In this document: positions 1 to 40,000 of the stretch, one piece after another
How the letters are laid out: each line of letters starts with the position of its first letter
How positions within the stretch are numbered: the stretch's first letter is position 1
Assembly (NCBI GenBank): GCA_963772445.1
Contig: CAVYXK010000001.1
Coordinates: 977,721-1,017,720, forward strand
DNA: 40,000 bases
Direction: 5' to 3'
Source: an uncultured Pseudomonadota bacterium
Lineage (GTDB): Bacteria > Pseudomonadota > Alphaproteobacteria > Acetobacterales > Acetobacteraceae
Made by a program: the position numbers and the translations under genes
The notes under the pieces: generated by a model
What the model saw: the letters and a program-made list of their open reading frames with translations, nothing else
Told to the model about the DNA's origin: nothing
Database searches by the model: none

Positions 1-1
1 C

Positions 2-511
2 GTGCTGGTGCGCAAGATCGGTGCCCCGCACCAGGAGGAACTCGCGATCGGAGCGATCGCCGACGGCAAAGATCCTCAGCTCGTGACGGATCCTGCCCTT
101 GTCGCCACCCTGGACATCTCGTCTGAGTATCTTGAGAGGGCAAAAGCCGCTGCATTGCAGGAAATCGAACGCCGGCGCGGCGTCTATTTTGGTGATGATC
201 AACCCGTAGGCGTCGACGGACGGACAGCCATTGTGGTCGATGATGGTATCGCTACTGGGGCCACAATGCTCGCCGCGTTGCGTGCCACGCGGCGACGGAA
301 CCCGGCCCGCCTCGTGCTTGCCGTCCCGGTTGCCCCGCGCCAGACGCTCAAGCGACTGCGGCGAGAAGTGGACGAGGTCGTATGCCTGGACACTCCAAAG
401 GACTTCTTCGCCGTCGGCCAGTTCTATGCCGCGTTTCCTCAGTTGCGGGACGAAGAAGTGATCGCGCTGCTCGATGAAGCACGGGCCTTCCTGGTGCCTG
501 CCAAAATCTGA
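2..511 (+). CDS. type I phosphoribosyltransferase-family protein (5' end outside window)
   Basis: The ORF is open at the window edge. It has a PRPP-binding loop, 'TAIVVDDGIATGATM'. Stop is TGA at 509-511, and a prs-like gene follows 12 nt later. Confidence 0.75.
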   Translation: MLVRKIGAPHQEELAIGAIADGKDPQLVTDPALVATLDISSEYLERAKAAALQEIERRRGVYFGDDQPVGVDGRTAIVVDDGIATGATMLAALRATRRRNPARLVLAVPVAPRQTLKRLRREVDEVVCLDTPKDFFAVGQFYAAFPQLRDEEVIALLDEARAFLVPAKI

Positions 512-523
512 CGGGAGAGACCG

Positions 524-1487
524 ATGAGCCACCCTCCTCTAACCTTGTTCGGCTTGCAAGGCAGCCGCGAACTTGCAGAGCGTGTGGCCGGTCGGCTCGA
601 AGTACCGCTCGGTCCCCATGAGGAGCGGGGGTTCGAGGATGGCGAGCACAAGACACGACCGCTCCAGGACGTGCGCGGGTACGATGCGTTCGTGTTGCAT
701 TCCCTGCATGGGGATGCTGGCGAGAGCGCGAATGACAAGCTCTGCCGGCTGCTGTTTTTCTGTGGTGCGTTGAAGGACGCTGGCGCGGCGTGCGTGACTG
801 CCGTCACGCCCTATCTATGCTACGCGCGCAAGGACCGCCGGACCAAGCCGAACGACCCGATCACCACCCGCTATGTCGCGGCGATGTTCGAGGCGGTAGG
901 AGCCGATCGCGTGATCACGCTGGAAGTGCACAACGTCGCGGCGTTCGAGAACGCGTTTCGTTGCCCGACCTGGCACATTGAGAGTGGCCCGCTTATGGCG
1001 GCGCATTTCGCACCATTGCTGCGCGACGAGCGGGTGGTTTCCGTTTCACCCGATGCGGGCGGTGCCAAGCGGGCGGAGCAATTCCGCCAGGCGATGGAAC
1101 ATCTGACCCGACAGGATGTGGGCAGCGCGTACATGGAGAAGTATCGCAGTGGTGGCGTGGTAAGCGGGGAGCTGCTGGCTGGTGACGTGCGCGGCAAGGT
1201 CGCGGTCATCATCGATGATCTGATTAGTACCCGGTGCCACACTGGTCCGGGCCGCGACGGCGTGCCGCGCGGCGGGCGCGACACGGGTGTTCGCTGCCGC
1301 TGCTCATGGACTGTTCGTTGGCGGGGCGACGGAACTGTTCGCCACATCGGCGCTCGACGGCATCACGGTCGCCAACACGGTTCCGCCCTTCCGCGTTGCG
1401 GCTGAGACAGCGGCCAGACGCCTGACGGTCCTCGATGTCAGCGACGCCATCGCACGCGCCATCTCGGCATGTCATGATGGCAGCTGA
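524..1487 (+). pseudogene. prs: ribose-phosphate pyrophosphokinase (PRPP synthetase), single frameshift
   Basis: ORF 524-1405 is Prs-like up to 'KVAVIIDDLISTR'. The expected continuation 'GATLVRAATACRAAGATRVFAAAAHGLFVGGATELF...' lies in another frame (ORF 1287-1487) and ends at TGA 1485-1487. The shift maps to the C-run at 1230-1232. Confidence 0.8.
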
Positions 1488-3261
1488 CGACGGCCTCGAT
1501 ACGCCGATTGCGCGTCATGTCTGGGAGACGCGCTACCGCATCAGCGCGGCTGAGGCGTCGGTCGTAGCGACCTGGCGGCGCATTCCACGCGCATTGGCTC
1601 AAGTCGAAACGGCAGGGAACAGCGCTTCCTCGACATTTTGCTGGACTTCCAGTTCCTGCCGGGGGGACGCATCCAGGCTGGTGCGGGTACAGAGCGCGAT
1701 GTGACTCTGTTCAACTGCTTCGTCATAGGGACGAATCAAAAATTCGATCCCAGGCATCTTCCGCGCGTTGTAGGAAGGCGCGGTGACGATGCAGCGCGGT
1801 GGCGGGGTCGGTTATGACTTTTCGACGCTCCGCCCAAGCGGCGCACAGGTCCGCACAACCGGTGCGATCGCCTCGGGGCCGGTGTCGTTCATGGATGTGT
1901 GGGATGCGATGTGTGCCACGATCCAGTCCACGGGGCACGACGCGGCGCAATGATGGCGACGCTCCGCCGCGATCACCCCGGTATCGAGACATTCATCGAA
2001 GCGAAGCGCCATACGGGTCGGCTCCGACATTTCAACCTGTCGGTGCAGGTGACCGATGCCTTCATGCGGACTGTTGAACGGGAGGACACCTGGCCCTTGG
2101 TGTTTCCGCAGAGCCACCTCGGCGATGACGGCGAGACGGTCATGCGCGACTGGCCTGGCGAGGCATCTGCCGTGCCATGTCGCATCCTGCGACAAATCCC
2201 GGCGCGCACTTTGTGGGGGAAGCTGCCACATGCCAGTTACGACAGCGGCGAGCCGGGAGTGCTGTTCATCGACCGGATCAATCGGCTGAACAATCTTGGG
2301 TACTGCGAGCGGATCACCGCGACGAACCCGTGCGGCGAAGTGCCGCTGCCACCCTATAGCGCCTGCGATCTGGGCGCAATCAACCTCACGCGGCTGATCC
2401 GCGATCCATTCACACCACAAGCCCGCCTTGACACCGATCGGCTGGTGGCCATCGCATCGACCGCGGTGCGGCTGCTTGACGATGTAATCGATGTGTCGCG
2501 CTTCCCTTTGCCGCAGCAACAGGTTGCGGTATGCTCGGCACGACGAATCGGTCTTGGCATCACCGGGTTGGCGGATGCGCTGATCATGCTCGACCTCCGT
2601 TACGGCAGCGACGCCTCGCTTGCCTTCGCCGGCGAAACAATGCGCATGATCTGCAATGGGCTATCGGCAATCCATCGCCGAGGAGAAGGGCTGCTTCCCG
2701 GAGTTCGTGCGCGAGCGCTATCTCGAGGCGCCGTTTGTCCGTGGGCTGCCGGGGGATATTCGCGACGGCATCGCGCGTCACGGCATCCGCAACAGCCACC
2801 TGCTTGCCATCGCGCCAACTGGGACGATCAGCCTGCTGGCGGGCAACGTCTCAAGCGGGGTCGAGCCGGTGTTCGCGCCCGAGTATCGGCGCATTGTGCT
2901 GAATGCGGACGGTGAGCCGAAACGCTTTAGCCTCATTGATTATGCTGTGCGACTCTGGCGCGAGCAGGCAAGTCGCGCCGACGGCACGCCAGATGCGCTG
3001 GTGACAGCTGCGGCGTTGCCGATTGAAGGGCATCTCGACATGCGGGCTGCATTGCAGCCCTTCGTCGACAACTCGATCTCCAAGACGATCAACGTACCGG
3101 TGAAAACCGGCTTCGCCGACTTTGCACCTCTCTATTGGCTCGCCTACGACAAGGGTCTGAAGGGCTGCACCACATTCCGGCCAACGGCGGCAGCAGACAC
3201 CATCCTCGCTCCGGTCCAGGAATCCGATCACGCGCGTGGGTGCACCAGCGAGTGTCAGTGA
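1474..3261 (+). pseudogene. nrdJ: class II (adenosylcobalamin-type) ribonucleotide reductase, multiply disrupted
   Basis: RNR motifs are spread over three frames: 'IARHVWETRYR', 'FQFLPGGRIQAGAGT', 'MQRGGGVGYDFSTLRP', 'TATNPCGEVPLPPYSACDLGAINL', 'SKTINVP', 'LKGCTTFRP', and a C-terminal Cys pair 'GCTSEC'. Frame changes occur near 1615, 1734, 1932-1935 (G4 run) and 2655. There is also an in-frame TAG at 1771-1773. Confidence 0.75.
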
Positions 3262-3282
3262 ACCACGTCACGAGATTGGGCG

Positions 3283-3837
3283 ATGCGGCCGATCGCCCTG
3301 GATGCGCCGATGTCACTTTACGCCAGCCTGGTATTCGAGCAGTCCTATGGCGGTGTGGAAGGCGACAGCGCCTCCTCGGCCGAGCTGAGTGCCTTGCTAT
3401 CGGCGCTCGCGGAGATGCCGCTGCGCCAGGACCTGGCGGTGACAGGCTCGGTCAATCAACACGGCATGGTGCAGGCGATCGGCGGGGTGAACGAGAAGAT
3501 CGAGGGTTTCTTCGATGTCTGTGCCGGTAGCGGGCTGACCGGCTCGCAGGGCGTGCTGATCCCGGTAGCGAACGTGCAGCACCTGATGCTGCGTTCGGAC
3601 GTGGTTGATGCCTGCGCCGCGGGCCGCTTCGCGATCTATCCGGTGCAGACGATCGACCAGGGCATTGCGCTACTGACGGGCCAGCCGGCCGGCGAGCGGG
3701 GCGGCGATGGAAGCTACCCGGCAAGCTCGGTGAACCGGTTGGTGGAAGAACGGCTGAAGCAGTTTGCCAAGGCGCGCAAGGAGGCAGGTGGCGGGAAGTC
3801 AGAGGCGGACGTGACAGCACGACGGCCAGTTCGGTGA
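3283..3837 (+). pseudogene. Lon-family protease, C-terminal S16 proteolytic domain only (N-terminal AAA+ part missing)
   Basis: Contains '[27 protein letters not shown]' (catalytic Ser context) and '[12 protein letters not shown]'. At 184 aa it lacks any ATPase region. It starts about 20 nt after the nrdJ stop. Confidence 0.7.
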
Positions 3838-4105
3838 ATTGCCGGCTGATCCTCGAAGTTTGTCATGGCGCAGCGGATGCGGAGACCTTGCGGGCAGCGG
3901 TCGAGTTCGCCCGATTACTCGGTCTCGACCTGCACTGCCTGTTTATCGAGGATGAGGCAGGACTGGCGCTGGCGGAGCTGCCATTCGCGCGGAAAATCCG
4001 GCTGCCTACGCACGAGTGGAGCCCGCTCAATGCGGAAACAATCGCTAGGGAGCTGCGGCAGGCGGCAAGCCAGATGCGTCGCTTGCTGGATGAGGTTCTT
4101 CGGGG
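3834..4105 (+). pseudogene. Usp-like hypothetical gene, 5' part, interrupted by the 15-kb insertion
   Basis: A GTG start overlaps the Lon stop. The reading is coherent up to '...RRLLDEVLRG', then runs into terminal-repeat sequence. The same frame resumes at 19171. Confidence 0.6.
4092..4105 (+). repeat. target-site duplication, left copy (GAGGTTCTTCGGGG)
   Basis: Identical 14-mer at 19171-19184. The first G is ambiguous with the end of the inverted repeat, so the duplication is 13-14 bp. Confidence 0.85.
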
Positions 4106-4106
4106 C

Positions 4107-4295
4107 CCCCCAGGGAGCACGTCGTCCGTCCGCATCCATAGGTTGAGCGTGGGCGAAGTCGGCTCAACCGGCCAAAACCGCATTCGGGACCGCAACCAAA
4201 TCGAAATGAGAGTAGCCGCGCCCGCGATCACCACCGCTATGGCACCGGGGCCAGCCAAGCGACGCGCTCAGTCGGCAACGCCGGTCTCGCGGTTC
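4107..4295 (+). repeat. left terminal inverted repeat (189 bp perfect; degenerate similarity continues to ~4650)
   Basis: I checked the reverse complement of 18983-19171 base by base against 4107-4295 and found them identical. Inward of that, only patchy similarity remains. Confidence 0.95.
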
Positions 4296-4910
4296 TGCGC
4301 GGGACCGCCACCAAGTCGCCCGCGCCGCCTGCGTCCCCATTGCATGTCGCCGCGCACGCAAACTGCCGATCGCTCGCCACAACGGTCAGCCGCCGCATGG
4401 CTTATCGGGACCATCGCGATCCGCCGAACCCGGTCCTGCTGTCCCTATAGGCCGGGCGGTACGGGGCGGCCCGGTCCCGGCCTACCCACGCCAGGGCCGC
4501 CAGGAGCCCCGTAGACGGCTGTAAGGCTGCCGCCGCTACCCGGGGGGGGGTCTCTCAAGGGCTTGGAAGCCGCGTGGCCTGGTGGCTGGCGGCGCGGGCC
4601 GGGAGCGCGCCCGTCCCCGTCCGCATCCATAGGTTGAGTCTTGCGACGCTGGTCCCTCGAGAAGCGTCCGCACTATGAGCCGCGTCCGCCCCTTCCCTTC
4701 TCCAAGGCCCGGCTGTGTCGAGGTCGTCCTCTCCCGCGACGCCAAGAGGGTGAACAAGGCTTTGCGTCTGGCGTAAGTGAGCGCCGCTTCCCATGCGACG
4801 CGGCGCCGCAGTCTCGCTGGTCGCGTAGACTGGCCATTCACAGGCTAGCCTGGGATTGCTGCCACTGGATTGGAACGCGGACCGCGCGCCGCGGAAGGAG
4901 AGGCTCATTG

Positions 4911-5894
4911 TTAAACGAGCTGCGCCACCGCTATCGTCTCCGCAGCGATCTGCTCCAACAGCGGAGACGTTGCGGCGAAATAGTCAGGGATCCCTAATTT
5001 CATGCAGGATCGACACAGCTTTTTCTGTCCGCGCCGCCTCTGCACTTCTTCCAGCGGGAGCTCAAGGAAATTAGCTATGACGTTGCTGCTCTGCATCGAC
5101 GAGCCGCAGCAAAGCATCACGTTACCCTTTACATCCAGGGTAACGATTTCCTCGAGCAGCGAACAGCGTTGTGATCTTTGCTCCCGCGAGGTAACTGCCA
5201 AGGCGCGGTCCAGCGGCAAAGCGAAACCTGCGAGGATTTTTTGATCCTCGGGCGTCACGCGACCCTCTGAAAAGTCGATGATCTTTTCAACCGGAAAGAA
5301 CTGCGCCAGGCAGGTGTCGAACTCGAACCCCAGCGACGTCGCAAACTTCTGCATCGGAGCGATTTCGGCAACGTTGTGAAGATAGCGGTGGTAGTACACC
5401 TGAAGTCGTGTCCTCGCGGACGTCGCCGTTCTGGCTTCGGCCAGGCGCCGCATATTCTGCTTCACATCCTCGATGTTGCCCTCGCGATGGCCGATCTCGT
5501 AGACGGCCTGGGTATATCCGGACAGGGAAACACGCAGCCAGTCGGGGTTCTCCGCGAGAAGCGCTATTGGGTCACGCAATACATTGAGGTTCGAGCTTAG
5601 CGCGCAAAACACATCACGAGACTTTATCTCGCGGATAAGCTCGGGCAGGTTGGGGTGCAACAGCGGTTCGGTCCAGTTGTAGAGGCCGACCTGTTGGACT
5701 TCGCATTCGGACAGCGCCTTATCGAGAATTCTACCCAGTAATTCTGGTTCCATCAGGGCGCGCGGCCAAGCTTTTATGTCGCCGCACTTGTTCCCGACAA
5801 CGCATGTCGGGCAACGCAAATTGCAATACGAGAATACATCAATGTAAAAGACATACTTTTTTTGGACGTCGCTCAACCGACATCTCCCTGACAA
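4911..5894 (-). CDS. radical SAM protein (casposon cargo)
   Basis: 327-aa ORF with a 'CNLRCPTC' CxxxCxxC cluster near the N-terminus and a Cys-rich C-terminal region ('VMLCCGSS...CRSCMKLG'). It is visibly more AT-rich than the flanking DNA. Confidence 0.8.
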   Translation of the reverse strand: MSGRCRLSDVQKKYVFYIDVFSYCNLRCPTCVVGNKCGDIKAWPRALMEPELLGRILDKALSECEVQQVGLYNWTEPLLHPNLPELIREIKSRDVFCALSSNLNVLRDPIALLAENPDWLRVSLSGYTQAVYEIGHREGNIEDVKQNMRRLAEARTATSARTRLQVYYHRYLHNVAEIAPMQKFATSLGFEFDTCLAQFFPVEKIIDFSEGRVTPEDQKILAGFALPLDRALAVTSREQRSQRCSLLEEIVTLDVKGNVMLCCGSSMQSSNVIANFLELPLEEVQRRRGQKKLCRSCMKLGIPDYFAATSPLLEQIAAETIAVAQLV

Positions 5895-6313
5895 AGCCGC
5901 GGAACGGCGGCTACGATAGCAGATGGCAAAGCTGCTAGGAAGGGCCAGTTTCTATGCCGGAACGCTCGCCGCCTCCACCGGTGCATCCTCCGTGAGCATC
6001 TGAAGGAGTTGCGCGACTGACGAGCGAACTTACTTGTTCTGTCTGTGGAGGGACTACATTCAGCGATCGTCAGATCCTCTGGGCGGCGCTAGTCTCGGAA
6101 GGGCAGCTCGCGCCACACAACCAGAACCAACGTCAGCGACGCCCGCAATCGCCACCACCGCCACCGCTATGGCACTGGCGCCGGCAAGCCGATGCGAGCG
6201 AATGCCACATTGTCGCCACCCATCACACCGCCCGGATCCAATGACGGCTGGCCGACGCGGCGGACCTACGGGAGGCTACGAGTTCGAGAACATCTGTGGA
6301 CGTCGGCCCACTC

Positions 6314-7066
6314 TCACGCCTTGCGCGCATAGACCACCACCCGCTGCCCGCGCCGGAACTGCTCGTAGTCGTCCGGGGGCGCCGGCAGCACCTGGACAGT
6401 GCCAAACCCGAAGTTGCGCAGCAGGAAAAGCAACGCGTTCAGCGATGGCACCAGAGCGATGTCGGTCGAGCCGCCCTCGCGGTGGTGGGAGTAGTCGGGA
6501 GTCAGGCCGAATACCCCCTCGATCGGGCGCATGTTCTCGTAATGCCCATCCTCGAGCCGGCCCGAGACGTCGTAAGGGAAAACCTGCGTCTCGATCAGCA
6601 GATGCTTACGACACATCTGGCCGGCGAGTCGAAGGGTATGGATAGGGTCTTCGAGATGATAGATGAGCCCATACAACAACACGAAGTCGAACACCTGCTC
6701 CGGGTCGAACGGCATCGTTTGCAGGTCGGCCTGTATGTATTCGACGTTCGTGACGCCCAGCACGTCAGTGACGAGGCGGGCAGCATCGAGGCTGGTGTCC
6801 CTCCACTCATAGCCGCGCACACTCCGGAAGTGGCGGGCCAACTCCACGGTGTAGTATCCCTCGTGCGAGCCGAAGTCGGCCGCCGTCAATGTCTCGGGGC
6901 GCTCCACCTGCTCGGCGACAATCTGAGCCAGCTTGACGCGACGGGAGACGTGGATGGGAAGCACGTCCGCCGGCACGTTGGTCCCGGTGCGGGTGCCGTC
7001 AGGTAGATCGAATTCGTAGAACCAAGTCCGTCCCTTCACCTTCTGAAGCTTTGACGCGAACTCCAT
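6314..7066 (-). CDS. class I SAM-dependent methyltransferase (casposon cargo)
   Basis: 250-aa ORF with a Rossmann-type pattern: 'AADFGSHEGYYTVELARH', 'DFVLLYGLIYHLEDP'. It is co-oriented with the radical SAM gene. Confidence 0.7.
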   Translation of the reverse strand: MEFASKLQKVKGRTWFYEFDLPDGTRTGTNVPADVLPIHVSRRVKLAQIVAEQVERPETLTAADFGSHEGYYTVELARHFRSVRGYEWRDTSLDAARLVTDVLGVTNVEYIQADLQTMPFDPEQVFDFVLLYGLIYHLEDPIHTLRLAGQMCRKHLLIETQVFPYDVSGRLEDGHYENMRPIEGVFGLTPDYSHHREGGSTDIALVPSLNALLFLLRNFGFGTVQVLPAPPDDYEQFRRGQRVVVYARKA

Positions 7067-7083
7067 GCAAGTCCCTCCGACAA

Positions 7084-7396
7084 CTATGGTGCCACATAGC
7101 GCGGACGTAGCGCCAGGAGCGGCTTCTCGACCGTGTGGAGTAGCAGCAGGCCGAGCCCAAGCGCAATCGGAACGGCCACCAGTGACTCAGCCCATCCAGA
7201 GCCAAATGCGATAGCCCTGCCACCAGTGGTGCCAGACGACAGCACGTCGCCCGATAGCACCAGGAACAGCCCGATCCCTGTGCGCCAGTGGGCCGCCAAA
7301 CAGGTAAAGTCCTTGATAGGCCAGAACCAGCAAGGTGGCGAAGCCGCGGAGCTGGTCGATTTCTGGGATGTAGCTGCGATTGGGGCTGGTGGTCAT
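7084..7396 (-). pseudogene. acyltransferase-3-family remnant (frameshifted and internally deleted)
   Basis: The N-terminal signature 'SYIPEIDQLRGFATLLVLAY' lies in one frame. 'GIGLFLVLSGDVL' and a C-terminal-like 'HTVEKPLLALR' lie in another. In total it covers only about 100 codons. Confidence 0.45.
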
Positions 7397-7735
7397 CTGG
7401 GGTTGGACCGCGCTTTCGCGACCGCCAACCATTGAGCCCGTCAGCAGCACTGCCAAGCGCTTGGATGATGTCAAGTTGTCGAACAAATTGAGGATCAGCA
7501 ACCTACAGGCTCTCTACCCACAGCTCCAGGGCTCATTTCCGACAACGTCGCACACCAGCTTATCGGACCGTGAGCGGAAAGGGGCGGATGTCGCAGAAGG
7601 GTGGAAATCGGCGGTCCAAGCATGGGCCCGGCGATGTTCCTTCCCCACGCTATGCCGCTCGGCACGGGTTAGATCGACGGCCGGCCGGGTTCCATCCCGC
7701 AGCGGAGCTTGTAGCGCTACCACGCCCCTTAGAGC

Positions 7736-9979
7736 TCATTCCTGCGGCAGGAACGGGATGAAATCAGGCATGGCTTCAAGCAGCATATCTTCGTCGATCT
7801 CCACAGCGCCGCCGTTTTCGTCCAAGATTTCAATGCGTCTATCGAAATCTGCCGGTAGTTTGCCTTCGCTCTCAGCTGAGACGGGCTGCGCACGGGGAAA
7901 GGTGACGATATACCCCTCGTTGCTGACGGTGATGTGGTTCGGATCGCGCTTTGTCCTCCATTCAAAGCTCTCCTGTCGCTCTACATCTTCCCATTTCCCG
8001 GCCAGCCAAGGCTTGTTACGATGCAAGGCAAGCCGACACCCATAGAACACGCGCACTGCGACCGGAACGGTAGAAAATAACCGCTCTTCGAGCCGGCGTT
8101 CCCTGAACTCCGCCTGACAAAGGCGTTCATACAATTCGCTCCAGGCCGCAACAAAGCGTGGCGCGGCGTCTCCGATGACGGAACGTGGCGCACCACGCGA
8201 TTTGAGCGATTCCTCCTGCTTGGAAGGGGACCAGTAGACGCCAGGCTGCACAACGAACAGATCGGGCCAAACCTTGGCGTCCCATTGCCCGAGCCCGTCT
8301 CCTATATCGAGCGACAGTGGGCGCGCGCTGTAAACGGCGTCGGTCGCCAGCATGAAAACGGCCTCGGGATCTTGTGCCAGCGCCTCAATAAGCCGCGCCC
8401 GGGTCGCCGCGGTGATCAGCCCCGCCGATACGGCGTCGTGGTAAGGCGCGCGCCCGCTGCGCTGCGCCAGCTTCCCGTACAGGCTGTTGAGCGCAAACTT
8501 CAGTGGTTCGCCCCGAGCGTCGGGTCCGAGCCCGCGGCGCAGATCGTAAAGTTCATCGACCCAATCAAACAGCCGACAATCGCATTTGCGGCGGGCGACC
8601 CACAGGTCCAGAATGGCGACTTCGGCATGCAGACATCGGCGCGCCGCCTCGATCTCGGTTGACCAGTACCAGCCCGTTCCTTGCCGCGGCCAGTACAGCC
8701 CGCCGTTCTTGCCTCGGAATGGAAGGCCGCACCAAAACCCGTCCGGATGGTGGAAACGGACCTTTGCAACGTATATTCCGTCCTCTGGCAATCGGCCTGT
8801 GCGCGGTTTGTGTTGCCATCGCGTATGTAATGGACAGGGCAGATTGCGCATCTCCGAAGGATAAGCACTGTGTATATCGTATTCGTAGATGGGTCCCTTT
8901 AATAGCCCCAGCCGTGATACCTCAAAGCGCCCCCCGTAGTAGGCGCTGTTTGCAGCGATTTCGAATTGTGGATCTCGCCGGGGTCGGCGCGGACCTCCAG
9001 AAGTTTTATGTGCCGCCGTCTCTCTTGGCGTGAGCGGGCGCTTCGGTATGCCGTGTTTCTTGAAGAGCGCTGCGGCAAGCTCCCCCGCGCCGCTCCATTC
9101 CCGCGGCCGAATTCCAACCTCAGTGCAGGTTTCGCGAAACTTCTCCATCAGCATCGCGAGATGGCGGCATTCCAGCGTGCAGTATTCCCTGATCTCGTTA
9201 GTCAGCTCTAGGAATTCCGCGCGACGGCTCTTGTTCTCAACGATCATGGCGCGCTCTTCGTCGCTGCCGATATTCCACTTAGTAATAGCACCCACAAACG
9301 AGGATTGAAAAAAGCCGAACGCTTCGTAAACAGTGCGGCACGACCGATCGATTGGCTTTCGGGTGACAGGATCGATCCGAGAGACCCGAAAATATTTTCC
9401 TGGCTGATACGTAATTGCGTAATCGCCCCAATATGTAGAGAGCGGACCATAGTTACCCTGTTTTGGATCTAATATCCTGCGTATTGTAGATCCGTTGTTC
9501 GCTCCGATGATTCCGCGCAAGATTTGGTTCGCGTCGTATCCCACAAAATAGTAGCCGACGAGGATTGGCTCGGCGGGGAGGGACAGCAGGAATTCAAGGC
9601 AGTCACGAGTGGTTAGACGCTCGCCATCGCGATGGCAGACATGGGTTTCCTCTGAATTCGCGGCGACCATAAGCAGATAGTTCTGCAGTCCCTCGTAGTC
9701 GGTTCCGCCGCCTTCCCCATCGATCGCCATGAACGGCCGCGGTGTCTTGCGAGACTGCCTTTGCTCTCGCTCTCGTTTGCGCTGTTCGGGCGTCTGTAAC
9801 GTGCGCGCCCTATGCTTGCGGCTGCGTTCGCGCTCGCGCTGCTCGGCTGTTTGCAGCCTGCGTGCTTCTTGCTTGCGTGTGCGCTCTCGCTGACGCCGAG
9901 CTTCGACGGTGCGCTCGTATTGGACGCCGCGGGCTTGTGTCATATCGGCGATGCGGCCAGCAACTTCAGGATTGATCAT
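7736..9979 (-). CDS. family B DNA polymerase (casposon replicase candidate)
   Basis: 747-aa ORF. Exo I-like 'FMAIDGEGGG'; Exo II-like 'GYYFVGYDANQIL'; motif A 'YEYDIHSAYPSEM' (DxxSxYPS); motif B 'KFALNSLYGKLAQ' (KxxxNSxYG); motif C-like 'FMLATDAVYS'. It has an N-terminal Arg/Glu/Gln-rich repeat extension. Confidence 0.8.
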   Translation of the reverse strand: MINPEVAGRIADMTQARGVQYERTVEARRQRERTRKQEARRLQTAEQRERERSRKHRARTLQTPEQRKREREQRQSRKTPRPFMAIDGEGGGTDYEGLQNYLLMVAANSEETHVCHRDGERLTTRDCLEFLLSLPAEPILVGYYFVGYDANQILRGIIGANNGSTIRRILDPKQGNYGPLSTYWGDYAITYQPGKYFRVSRIDPVTRKPIDRSCRTVYEAFGFFQSSFVGAITKWNIGSDEERAMIVENKSRRAEFLELTNEIREYCTLECRHLAMLMEKFRETCTEVGIRPREWSGAGELAAALFKKHGIPKRPLTPRETAAHKTSGGPRRPRRDPQFEIAANSAYYGGRFEVSRLGLLKGPIYEYDIHSAYPSEMRNLPCPLHTRWQHKPRTGRLPEDGIYVAKVRFHHPDGFWCGLPFRGKNGGLYWPRQGTGWYWSTEIEAARRCLHAEVAILDLWVARRKCDCRLFDWVDELYDLRRGLGPDARGEPLKFALNSLYGKLAQRSGRAPYHDAVSAGLITAATRARLIEALAQDPEAVFMLATDAVYSARPLSLDIGDGLGQWDAKVWPDLFVVQPGVYWSPSKQEESLKSRGAPRSVIGDAAPRFVAAWSELYERLCQAEFRERRLEERLFSTVPVAVRVFYGCRLALHRNKPWLAGKWEDVERQESFEWRTKRDPNHITVSNEGYIVTFPRAQPVSAESEGKLPADFDRRIEILDENGGAVEIDEDMLLEAMPDFIPFLPQE

Positions 9980-9988
9980 CTGATCCTC

Positions 9989-10390
9989 CTAAGCTGCGGC
10001 CCGTGGGCGCATGCCGGCACGGGTAGAGTAGTACAGCCGCCAAGTGGGACTATGCTGTGGGCCGGGAAAAGGATCCGGGACATCGGCGGGAACGCGATCC
10101 GGATATGCCTCGGTTACCCGCAAGAACTGATCCTGTTGCGTGATCGACAAGCTCTTGAAGGTATGGCGATCTTGTTCGTTTAGCTTGGAACGGAAATCCC
10201 CGCGCTTTTCGATTGCCCGGAGCGCTCGCCGCGCCGCCGATACCCGTCGTCTCGCTCGCCGGCGCGTTTGCGGCGTCTTTGCTCGGGTGGCGTTCGCTTG
10301 GGCGAGAGCGGCTTCCCGTTTCAGGATGGCCTTACGCAGTCGCGCGTAGCTCGCGGTGCCAGGACGATAGGGATTGCGCCCCTTAGTCAT
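9989..10390 (-). CDS. hypothetical basic protein (start chosen at MTKGRNPY)
   Basis: The ORF lies directly upstream of polB on the same strand. Its ATG overlaps the stop of the preceding ORF by 8 nt (coupled arrangement). It is Arg/Ala-rich with no recognisable motif. Confidence 0.45.
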   Translation of the reverse strand: MTKGRNPYRPGTASYARLRKAILKREAALAQANATRAKTPQTRRRARRRVSAARRALRAIEKRGDFRSKLNEQDRHTFKSLSITQQDQFLRVTEAYPDRVPADVPDPFPGPQHSPTWRLYYSTRAGMRPRAAA

Positions 10391-10925
10391 CGGGTGTGCA
10401 CCCAATGTAAACGGTGGTCTTCCCATCGCGCGTCACCCGACGGAAATGGCGTGCTTCCCACCACCACAGACCCGAGTCATCGATCCGGAAATCGGGCTCC
10501 GACGAGTACAGGATCGGGTCGAGCCGGGGACAGAACTCGGGTGTGTCGTCCGCCACCCCGAGCCGGGCATACTCGGCGGGGTATGGTAGAATCAGCTCCG
10601 GCGGCCATCCGTTCGGTGTTAACATGAACCGTGGTTGCCAACGTACTCGTTGGCCAATAGCGCCCCACAGCAGCGGCCGGCCAAGCCTAGCCAAGTCGGC
10701 GAGGCATCGGCCGACGGCGCGCTCGACGGCGGGATCGTCACCTGCCGACAAGATCAGTCCGGCTGCAAAAGTGTCTTGTTCGGCTGGCCAGCGCTCGCCC
10801 CAATCCACAAGGCTGGCGAACAGGCTCCATGACAGCTTGAGGTCGAGATCGGGGCACCGCTCGCGAAGGCGATACGCAGCATCTCGCACGGGCGAGCGAC
10901 CAAACCGCGCCGTCGTCATCAGCAC
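10383..10925 (-). CDS. hypothetical protein
   Basis: 180-aa ORF in the polB operon with non-repetitive composition. No family recognised. Confidence 0.5.
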   Translation of the reverse strand: MLMTTARFGRSPVRDAAYRLRERCPDLDLKLSWSLFASLVDWGERWPAEQDTFAAGLILSAGDDPAVERAVGRCLADLARLGRPLLWGAIGQRVRWQPRFMLTPNGWPPELILPYPAEYARLGVADDTPEFCPRLDPILYSSEPDFRIDDSGLWWWEARHFRRVTRDGKTTVYIGCTPDD

Positions 10926-11129
10926 GGGGCCACCGCCGGCCAGCGTGGTGAAGCGTGCAAGTGCGCTCGGGGGGCGTCCCGAGCCAGCAGCCCGAACTCG
11001 GCTGCACGAGCTTGCATGCCACCTGGAAATTGGTTAGAAATTTCCGAGTCACTGTCATCTCCTTGCAGCGCTCACAACGCTGCGCAATTTTCGAGCCCCG
11101 ACGCTTGCCAGGCGCCGGGGCTCATGTTT

Positions 11130-11450
11130 TCAGGTCATGTGCACCACGCGTGGGTGGTTCGGCTCGACGCTGGCGGCGAACGCGGCACCAGCGGATTGGC
11201 TGAGCGTCCTGCTGGCGCGGCGCGGCGCTTCAACCAGAGACTCGCACCGCGCCTCGGGTGGAAGTGCGCCGGCGAGGTCGCAGCCGACGGTCTCGACAGT
11301 CAGCGTGCGCAGCAGGAAGCCGGCGTACTCGGATCGCGCTGCGACGGGCAGCTTGCACTCACCGATCCACATCGAAATACGAGCGACCGAAACGCCAAGG
11401 CGCTGCGCGGCCTCTTCGATCGTCAAAAAGCGCGGGAAGTGGGCAGCCAT
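11130..11450 (-). CDS. small HTH DNA-binding protein (MerR/excisionase-like)
   Basis: N-terminus 'FLTIEEAAQRLGVSVARISMWI' is a typical helix-turn-helix. It is divergent from the 11574 gene across a relatively AT-rich 123-bp spacer. Confidence 0.6.
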   Translation of the reverse strand: MAAHFPRFLTIEEAAQRLGVSVARISMWIGECKLPVAARSEYAGFLLRTLTVETVGCDLAGALPPEARCESLVEAPRRASRTLSQSAGAAFAASVEPNHPRVVHMT

Positions 11451-11573
11451 CGGGGGTCCTCCGGCTGCCGAACGTACCCGATCCTTTATCTACACAGGTG
11501 CACTTTTGGTGGTCATTTGTAATCGACCAGTCGCGGCGGCAGGAGTAGGCTCATTGGGCAGAACGGGCAGCGC

Positions 11574-12512
11574 TTGATGGTTGTTGTGCGACGTCCCAGG
11601 AAACCCAAAAAGCTGAACGAAGCTACGCTCATTGTTCTAACCGGGATTTCACGCCGTAACCTGACGCGCTGGCGCCAGCAAGGGTTGATCCGGCCCGTAG
11701 AACCGCGCCGCGGGCGCGGGCCCGGGCGCGGCACCACGCCGCTCCAGTATGCGAACGTCGAAGTGCCGAAAATCAATCGCCTGAAAGAATTGAGGCGGGA
11801 GTTCAAGAAGGTTGTCGAGTGGCGCTGGCGTCTGTGGCTCGACGGCTACCCCGTTCGGATCGCCCCCGACCTTGCCGACACGCTCCATCGGTTCAGGACT
11901 CTGGCATCGAAAATCAAAACGCTTGACGACATCGAGACAAAGATCTCCGCTAGTATTTGGAAGCCGACGGATATGCCGCGCGGCAATCCATTGCGAGTGA
12001 TCTTTCGCAGCCTCGGTCGGAACGATCTGCGCTCGCTGACGACGATGCTCATTTGCGTCGTTCTCGGGATCCGATTGCCGCTGTTCGACGAACCGAACCC
12101 CTACCCGTTTCAGATCTTCAAGCGCGCCTTCGGATTGCCGAAAGAGTGGGAAATGCCGCCGGGTCTCTTCAACGTCTTCCCGTCCATGCATGAACAGATC
12201 CTAAATGCGCTTTCGAAGGCCACCACCGACGAATTGGAAGGGGCAAAGGCCGCATGCCGGTTCCTGTCGGGCCTTCTCGACAACCCCGAGAATTGGAGAC
12301 GCGGCGCTATTGTCGTCAGTGGTGCCCCATTACCCTGGCGGCCGATCAAGCTCGCCAGTTTGATATGGCCGTCGCCAGTCGTGCGTGCCGCGACCGTTGG
12401 CCTCATCATCCTCTTCATGCGCGGCTTCAAGTCTGCGCTCGGCGAAGAAGGCGCGGCTGCCTTCGCTTCGATCGCGAGCGAGATGAGCATCTTGTGGCCG
12501 GAGTCCACGTGA
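11574..12512 (+). CDS. hypothetical protein with N-terminal HTH
   Basis: 'ATLIVLTGISRRNLTRWRQQGLIRP' is HTH-like. 312-aa ORF immediately upstream of the Cas1-like gene. Confidence 0.55.
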   Translation: MMVVVRRPRKPKKLNEATLIVLTGISRRNLTRWRQQGLIRPVEPRRGRGPGRGTTPLQYANVEVPKINRLKELRREFKKVVEWRWRLWLDGYPVRIAPDLADTLHRFRTLASKIKTLDDIETKISASIWKPTDMPRGNPLRVIFRSLGRNDLRSLTTMLICVVLGIRLPLFDEPNPYPFQIFKRAFGLPKEWEMPPGLFNVFPSMHEQILNALSKATTDELEGAKAACRFLSGLLDNPENWRRGAIVVSGAPLPWRPIKLASLIWPSPVVRAATVGLIILFMRGFKSALGEEGAAAFASIASEMSILWPEST

Positions 12513-12595
12513 TGGACCTCTGCCGCGACCAGTTGTTCGGTCGCACCAAGCACGGCGCCTCCGGCCCGAACAATATGGAAAGCTAAGGCGCGCGC

Positions 12596-13987
12596 ATGCA
12601 CGCGGATGACACGAATTACACCGTGGTCAAGAACGGCGTGGTCGTCGTAAGCGGCACCGGCCCGGCAATCCGCGTAGATGGCAATCGGCTCGTCATTCGC
12701 GATGGTCCGCAAGAGACGCGGCCGCTCGCTCTGACGCGGGCGGAAGCGGCCCGAAGGCTACGGCACGTTATCGTTTGCGGCCACGCGGGCGGGTTCATCA
12801 CCTTCGATGCCTTGCGATGGTTGCGCGATACGGGCGTGGCGTTTTCACAGCTCGATTGGGATGGAGCCATAATCATCGCTTCCGGTCCGCGGGGCCCCGA
12901 TCGACCCGCTCTACGCCGAGCGCAAGCTCTCGTTTGCAGCGGCGTCATACCGAAAACGACCGTGGCCATCACTCGCGAAATCCTGCGAGTCAAATTGAAA
13001 GGCCAGGCTGCAATCGCCAGGCTGATGGGATCCGCGGATGCGAGCACGATGATCGACAAGCTCGCTGCGGCGATCGGGCGCGAGACGGATGGGAGCAAGG
13101 TGCTATCGGTCGAAGCTCGCGCCGCATCGATCTATTGGAAGTTGTGGAAGGACGTACCTGTCAGGTTTGCGCGCCGCAACCCCCAGCGTCTTGGGACTAA
13201 CGGCCGATGGCGCCCCGGTCGGTCCGATCTCTGGCTTACATTCGGCCCGCGAGCCTCGCTGTTGACCGGGAAACCGTTCCGAGCGACGACACCGGGGAAT
13301 GCCCTGCTCAACTACCTGTACGCGCTTTTGGAATCGGAGATGACCATCGCCCTGCTCGCCGCGGGGCTTGATCCAGGAATTGGCATGTTTCATGTCGACA
13401 TGGATGGCCGATCATCGCTAGCTCTCGACGCGATCGAGGCAGCCCGTCCCCACGTCGATTACTGGATGCTCGCGTATCTCGCCTCGTCCGCCTTCGCAAA
13501 CCGCGACTTTACCGAGCTTTCGGATGGTGAGGTTCGCCTAACACATCCGCTCACTTCTCACCTCGCCCATAGTGGGGCTCTCTGGCAAAAGGCGTGCGAG
13601 CCGATTGCGTACTGGCTCGCGCGGAGCTTCAGCCAGGCGACCGGCGTGACCGCGGTCCTGACGGACGACCGTAAGATCGTGGTGCAGCAGAGGATCCCGT
13701 CGAAGCAATTAGAACGGAAGCAGAGGCTCGATCCGCTGACACAGCTGCCGGCTTTCCGTGGCCCGGCGCGCGGCCGCCGGCCGATGCCGCTGCAAGGCGG
13801 GCTCAAGGACAGCCCAGCCCCCCTAGGGTGCTGGGAGTGCGGAAAAGCAATCCCCGGCAAGCAGATTAGGTTCTGTTCAAAAGAGTGCGCCAGAGCCTTC
13901 CCTGTCGACGAGCTATGCCGCCGCGCGGGGGGGCTAGCTGCGCCGATGTTGGCTTGGGGTGGAGACGTGGGAATTCCATCAAGCTAA
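12596..13987 (+). CDS. cas1: Cas1-family integrase (casposase candidate), no associated CRISPR array
   Basis: N-terminal beta-domain pattern: 'IRVDGNRLVIRDG...HVIVCGHAGGFITFDALRWLRDTGVAFSQLDWDG'. Helical-domain motifs: 'VEARAASIYWKLW' and 'PGNALLNYLYALLESEMTIALLAAGLDPGIGMFHVDMDGRSSLALDAIEAARPHVD', which supply the Glu, His and Asp/Glu catalytic positions. Extra C-terminal 'CWECGKAIPGKQIRFCSKEC'. Confidence 0.8.
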   Translation: MHADDTNYTVVKNGVVVVSGTGPAIRVDGNRLVIRDGPQETRPLALTRAEAARRLRHVIVCGHAGGFITFDALRWLRDTGVAFSQLDWDGAIIIASGPRGPDRPALRRAQALVCSGVIPKTTVAITREILRVKLKGQAAIARLMGSADASTMIDKLAAAIGRETDGSKVLSVEARAASIYWKLWKDVPVRFARRNPQRLGTNGRWRPGRSDLWLTFGPRASLLTGKPFRATTPGNALLNYLYALLESEMTIALLAAGLDPGIGMFHVDMDGRSSLALDAIEAARPHVDYWMLAYLASSAFANRDFTELSDGEVRLTHPLTSHLAHSGALWQKACEPIAYWLARSFSQATGVTAVLTDDRKIVVQQRIPSKQLERKQRLDPLTQLPAFRGPARGRRPMPLQGGLKDSPAPLGCWECGKAIPGKQIRFCSKECARAFPVDELCRRAGGLAAPMLAWGGDVGIPSS

Positions 13988-14033
13988 GGTGAAGGGAAGC
14001 TAAGCATGTTACTCGAATGTGTAAGGAGAAGCG

Positions 14034-17000
14034 ATGGTCGAGGATTTCCGGACGCAGATCACGCGCGAGGACATTCAAGAAGCAATCGCAGCGTTGGAAC
14101 GAGGGGAGGTCCACGAATTTGGTCCGTCGATCTTCTACGACATTCTTGAAGGCGGCCGGCGATACCCTCCTAAGGCAGTCGTCGGCCTCGCTGCGCGCCG
14201 TGTACTTGGCCGGGTACTCAGCCCACACGAATTTTCGGGAGGCGAAGCGTCTTGGGCGTTTCGATTGCTTCGCAGCCGAGGTTTCACCGTAGTGAAGAAG
14301 CTGAGGAACCGCAACATGTCTGAGCTTCCCAGAACACCACCTACCGCTCAGGTTTGGATCGAGGACACCAACACTGCTGTCCACGACCATGGCGGACTGG
14401 GGTGGGAATTCGGCACGTGCTTGTGGAGCCCATCGAGTGCCGAGGGTGGGGGCGATTGGTATTCGCTTATGCGAGAGCCAAAGCTAAATGATTTCGTTAT
14501 CCATTTCGATGGCAGTGTAATTGTCGGTTGGTCCCGGGTGGCTGGGCCGTTCCAGGAGGGGACGGAGGCACCACCAAATCCTGCCCAGTGGGCAGGGCGG
14601 CCTTCGTACTATCGGATTCCATTGACGGATTATCGGGACTTTCCCAACCAAGTCCCGCTGTCCGAGTTCATAGTTCGGCACCACGATGCGCTCACAGAAG
14701 AGCTTCGGACAGACACCCCGAAGCGATTCCCATTTATCATCTACAACGACACAATACGCCGCGCACAGGGCGCATATGTGACTCGCTGCACCCCCAAGCT
14801 GTACGAGCTAATCTGGAACGAGGTCTATCTAAACAACGAGCCTGAACCCTTCGATCCCATTGGCCGCACGTGGAGAAGGCGTCCCAGAGTTGAGGAGCGG
14901 ATTCGGAGAAAGCTGCAGATCGCCATTCCGAGTGATGAAGTACGGGGCGCGGCGCTTGCGGTCCTTGGTTGGGCAATCGAGGCGGCCGATGAGGATCGCA
15001 GCGATGCTTGGTATTTGCGCGAGACGGAGCACGGTCTCCGCCTATTGGCTGGCCGGTTATTCGCTTGCGAGCTACGCCGCTCAAGGCTCCGTGTCTCCGT
15101 TATCGGGCCGGTTCGAGATGACCTACTCGGTATGCTCGGAGCCGAGATAGAAGACGACTTCAAATGGATACCTGGAGGCGTGATCGTCGGCATGCCGGTG
15201 GACAAGGCGGAAGTGGCGCTTTCGCTACTAAAAGACGCAATGGACGCTTTTCTCGGTAGCGCGATGTCCCAAGTAAAGCGCGGCGTCAGCCCGGAAAACC
15301 ATACCCCAGAGGCGATCAACTACGTGTCGACAGTACTCGGACGCGATCTGCCTCAACCTGAACTAGGTTCCGAGCCTTCTCTTTCGGATGTTGACGCTGA
15401 CGCCGGAGAGGAGGATCTGGGCACCTCCAGAGAACCTAAAGTTCGTGGGCGAGCTCCTATCTTCGAGAACGGTCAGCGTTCAATCGCCTCTTTGATTAGC
15501 GACATCGAACGAGGGGTCATCGCGCTTCCCGATTTACAGCGCCCCTTTGTATGGGAGGACACGAAAGTACGTGACCTACTCGATTCGCTGTTCGTGGGGT
15601 TTCCGGTCGGTACGCTCGTCTTCTGGCACACTTCGGACGACAAGGATGCTCGTGCACTCGGTGCGAAGCGACCAGGCCTTCGAGCCACTACCCTTGTCAT
15701 CGACGGTCAACAGCGCCTCACGTCACTATACGCCGTGATGAAAGGGGAAGAGGTGGTTGGAAAAGATGGCGAGATGCGCAGGATCACCATCGCCTTCCGG
15801 CCACGCGACGGCCGGTTCGAGGTCGCAGACGCTGCGATTCGGCGGGATCCTGAGTTTGTACCGAGACGTCACAGATATCTGGAATGGCATCCGTCCGAAG
15901 CCTCAGATTCGTCGTGACCTGATGAACGCGCTGCGCGAGAGAGGCCGCGTCGTAGACGAGCGCTACGAAGACGCCGTCGAACGCAACCTAGACCGCGCGC
16001 ATTCCATTGCCGATTATCGTTTCCCGACCGTCGATATCCGCAGAACCGCAGCAACTGGTGAAGCAACCGAAGAAGACGTTGCAGACATATTCGTTCGCAT
16101 CAACAACCAGGGCGTGCGCCTCGGTCAGGCCGATTTTGTGCTCACGTTGCTCTCTGTCTATCACGGCGAGCTACGGGAAAGGCTTGAGGAGCGCGCGAGA
16201 GCGATGTCCGTCGGGGCAGTCGTCGGGTTGGACACGCAGCAGCTCCTGCGGGCGGTGTGCGGCGTGGCTTTCGGCCGTGCCCGCATGTCGGCGGTTTACC
16301 GGTTTCTGCGCGGCGTTGATCCAACTACGGGTGAGGCCGATCCCGAGCGACGCGTAGCTCTTTTAGATAAGCTCGATAATGCAGCTAACGACTGCATCGA
16401 GCCCACGCCGTGGCGCGATTACCTCTTACGCGTTAAGCACGCGGGCTTCGTAAGCCCAAGCCTAATTGCGTCAAAAAACGCGATCGTCAACGCTTACGCT
16501 TTTTACATTTGCGGCCGCAAGGCAGCTGTCCCGAAGCCCAAGCTCGACGGAGTCATCTCGCGGTGGGTGTTCGCATCGCTCCTCACGGCCCGTTACTCTG
16601 GAGCGTCGGAAACTGCCTTTGAGGAAGATCTTGCACGTCTGGCGCGAGTTGACGGGAGAGGCCCTGATGATTTCACGCGAGAACTTGACGGTGCTATGGC
16701 AGAGACGCTAACCGGCGATTACTGGACACAAACGCTTGTTGCGGCCCTAGAAACCCAGAGAGGGCGCGCACCAGCAGCGCTGGCATTTCGCGCAGCACAA
16801 GTCGTACTTGGGGCGCGTGCGCTTTTTTCGGACCAGCTGCTCCAAAACCTCTTGGACGAATCTCAATCGGCGGGGCGTACCGCTCGCGAGGCTCACCACC
16901 TCTTTCCGGTGAACTGGCTACGATCCCGAGGGATCATCGATCGTCGGCGTGTTAACCAAGTAGCCAACCTTGCGGACGCGGGCTGGCATGAGAACACCGT

Positions 17001-17676
17001 GATTGGTGGCCAAAGCCCGTCGGTGTATGTCGCTCGGTTACGAGATCAGCTCGGAATCGATGACGACCGATGGGGCCGAATGTGTGCTGAGCATGCGCTT
17101 CCACTCGGGTGGGAGCGGATGGATTACGACGAGTTTATTCGTCATCGTAGAACCAGGATGGCCGAGCTTATCCACGTCGCTTACCGTCAGCTCGGCGGCG
17201 AAGCGGATGCTTCGCCGCTTACACCGCCGTGGTTTTTGCCCGGTGCAGAGGAGGTCTGGCAGCGCATCGCCGAGACTGAGCGCGCGCTTCGAGCCCTGGT
17301 TCGGGAGGTGTATGCGTCAACATTCGGCGACACTGCGGCAGCGACGATTTAGGCGAAATTAGCGGAGCGAGAACGTGAGTCGCTGATGCGCGCGCTCCGC
17401 GCCCGTCCACCAGGTTCGGACCCCTTAACCGTCGTAGACTATCTGTACCTAGGCCAACTACCGCCACTGCTCTTTGCAAACGATGTCTGGCAGGAGGTTA
17501 GGTCAAAGCTGGGCAGCGAACCGGATGCCAAGCAGCGTCTCCAAGGCGCCGTTAGCCAGATTGCGCCTGTTCGAAACGAGATTGCTCACGTGCGCGAAGT
17601 CTCACCGGATAGGTTGTTGAAAGCGACGGTCGCCTGCGATGACATTCTCGCGTTGCTCGGAGGGCGATCGCGATGA
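14034..17676 (+). pseudogene. GmrSD-like type IV restriction protein (DUF262 + DUF1524-like), with N-terminal reader-like domains and C-terminal Swt1-like HEPN; decayed
   Basis: DUF262 motifs 'LPDLQRPFVWE', 'FPVGTLVFW', 'VIDGQQRLTSLYAV'. C-terminal His-Me-like 'AHHLFPVNWL'. HEPN Rx4-6H 'VRNEIAHVRE'. PUA/EVE-like segment 'DFVIHFDGSVIVGWSRVAGPF'. One frameshift near 15860 (ORFs 14034-15917 and 15757-17352 overlap). In-frame TAG at 17350-17352. Confidence 0.65.
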
Positions 17677-18538
17677 GGTTTCCTTCGGGCTCACGGGAGA
17701 TTTGCAGCGTTACGATACGTTGCGGCAAAGCCTTTCTGCGACGGGCGGTTCTGATCCTGCCCTTGGCGGCATTGCTGCCATCACAGAGCAGTCGCGCCGA
17801 CGATTTCGAACCACTATGTCTTGATGGCTTCTGCATTGGCCTACCGATAACGGCGCCTCGCTTTGAGCAAATTGCATGGATTGTCCCCCGAAAGGATTTT
17901 GCACAAGATCCCTGCACAGGGATCGGATGCCAGCCTGAAGTTGCATTCCGGGGCTATCCGCCTGCGGAACAGGTTCAACTTGCGGCCGCCTTGAGTTGGG
18001 TGTTCCACGATACCAGCGATGCGCTACCTTATAATGTCGTTACTGAAAAAATCTCTCCATACTGCGCGATTACCATTACGAATGCAATCCTTCTGCGCGC
18101 GGTATGTGGGGTGAGCGACGGTTCATTGGTGCCTACAAAAGCATTCCCAGCAACTATCTGACGGTGATCGGTCTGCGCCTTATTGGAGGTGAACTTCGTG
18201 TTTACCGGATTGCACGGCAATATCCGTATCGCAACCCGGCCGAATTGCGTGGTCTGGCGCAGGAGCTGTGGCCGGAGTTCGGGCGCTCGGTTTTGTTTGT
18301 AGATTACCTAAGCTCGAACGCACCCTATGAAGTGATGCGCCAGGGAAAAGATGGCTGGTTTGGTCGGAGCACACTGTTCAACACCTCCGACATGGCCGAC
18401 AATGCTGCAGAGTTGGTTTTAGTAGATCCTCGAACTCGGCAACTACTCCAACCAACGTCAATGCCAAGCAGCGGAGACGTAAAGCCTCTGCCGATGTCTC
18501 TCGCGGCGCAATGCGAACGGAATCTCCCGCTTCAATGA
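17673..18538 (+). pseudogene. hypothetical secreted protein, frameshifted near 18100
   Basis: N-terminal signal-like 'AVLILPLAALLPSQSSRA'. Two overlapping ORFs (17673-18161 and 18104-18538) in different frames. Confidence 0.4.
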
Positions 18539-18982
18539 TTTCGGCAGGAGTATGAGGTAGTTCATTGTTGCCATCGCGACCTCTCGTCGGGATAGAGCAG
18601 TAGGGGACTGGCTCTTCGACCGCCCCCTTATTCCACTGATCTGGACGCGTTCCCCCGCCACTCAACTCATCCAAGCGGACGCACGGGGACACGAGCGCGC
18701 TCCGTGTGCTCACAAAACCAACGGCCGTCCCGGAGCGCCGGAGCTGCTCACCAAGAGCGCCCGACAGGCGCGGATGAACCGGGAGGGAGAAGGTTCCTGG
18801 CTCCCGCTGAGCCCGCACCAGCAGCCTTCCTGGGCGTGTCGTACGGGTCGCCAGAGCACCCTACAGCCCCCCGTGGGCTCAGGCGAGCGCCTCCCCCGCG
18901 GTCACCTTCTACCCATGGGTCCCAGTCCGTCCGGGATCCCCGCAATGGGTGCGCAGGGCGACCTGGTTGCGGTCCTGACACG

Positions 18983-19171
18983 GAACCGCGAGACCGGCGT
19001 TGCCGACTGAGCGCGTCGCTTGGCTGGCCCCGGTGCCATAGCGGTGGTGATCGCGGGCGCGGCTACTCTCATTTCGATTTGGTTGCGGTCCCGAATGCGG
19101 TTTTGGCCGGTTGAGCCGACTTCGCCCACGCTCAACCTATGGATGCGGACGGACGACGTGCTCCCTGGGGG
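18983..19171 (-). repeat. right terminal inverted repeat (189 bp perfect; degenerate similarity from ~18650)
   Basis: Exact reverse complement of 4107-4295. Confidence 0.95.
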
Positions 19172-19184
19172 AGGTTCTTCGGGG
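19171..19184 (+). repeat. target-site duplication, right copy (GAGGTTCTTCGGGG)
   Basis: Identical to 4092-4105. Confidence 0.85.
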
Positions 19185-19767
19185 CGTTGGGGTCGCGAGC
19201 GAATTCGAGGTGCTGCGTGGTGATCCCGCCGCCTGCATCGCCGCAGTCTGCCAGACCAGTGATATCATCATCGTTGCAGAACCCGGTCCCCCCATTGCCC
19301 GCACCGCGTATGGGGTTACGCGTCTGCATACCGCAGCGTATGCATCAGCGGCATCGGTCCTGCTGCTCCCGGCGCGTCACAAACCCCGGCGAGGTCACGT
19401 GGTGGCGGTACTGGCGGATGCCACGGATGGGAGCCTGGAGGTGGCGTGCCGGATTGCGACGGCGGCCAATGAAGATGTGGCCATCTTGGTATCGAATGAT
19501 GGGGCGGCAAAGCGCGTGAGAGAACGTGCCCGCATCCTGTGTCTTTCACCCGAGCGGATCACGCTTCGTCCTATCCCCACCACCCGGGCGGATGATGTGC
19601 TGGTCGCGTTGGCCGGCTTGCATGAACGCCTGATCGTGATGACGCGCCCGACTGCTGCTACTGATGACGCGTCCGGCGCTTCCCGCATTTCCGCAGCGCG
19701 CGGTGTGCCGGTGCTGCTGATCGAGGCGGCCAACGAGGGGTCTGCCGCGTCTTCGGCAAATTCGTAG
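19171..19767 (+). pseudogene. Usp-like hypothetical gene, 3' part
   Basis: The frame reads 'EVLRGVGVASEFEVLRGDP...' and ends 'ARGVPVLLIEA...' with TAG at 19765-19767. It joins in frame to 3834-4105 once the insertion and one duplication copy are removed. Confidence 0.6.
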
Positions 19768-19787
19768 CCTGCGCGCGACAGGCTTAT

Positions 19788-20590
19788 CGTGCAGCCAGCT
19801 TGCGTCAGGAAAGTCCTGGAAAGGAGGACGGATGTAGCCTGAAACCTTTCGGTGCGGTCCAGAGGGTTCAACTCCCTCCCGGTAAAGGCGCAGCCCGCCG
19901 GCCGGAAGCGAGCCTTGCACGGGTGACGGCGACGCCGCTCGTGAAGCGTAGGCAGCAGGTACCGAAGCCCGGGGTTGAGCCCCGACATCATGTTCGTGCT
20001 GGAGCCTTCGGCGTGTTGGGTCCGGGGGCAGCATCGACAGGACTGCAAATGGCGAGGTCCTGCCGATCCGGCCGGGGTCTGAGAGCCGGGCAGAGGTACG
20101 GGAGGGAACGCCAGGAAACCTGAGAGATCCCGTGCGTGCCCATGTGCAAACTGCCGGAGAGGGGCATACCGGCTGACCAAAGAGCCCAGGTCCGGAGGCG
20201 GCCCCCTGCCGCGCCGGGAGCGCTTCGGCGAACACGAAGACGGGGGAGCATGTGGAGCCCGGAACCGAATCCATAAGGGACCGGGAATGCACGCGCAGGA
20301 AGTCGTAGCGCCTTCATAGTACCTCGTGAAGTCGGGGAACCGGGACTCACCGGGACCCGATGGAGGGAAGGGAGGCGCCACGGAGAGAGAACCGTTGGCC
20401 GGAAACACGGGAGGGGACACTGAACCCCGCAAACCTGTCCACACAAGGACGACGGATAGCCGACTTGGCGAGGCGGCGGCGCGAGGTAGCGTTCATCGCT
20501 ACACGGCCGCTGGCGAAACTCTCTCGTGAAGAACCGGATGCGGGAAACCTGCTCGTCCGGGTCTGTGAGGGGTGGGGGTGGTAACATCCC
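19788..20590 (+). ncRNA. structured-RNA-like, ORF-poor region; possible 3'-truncated, ORF-less group II intron fragment
   Basis: No credible protein frame. It contains many short hairpins and purine-rich GNRA/GAAA-type loops, for example GTCCT-GGAAAGG-AGGAC, GAGGG-TTCAACT-CCCTC, 'GCCTGAAACC' and 'GCGGGAAACCTGC'. GTGCA/TTGCG near 19788-19803 resembles the GUGYG 5' end. The segment translating as 'EPDAGNLLVRVCEGWG' resembles pseudo-peptides I recall seeing just upstream of group II intron RT ORFs. No RT, domain V or domain VI was found. Confidence 0.35.
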
Positions 20591-21797
20591 CACCTACTCG
20601 GCAATCCGGTTGCTCGAGATTTGCTTTGATGCAGCTCCCGCTCGAGGGCGAGCACATTGAGCAGGTCGCGCGAAGACACGATGCCAAACAGTGCACCATC
20701 ATGCAGCACCATCAGTCGGCTTCGGCCAGTGCGGCGCATCTGCATCAGGGCCGCAAACGCGCTCTCCTCGGGTGTTACTATATCGTCGCGAGAAAGAGGG
20801 CGCATGACCCGACGGATTGGCACGGTTGGCCAAAACGTTCGGTCGAGCGCCGCGATCTGATGTGTATCGACGCTGCCAACAACGGCGTTATCTTCCATGA
20901 CAGGGAACCAGAGGTGGTGGTAGCAATAGACATAGTCATCGATGAAGTGCTGGACAGAGAGATCGGACATTACCGCAATGGGGTCAGGGTTCATGATGCG
21001 CGCCACGGGAATGTCGGTGAGAAAGCCGTCGGGCGAGCGTTTCACTATAGCTTGCCGAAGCTGCACCGCGGGGAAACATGCCGATCAGAAAGCGCCACAT
21101 TCCGCCAATGAAGTCGCCTTGCGACACGCCGATCAGGCCGAACACGATCAGCACGATGCCGAACACATTTCCGGCACCGGCCGCAATGCGCGTCGCCCAA
21201 TCCAGATCGCCGCGCCAGGACCACAGGACGGCACGGAAGATCCGGCCGCCGTCGAGCGGAAAGGCTGGAACGAGGTTGAAGACCGCCAATATGAAGTTGA
21301 GTGGCGCGGAGATACCAGAGCACGCCGGCAACCGATGTGGGGCCGCCCGAGGCCACTACACCGTTAAACAGAAGGAACAGAATGGTTGCCAGCAGCAGAC
21401 TGGCGGCCGGCCCCGCCGCGGCCATCAGCAACTCGTCGCGCGGCCGGCCAGGCTCGGCGGTCATTTCTGCAACGCCACCAAAGATGAACAGGGTGATGCC
21501 GCGGATCGGCATGCCGTAATGGCGCGCGACCAGCGAATGGGCTGTCTCGTGGAACACGATCGACAGGAGCAGTCCGACCGTTGCCAAGGCCCCCATCGCC
21601 CAGTAGCTCGCGGCCGAGAGGCGCGGCGCGAGGTGCGGAAATACTGCTCCGGCCAGGGTCCATGTGACCAGCGCCGCGAGCAGCAGCCACGAGGCATCCA
21701 CGCTGACCTGGAAGCCGAACAGGGAAAACAGCTTGATGCGATAGAGGAAGATGAGACACCTACCACGAGAGTTTGTGTGGCGCCTGCTCTGGCTCAC
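20347..21797 (-). pseudogene. M50 (site-2 protease) family peptidase with C-terminal CBS pair, two frameshifts
   Basis: 'FHETAHSLVA' (HExxH) and 'NLVPAFPLDGGRI' (second metal-ligand motif), with CBS-pair sequence in a third frame. Frame changes are near 21310 and 21020. The last ~80 codons of the open frame run into the RNA-like region and are probably not native. Confidence 0.75.
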
Positions 21798-22153
21798 TTG
21801 CCTCGCAGGCTGAGGATGTAGGCGGCGAGGTCGTCGATCTCGTCCTGGCTTAGGTGGAGATCTGGCATCGGGCTGTGCGGCGTCTGCAGAAAGACCCGAA
21901 GGGATAAGTGCGTCGTCGAGTTCATGCGCGCGATGGCGGCGAATGTCGGCGCGCCGTTGCTGGAGCCGCGCTGCGCCGTCGGGTCAACCACGTGGCAACC
22001 GCTGCACCAGGTCTCGGCCAGCTTGCCGCCCGCGGTAACATCGCCGATGTCCTGAGCGGCCACAGAGCACAATGGGGCAGCCAGCAAGCTTGCGGCCAGC
22101 AGCGGGACGGCGATGAACCCGATCCAGAGCTCGGTAAGCTTACTGCCCCTCAT
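21794..22153 (-). CDS. class I c-type cytochrome (periplasmic)
   Basis: Signal peptide, haem site 'CSGCH' and a distal 'SPMP' Met region. The stop overlaps the GTG start of the M50 gene. Confidence 0.8.
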   Translation of the reverse strand: MRGSKLTELWIGFIAVPLLAASLLAAPLCSVAAQDIGDVTAGGKLAETWCSGCHVVDPTAQRGSSNGAPTFAAIARMNSTTHLSLRVFLQTPHSPMPDLHLSQDEIDDLAAYILSLRGK

Positions 22154-22254
22154 CGGCTCCTGCGCATCGCTCCAACCTGCTTGGTAATTTCCGCAGCCTC
22201 TGCTCAGAGGTCATTGATCTGGGTCAATGTGACCCGTCGGCGCCGGTCCCATTT
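22118..22254 (+). repeat. promoter-region direct repeat, copy 1 (includes cytochrome c start and FixK box)
   Basis: Aligns with 23657-23784, with a 9-bp indel and a few substitutions. Confidence 0.85.
22214..22227. promoter_or_regulatory. FixK/FNR-type box TTGATCTGGGTCAA in divergent promoter (cytochrome c / CBS-BON)
   Basis: Matches TTGAT-N4-(A/G)TCAA. Its centre is ~65 nt from both divergent start codons (22153 and 22284). Confidence 0.7.
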
Positions 22255-22283
22255 ATCTCGGATACTTCATCAAATGTCAGGAG

Positions 22284-22983
22284 GTGCCTATGATCGCCGC
22301 AGACGTCATGTCCCGGTCCGTTGTTGCGATCAGCCCGGAGGCGCCGCTTGCGCAAGCCATCCGGTTGATGATTGATCGCCGGGTCAGCGGGCTTCCGGTG
22401 ATCGATGCGGAGGGGCGGGCGGTCGGGATGCTGACCGAGGGCGATCTTCTGCGCCGCGTGGAGACTGGCACCGAGGGCAAGGCTCCCGGCTGGTTCGCGA
22501 GCTTCTTCTTTCCCGGACCTCAGGCTGAGCGTTATGTCCACACGCATGGCCGCCGCGTCTCGGAGATCATGACCCCCAACGTGATGAGCGTGGAAGAGAA
22601 CACCCCGCTCGCCGACGTTGTGGCGTTGATGCAGCGCAATCGCATCAAGCGGCTGCCGGTTGTGCGGGGAGAAAGAGTGGTTGGCATCGTGAGCCGGGCC
22701 GATCTGGTGCGCGTCGTCGGTGAGGCGCTTGGTGCGGGGGCTGTCACAGCTGACGATGCTACAATCCGCCAAGCGATTCTCGACGGACTCGCTCACGAAA
22801 TCTTGGATGCCGAAGGCATCATCGCCTACCGTCGCGGTAGAGAACGGCGTCGTTCAGCTCGACGGCTGCTTGGTCGATATGCGCACGTGCGATGCAATCG
22901 GCGTGCTGGCAGAGAATGTGCCGGGTGTCAAACGGGTGGAAAATCGGCTCGTCTACGTCACACCGCTCCCCGGTATTGTCTGA
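22284..22983 (+). pseudogene. CBS-pair + BON domain protein, frameshift near 22800
   Basis: Two CBS motifs ('SGLPVIDAEGRAVGMLTEGDLL', 'KRLPVVRGERVVGIVSRADLV'). The BON segment 'VAVENGVVQLDGCLVDMRTCDAIGVLAENVPGVKRVENRL' is in another frame and ends at 22983. Confidence 0.7.
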
Positions 22984-23191
22984 ATGACGGGCCAAATCCG
23001 CCGCCGCCGATCCGGCTGAATGCGCCCGTTCTGGAGACTCACCCTGTCATTGTGAACCGCAACGAAGAGACGATTCCGAAGAGCGCGCAACAGTGGGTTA
23101 TTCTCCCCGCTCCTTCTCGGCTCACGATTACAAGTGCGACGGAACGAAAGCAAATCTCTAATTCAGTACACGAGCGCTGAGAGGCTTTGCC

Positions 23192-23656
23192 ATGGACGTG
23201 CTGCCGCCCGCTGTCGGAACGACAGGGGAAGCTAAAAGTGCTGCCGCAGCACCGAGACGCGCGTCAGCCACGCGCTGGACGCGCTCGTGCATGCAGCAGA
23301 AGCTCGCGCCACCTTCGGTCTGTCTCCTGTCGCACAGGGCCTCGCCTTCCTTGACTGGGCGACCCACCTTGGCAATGCGCCGTTCCGGCGGCTCGAACTT
23401 GCCTACGCGGCGCTGGAGCAGTGGCGCCGCCTGCTCGAAGCTGCCTGGGGACGAACGGTCATCTCTCCGGCGCCAGGTGATCATCGGTTTCAGGCAGCCG
23501 GATGGCGCGCCCAACCATTCAACCTGATCCTCCAGGCCTTCCTGCTCTGCGAGGAGTGGTAGGCTGACGCGGCGTCGGCTCCCGAAGGTACGGCGCACGC
23601 CAATGATGTCATCGTCTCCTTCGCGGCGCGGCAATGGGTGGATGTGTTCTCGCCGT
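23192..23656 (+). pseudogene. phaC: PHA synthase N-terminal fragment (frameshift, in-frame TAG, 3' truncated)
   Basis: 'FGLSPVAQGLAFLDWATHLGNAP...DHRFQAAGWRAQPFNLILQAFLLCEEW', then TAG at 23560-23562, then 'VSFAARQWVDVFSPS'. It ends where repeat copy 2 begins. Confidence 0.55.
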
Positions 23657-23784
23657 CCCGATCCAGAGGTTGGTAAGCTCAATGCCCCTCATCGCATCGC
23701 TCCAACCTGCTTGGCAATCTCCGCAGCCTCTGCTCAGAGGTCATTGATCTGGGTCAATGTGACCCGTCGGCGCTGGTCCTATTT
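23657..23784 (+). repeat. promoter-region direct repeat, copy 2 (with remnant of cytochrome c start codon region)
   Basis: Near-identical to 22118-22254. The minus strand reads ATGAGGGGCATTGAGCTTACC, compared with ATGAGGGGCAGTAAGCTTACC in copy 1. Confidence 0.85.
23744..23757. promoter_or_regulatory. FixK/FNR-type box TTGATCTGGGTCAA upstream of the acyl-CoA synthetase gene
   Basis: The 14-mer is identical to 22214-22227. It lies ~70-85 nt upstream of the candidate starts at 23823 and 23838. Confidence 0.7.
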
Positions 23785-23822
23785 GCTTTGTTGTTAGTAT
23801 TCGGGATCGGAAGGGGACAATT

Positions 23823-25632
23823 GTGTCCGGGTCGGCGATGGGCCGCGTTGCTCTTGCGGATCTCTATCCGCGAATCGTCAAGCCCCGCGGCGGCGTCGCT
23901 ACGCTTGCCAATCTCGCGGACTATCAGAAGATCCGCAGCACGTTCACCTGGGAGGCTGCGCGTGCGCTGCTGGATGGTTTGCCCGAGGGTCGAGGACTCA
24001 ACATCGCGCACGAAGCGGTCGATCGTCACGCGGACGGCCGGCGGGCAGATCGTCATGCGCTGCGCTGGATCGGACGAGCGGGCGGCCGCCGCAACCTCAG
24101 CTATCGCGAGCTGAAAGCGGCGACCAACCGGTTCGCCAATGGCCTGCGCGGGCTCGGGGTGCGAGAGGGTGACAGCGTGTTCGTGCTGGCGGGCCGGATT
24201 CCCGAGCTCTACATCGCCGTGCTTGGCGCCTTGAAGGCGAAATGCGTGGTCGCGCCGCTGTTCTCGGCTTTTGGGCCCGAGCCGATCGCGACGAGGCTCG
24301 CGATTGGCGAAGGCCGCGTTTTGGTGACCACCGAAGCGCTCTACCGCCGCAAAGTGGCGCCAATCCGCTCTCAACTGACGCAGCTCGAACAGGTGATCCT
24401 TGTTCCTGAAACGGGGGAGCCGGAGGCCAACCTAGGTGACGCCCTCGACTGGCGGACTCTGGTCGAGACCCAGAGCCCGGACTTTGTCATCCCGCCGACC
24501 GCCCCGGAAGATCGCGCGCTACTCCACTTCACCAGCGGCACCACCGGCCGGCCGAAGGGGGCGATCCATGTGCACGAGGCGGTCGTCACCCATCATACCA
24601 CGGGGCATTACGCGCTCGATCTGCACGACGAGGACATCTTCTGGTGCACCGCCGATCCTGGCTGGGTGACCGGGACGAGCTACGGCATCATCGCGCCGCT
24701 GACGAACGGCGTGACCAGCGTGGTTGCCGAGGCCGAATTCGATGCCAAGACATGGTACGGCATCCTGCAGCGCGAGCGCGTTACGGTCTGGTACACGGCG
24801 CCGACGGCGATTTGCATGATGATGAAGCTCGGCATCGAAGCGGTGCGCGGCTTCGATCTTTCCTCGCTGCGTTTCCTGGCCAGTGTCGGCGAGCCACTGA
24901 ACCCGGAGGCGGTGATCTGGGGACAGCAGGCGTTTGGCAAGCCGTTCCACGACAACTGGTGGCAGACCGAGACGGGCGGAATCATGATCGCCAATTTCGC
25001 CTCGATGGATGTGAAGCCTGGCTCGATGGGCAAACCGCTGCCTGGCATCGAGGCTGCCATTGTGCAGCGCAATGCCGATGGCAGCGTTACCCTGATCGAA
25101 CAGCCTATGGTCGAAGGCGAGCTCGCGCTTAAGGCCGGCTGGCCATCGATGATGCGTGGCTATCTGCACGAGGAAGAACGCTATCGCAGGTGTTTTGTCG
25201 GCCCATGGTATCTCACGGGTGACCTCGCGATGCGCGATGCTGACGGCTATTACTGGTTCGTCGGTCGCGCCGATGACGTGATCAAATCCTCCGGCCATTT
25301 GATCGGACCGTTCGAGGTCGAGAGCACGCTGATGGAACATCCTGCCGTCGCCGAGGCAGGTGGTGATCGGCAAACCGGACCCCATGGCAGGCGAGATCGT
25401 CAAGGCGTTTGTGGCGCTGAATGCGGGCTTCTCGCCATCCGAAGCGCTGCGTCGTGAGCTGCTGGGCCATGCCCGCAAGCGGTTGGGCGCCGTGGTGGCG
25501 CCGAAGGAGATCGACTTCAGCCCGGGCTTGCCGCGCACGCGCAGCGGCAAGATCATGCGCCGGCTGCTGAAAGCGCGTGAGCTCGGCTTGCCGGAAGGCG
25601 ATCTCTCCACGCTGGAAAGCGATCCACGATGA
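23823..25632 (+). pseudogene. acetyl/acyl-CoA synthetase (AMP-forming), frameshift near 25350
   Basis: AMP-binding motifs '[13 protein letters not shown]', 'WWQTETGG', '[26 protein letters not shown]'. The C-terminal '[17 protein letters not shown]...[11 protein letters not shown]' is in ORF 25360-25632 in another frame. Confidence 0.75.
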
Positions 25633-26615
25633 CCGACAAGGTGCATCTCGACCACGCACATGTGCGCCATCTGCTCACTGCGATGTTGCGCATTCGCCGG
25701 TTCGAGGAGAAGTGCTTCGAGCTTTATCAGAGTGAAAAGATTCGCGGCTTCATGCATCTCTACGATGGCGAGGAAGCCGTCTCGGTCGGTGTGATCGAGG
25801 CGTTGCAGCCTGAAGATGCCATTGTTGCCACTTATCGCGAACACGGGCAGGCCCTTGCACGCGGCATTGGCATGAACGTGCTGATGGCCGAGCTCTACGG
25901 CAAGCAGGAAGGCTGCTGCCGCGGCCGCGGCGGGTCGATGCACGTGTTCGATCGGACAACTCGGTTTTACGGTGGCAATGCCATTGTCGGCGGCGGCTTG
26001 CCACTCGCCGTCGGTACCGCGATGGGCGACAAGATGCTGGGGCGCACCTCCATCACGGCGTGCTTCTTCGGCGACGGCGCCGTGGACGAAGGCTCGTTTC
26101 ACGAAAGCATGAACCTGGCTTCCCTGTGGAAGTTGCCGGTACTCTTCGTGTGCGAGAACAACCTCTATGCCATGGGCATGGCGCTGGAGCGCGCCGAAGC
26201 GGAGACGGATCTCGTGCGCAAAGCGGCCGGCTATCGGGTAGCAGCCGAGACAGTGGACGGTATGGACGTTGTCGCCGTCGAGGTCGCGGCGCGACGGGCG
26301 ATCACGGAAATTCGCCGGACGAATGCACCTTACCTGCTGGAATGCCGCACTTACCGGTTCCGCGCGCACTCGATGTTTGACGCACAGCTCTATCGCACCA
26401 AGCAGGAGCTCGAGGGCTGGCGCAAGAAGGACCCGATACGGCAACTGCAATCGTGGTTGGAGCAGACAGGACTGATGCATGCCGACGAAATAGTCGGCAT
26501 CGAGGCCGACATCGCCGTCGAGGTCGACGCGGCCGTTGCCTTCGCCGAGGCCGGTACGTGGGAGCCCGTGGAGGAGCTGGAGCGCTTCACCATCATGGAC
26601 CGGGTGCCACAATGA
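25629..26615 (+). CDS. 2-oxoacid (pyruvate/acetoin-type) dehydrogenase E1 alpha subunit
   Basis: The ThDP motif region '[31 protein letters not shown]' is intact over 328 aa. There are ATGA overlaps with both neighbours. Confidence 0.85.
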
Positions 26616-27616
26616 CCATCCCCGCCAACACGGCGCCGCAACGCATGACCTACCGTGAGGCTTGCAAGCAGGCGATCCGCGCGGCGATCCTTGCCGATAA
26701 ACGCGTCTTCCTCATGGGCGAGGACGTGGCGCGCTACGGCGGCTGCTATGCGGTGACCAAGGGTCTGGCAGAGGAGCTAGGCGAAGACAGGATTCGCGAC
26801 ACGCCACTGTCCGAAGCGGGTTACGCCGGCGCCGGGATCGGCGCGGCGATCGCCGGGATGCGACCGATCGTGGAGATCATGACGGTCAACTTCAGCTTGC
26901 TGGCGCTGGATCAGATCGTCAACAGCGCTGCGGCCATCCCACACATGTCGGGCGGCCAGTTTGCGGTGCCACTCGTGATCCGCATGGCGACCGGTGCCGG
27001 CCGTCAGCTTGCCGCCCAGCACTCGCACAGTCTGGAAGGATGGTACGCGCATGTCCCGGGCCTGAAGGTACTGGCGCCTGCAACCACTGAAGACGCGCGT
27101 TACATGTTGCAGCCAGCGCTGGACGATCCGAACCCGGTGCTGATCTTCGAGCATGTCATGCTGTACAACCGCGAAGACGAGCTCGACCCCACCATCACCT
27201 CGGTGGATATCGCTTCGGCGAAGATCCGCCGGCCAGGACATGACGTTACACTGGTGACCTATGGCGGTTCCCTATTCAAGGCCCTGGAAGCGGCCGAGGT
27301 GCTGCAGCAGGGGGGTATCGACGCCGAGGTGATCGATCTGCGCGTCCTGCGCCCGCTCGACATGGCGACGGTGCTGGGTTCGGTTACGCGTACGCGGCGG
27401 GTTGTGATCATCGACGAAGGCTGGAGGTCGGGCTCGCTGTCGGCCGAGATCAGTGCCCGTATCGTCGAAGGTGCATTCTTTGAACTCGACTCTCCGATCC
27501 GCCGCATCTGCTCGAGCGAAGTGCCGATCCCCTACGCCGCGCACCTCGAGCAGGCGGCGCTGCCTCAGGCAGCTTCGATCGTCGCCGCGGCGCGGGAGCT
27601 GGTGAAAGGCGGATGA
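26612..27616 (+). CDS. 2-oxoacid dehydrogenase E1 beta subunit
   Basis: Starts at the ATG overlapping the E1alpha stop. '[33 protein letters not shown]' and '[17 protein letters not shown]' are typical of E1beta. Confidence 0.85.
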
Positions 27617-28782
27617 TTGAGTTCCGCATGCCCTCGCTCGGTGCCGACATGGAGGCCGGCACGCTGGTCGAATGGCTGGTGAAGCCAGGCGACAGGGTGA
27701 AACGCGGCGCTGTCGTCGCCGTAGTGGAGACGCAAAAGGGGTCCATCGAGATCGAGATTTTCAATGCCGGCACGGTTTCCGAGCTGGTCGTACCGGTGGG
27801 CAGCCGTGTCCCGGTTGGCACGGTTCTCGCTCGGCTCGACAGCACGATCGGTGCGGTCCAGCCCACTGCGCCGCCTGCTTCCAGGCCTCTGCCTGCCGCC
27901 GTCGTCTCCCCGCCTGCGGCGGTACCAGGGGCCATTCCTTCGGCAGCCCCTGGTCGTTCGCATGTTTCGCCAGCCGCGCGTCGCCTCGCCGCCGAGCGGG
28001 GCATCGATGTCCAGCAGTTGAAAGGAACCGGGCTGGGTGGCGCGATCACGGTGGCAGACGTTGAGGCGGCCAAGCCTGCCGTGCCCGGCGAGGGTGGCCG
28101 CGGTCGGGCTGGATTCGATCCCGCCGCGATGCGCCAGGCCATCGCAGCAGCGATGAGCCGGTCGAAGCGCGAAATCCCACACTACTACCTGAGCCAGACC
28201 GTTGACGTCGCTGCCGCTCTTGGGCGACTGGAACGACTGAACAGTGAGCGACAACCACCGGCTCGTCTGCTGCCAGCGGCGCTGTTCCTGCGCGCCGTCG
28301 CGGTGGCGATTGCCAAGGCCCCTGAACTGAATGGTTTCTGGGAGGAAGGAAGGTTTCGCGCCGGCGATGGCATTCACATTGGCTGGGCAATTGCCCTGCG
28401 CGGCGGTGGCTTGGTGGCGCCGGCAATCCGCGAGGCCGATCGCCGCTCGCTCGATGAGCTGATGGCGGCAATGCGTGACCTGGTGCAGCGGGCGCGCAGC
28501 TTCGGGCTACGCAGTTCAGAGTTGAGTGCTCCGACCGTCACTGTGACGAGCTTCGGGGATCGCGGAGCGGAAACCGTGCTACCAATCATCTATCCGCCGC
28601 AGGTGGCTATGATCGGCATCGGCCGGATTGTCACGCGCCCTTGGGTCGTGAATGGGGCGATCACCCCACGCCCAGTGGTGACGATGACATTGGCCGGCGA
28701 TCACCGCGCAAGCGATGGCCATCGTGGTGGCCTGCTGTTGGCTGAGATCGATCGTCTGTTGCAAGAGCCGGAGGCGCTATGA
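27613..28782 (+). CDS. dihydrolipoamide acyltransferase E2
   Basis: Lipoyl domain ('[15 protein letters not shown]'), E3-binding domain ('[23 protein letters not shown]') and catalytic 'DHRASDG'. Confidence 0.85.
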
Positions 28783-29016
28783 ACCAAGTCGAAGCGAAAA
28801 CCCTGGTGCTCGACGTTCCTGTCTGGCATTGCGCCTGAAGCCGATCTCGTGCGGCTTCGCGGTAAGGCCGAACTGCGCGAGGAACTGGATCTCGATTTAA
28901 TGGACTTCCTTAACTTGATCGCTGCGCTGCACGAGCGGACCAAAATCGACATCCCGGAGGCCGACTATCCGAAGCTGTTCACGTCGGACGGCGTCGTTGC
29001 CTATCTGGGCCGGTGA
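28779..29016 (+). pseudogene. acyl-carrier-protein-like gene, frameshifted, attachment Ser replaced
   Basis: '[13 protein letters not shown]' then a shift near 28820, then 'IAPEADLVRLRGKAELREELDLDLMDFLNLIAALHERT...'. The usual DSxD/F serine position reads Leu (TTA). Confidence 0.5.
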
Positions 29017-29020
29017 TCCC

Positions 29021-29743
29021 ATGATGGACGAGCGGGATGCGCTGCAAGCGGTTCGCGCTGCTTTGCACAGCCAGCCACGGGTTCATCCCACCGAAGGGCC
29101 GATCCGTCTTGCCTTCGCCAATGGCGAGTTGACGATGGAAGGCGAGGTCGATCACATCGCCGGCAAGAAGCTGGCACTGGAGGCGGCGGCACGGGTGCCA
29201 GGGGTGAGCATCATCATCGACCGGCTGTACGTGCGGCCGGCGACCCCGATGGGCGACGGCGACATAAGGGACAAGGTGCGAGACGCGCTCCTGGAAGAAA
29301 TCGCACTTGCCTCTTGCACCATCCGGGTCTGGGACAAAGGACACTTGGAGATGGTGCGCGAACCGGCGGATGGCACGGGCACGATCGATGTCAGAGTTGA
29401 GGATGGGGTCGTGACGCTGGACGGCGATGTCGTCGGAGCTGGGCAAAAGCGCCTGGCTGGTGTTCTTGCCTGGTGGGTGCCGGGTAGCCGCGATGTCATC
29501 AACGGAATTGGTGTCACACCGCCAGAGCAGGACAGCGAAGCCGCGATCACCGACGCCGTGCTTCAGGTGTTGGAGAAGGACCCCTTCGTCAATTCGGAGA
29601 GCATCCCGGTGCGCACACGCAGAGGCGTGGTGACGCTCGACGGCACCGTGCCGCGCGAGGCGGAAGTGAAGCTGGCTGAAGACGATGCCTGGTACGTCTT
29701 TGGTGTTGACAGGGTGATCAACCGGCTTGTGGTGCGGACATGA
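29021..29743 (+). CDS. BON-domain protein (three BON-like repeats)
   Basis: Repeated pattern: 'GELTMEGEVDHIAGKKLALEAAARVPGV', 'DGVVTLDGDVVGAGQKRLAGVLAWWVPGSRDVIN', 'RGVVTLDGTVPREAEVKLAEDDAWYVFGVDRVINRL'. Confidence 0.7.
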   Translation: MMDERDALQAVRAALHSQPRVHPTEGPIRLAFANGELTMEGEVDHIAGKKLALEAAARVPGVSIIIDRLYVRPATPMGDGDIRDKVRDALLEEIALASCTIRVWDKGHLEMVREPADGTGTIDVRVEDGVVTLDGDVVGAGQKRLAGVLAWWVPGSRDVINGIGVTPPEQDSEAAITDAVLQVLEKDPFVNSESIPVRTRRGVVTLDGTVPREAEVKLAEDDAWYVFGVDRVINRLVVRT

Positions 29744-29814
29744 CGGTGCGCAACCGGCGCCCACCTCCTGGTCCCTGACATTGGGCAGCCACTGGCGCAA
29801 TGAAGGAGCCGACG

Positions 29815-30171
29815 ATGCGGATCGATGACACACAGTTTGGCAACATCACAATCGACGGGAAGACATACGACCACGATGTGGTCATTCGCCTGAACGGTGA
29901 TGTGGTCAAGCGCAAAAAGAAGCTTTCGAAGAAGCATTATGGCACGTCACATGTCGTATCGAAGGACGAAGTAAAATTCGTATTCGAGAAGGGAACCGAG
30001 CTGCTGATCCTGGGATCAGGGCAGGAGGGCAATGTGCGGCTCTCTCCCGAGGCGGATGACTATCTGGCCAAGAAAGGGTGCGAGATCGTGATCCAGCCGA
30101 CCCCAGAGGCACTTCGCGTCTTCAATGAGGCAAGCGGTAAAAAGATCGGCCTGTTCCATGTGACGTGTTGA
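29815..30171 (+). CDS. Mth938-like (DUF498-type) small protein
   Basis: An AAGGAG RBS sits 7 nt before the ATG at 29815. 'FGNITIDGKTYDHDVVI...LILGSGQEG' resembles the Mth938 domain. Assignment is from memory only. Confidence 0.5.
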   Translation: MRIDDTQFGNITIDGKTYDHDVVIRLNGDVVKRKKKLSKKHYGTSHVVSKDEVKFVFEKGTELLILGSGQEGNVRLSPEADDYLAKKGCEIVIQPTPEALRVFNEASGKKIGLFHVTC

Positions 30172-30268
30172 TCAAGCCAGTTCGCCAAGAGACACGGCCT
30201 CTGCGTAATGAAGATCTCCATTCGCACAGGTTCGCCGCGCAACCGATGGCTCTCCGGCAGGCAAGCAT

Positions 30269-31082
30269 ATGCCTGAACTTCCGGATGTCGAATTCTTCAA
30301 GCGATTGATCGAGGAGCACTGCGTGGGCAGGCTTATCGATCGGGTGATCGTCACAGATCCCGAAAGCCTGGAGGGCGCGTCTCCTGCTTCCCTGCAGCGC
30401 CGGTTGAAGGGCAAGCATCTTCACTCCTGTCGACGTCATGGCAAGGTTCTATTCATCGAGGTTGACACGGCAGGCACGCTTGCGATGCACCTTGGAACCA
30501 ATGGGTCGTTGCAGTATGTGCTGCACGACCAGCAAGAGCCACCGTATGTCCGACTGTGGCTCGACTTCGTCGATGGCGACCGGCTGGCCTATCTCAATCC
30601 GAGGCGCATCGGGCACGTAGTCCTGGTGCAAAGCAGTGGAGCCTATATCGCTGACACGGGTCTTGGTCCCGACGCACTGGACCCGGCGTTCGATGAAGCT
30701 GCGTTCTCGACAACACTCGGCAATCGCAAGCAGGCTATCAAGTCGATCTTGATGGATCAGACACGGGTGGCCGGGATCGGCAATATCTATGCCGATGAAA
30801 TCCTATTCCAGGCGGAACTACACCCGGCGACCAACGCTAGTACGCTCGATCGAACAGCAAGATGCCGCGTATTCGAACTCGATGAAATCGGTGCTACAGA
30901 CGGCGATCGATTGCGGTGCGGGAGCAGAGATCCTGACGGACCGCTTGCCGAAGACGTTCTTGCTGCGGGAGCGTCATGCCGGTGGCCGATGCCCACGCTG
31001 TGGTAGTGGGATCCAGGTTGACAAGCGCGGTGGGCGCACAGGCTATTATTGCCCGAGATGTCAACCGCGACCGGGTGCCTGA
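30269..31082 (+). pseudogene. Fpg/Nei-family DNA glycosylase, frameshift near 30853
   Basis: N-terminal 'MPELPDVE' and H2TH 'VAGIGNIYADEILFQAELHP'. The zinc finger 'CPRCGSGIQVDKRGGRTGYYCPRCQ' is in ORF 30789-31082 in another frame. Confidence 0.75.
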
Positions 31083-31280
31083 TTGTGTGGCCTCCATGCT
31101 GGTAGCCGAGCCATCAGTACAATCGAACGCGCCGTTCCGGGCGGTTATTTCGCTGTCTAAGCCGACGCCTTTGAACGCGTGTTGCTGCTTGAGGTTTGCG
31201 GCCCGGGACCGCCCAGGGCCACGCGCGAAACAACTTACCGCCCCTGTCATTGATTTAGGCCATGCCAGGGGGTGGACTGG

Positions 31281-32591
31281 TTATGCGGGCAGGGCCGCCA
31301 GACCGATACCGCAGGCCGCCAGCAGTACCAGCGCTGCGGGCGGGGCAATGCCGGCGCGACCGCCGGAATATGCGGTAGCGTATGCCGCCTGAAACAGGTT
31401 GTTCGAGGCCGCTGCCACCAGTACCGCGATAACTGCAACCGTGCCGAGAGCTCCGCCCGCACCGTGTTGGGCGAGAGTGAGCACAAACGGGTTGATATCC
31501 GACACTCCAACGATCGCAGCCAGGGTGTAGATGCCTGCCGCCCCAAACTGCCGCATAGCCCACGATGCGGCAATTGAGATGGTAACGAAGAGTAAGGCAA
31601 AGACTGTAGCCGTGCCAAGCTCCAGTGGGTTAGCAGGTGAGGGTGCGGCGGGTAGCGTAGCGCCGCGTTGCACCGACCGACCGATCCAGTACCAGCCTCC
31701 CGCCATTACGAGTCCGAGTTCGGATAACCCGAGCAACGCCGGTGCCAAAGTAGAAGCTAAGGGCCGATTGAAGAAGAAAACGATGATGAGCAATCGCAGG
31801 TACATCACCGACGCAGCAAGGACGATGCCGGTCTGCGCCTGTCTCAACGCGGCTGGTTCGGTCCGGGCGCGACGGGCAAGCACTACTGTGGTCGCGGTGG
31901 AGGAATAGAAGCCGCCGAGCACAGCGGTCAGCAGCCCGGCGCCGGACGGAACGACGTAGCGTTGCAGCAGGTAGCTCGCGTACGAGACTGTGCAGACCGC
32001 AAGCATGGCAAGCCAAACCTGACGTGGCGTGATGCTGGTTAAGTCCGTCACAGGCGTATCCGGAAGAAGAGGTAAAATGAAGCCGGTCAGCAGCAGAAAG
32101 CGCCCGGCGTTGACGATCTCCCCAAGTTCGAGGCGGCGGGCGAACCCGTGCAAGCCCTCGCGCGCAGTCAGCAACAACACCCCCGCGACGGTAGCTCCGA
32201 TGGGCACCCAGGGTGGCTCGGCGAGCGTCACTGGACCGAGCAAATAGGCCAGCACGTTACAAATCGGCGCCATCAGGCCGACGTTTGGAAACCCTTCCGC
32301 ATCGGTCTCACCGAGATGCCGCCAATAATAGCAGGTCAGCCAGCCACTTAGCGCCAGAAGACCTACGCTCAGCGGCACGAGATGGGCAGGGTCCAGTCGG
32401 TAGAGCAAGGCGCCGATGAGGGCGAGTAAGGGAAAACTCCGGATCCCGCCCGGCCGCCTCTGATTCAAGTGCGAATGAAATTCTTCAAAGGCAAGACCCA
32501 GAAAGAACCCGAGGCCAATCGCCAGCAGTAACCGCAAGAGAGGGGGAGCTGGGATCATTCGCGCTGCCTTGAGTTGAGCCCTTATGGGCAT
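31281..32591 (-). CDS. MgtC/SapB-family membrane protein with DUF4010-like C-terminal half
   Basis: 436-aa polytopic ORF. The N-terminal 'LLLAIGLGFFLGLAFE' and overall topology resemble MgtC-DUF4010 fusions. Confidence 0.65.
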   Translation of the reverse strand: MPIRAQLKAARMIPAPPLLRLLLAIGLGFFLGLAFEEFHSHLNQRRPGGIRSFPLLALIGALLYRLDPAHLVPLSVGLLALSGWLTCYYWRHLGETDAEGFPNVGLMAPICNVLAYLLGPVTLAEPPWVPIGATVAGVLLLTAREGLHGFARRLELGEIVNAGRFLLLTGFILPLLPDTPVTDLTSITPRQVWLAMLAVCTVSYASYLLQRYVVPSGAGLLTAVLGGFYSSTATTVVLARRARTEPAALRQAQTGIVLAASVMYLRLLIIVFFFNRPLASTLAPALLGLSELGLVMAGGWYWIGRSVQRGATLPAAPSPANPLELGTATVFALLFVTISIAASWAMRQFGAAGIYTLAAIVGVSDINPFVLTLAQHGAGGALGTVAVIAVLVAAASNNLFQAAYATAYSGGRAGIAPPAALVLLAACGIGLAALPA

Positions 32592-32673
32592 CCACGAACC
32601 GTGCCGCCCGCAGCCGGCGCGGTCTCTCGACCCGACACCAAAGGTTGATTAATGCTGGTGTTCCCCTACGGCA

Positions 32674-32687
32674 TTGATCTGGATCAT
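32674..32687. promoter_or_regulatory. FixK/FNR-like box TTGATCTGGATCAT (one half imperfect) upstream of the MgtC-like gene
   Basis: 13 of 14 positions match TTGAT-N4-ATCAA. It lies ~90 nt upstream of the start at 32591. Confidence 0.4.
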
Positions 32688-33347
32688 GGGTAGACGGTTC
32701 AACTCGACCTGGAAGGCACCATCGGCACGACAACGCATGCTATTCTGACAACGAGAACGCCCTTGGAAGGGAACGGCTGTCTGCGCTGCCCCCGCGTGTA
32801 GAGACACCAGCCGATGCAACCGCCCTACCGGCTTTGGCAAGGACCGCCATCAGGGCCTGGCAGAGACACCGAGGGGACTCCAAGCACGCAGACCCCCGAT
32901 GCGAACCTGTCGGTGGCGGATGCTTGGCTGCACAAATTGAGCGAGTCTGTGGCGATCAGGCTTGACGCGCTCAGCGTGGATATGTTGTTGCCAGGTCCGA
33001 GACGTGCAGCGGCAACGAAATGAAGCAGTCTGACCCCTGGCCGTTCTCACCAGAAATCGCCGATTGGCGCGGCATCGCATCCGCAGGCTCGGGCCAAGAG
33101 GATGCGGGTGCGGGATTTCGGCTGGCAATCGGTAGAGAGGGGTTTGGTCTCAGCACCGCGAGGGCGTAAGATCCGGCTGCGGCACGCGGCCGATCCCAGC
33201 TATCTGGAACGGCGTCTTGGCCACCTTGCATCGAAAGGCTGCATCCGCATTCTTGCCGGCATGAACCGGTTCCGCGACTTCCACGATGTGCTGGATGCTG
33301 ACTATGAGCGAGCTGCCTGAAATAATGATCAGCTAATACCAGCCGCC

Positions 33348-33851
33348 TTAAAGATTGACGCACGCCCAAACTCGATGCGGAACAGATCTGATACGGTCTG
33401 GATCGCCGACCAGAAAATGCCATGCATCCCGACACGCAGCCACGATTGCCTCGTAGCTGTTCCACACGCGCATGCTGAGCTTGTTGCCGCGCAAGTAGTC
33501 CCAGATGTTCTCCATCGGATTGAGTTCCGGCGAGTAGGGTGGCAACGCCAACAGCGTGATGTTGTTTGGCACGCGCAGCCGTTTGCCGCGTTGATGCCAG
33601 CCAGCACTGTCGCAAACCAACACCGCGTGTGAGCCGGGAGAGACCTGGGTGCTGACCTCCGCCAGATGTTCGTTCATTGCCTCGCTGTTGGCCGCCGGCA
33701 TGATGACCGCCGCCCCGACCGCGCGGGCCTGACAGACCGCTCCGAACAGGTAAGCGGAGTCATAACGGTTGTCGCGCACCGCAAGAGGGCGTGAACCCAC
33801 CGGCGCCCAGACATATTCCTGCGTCCCCTTCTGCCCGACCCTGGCCTCGTC
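33348..33851 (-). pseudogene. IS630-family transposase, C-terminal (DDE) part
   Basis: 'DEARVGQKGT...VLVCDSAGWH...PPYSPELNPMENIWDYLR'. Confidence 0.8.
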
Positions 33852-34164
33852 CTTACATGAGGCTTCGACTGTCAACAGCGTTTCTGCAATGCAAGCCTCC
33901 GTTCTTGGCGATTGAGATTGGCCGAGTGTGACTGATCCTACGGGTCCGGTGCACCTTAGCTCGCAGCAAAAGCAACTGCGTCACCTTACATGCGGTCCGG
34001 GGCGATATTGCCCGGCACCATAATGCCTCATGCACGAGGCGTCGCACCGGTGAGACGCGACCCACCTGAAACGCGGGCGGCTGCGAGGCCCCCAAAGAGG
34101 AAGACGGTCGCGCTCCCCGTATCGCCGCCGGCGAAGACGGCGCTGGCGGCAATCCCGGACATCT
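33852..34164 (-). ncRNA. candidate bridge/seek RNA region of the IS110-family element (3' non-coding arm)
   Basis: A 313-nt non-coding arm containing four short matches. CTGAAAC (34066-72) equals the core plus right target flank at 35381-87. ACGAGGC (34034-40) is the reverse complement of the left flank at 33844-50. CCTTACATG (33984-92) equals the element end at 33851-59. GCCTCATG (34025-32) is the reverse complement of 33855-62. Confidence 0.3.
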
Positions 34165-35301
34165 TTACACGGCAGCGTCTGCATTCGCCCTGAGCACGAC
34201 GCCATTCGGCAACGCGCCGGTCTCGACATAGCGCCAGAGCGCGATGAGCAGCTTTCTCGCCATCGCCACAATGGCGATCCGCCGCGTGCGCCCTTGCAGG
34301 GAGCCGACGCGCTCGCGAAACCACGTGGCGAGCGCGCTGCCTGGCTGATAGCGAAGCCACAGCCACGCGATCTGGACGAGTGTCGTGCGCGCCCGCGGAT
34401 TGCCCGCACGGCTGATGCTTCGGTCGCGATCCATGCCGCCACTCTGGTAGGGCATCGGCGCGATACCGACATAGCTGGCGAGTTGACGACGGTTGTCGAA
34501 GGAGCGGTAGAATATCTCACGTACCAGCACGGCCGCGAAGTTCATACCGATACCATAGATGCGCTGCAGCGCCACGATCTTCTGGGTCATTACGTCTTCG
34601 GCGGTCTCGGCAAGCGTATCAGCGCGCTCGGCCTCGACCTCGCGGATCAGCTCCAGCACCAAGACGAGCCGGCGCCGCAAGCGGTCCAGCTCGGCTCGCA
34701 GCAGAGGCGGCAGCGCGCGCCCGTCGCCGGTGTGCAGCTCCGCAAGGTCGCGGTCCCATGAGCGCAGCGATGGCCTTCCCCGGATGCCCTGCGTGAACAG
34801 CAGCGCCTCGATCCTGTTCTCGATTCGCAATTTCTCTTGCACCAGGTGCTGGCGCTCGCGGTGCGGCCGTTTGGCATCCTCCTCATCCGGTGTCGGTACA
34901 CGCACCATGCTGCATAGTTGGCGATCTCCTCCCAGCCAGGCGGAGAGCAGGCGCAGCATACCCTCGGCGTCGAGCCGGTCGGTTTTAGCCCGGCGCGCGC
35001 GGCGGTTCACCAGGATGCTGGTCGGCTCGAGCACGTGGACGGCGACGCCGCTGGCGGAGAGCAGCCGCTGGAGCCAGAACCCATCCCGGCCCGCCTCGAA
35101 ACAGCAGATCACGTGCGCAATCCTGCCCAGCTTATCGCTGAGATGCGAGCGCTGCTCTGCGATCAGTGCCAGTAGTGCGGCTGTGTCGCCACCCGCCACG
35201 CGGTGCAGTCGCGATTTCTCGGCTCCAGGCCAGCGTATGGCGACGAGCCACGATGAGAAGCTGAGTTCGATGGCGACGTAGATCGTGTCCTCGCTTTGCA
35301 T
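34165..35301 (-). CDS. IS110-family transposase (DEDD + C-terminal domain)
   Basis: 378 aa. 'IYVAIELSFSSWLVA' (first Asp/Glu region), 'FEAGRDGFWL', 'AKTDRLDAEGM', and C-terminal 'LQRIYGIGMNFAAVLV...LASYVGIAPMPYQSGG'. Confidence 0.85.
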   Translation of the reverse strand: MQSEDTIYVAIELSFSSWLVAIRWPGAEKSRLHRVAGGDTAALLALIAEQRSHLSDKLGRIAHVICCFEAGRDGFWLQRLLSASGVAVHVLEPTSILVNRRARRAKTDRLDAEGMLRLLSAWLGGDRQLCSMVRVPTPDEEDAKRPHRERQHLVQEKLRIENRIEALLFTQGIRGRPSLRSWDRDLAELHTGDGRALPPLLRAELDRLRRRLVLVLELIREVEAERADTLAETAEDVMTQKIVALQRIYGIGMNFAAVLVREIFYRSFDNRRQLASYVGIAPMPYQSGGMDRDRSISRAGNPRARTTLVQIAWLWLRYQPGSALATWFRERVGSLQGRTRRIAIVAMARKLLIALWRYVETGALPNGVVLRANADAAV

Positions 35302-35380
35302 GATGGCAGGCTCCTTTGGTGTTGATTCGGACGCCCGCCAGTCTGCACAATTCGCCCGGCAGTGTCCTTCCTCATAGCAT

Positions 35381-35947
35381 CTGAAACCAAACCTCGATCG
35401 GTTTGTCCGCCGCCGCCTCCGGCACCGTTTCCTGCACCAGGACAGCGAAGTTTTGTTTGAAGACCTCCTGCGCCGCGGCGTCTTTTTTCGGATGATAGGG
35501 CCGCGGTTGCAGCCGGGTCAGCCCGAGCCGACGCAGCAGCTTGCCAATCGTGCGTTCGTTCAGCGTCACTGACCAGCGGGCCGCAATCTCAGCGCGCAGG
35601 TCAATGCAGCGCCATCGCACCACCTTGTGCCGTTCCGGATCGGGACCCTTGAGCACCAGCGACTTCAACTCCTGCATCTGCGCTTCATTCAGCATCGGAG
35701 GACGCCCCGGGCTGGTGCGCGAGCTCAGGCCGTCCACGCCACTCGCGTTGTAGCGGTGGATCCAGTCACACAGCGTTTGCCGGTCCATGCCGACCGCCTC
35801 CGCCGCCACCTCCCGCGAATGCCCTTCCAGCACCAGGGCGATCCCTAGCAGCCGCCGCACCACCGCGCCCTCCTGCGTCGCCACCGCCTGATCGCGCAGC
35901 TCTGCGGCTGATCGATCCAAGCGAGTGATCGCGATCGGCTTGCCCAT
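35381..35947 (-). pseudogene. IS630-family transposase, N-terminal (HTH) part
   Basis: 'MGKPIAITRLDRSAAELRD...GRPPMLNEAQMQELKSLV...KPIEVWFQ', after which the IS110 insert begins. Confidence 0.8.
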
Positions 35948-36065
35948 CTTGCCTGCTCCCTGAGTGAACCCAGTCGGCAGGCACAGAATTGAAGTTTTAC
36001 CGATTCGGGAACCACCCCGGAGAGTCGAACTTATGGGCGGCTGGTATAAGTACCGCGATTCGCAA

Positions 36066-36551
36066 TTACGGTGACGTATTCCGGTGCAGGAACTTTCCGG
36101 CATAAGTGCGCCGCTTCTTGAGCTTGGTGAGGAGTAGGTGCAGATCACGGCGCGTGAAGGTCCACTTGAACGGTCTGGCGGCCCGCTGGTAGCGGGCCTG
36201 GAAGGCCATCACGTTCCGCTTTAGATCGGCCACGCTCTCGAAGTCGCTCGGGGTGAGCAGCTTACGCTGAACGACCGAGAAGTAGACCTCGATCTGGTTG
36301 AGCCAACTGGCGTGAACTGGCGTATGAACCAGAACGATATTGGACCATCTGGCGCGAAGGCGGTCGGCGGCGCATCGACCACGATGGCAGGAGCCGTTGT
36401 CGACAATCAGGAACACGCGGCGCGCTGACCTATACGGCTCCTGGCCCATGACCTGGCCGACGAGGCGATGGAATGCCGCGATGCTGTTCCTGCGCTCGCA
36501 GCGGCCGAACAGCCTGGGTCGATGCACGTCCCACGCCGCGAGGTAGGCTAG
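36066..36551 (-). pseudogene. IS630-family transposase (copy 2), C-terminal DDE part
   Basis: 'VFLIVDNGSCHRG...HTPVHASWLNQIEVYFS'. Confidence 0.75.
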
Positions 36552-38479
36552 CCTGGATTTCCACGGACCGGAAATCGCCTAACACGACAGGTTTCACATG
36601 CTAGTGGATCAGGCGGAGCGAACGGCCTTGCCACCATGGCACCAGGACGGGTTGGTCGATGAGTTCGGAGGCGAGGTACGATTGGAAGATGGGCGCGACG
36701 GTGGAAGCGCACGGTGACCTCGTCAGTGGCGATGGCGACGTTTGCCGGCATGTCGATCAAATCGCGGAAGATACGGCGGGCTTGGGCATCATCGTAGCCT
36801 CGCATGCGTCGGGCCATCAACCGGTAGAGGGCGCTGGCGAGGACGAGGAGCGCCATGTCGAAATCAACCTTGAAGCCGACTGAAGAGGAGAGCGCGTCGA
36901 TGTGGAAGAAGCGTACGGCATCGGCGAGCGCATTTTCGATCAGCATGCGCTTGGCATAGCGAGTGATGAGGTTGCGGGCGCTGGCATGCCTGTCGTTGGT
37001 GACAAGGATAGTGGGTTCATCGTGGCCGAGATCCTTGATGAACAGTTGTCGGTAGGTGCGTTCGCGAAGGCAGACCTTCTGCTCGAAGACTTGGGGTGTG
37101 CGATATTTGCGACTGGGCAGGTTGAGCGTGATGGTGCGCCACGCCGATGCTGCCAGCTCATAGACTTCGGCCAGCAGGCCTTTGGAGCGCCGGCGCAGCG
37201 TCATAAAGGTGATCCCGGCGGCATCCAGCCGGTCGAGCCCTTCGTAAGTCGTGAGTTTGGAATCGAATACGAGGTGCTGCGGCACTTTGCCATGCTGACG
37301 CTTCCAGAACTCGATGAAACGGAAGATTTCCTCGGCCTCCTCACCCTTGCGAATGTCGGCGTTCGAGTAGCAGAACACCTGACTGTCGGCGTCCTGGGCG
37401 AGGAACGTGAGGATGCTGGGCTGACGGCGACTGCGCCTCGGCAGATAGTGTGTTTCGACCACCGGGTGTTCGCCGAAATAGGGCACGGAGTGGAAATCGA
37501 GGTTGATCGACTCCCCGCTGAAGAGCGCCTCTCCGGCCAACCGTTCGTGCCACAGAGCGAGCAACCGCGAGACGTTCTGCGGGGTGATCCGTGAGGAATA
37601 CTCCGACAGGAAGCTCCTCTTCGGCATGACGTTGAGCCCGCAGAACAGCGCCAGGCCTTCGTCGGCAACCAGCGCCATGATATGGCTCTTCCGCTCAATG
37701 GCCCATAGCTTCAGAGCCAGCGAGGCGCGCAAAGCATGCGCGGCCGGGATCATGCGCGAGCCGGGGAGTTTGGCGCCGAGCGCCAGGGTGTCGGTGTTCA
37801 AACGCACCAGTTCGGCGATGAACAGGAACAGCCCCCCGACCCGTGTCGTGAACTCGCGCGGCGTGAGCGTGAAGCTGCGGATGTTGGCGACTGCCTCGGT
37901 GCTGGGCCCGGCTACGGCCGGACGCTCCTCGTCGAGCCGCCGCGGCAGCGGTGCGAACCCTTCCGCGGCGAGGACCTCGCGTACCGCAGTCGCACTGAGT
38001 GGCATTCCCCGTTCGGAAAGCGCCTGACTGATCTCGTAGACTGAGTAATTGCGTTTGCGCAGCGCCACGATCTGGTCATGGGCACGGCCCTTTCTGGGCT
38101 GCTCACGCCGACCCGGTCGGACGACGGCGAAGAAGTCTGGCAGTTCGCCGCGACGAAAGGCGTGGCAGAGCACCCGGAATGCGCCCGGTGAGTAGCCGAA
38201 CCGTCGCGCCGCCGCGTCAGAGCCAATGCCTTCGAAGAAATAGGCGCGCAATGCCTCGTATTGGCGCTGCCGTGGGGTCGCCGGCCGGACGAAGAAGCGG
38301 CGGCACTTTGTTAGGTCATATGGTGCTCTGATAGCCACTTGTGCACGGTGTCTAACCCCATATATAGTGTCAAGCGAGAAAGACGTGACAACCCCTGCGC
38401 CTGCCAGAGAAGGGCTATGGTGCTGCATTTTTGCATCAACCGATGGCGAGACGGAATCCTGGCAGTCTTCCTTTGGCAA
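36548..38479 (-). CDS. large DDE transposase of the CTAG-flanked IS (true start uncertain)
   Basis: 643-aa ORF with 'INLDFHSVPYFGEH', 'LVFDSKLTTYEGLDRLDAAGITFMTLRRR' and 'YAKRMLIENALADAVRFFHIDALSS'. The ORF reads through the terminal IR. Confidence 0.7.
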   Translation of the reverse strand: MPKEDCQDSVSPSVDAKMQHHSPSLAGAGVVTSFSLDTIYGVRHRAQVAIRAPYDLTKCRRFFVRPATPRQRQYEALRAYFFEGIGSDAAARRFGYSPGAFRVLCHAFRRGELPDFFAVVRPGRREQPRKGRAHDQIVALRKRNYSVYEISQALSERGMPLSATAVREVLAAEGFAPLPRRLDEERPAVAGPSTEAVANIRSFTLTPREFTTRVGGLFLFIAELVRLNTDTLALGAKLPGSRMIPAAHALRASLALKLWAIERKSHIMALVADEGLALFCGLNVMPKRSFLSEYSSRITPQNVSRLLALWHERLAGEALFSGESINLDFHSVPYFGEHPVVETHYLPRRSRRQPSILTFLAQDADSQVFCYSNADIRKGEEAEEIFRFIEFWKRQHGKVPQHLVFDSKLTTYEGLDRLDAAGITFMTLRRRSKGLLAEVYELAASAWRTITLNLPSRKYRTPQVFEQKVCLRERTYRQLFIKDLGHDEPTILVTNDRHASARNLITRYAKRMLIENALADAVRFFHIDALSSSVGFKVDFDMALLVLASALYRLMARRMRGYDDAQARRIFRDLIDMPANVAIATDEVTVRFHRRAHLPIVPRLRTHRPTRPGAMVARPFAPPDPLACETCRVRRFPVRGNPG

Positions 38480-38608
38480 GGAGAAGACAACTTACAAATG
38501 GGCTATCAGCGCACCATCATGCATAACAAATCACGCAAAAAAAAGCGAGTCTTTAGAATTGCTTGACTTGCCCACCGTTAGGCGGGCTCGGCTCCGTGGA
38601 AATCCAGG
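36552..38608 (-). mobile_element. DDE insertion sequence, 2,057 bp, CTAG target duplication (IS4/IS5-superfamily; family unresolved)
   Basis: Terminal IRs CCTGGATTTCCACGGA... (36552) and ...TCCGTGGAAATCCAGG (38608), with a further shared CGCCTAAC. CTAG lies at 36548-51 and 38609-12. Removing the element plus one CTAG restores the IS630 transposase frame. Confidence 0.8.
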
Positions 38609-39295
38609 CTAGTGCACCGGTACGCGCATACTCGTGCTCAACGTAGACCGGGCGCCCCGGTGCCGGCGGCAACGACCGGTGTTTGCGCCGCCTGGCCTGG
38701 ATGCTGGTTTTCTCATCGATGCAGAGCACGTAATCGCGCGGCCCCAGCGCTGCGCCTTTCCAACGACGTTGGTACAGATCAATGACGCGGCCGACCTTGC
38801 GGGCGAAGTGCGGGTCGCGAGGAAAGATCCAACTGCGGTGGCGCCACGGCCGCAAGGCGTCCTGGCCGAGCCAGCGCCAGAGCGTGGTGCCGCTGATCTG
38901 GGCAACGATGCCGCTCGCCAGCGCCTCCTGGCGCAGCTCGGCAACCGACCAGCGAGCCAGGGGCAGACCACGGCGTGACGGCAGCTCACAGGCCAGCGCC
39001 TTGATCGCAACCACGACATTGGGGGGAAAAGCGGGCTGGTCGCCCGCCGCGCGGTCGGTCGTCGAGGCCGGGTAGCCGTTGGCTACAGAACCGCTGGCGC
39101 CACTTGCTCGCGATCTGGCGTGGCATGCCCAATTGAGCCGCCATGCGGTTGTTGCCAAGCCCCTGGCTTGCCAGCAGCACGATCTTCGCCCGCACGACGT
39201 TGCGATGCGGCGATGTATACTCTTTGCAGCGAGCTTCCAGTTCGGCCTCGCTCGTGCTCGCTCAGCCGGATCACGAACGGGCTCCGCCTTGGCAT
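38609..39295 (-). pseudogene. IS630-family transposase (copy 2), N-terminal part with two frameshifts
   Basis: 'MPRRSPFVIRLSEHER', then 'AELEARCKEYTSPHRNVVRAKIVLLASQGLGNN...', then 'NVVVAIKALACELP...IDEKTSIQAR', in three frames. One shift lies in the G6 run at 39021-39026. Confidence 0.7.
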
Positions 39296-39693
39296 GATCG
39301 ATCCTCCTGGATAAGGAGGAGCCTGCCGTTCTGTCACGAGTTGGCCAAAAATACGTCACCGAATTTACGAAACGCAGGACTAAGCGCGCTGTTGCTCCGG
39401 GAACGGAATCCCACCAAGTTGGCGAGCAACGCGCTCGTCATCGTCGATTGGTAGGAACAAGGCTGACCGACGACGCAGTCCACGCGAGACAAGTCGTGCA
39501 GGTTGATCCATGTCAAGGTGAACGCCCCGCGGGTGGAATTGACTTGCGATCCAAAGCCGCCAGCCTGCAAGGGGTGACGGGATTCGTTATCAGAACCCAT
39601 GAAATGGCGCCCGGGCCCGGGCGCATTCGCCTCTTGCATGGGCCAAGGAGAACCATATTCGGCGATGGCCCACTGACTGTTGGGAGTTGATCA

Positions 39694-40000
39694 TATGGAT
39701 GTCATGGAGGCGATCTATCATCGGCGAGCGGTCCGTCGCTTTACCGCAGCGCCCGTGAACGCGGAGGCATTGCGGAGCCTGATCGAAGCAGCCATCCAGG
39801 CCAAGCGCGATCAACTTGCAACCATGGCGATTCGTCGTCGTGCATCGGCGCGAGACGTTGCAACGAATTGCCGGGGCCGCGAGGGACCACCTGTTGTCAT
39901 CCATGCAGCCGGGATCACCATTCCAGCGCTTTCGCAGCATGCTGGAGGATGCCGCTTGCGATATTCTGCACGGCGCACCCGCGCTGGTGGTGATCTGCGC
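39694..40000 (+). pseudogene. nitroreductase-family protein (3' end outside window), frameshift near 39800
   Basis: 'MDVMEAIYHRRAVRRFTAAPVNAEALRSLIEAAIQA', then in another frame 'SAINLQPWRFVVVHRRETLQRIAGAARDHLL...APALVVIC'. A GGGAG sequence lies upstream of the ATG. Confidence 0.55.

Follow-up and report, generated by a model that had tools for sequence, protein, structure and literature searches.

The 15,065 bp between positions 4107 and 19171 of the 40,000-nucleotide stretch analysed here (the window, in which the element occurs once) are very probably an intact casposon – a recent arrival in the genome of an uncultured soil alphaproteobacterium, where it interrupts a conserved hypothetical gene – that carries a phi29/tectivirus-like polymerase of its own. 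An earlier note had read a casposon from Cas1 and a family-B DNA polymerase (PolB) set between terminal inverted repeats (TIRs), and this reading stands: a Cas1 of the casposase clade and PolB are enclosed by perfect TIRs with a 14-bp target duplication. What the note overlooked is the most distinctive trait, the type of the polymerase, which is an intact family-B enzyme as claimed and is of the tectivirus (protein-primed) kind; it also passed over the lack of the HNH gene that families 2 and 3 typically have. Casposons, including alphaproteobacterial ones, are known; apparently new here is a subgroup with a tectivirus-type polymerase and no HNH nuclease. The evolutionary reading is of a family-3-type casposase module joined to a tectiviral replication module, with no capsid genes.

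The boundaries of the element are sharply defined. The left TIR (4107-4295, plus strand) and the right (18983-19171, minus strand) are exact reverse complements over 189 of 189 bp, as had been claimed. The note called them very long, but such lengths are not unusual for casposons: published TIRs span 25 to 602 bp, and those of the relatives considered here reach about 550-980 bp. A 14-bp sequence, AGGTTCTTCGGGGC, directly adjoins both TIRs (4093-4106 and 19172-19185). The direct repeat had been given as GAGGTTCTTCGGGG, which is indeed present (4092-4105 and 19171-19184) but does not abut exactly: on the left C4106 stands between it and the TIR, and on the right it includes the last TIR base. 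The full direct repeat, GAGGTTCTTCGGGGC, is 15 bp long and shares one G with the right TIR. A subterminal 21-bp motif, CCGTCCGCATCCATAGGTTGA (4126-4146, plus strand), is mirrored at 19132-19152 and has a third, internal copy 510 bp inside the left end (4617-4637, plus strand); the window contains three exact copies where 0.01 are expected. The motif, a candidate casposase-binding site, is kept near the ends of the related elements L001 and L011. Around the internal copy (4559-4632) the sequence is similar to the right end of L001.

Evidence that the element has moved comes from the gene it interrupts. The 5′ part of this gene, which encodes a conserved hypothetical protein, lies at 3834-4106 (plus strand) and the 3′ part at 19186-19767; deletion of 4107-19185 restores an open reading frame of 284 aa with 127 homologues, mostly full-length, the best at 87% identity over 95% of the length. 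The empty site predicted in the earlier note, ...CTGGATGAGGTTCTTCGGGG[T]GTTGGGG..., was found uninterrupted in two related genomes (L018 and L019), each with a single copy of the duplicated sequence. Both flanks are contiguous on L019 (96-97% identity) and on L018 (90%), and the left and right matches overlap across that single copy only; the block is thus not syntenic and free of flanking duplication in all relatives, the outcome that the note had held against its own reading. That L019, so similar in its flanks, has no element at this site makes the insertion that split this conserved gene a recent one. Published bacterial casposons, in contrast, are all intergenic.

The Cas1 homologue (12596-13987, plus strand; 463 aa) matches Pfam Cas_Cas1 at 1.7e-32 and TIGR00287 above its cut-off, ends in a CxxC...CxxxC zinc ribbon, and has residues E248, H266, D278 and E281 invariant across homologues. 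These residues, together with the invariant catalytic residues of the polymerase, bear out the claim that cas1 and polB are intact. The top PDB match is the Methanosarcina mazei casposase (6opm, 8e-16), and BLASTP against published casposases ranks AceAut-C1 (41.6%) above SacSpi (35%), StrAlb (31%) and NitAL212 (30%), with family 2 (25-29%) and then family 1 (22%) further down and CRISPR Cas1 near noise. In a neighbour-joining tree the protein is a member of the bacterial family 3 casposase clade (bootstrap 100%); AceAut-C1 is its sister, although support within the clade is weak (14-55%). The protein therefore groups, as anticipated, with casposases and not with CRISPR Cas1; nor did TRF, a search for short-range direct repeats or Rfam reveal a CRISPR-like array in the 40 kb, again in agreement with the note. 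This Cas1 and its subclade are without the C-terminal helix-turn-helix (HTH) domain carried by relatives of about 560 aa, and autonomous end binding therefore stays putative.

The polymerase (7736-9979, minus strand; DNA_pol_B_2 5e-16; phrog_11768 6e-45) is of the phi29/tectivirus type and derives from tectivirus-like viruses, not from the classical casposon lineage. Its exonuclease and polymerase motifs are intact, an 80-aa basic helical extension forms its N-terminus, and its motif C reads ATDA in place of the canonical DTD, a variant found also in Toil-like polymerases. It is 30% identical (E = 1e-55) to the polymerases of the Toil, Forthebois and Microbacterium tectiviruses and 39-43% identical, over nearly the full length in seven cases, to those of eight IMG/VR tectivirus-like contigs, one of which (L022) also codes for a packaging ATPase, a capsid-like protein and a lysin. 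An AlphaFold2 model (mean pLDDT 80) returned phi29 polymerase for all its top Foldseek matches (E = 1.7e-16, target TM 0.63), with archaeal PolB lower (1e-11, TM 0.35). When the enzyme was compared with a canonical PolB from a family-2 casposon (Pfam DNA_pol_B, 897 aa), BLASTP gave no significant similarity (E = 0.31); nor did tblastn searches of 80 family-2 loci (best E 1.1).

Between polB and cas1 lie four further genes. Directly upstream of polB is a basic protein of 145 aa (9989-10426, minus strand), conserved in L001, L003-L006 and L008-L011, with positional equivalents of 137 and 133 aa in L059 and L062, and which we infer to be a candidate terminal protein; profile searches found no family match for it, no homology to the viral upstream ORFs was detectable, and a search by homology identified no terminal protein. 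There follow a conserved 180-aa protein with no assigned function (10383-10925, minus strand), a small excisionase/MerR-like HTH protein (11130-11450, minus strand) and, immediately upstream of cas1, a 312-aa protein with a weak N-terminal MerR-like HTH (11574-12512, plus strand), whose position and homology are kept in relatives. The HTH proteins that the earlier note reported are thus present, with the qualification that both rest on sub-threshold matches: TIGR01764 (1.1e-4), HTH_17 (0.0019) and a MerR-like phrog for the smaller, all below curated cut-offs, and MerR_1 (E = 0.003 over the N-terminal 93 aa) for the larger. There are parallels with the family-1 casposons of Thaumarchaeota, which are likewise capsid-less, carry a polymerase of protein-primed type and have, upstream of polB, a small conserved gene proposed to encode a terminal protein. 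Their Cas1, however, is 22% identical to that of the element and belongs to a different clade, they insert site-specifically into the aEF-2 gene, and their polymerase clusters with the His1/His2 viral enzymes, which match the element's PolB weakly (22-27%, in a comparison with L049 and L051, presumed to represent these viruses).

Might this be simply an ordinary family-3 casposon of the published kind, its polymerase and gene content within known variation and nothing about it distinctive? We think this unlikely, although several features speak for it. Cas1 sits within the family-3 clade, the host is bacterial, and TIR and duplication lengths are inside published ranges. The order PolB – small genes – HTH – MerR-like HTH – Cas1 mirrors HenMar-C1 and NitAL212-C1, in both of which a MerR/TipA-like HTH adjoins Cas1 as the 312-aa protein does here. 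The relative L059 encodes ParB/RepB and a serine recombinase, matching the cargo reported for HypCY54-C1 (ParB/RepB, serine resolvase). AceAut-C1, the nearest published casposase (41.6% identity over 310 aa; PMC4046053), shares the C-terminal zinc finger of Cas1, long TIRs (602 bp), a long duplication (15 bp), variable cargo and the want of a capsid. Against this, the nearest published Cas1 is only 42% identical, and PolB has no significant similarity to canonical family-2 PolB, although published family-3 polymerases are described as nearest those of family 2. In AceAut-C1 itself, from a host of a different phylum, the PolB-HTH belongs to the family-2/3 lineage, and there is an HNH gene, a hallmark of families 2 and 3 that the element lacks. 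As to the host, the class that the earlier note named is not new for casposons: HenMar-C1/C2, HypCY54-C1 and CitBat-C1 are published from the same class (PMC4046053, PMC4779613). HenMar-C1 differs in its Cas1 (28% identical), HNH gene, 37-bp TIR and 1-bp duplication; HypCY54-C1 and CitBat-C1 were compared by published description, not by sequence.

A second alternative has a real precedent: the element might be a tectivirus-like provirus, integrated by means of Cas1, with capsid genes so diverged that they escape detection. The Streptomyces albulus/noursei elements were first described as family-3 casposons and then reinterpreted as Toil-like proviruses (Yutin et al. 2018, PMC5894146); in 2014 the capsid protein of StrAlb-C1 had been overlooked. 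Like the element, they pair a Cas1 of the family-3 clade with a tectiviral polymerase of Toil-like type, and their size is similar (about 16 kb; TIRs 116 bp, duplication 18 bp; PMC4046053, PMC5894146). The 15-kb length and the TIRs also suit tectiviruses, the nearest non-casposon relatives of the polymerase lie on viral contigs of 15-18 kb, and several ORFs are without assignment (a 480-aa N-terminal region at 14034-15480, and 17386-18538). Yet the StrAlb-C1-type proviruses, whose hosts are Actinobacteria and for which, in StrAlb-C1, an HNH gene is listed, are regarded as viruses; they encode a packaging ATPase and a capsid protein of the double jelly-roll type, neither of which is detectable here. 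No PHROG or Pfam match to a capsid, packaging or lysis family was found in the element; queries with Toil and L022 proteins, among them the capsid protein and the ATPase, gave nothing by tblastn (best E-value 0.16); no ORF of at least 80 aa contains a Walker A motif; and, PolB excepted, no element protein matches any of 38 viral contigs. Core and identifiable cargo genes, moreover, fill about 8 of the 15 kb, and the regions without assignment differ among related elements. The Toil-like tectiviruses (Epsilon- and Deltatectivirus; linear in the case of the isolates) and the uncultivated contigs share the polymerase lineage, including motif C of the form xTDA/G, and only that: they have structural modules in place of Cas1. 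A provirus is, on this evidence, very improbable.

If the element is a transposing casposon, as we favour, then by analogy with the biochemistry of family-1 and family-2 casposases Cas1 would bind the element ends, the likely recognition sites being the conserved terminus CCCCCWGGGAGCA and the subterminal CCGTCCGCATCCRTAGGTYGA. The free 3′-OH ends would then attack both strands of the target, at points 14 bp apart, and gap repair would generate the 14-bp duplication. DNA binding, supplied elsewhere by a C-terminal HTH domain of the casposase, probably falls to the two HTH proteins. Given the polymerase type, PolB would copy the element, and protein priming at the repeated, C-rich ends is the likeliest mode, with either the 145-aa protein or the basic N-terminal extension of the polymerase as candidate primer; such putative protein-primed replication would also account for the continued identity of the TIRs.

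The remaining content is exchangeable cargo. A radical SAM protein (4911-5894, minus strand; Radical_SAM 2.2e-12, with a weak viperin-like match) and a SAM-dependent methyltransferase (6314-7066, minus strand; Pfam Methyltransf_11/25/23) are both absent from the related elements compared, and three small ORFs of 96, 162 and 144 aa (17386-18538, plus strand) have no significant family matches and are not kept in relatives. A large GmrSD/HEC-05-like (DUF262) defence-type protein, a nuclease by likeness, occupies 14034-17352 (plus strand) and begins with the 480-aa region mentioned above; its reading is split over two frames (14034-15917 and 15757-17352) by what looks like a 1-nt frameshift near 15850, perhaps an error in the long-read assembly, perhaps incipient decay. 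That frameshift, with the truncated polB of relatives L006, L010 and L011 and the degenerate ends of L001, might suggest a dead, domesticated or vertically inherited island whose repeats are relics, a scarcely credible reading beside TIRs identical at 189 of 189 positions, a perfect duplication, two intact core enzymes and a site that stands empty in so close a genome.

The relatives place the casposon in a wider setting. They share with it the termini CCCCCWGGGAGCA, 14-bp duplications and a six-gene core (PolB-o145-o180-HTH-HTH-Cas1), while their cargo is variable and mostly defence-like; the element belongs to a common bacterial casposon subgroup that is apparently undescribed so far. The terminus CCCCCAGGGAGCA of the element is kept among them, being found in L011 together with a 14-bp duplication, and L003 has the terminus CCCCCTGGGAGCA and a duplication of 13-14 bp.

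The block at 4107–19171 is an insertion that split a gene. Its ends form a perfect inverted repeat of 189 nt (4107–4295 against 18983–19171), just as the earlier note had described, which gives an element of 15,065 bp, and each arm is abutted externally by the same 14-bp sequence, AGGTTCTTCGGGGC (4093–4106 and 19172–19185). The target duplication proposed in that note proved real as a repeat, although its placement was shifted by one base relative to AGGTTCTTCGGGGC; the direct repeat becomes 15 bp if the preceding G is counted, in which case it overlaps the final base of the right arm. In silico excision of 4107–19185 yields an intact ORF of 284 aa, the product of which has 127 homologues, mostly full-length (about 245–317 aa) and carrying Acetobacteraceae annotation, the best being 87% identical over 95% of its length. 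Two fragments among these homologues match one half each at 99% identity, the pattern expected from genomes that carry the insertion.

The key evidence comes from contigs on which the gene is whole. The flanks of the element align contiguously to two of them, L019 (96–97% identity) and L018 (90%), where left and right flank overlap only in the duplicated sequence and where that sequence is present once: the block is thus an insertion into a formerly continuous gene. The empty site that had been forecast from the window sequence is found in L019, one SNP apart, and reads CTTGCTGGATGAGGTTCTTCGGGGTGTTGGGGTCGCG; L018 retains the neighbours as well (PRPP-synthase-like, LonC-like, target, M50 peptidase and DUF4010). 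The insertion is recent, on the scale of the ~3–4% divergence of the flanks. Its position within a gene differs from that of the bacterial casposons in the 2016 census, every one of which was intergenic.

The casposon terminates in a C-run, its end sequence being CCCCCAGGGAGCACGTCGTCCGTCCGCATCCATAGGTTGA. Each TIR contains a 21-bp subterminal motif, CCGTCCGCATCCRTAGGTYGA, and a further copy lies 510 bp in from the left end, making three copies in the window against 0.01 expected; the motif is found again close to the ends of L001 and L011, two loci with related elements. The cargo regions are slightly lower in G+C than the flanks (56–61% against 63–65%). The third, internal copy of the motif lies in a stretch (4559–4637) that matches the right end of L001 at 81% identity, in inverted orientation; it could be what is left of an older end, or a second site for transposase binding by which the two ends are made asymmetric.

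Between the TIRs, the minus strand encodes a radical SAM protein (4911–5894) and a SAM methyltransferase (6314–7066), both recognised in profile searches, a 747-aa family-B polymerase (7736–9979; Pfam DNA_pol_B_2, PF03175, 5e-16), two conserved proteins of 145 and 180 aa (o145, 9989–10426; o180, 10383–10925) and a small excisionase/MerR-like HTH protein (11130–11450). On the plus strand are a 312-aa protein whose N-terminus holds a weak MerR-like HTH (11574–12512), Cas1 (12596–13987; Pfam 1.7e-32, with TIGR00287 also passing its cut-off), a large GmrSD/HEC-05-like DUF262 protein in two frames (14034–15917 and 15757–17352) and, 3′ of the latter, three small ORFs. The profile matches of Cas1 and PolB give substance to what had been read from motifs alone; the HTH-like N-termini of the proteins at 11130–11450 and 11574–12512 score below curated cut-offs in the profile searches. 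The DUF262 gene has an apparent one-base frameshift near 15850 (within about 15750–15900): DUF262 positions 1–80 lie in the frame of 14034–15917 and positions 103–196 in that of 15757–17352, the switch falling near ...DPEFV / LYRDVTDIW... Either the indel is real and inactivates the gene, or the long-read MAG has a homopolymer error here.

The affinities of Cas1 are with casposases rather than with CRISPR Cas1, as the earlier note had anticipated. The best solved-structure match is the casposase of Methanosarcina mazei (6opm, 8e-16), ahead of CRISPR Cas1. Against the published casposases, taken from the alignment in the supplement of Krupovic et al. 2014, BLASTP placed AceAut-C1 first (41.6%), followed by SacSpi, StrAlb and NitAL212 (30–35%), family 2 (25–29%), HenMar-C1 (28%) and family 1 (22%); all casposases ranked above CRISPR Cas1, with Type I-E Cas1 at noise level. 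Neighbour-joining recovered a casposase clade with 84% bootstrap and a family-3 clade with 100%, the latter comprising the window Cas1, eight metagenomic homologues, AceAut, SacSpi, StrAlb, NitAL212 and HenMar, with the window Cas1 beside AceAut-C1. Support within the window's own Cas1 clade was 25–55% in the Biopython neighbour-joining bootstrap, which is implausibly low for sequences that are 65–89% identical, and we therefore rely only on the deep 100% node. The C-terminus of Cas1 is a CxxC...CxxxC zinc ribbon, resembling the end of the AceAut-C1 "Cas1-Zf"; Cas1 relatives of ~560 aa have an additional C-terminal HTH-like domain that is absent from the window's subclade. The catalytic Glu, His and Asp/Glu are invariant across the homologues. 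A search of IMG/VR with the Cas1 alignment revealed no viral contig encoding a Cas1 of the window type, and the AceAut and M. mazei Cas1 cores found nothing there. No contig matched exactly when the sequences of the window Cas1 and of the truncated target fragment were looked up.

The distinctive part of the element is its polymerase. PolB matches PHROG 11768 and has invariant catalytic motifs. Against the polymerases of Toil (a Rhodococcus phage), Forthebois (a Streptomyces phage) and the Microbacterium tectiviruses it shows 30% identity (E = 1e-55). Identity rises to 39–43% with the polymerases of eight IMG/VR contigs of 11–18 kb (near full length in seven of the eight), one of which, the tectivirus-like L022, also has genes for a capsid-like protein, a lysin and a packaging ATPase. 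Motif C is ATDA, akin to the ETDG and ATDG of Toil-like polymerases. A sequence search of PDB gave no meaningful match, hence the need for a fold search, in which the AlphaFold2 model (mean pLDDT 80) was nearest to phi29 DNA polymerase (E = 1.7e-16, target TM 0.63), with archaeal PolBs next (1e-11, TM about 0.35). Residues 1–80 (9740–9979) form an arginine-rich, all-helical, basic extension that is conserved in the casposon clade and holds, twice, the internal repeat QTxEQRxRERxRKxxAR; the Toil polymerase is without this extension, whereas Forthebois has a Cys-rich segment at that place. A PolB identical to that of the window is on record on a 1.06-Mb contig and in a 5-kb Logan copy from run ERR10755937; 72,556 plasmids contained no match.

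According to the literature, the polymerases of casposons from families 2 and 3 are near archaeal RNA-primed PolBs, often have a C-terminal HTH and always lie beside an HNH gene. Our canonical comparison comprised 80 family-2 casposon loci from metagenomes, with the M. mazei-like L067 as reference. This locus has the textbook set: its polymerase is an 897-aa enzyme of Pfam DNA_pol_B, Cas1 and an HTH protein are present, and a weak, sub-threshold colicin/pyocin-DNase-like (His-Me finger) match lies where such a gene is expected (E 0.0012; 19.4 bits, cut-off 27). The window PolB shows no significant similarity to that of L067 (E = 0.31), and its best match among the 80 loci has E = 1.1. Searches with Pfam, NCBIfam and PHROGs found no HNH gene in the element, and no His-Me match either; nor is there an HNH motif in either conserved ORF upstream of polB, one of which is entirely without cysteines.

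The element is a member of the casposon superfamily: a casposase-clade Cas1, a family-B polymerase in the same element, TIRs with a target duplication, and the lack of a CRISPR array in the 40 kb and of any cas gene but cas1 between the TIRs, make up everything by which membership can be judged from sequence. Within the superfamily the markers diverge. Cas1 belongs to the family-3 clade, but the polymerase is not of the lineage of families 2 and 3 – as judged against family-2 loci, a set without the NitAL212, AceAut and HenMar polymerases – and there is no HNH gene. We therefore regard the element as a subgroup that derives from family 3 and has a replication module of tectiviral type, and not simply as one more member of that family, relative to a comparison set without HypCY54-C1, CitBat-C1 and HenMar-C2. 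Further casposon families have been explicitly predicted in the literature; the searchable literature held no later casposon census or newly named family. With regard to the protein-primed PolB group, the fold is nearest to that of phi29 polymerase and the sequence family is PF03175; profile-profile comparison matched no terminal protein.

The combination of Cas1 with a Toil-like polymerase has precedent. Later work recognised Toil-like proviruses in the "family-3 casposons" of Streptomyces (PMC5894146), and on the strength of this precedent capsid genes were sought in the element. No structural family was matched in PHROG or Pfam; the structural proteins that Toil and L022 encode, used as tblastn queries, found no match in the element; Walker A is absent from every element ORF of at least 80 aa; and no element protein except PolB matched the viral contigs. 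Sequence searches detected neither the double jelly-roll capsid nor the FtsK/HerA-type ATPase of a tectiviral provirus, and with no capsid, no ATPase and no Walker A we reject the view that the element is such a provirus, noting that a very divergent capsid could escape these methods. The element is, as far as they can tell, a capsid-less casposon, and so complements the Streptomyces chimeras, which bear capsids. An ordinary CRISPR locus can be dismissed, because TRF, a direct-repeat search and Rfam all bore out the reported absence of a CRISPR array across the 40 kb, and a scan of all ORFs between the TIRs found no cas gene other than cas1.

The duplication and the empty site are the footprints of an event, cut-and-paste or copy-in, that made a 14-bp stagger; the enzymes are intact and the ends conserved. 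By analogy with characterised casposases, Cas1 would join 3′-OH ends to the target, with the separate HTH proteins probably standing in for the missing C-terminal HTH of Cas1. From the class of the polymerase, replication may be protein-primed from the C-run termini, with o145 or the 80-aa N-terminal extension of PolB as candidate primer, a proposal to which we give an even chance. Profile-profile comparison of o145 with the ORFs upstream of viral polB returned a probability of 0.1% (some of the viral ORF picks are probably spurious), so that no homology lies behind the assignment of o145 as terminal protein.

Relatives are numerous in metagenomes, with >600 Cas1 homologues (58–87% identity) and >460 PolB homologues. 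A scan of 185,579 species-representative genomes with narrow patterns gave 10 loci, all in MAGs of uncultured Alphaproteobacteria; Microflora Danica MAGs are the source of the relatives. The related elements share a PolB–o145–o180–HTH–HTH–Cas1 core, and none has the cargo of the window. The cargo of the relatives is largely defence-like – a histidine-kinase-type ATPase (HATPase_c_3) with a reverse transcriptase; RES with a resolvase; SIR2 (SIR2_2) with NOV_C and DUF3800; Mrr – which suggests that these casposons are carriers of defence genes, much like pipolins, for which such carriage has been reported. Defence-type genes dominate the cargo of L001, L003, L059 and L062; the window counterpart is the GmrSD/HEC-05-like gene.

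The end of L003 begins CCCCCTGGGAGCACG, with a duplication of 13–14 bp, and that of L011 begins CCCCCAGGGAGCATCC, with the 14-bp duplication ATTTCCGGCGAACG. There is no consensus among the three duplicated sequences, and on these three sites target choice appears loose. The casposon copy in the window is pristine; decay is seen in several relatives, whose polB is truncated or whose ends are degenerate. Inverted repeats are long in some: ~980 bp in L009 (435–1414 and 16404–17383; outer 588 bp at 99%), where the outer boundary is without a CCCCC terminus, and 547 bp in L011 (1406–1952 and 16657–17203).

Homologue contigs of 13–17 kb might be taken for free elements. Their length does not show this: L001 proved to be integrated, its flanks short and its ends degenerate, and assemblers break at long inverted repeats, so contig size is no evidence of an episome. 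A separate observation concerns L059 (Logan SRR28211869, 16,436 bp; also L060), whose PolB and Cas1 are 61% and 62% identical to those of the window. The same 16,436-bp contig was obtained from 11 samples; its AT-rich inverted repeats reach both contig ends exactly (1–65 against 16372–16436), the homologue of the casposon terminus being situated 100–200 bp inside the ends, and a contig from a further sample begins at the identical base. Its cargo (ParB/RepB, a large serine recombinase and an Mrr nuclease) resembles that reported for HypCY54-C1. L059 may be a linear episomal relative, or an insertion at multiple sites that breaks assemblies.

The CRISPR adaptation machinery is proposed to descend from casposons, knowledge of which comes almost wholly from the archaeal families 1 and 2, the bacterial ones being a handful. 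Our data overturn no current view. The literature searched held no demonstrated movement of a bacterial casposon; a clean pair of filled and empty sites is now available for one, and the ends, subterminal motif and fixed 14-bp stagger, being defined, are directly usable in an in vitro integration assay. There is, in addition, evidence of exchange of casposase and replication modules between casposons and tectiviruses. Tentatively, and with rather less than even confidence, the whole can be read as an unnamed, abundant lineage of bacterial casposons that combines a family-3 casposase with a tectiviral protein-primed module and would replicate as protein-capped linear DNA, some members (such as the 16.4-kb ParB/RepB contig) being linear episomes and others integrating with little target specificity and moving defence genes between hosts. 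If true, the lineage would be a bacterial counterpart of Polintons, a fifth casposon family, and the first among bacterial casposon lineages for which comparison gives direct evidence that transposition was recent.

Upstream of the target, at 524–3837 (cf. 372–6004 in L018), is a conserved cluster that combines phosphoribosyltransferase/PRPP-synthase-like genes with short ribonucleotide-reductase-like fragments and a LonC-type protease; of these, the Lon-like and RNR-like ORFs look fragmented in the window compared with L018. On the other side, 700 bp right of the casposon and ~100 bp beyond the disrupted gene, is a compact group II intron (19869–20602, plus strand). Its Rfam matches (group-II-D1D4-6, 139.7 bits, 19869–20087; domains V/VI, 45.1 bits, 20529–20602) are separated by only ~440 nt, which leaves no room for a reverse-transcriptase ORF; the M50-peptidase region, found on the other strand in L018, may be interrupted by the intron. 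With an IS110-family transposase (34165–35301, minus strand; Transposase_20 1e-18 and DEDD_Tnp_IS110) and a weak DDE_Tnp_1 transposase (36548–38479, minus strand), casposon and intron make these 40 kb rich in mobile elements. In L019 the target gene has a different IS (rve_3) directly beside it, and the RT of a group II intron lies nearby.

Follow-up and report, generated by a model that had tools for sequence, protein, structure and literature searches.

The locus at positions 12596 to 13987 of the 40,000-nucleotide stretch of DNA analysed here (the window) raises the question of whether its Cas1-like product belongs to a CRISPR-Cas system or to a mobile element, and of what the cysteine-containing extension behind the Cas1 domain contributes. 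The host is a soil-type alphaproteobacterium (genome of 8.3 Mb, 62% GC, 92.6% complete), and its nearest genomic relatives are MAGs of uncultured Alphaproteobacteria. We conclude that the gene very probably encodes the casposase of a complete and recently inserted casposon, an enzyme in which a Cys4 finger is a standard accessory domain and from which the HTH has been deleted in this lineage.

The locus encodes a Cas1 homologue with an intact active site

The first part of the gene comprises the following features:

12596..13987, plus strand: casposase gene (Cas1-family integrase), 463 aa, ATG start, TAG stop included, reading frame open
12596..13630, plus strand: Cas1 core, residues 1-345, N-terminal beta domain and alpha-helical catalytic domain, pLDDT mostly >90 (AF2)
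13112-13114, 13391-13393, 13427-13429 and 13436-13438, plus strand: catalytic codons E173, H266, D278 and E281
13631..13810, plus strand: linker, residues 346-405, low conservation in alignments, pLDDT 55-82, dN/dS 0.34 against the related contig L008

The gene product is a Cas1 homologue with intact catalytic residues, as had been read from the sequence originally, and the assignment is far beyond chance. PF01867 (Pfam Cas_Cas1) matched with an E value of 1.7e-32 (113 bits, cut-off 22.3) and TIGR00287 matched residues 54-316 with 86.9 bits (cut-off 71.7); all subtype-specific Cas1 models scored far under their cut-offs. The strings on which the original prediction was based could all be located in the protein: VEARAASIYW (residue 172), GMFHVDMDGRSSLALDAIEAARPHVD (residue 263) and CWECGKAIPGKQIRFCSKEC (residues 412-431). 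In an alignment of 89 diverse relatives E173, H266, D278 and E281 were invariant. The active site of the Methanosarcina mazei casposase consists of E162/H232/E247 (PMC6977970), and these residues align to E173/H266/E281 of the query casposase.

An AF2 model based on the 89-sequence alignment (pLDDT 88.2, pTM 0.90) replaced one from 20 sequences that had reached a pLDDT of 64.6 only. The comparison with Cas1 and casposase structures that had been proposed as a check returned the M. mazei casposase (6opm_A) as the top structural match (Foldseek E 3.1e-15, TMt 0.79; VIA Z 30.7, rmsd 2.5 A over 319 residues), and the same protein was the best sequence match among solved proteins in phmmer (E 7.9e-16, approximately 20-22% identity). 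VIA recovered the two-domain Cas1 fold against about 50 Cas1 and casposase entries with Z scores of 17-31, covering model residues 12-389; neither VIA nor Foldseek aligned the whole model beyond about residue 389, and both stop short of the finger. The Cas1 fold itself stops near residue 350 and therefore leaves a C-terminal extension of about 115 aa, in good agreement with the 120 aa estimated before. Because dN/dS against L008 is 0.13 in the core, indicating purifying selection, and 0.18 in the finger, we regard the query casposase as still functional.

The gene is part of a complete casposon

The cas1 gene is located within an intact casposon, a type of self-replicating transposon, of 15,065 bp that extends from position 4107 to 19171 (contig C1:981827-996891) and whose insertion splits a protein-coding gene of the host. 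The features of the element outside cas1 are:

4093..4106, no strand: target-site duplication (TSD), left copy, 14 bp, AGGTTCTTCGGGGC
4107..4295, no strand: left terminal inverted repeat (TIR), 189 nt, 100% complementary to 18983-19171
4126..4146, plus strand: 21-nt motif CCGTCCGCATCCATAGGTTGA in the left TIR, with further copies at 4617-4637 (plus strand, subterminal) and 19132-19152 (minus strand)
7736..9979, minus strand: family B DNA polymerase (PolB), 747 aa, PF03175 DNA_pol_B_2 5e-16, phrog_11768 6e-45
9989..11450, minus strand: three small core genes between polB and cas1, encoding proteins of 145 aa and 180 aa and an excisionase-like HTH protein of 106 aa
11574..12512, plus strand: 312-aa protein directly upstream of cas1, weak N-terminal MerR/HTH_17-like HTH, conserved core gene
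18983..19171, no strand: right TIR, 189 nt, perfect partner of the left TIR
19172..19185, no strand: TSD, right copy, 14 bp, AGGTTCTTCGGGGC

The two TIRs are the only full copies of this sequence in the genome. Their complete identity (100% over 189 bp), together with an intact TSD, points to a recent insertion. No pre-insertion site was recovered, since the interrupted gene occurred in only one of 30 related genomes, at 44% identity. The motif CCGTCCGCATCCATAGGTTGA is present in three exact copies against 0.01 expected and recurs close to either end of contig L008, which makes it a candidate binding site of the casposase.

The polB gene lies 2.6 kb upstream of cas1 within the same TIR-bounded element. 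Apart from PF03175, known as an 'organellar and viral' family, its product matched only PolB phrogs from phages; no other PolB model matched at E<0.01, and no meaningful match was obtained among PDB sequences. A survey for co-occurrence with PolB, suggested together with the original prediction, demonstrated that polB is syntenic with cas1 in the related loci L002, L004, L005 and L006 and on the contigs of the relatives P0012, P0004, P0025 and P0053. With regard to HNH, no PF01844 match was found within the element (C1:981827-996891) at E<=0.1, nor in the core ORFs scanned against Pfam.

The Cys4 finger is shared by most relatives

The remainder of the casposase gene is occupied by two features:

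13811..13903, plus strand: predicted Cys4 zinc-binding module, residues 406-436, motif CxxCG-x10-FCSxxC, Cys codons at 13829, 13838, 13874 and 13886
13904..13984, plus strand: short C-terminal tail, residues 437-463; long forms run on from here into an HTH-containing region of about 115-135 aa

The extension thus carries the Cys4 motif that had been pointed out, but does not end in it, as 32 residues lie C-terminal to the motif. Among the 89 diverse relatives C412, C415, G416 and C427 were invariant and C431 was at least 90% conserved. The module had originally been taken for an addition to this protein, a view that had to be abandoned: the Cys4 motif occurs in most of the full-length representatives checked from a family of 552 sequence clusters (metagenome relatives at E<1e-30), and a zinc-binding domain on a bacterial casposase has been known since 2014 (PMC4046053). 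Judged from these sequences, the finger appears to be a standard accessory domain of a large family of bacterial casposases.

A zinc ribbon is built from two beta-hairpin 'knuckles', each contributing one CxxC pair, whereas a treble-clef finger combines a CxxC knuckle with two ligands at the N-terminus of a helix. In the AF2 model the finger (pLDDT 87-92) has C412/C415 within a hairpin made by strands at 411 and 418, and C427/C431, the CxxxC pair, at the start of a helix (429-434). Profiles of DUF2116, zf-FCS and PLATZ matched weakly, all under their thresholds (best E 0.0065-0.009; DUF2116 best score 16.9 bits against a cut-off of 26.8; zf-FCS E 0.086), and Zn_ribbon_3 matched in two long-form relatives only (P0024, E 0.18; P0046, E 0.0071). 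A feature search of the ESM Atlas with residues 400-463 returned YacG, DUF2116, NinF/NinG and zf-FCS, all scoring <0.9, which we treat as leads and not as evidence. Because of the CxxC in a beta-hairpin, the CxxxC at a helix start, the 'FCS' signature and the weak DUF2116/zf-FCS/PLATZ matches, the model points to a finger of the treble-clef/FCS type rather than a zinc ribbon. Of the zinc-ribbon-type module proposed initially, the conserved Cys4 arrangement is retained, and the ribbon label fits less well.

The Cys4 module would bind a metal ion, and it most likely helps in DNA binding, either at the element ends or at the target. An unlikely alternative, but one with a real chance of being correct, is that the module serves in protein-protein contacts or oligomerisation, e.g. 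by stabilising a tetramer or docking PolB. Treble-clef fingers often mediate protein contacts, the look-alikes from the atlas (all <0.9) include the protein-binding zinc finger YacG, and a pTM as high as 0.90 in a protein with a flexible linker hints that the module may pack against the core. On the other hand, the finger adjoins the HTH in the long forms, and in the DNA-binding proteins of casposons zinc-binding and HTH domains repeatedly occur together (PMC4046053), both of which speak against this alternative.

The HTH following the finger was lost in the query lineage

Cas1 followed by a zinc finger and an HTH was the commonest architecture among the representatives checked, and most relatives are 500-590 aa long with the HTH located after the finger. 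The tail of these long forms comprises about 115-135 aa and matched HTH_31 at 2.6e-5 in the relative P0031. The query and about 25 close relatives, in contrast, end 15-45 residues past the Cys4 finger. These short forms make up a clade (SH-aLRT 97; at least 11 sequences sampled) that is nested among long forms in a midpoint-rooted tree. Its members have kept the Cys4 motif and have a stretch of sequence behind the finger in common; L005 represents a second short-form lineage. As long forms occupy every deep branch of the midpoint-rooted tree, the query lineage has lost the HTH that normally follows the finger.

An HMM built from 64 long-form tails was searched with all filters off against the six frames of the whole window and returned a best E value of only 0.3, i.e. 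noise, ruling out a frameshifted or relocated HTH in the window. The C-terminus accordingly is free of an HTH, as had been predicted; the accompanying idea that the finger is an alternative to an HTH did not hold, since the HTH follows the finger in most relatives and was lost here. Two observations had been named in advance as speaking against the prediction, an alignment of the tail to an HTH and substituted catalytic residues, and neither was made.

By homology with the casposases of M. mazei and A. boonei, an oligomer of the enzyme would bind the two identical ends of the element. The active site formed by E173/H266/E281, with D278, would then link the 3'-OH ends to the target DNA at a spacing of 14 bp, and gap repair afterwards would give rise to the 14-bp duplication observed. 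Residues 406-436 would form a small Cys4 treble-clef/FCS finger, most likely aiding DNA binding. It would be the only accessory domain left after deletion of the HTH at the junction of cas1 and a variable cargo arm.

The short-form casposase may be active autonomously without the HTH. We see an even chance that a natural casposase clade devoid of the HTH still transposes autonomously, with a treble-clef finger of about 30 residues as its only accessory module. Deletion of the C-terminal HTH abolishes integration by the M. mazei family 2 casposase (PMC6977970), and for this reason the HTH-less enzyme might be crippled, and the element might owe its mobility to a different host or enzyme. The short form would then be non-autonomous, its element being moved in trans by a long-form casposase or being immobile by now. 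Some related loci are in fact decaying (cas1 and polB are frameshifted in L006, and polB is truncated in L002), and at 92.6% completeness the genome leaves some room for a second casposase. We nevertheless rate a crippled enzyme as rather improbable. The perfect TIRs and the intact TSD indicate a recent insertion, while no second cas1 was found in the genome (92.6% complete), the query being its only Cas1 homologue. Moreover, the short forms persist as a clade under purifying selection, and the second short-form lineage, L005, resides in an element with TIRs of 588 nt that are 99% identical (no TSD was evident at the ends given by the repeat finder, and the true termini may lie elsewhere). Finally, family 1 casposases are active without an HTH (PMC8464041).

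Alternatively, the function of the HTH may have moved to the 312-aa protein encoded upstream, which would recognise DNA in trans and be recruited by the zinc finger. All elements examined have an HTH-containing gene on the cas1 strand, immediately upstream of cas1, and the 312-aa type accompanies both short-form lineages (the window, L008, P0012 and L005). A correlation of short-form cas1 with this gene was, however, not upheld when the elements were compared. Long forms also have an upstream gene, either for a protein of about 300 aa (P0053) or of the Xre-type HTH kind (L004, L002), and an Xre-type gene takes this place in the short form P0025, so the upstream partner is not specific to HTH-less enzymes. 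In addition, the 312-aa protein gave no match to the long-form tail HMM, and we consider a transfer of the HTH function doubtful. The zinc-finger tail of the query casposase is typical of bacterial casposases, the lost HTH being its sole unusual point. The terminal sequence CCCCC(A/T)GGGAGCACGTC...CGTCCG is common to the short-form element of the query and the long-form element L004, which has a TSD of 13-15 bp.

Relation to known casposons and to CRISPR-Cas

The element displays several of the features by which casposons have been defined (Krupovic et al. 2014): cas1 without cas2, cas4 or a repeat array, PolB encoded in the element, and TIRs with a TSD, here 14 bp where about 13-15 bp are expected. 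The family 3 casposase AceAut-C1 was reported in 2014 to carry a zinc-binding domain and an HTH at the C-terminus, while that of NitAL212-C1 has an N-terminal zinc-binding domain (PMC4046053). Going by the published description of AceAut-C1, the long-form relatives of the query show the same Cas1, zinc-binding and HTH architecture, and this shared architecture is what links them to that enzyme; unlike AceAut-C1, the query lacks an HTH after the zinc-binding domain. With the M. mazei casposase (PDB 6opm; Hickman et al. 2020, PMC6977970) the query shares the catalytic Glu/His/Glu and a TSD of about 14 bp. The accessory domains of the two are reversed, as the archaeal M. mazei enzyme has a C-terminal HTH that it cannot do without and no zinc finger and the query a zinc finger and no HTH.

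The family 1 casposase of Ca. Nitrosopumilus koreensis AR1, which works without a C-terminal HTH (PMC8464041), is accompanied by a PolB of the PF03175 or protein-primed kind, and the PolB of the query element matches PF03175 as well. The N. koreensis enzyme, however, is archaeal, has 347 aa without any accessory domain and integrates site-specifically at the aEF-2 gene, whereas the query retains a zinc finger and its element resides in an unrelated accessory protein-coding gene. The family 3 casposons HenMar-C1 and those of Hyphomonas and Citromicrobium (PMC4779613) resemble the query element in their alphaproteobacterial hosts, their core of cas1 and polB, and their TIRs and TSD. Published family 3 elements are described as having a PolB of the RNA-primed type, an HNH endonuclease and an intergenic location (PMC4779613). 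In contrast, the query PolB matches PF03175 only, a distinction drawn from the description of the published PolBs, the query element is without a PF01844 match at E<=0.1, and its insertion splits a protein-coding gene. The Cas1 of HenMar-C1 was reported to be without extra domains (PMC4779613) and so differs from the query with its Cys4 extension.

That the gene product is instead the adaptation Cas1 of a degraded or unusual CRISPR-Cas locus is extremely improbable: generic Cas1 models match and automatic annotation names homologues 'CRISPR-associated endonuclease Cas1', but, consistent with the original prediction, a search of the genome (92.6% complete) gave no match to PF09827 or PF01930 (cas2, cas4) and the window has no tandem repeat, the gene sits between TIRs with a TSD and alongside a PolB gene, the nearest solved structure is a casposase, and every subtype-specific Cas1 model stayed far under its cut-off.

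Implications

Casposases are thought to be ancestral to the CRISPR spacer integrase. To our knowledge, biochemistry has been done on archaeal casposases of families 1 and 2 only. The HTH of family 2 is essential, yet it is disordered in the crystal and does not bind DNA alone. Bacterial casposases form a large metagenome family, the 552 sequence clusters (E<1e-30) mentioned above, and at least one lineage of it has dropped the HTH, kept the finger and is apparently active. The zinc-binding domain as such is not new, having been reported in 2014, and the general picture of casposons is unchanged; the query is a minor variation on known casposases and modest in kind. If transposition is indeed autonomous without the HTH, the finger and not the HTH would be the part on which bacterial casposases mainly rely for binding the ends or the target, and the matched pair of long and short forms, with their near-identical terminal sequences, would provide a way to learn what part the HTH plays in the casposase.

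A Cas1 homologue encoded within a casposon

The open reading frame at 12596-13987 (+) is uninterrupted and encodes a protein of 463 aa, in which the three sequence strings quoted in the original prediction are all found (at residues 172, 263 and 412). The protein matched Pfam Cas_Cas1 (E 1.7e-32) and passed the generic Cas1 equivalog TIGR00287 (86.9 bits, curated cut-off 71.7), and it fell far below the cut-off of every CRISPR-subtype-specific Cas1 model. Among proteins of solved structure, the best sequence match was 6opm, the casposase of Methanosarcina mazei (E 7.9e-16), with A. fulgidus Cas1 next. An AlphaFold2 model built from 89 diverse relatives was confident (mean pLDDT 88.2, pTM 0.90), an earlier one from 20 close relatives poor (pLDDT 64.6). 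With the former, Foldseek placed 6opm_A first (E 3.1e-15, TM 0.79 by target), and VIA-align ranked it above about 50 CRISPR Cas1 entries (Z 30.7, rmsd 2.5 Å over 319 residues, model residues 13-389). The catalytic residues of the M. mazei enzyme, E162, H232 and E247 (PMC6977970; the PDB chain numbering of 6opm is offset by 17), line up with E173, H266 and E281, which together with D278 show no variation in the 89-sequence alignment. Thus, the predicted retention of the Cas1 catalytic site held on proper alignment, and judged from its sequence the enzyme looks catalytically competent.

The cas1 gene sits between two perfect terminal inverted repeats (TIRs), and a family B DNA polymerase (PolB), whose co-occurrence the original prediction had proposed to survey, is encoded within the same element:

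4107-4295 and 18983-19171, TIRs, 189 nt, 100% complementary
4093-4106 and 19172-19185, target-site duplication (TSD) AGGTTCTTCGGGGC, an exact 14-bp direct duplication flanking the element
7736-9979 (-), PolB, 747 aa (PF03175, 5e-16)

Casposons are defined by Cas1, PolB, TIRs and a TSD of about 14 bp (PMC4046053). The element clearly belongs to the casposons, with the Cas1 homologue as its casposase. PolB-cas1 synteny is kept in four alphaproteobacterial MAG loci and four metagenomic contigs. As predicted, cas2, cas4 and a repeat array are missing from the surroundings: no Cas2, Cas4 or second Cas1 was found in the genome (8.3 Mb, 19 contigs, 92.6% complete), and the window contains no tandem repeats. 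The full-length TIR occurs in the genome at these two ends only.

After removal of the element and one TSD copy, the flanks share one frame of 285 codons (3834-4106 plus 19186-19767, +), indicating that the insertion split a host gene. This gene had no Pfam or NCBIfam match and was found in only one of 30 related genomes (44% identity). Its neighbours include genes for a PRPP-synthetase-like protein, ribonucleotide reductase and a Lon_C-like protease, which places the target in an accessory region. Within the left arm, 2 kb from its end, a 45-nt stretch (6152-6196) shows 76% complementarity to a segment of the right TIR (19012-19056); it may be left over from an older end or from a nested insertion. 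Many casposase homologues lie on contigs of 13-17 kb, approximately the size of one element, suggesting assembly breaks in the long TIRs or the existence of free copies of the element.

The zinc finger is widespread among bacterial casposases

The Cas1 fold stops near residue 350 and is followed by:

residues 346-405 (+), linker, poorly conserved (pLDDT 55-82)
C412-x2-C415-G and F-C427-S-x2-C431 (+), Cys4 module, well predicted (pLDDT 87-92)

In the model, a helix and a disordered end lie beyond this module. Of the two Cys pairs, the first lies in a short modelled hairpin, and helix 429-434 carries the second at its N-terminus; this arrangement suggests a treble clef and not a zinc ribbon with two knuckles. 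Further pointers in this direction are the 'FCS' signature and weak HMM matches to PLATZ, zf-FCS and DUF2116 ('probable treble clef', E 0.0065-0.05), none of which reaches its curated threshold; Atlas look-alikes of the module are leads only. Of the zinc-ribbon terminus originally proposed, the Cys4 motif is therefore present, and the finger, which presumably binds metal, fits a treble clef better than a ribbon.

The module had also been described as an addition to the protein, a view that did not survive comparison with its relatives. A word-indexed search returned 618 homologues and an exhaustive HMMER search 552 clusters (50% identity) at E<1e-30; most of the full-length homologues checked carry the Cys4 motif in the same place. 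An alignment of 89 sequences, down to 33% identity, shows no variation at C412, C415, G416 or C427, and at C431 conservation of at least 90%. Zinc-binding domains (ZBDs) on family 3 casposases were already described by Krupovic et al. 2014 (PMC4046053), and a 2023 review states the same. In the 2014 study, the C-terminus of AceAut-C1 bears both ZBD and HTH, in NitAL212-C1 the ZBD is N-terminal and the HTH C-terminal, and StrAlb-C1 and HenMar-C1 have neither. The finger is a known, widespread trait of bacterial casposases.

Cargo and family placement

Related casposons (those encoding P0012, P0025, P0023 and P0053, P0004 on contig L008 and P0024 on contig L015) keep a core of PolB, two to three small genes, an HTH gene and cas1. 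The cargo, of defence-like character, differs by relative: GmrSD-like in the window, and elsewhere NACHT/DUF4062-TPR, SIR2, SIR2-NACHT, HATPase_c_3 plus reverse transcriptase, DUF3800, TIR_2 or PIN-TPR-GreABC. With such cargo, the elements look like vehicles for defence genes. Two genes of the 40 kb are split:

14034-15917 and 15757-17352 (+), GmrSD_N (DUF262) cargo gene over two overlapping ORFs (profile 1-80, then 103-196)
1899-2915 and 2656-3261 (+), gene for the large subunit of ribonucleotide reductase, not part of the element, again over two overlapping ORFs (profile 73-319, then 329-522)

The division of the GmrSD_N profile indicates that the defence-type cargo gene is frameshifted, through decay or through an indel in the assembly; two split genes make indel errors of the assembly a possibility.

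Several published family 3 elements are alphaproteobacterial, as are the relatives found here, and the AceAut-C1 architecture is common to those relatives in which an HTH-containing tail follows the finger (long forms). However, families 2 and 3 are described with RNA-primed-type PolBs, and family 3 also with an HNH nuclease and intergenic insertion, whereas the PolB of the window element matches PF03175 only (protein-primed 'organellar and viral', DNA_pol_B_2) and phage PolB phrog_11768 (6e-45), no PF01844 HNH was found within the element, and the insertion lies inside a coding gene. Set against family 3 by published descriptions, the alphaproteobacterial group possibly constitutes a casposon family of its own.

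Inferred loss of the C-terminal HTH in a short-form lineage

The majority of relatives are 500-590 aa long, with about 115-135 more residues past the finger that include a conserved '...PHPRH...' segment; in P0031, a long form, this region matches HTH_31 (2.6e-5) and HTH_3 (3.4e-4). The window casposase and its approximately 25 closest relatives (73-88% identity) end 15-45 residues past the fourth Cys. The original prediction had seen the finger as a variant in place of the HTH. A terminal HTH is indeed absent, but long forms have the finger followed by the HTH, and the finger is no substitute.

In a midpoint-rooted maximum-likelihood tree built from the Cas1 core without the tail, these short forms constitute a single 11-row clade (SH-aLRT 97) nested among long forms, which hold every deeper branch. 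A further short clade comprises L005, P0117 and P0119 (support 100), and single short sequences, some of which may be truncated ORFs, are scattered elsewhere. As the root is midpoint only, loss is read from this distribution, which argues strongly that the HTH was lost in the lineage of the window casposase. The short end is no assembly artefact, because it is common to about 25 independent metagenomic sequences. A frameshifted or relocated HTH was ruled out: no reading frame of the window matched an HMM of 64 long-form tails (best E 0.3), and the HTH is deleted. The cas1 stop codon falls on the border of the conserved core and the cargo arm, which is different in each relative, and cargo exchange at this junction would be a plausible cause of the deletion.

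Immediately upstream of cas1, every element examined carries an HTH-containing gene. In the window, L008, P0012 and L005 its product is 312 aa long and has an N-terminus weakly resembling MerR/HTH_17; in L004, L002 and P0025 it is an Xre-type protein. We considered this gene as a specific in-trans replacement for the lost HTH and dropped the idea, since the long form P0053 also has an upstream gene of about 300 aa, which marks the gene as part of the general core.

End recognition and activity of the short form

The termini of the window element (CCCCCAGGGAGCACGTCGTCCGTCCGCATCC...) resemble those of the long-form element L004 (CCCCCTGGGAGCACGTCCGTCCG...; TSD 13-15 bp), by which end recognition appears unaffected by HTH loss. 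A candidate casposase binding site is a motif with three copies (0.01 expected):

4126-4146, 4617-4637 and 19132-19152, 21-nt motif CCGTCCGCATCCATAGGTTGA, 20 nt within each end, with an extra copy 490 nt within the left end

It is kept near both ends of the related element L008 (81-103, 14703-14725), though much of the remaining ends has diverged. The two TSDs compared (AGGTTCTTCGGGGC, GTCTCATAGCTGA) have no obvious consensus.

The M. mazei casposase deprived of its HTH is inactive (PMC6977970), which speaks against activity of the short form; family 1 casposases, in contrast, naturally lack the HTH yet are active (PMC8464041). In favour are the perfect TIRs and intact TSD of the window element, the position of its casposase as sole Cas1 of the genome, the conservation of the Cys4 motif and a common post-finger sequence (ARAFPVD...) across the short clade, and dN/dS values against L008 of 0.13 (core) and 0.18 (finger), from a small sample. 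The other short-form lineage likewise resides in an element with long TIRs, that of an uncultured alphaproteobacterium:

L005, 435-1022 and 16796-17383, TIRs, 588 nt at 99% identity (about 980 nt at weaker identity)

Its terminal sequence differs (CACGATGCGAGCG...), and no obvious TSD was found at the reported ends. On balance, we predict that the short-form casposase is rather likely to be active autonomously. What sets the window casposase apart is that its lineage, which appears to be active, has secondarily lost the terminal HTH.
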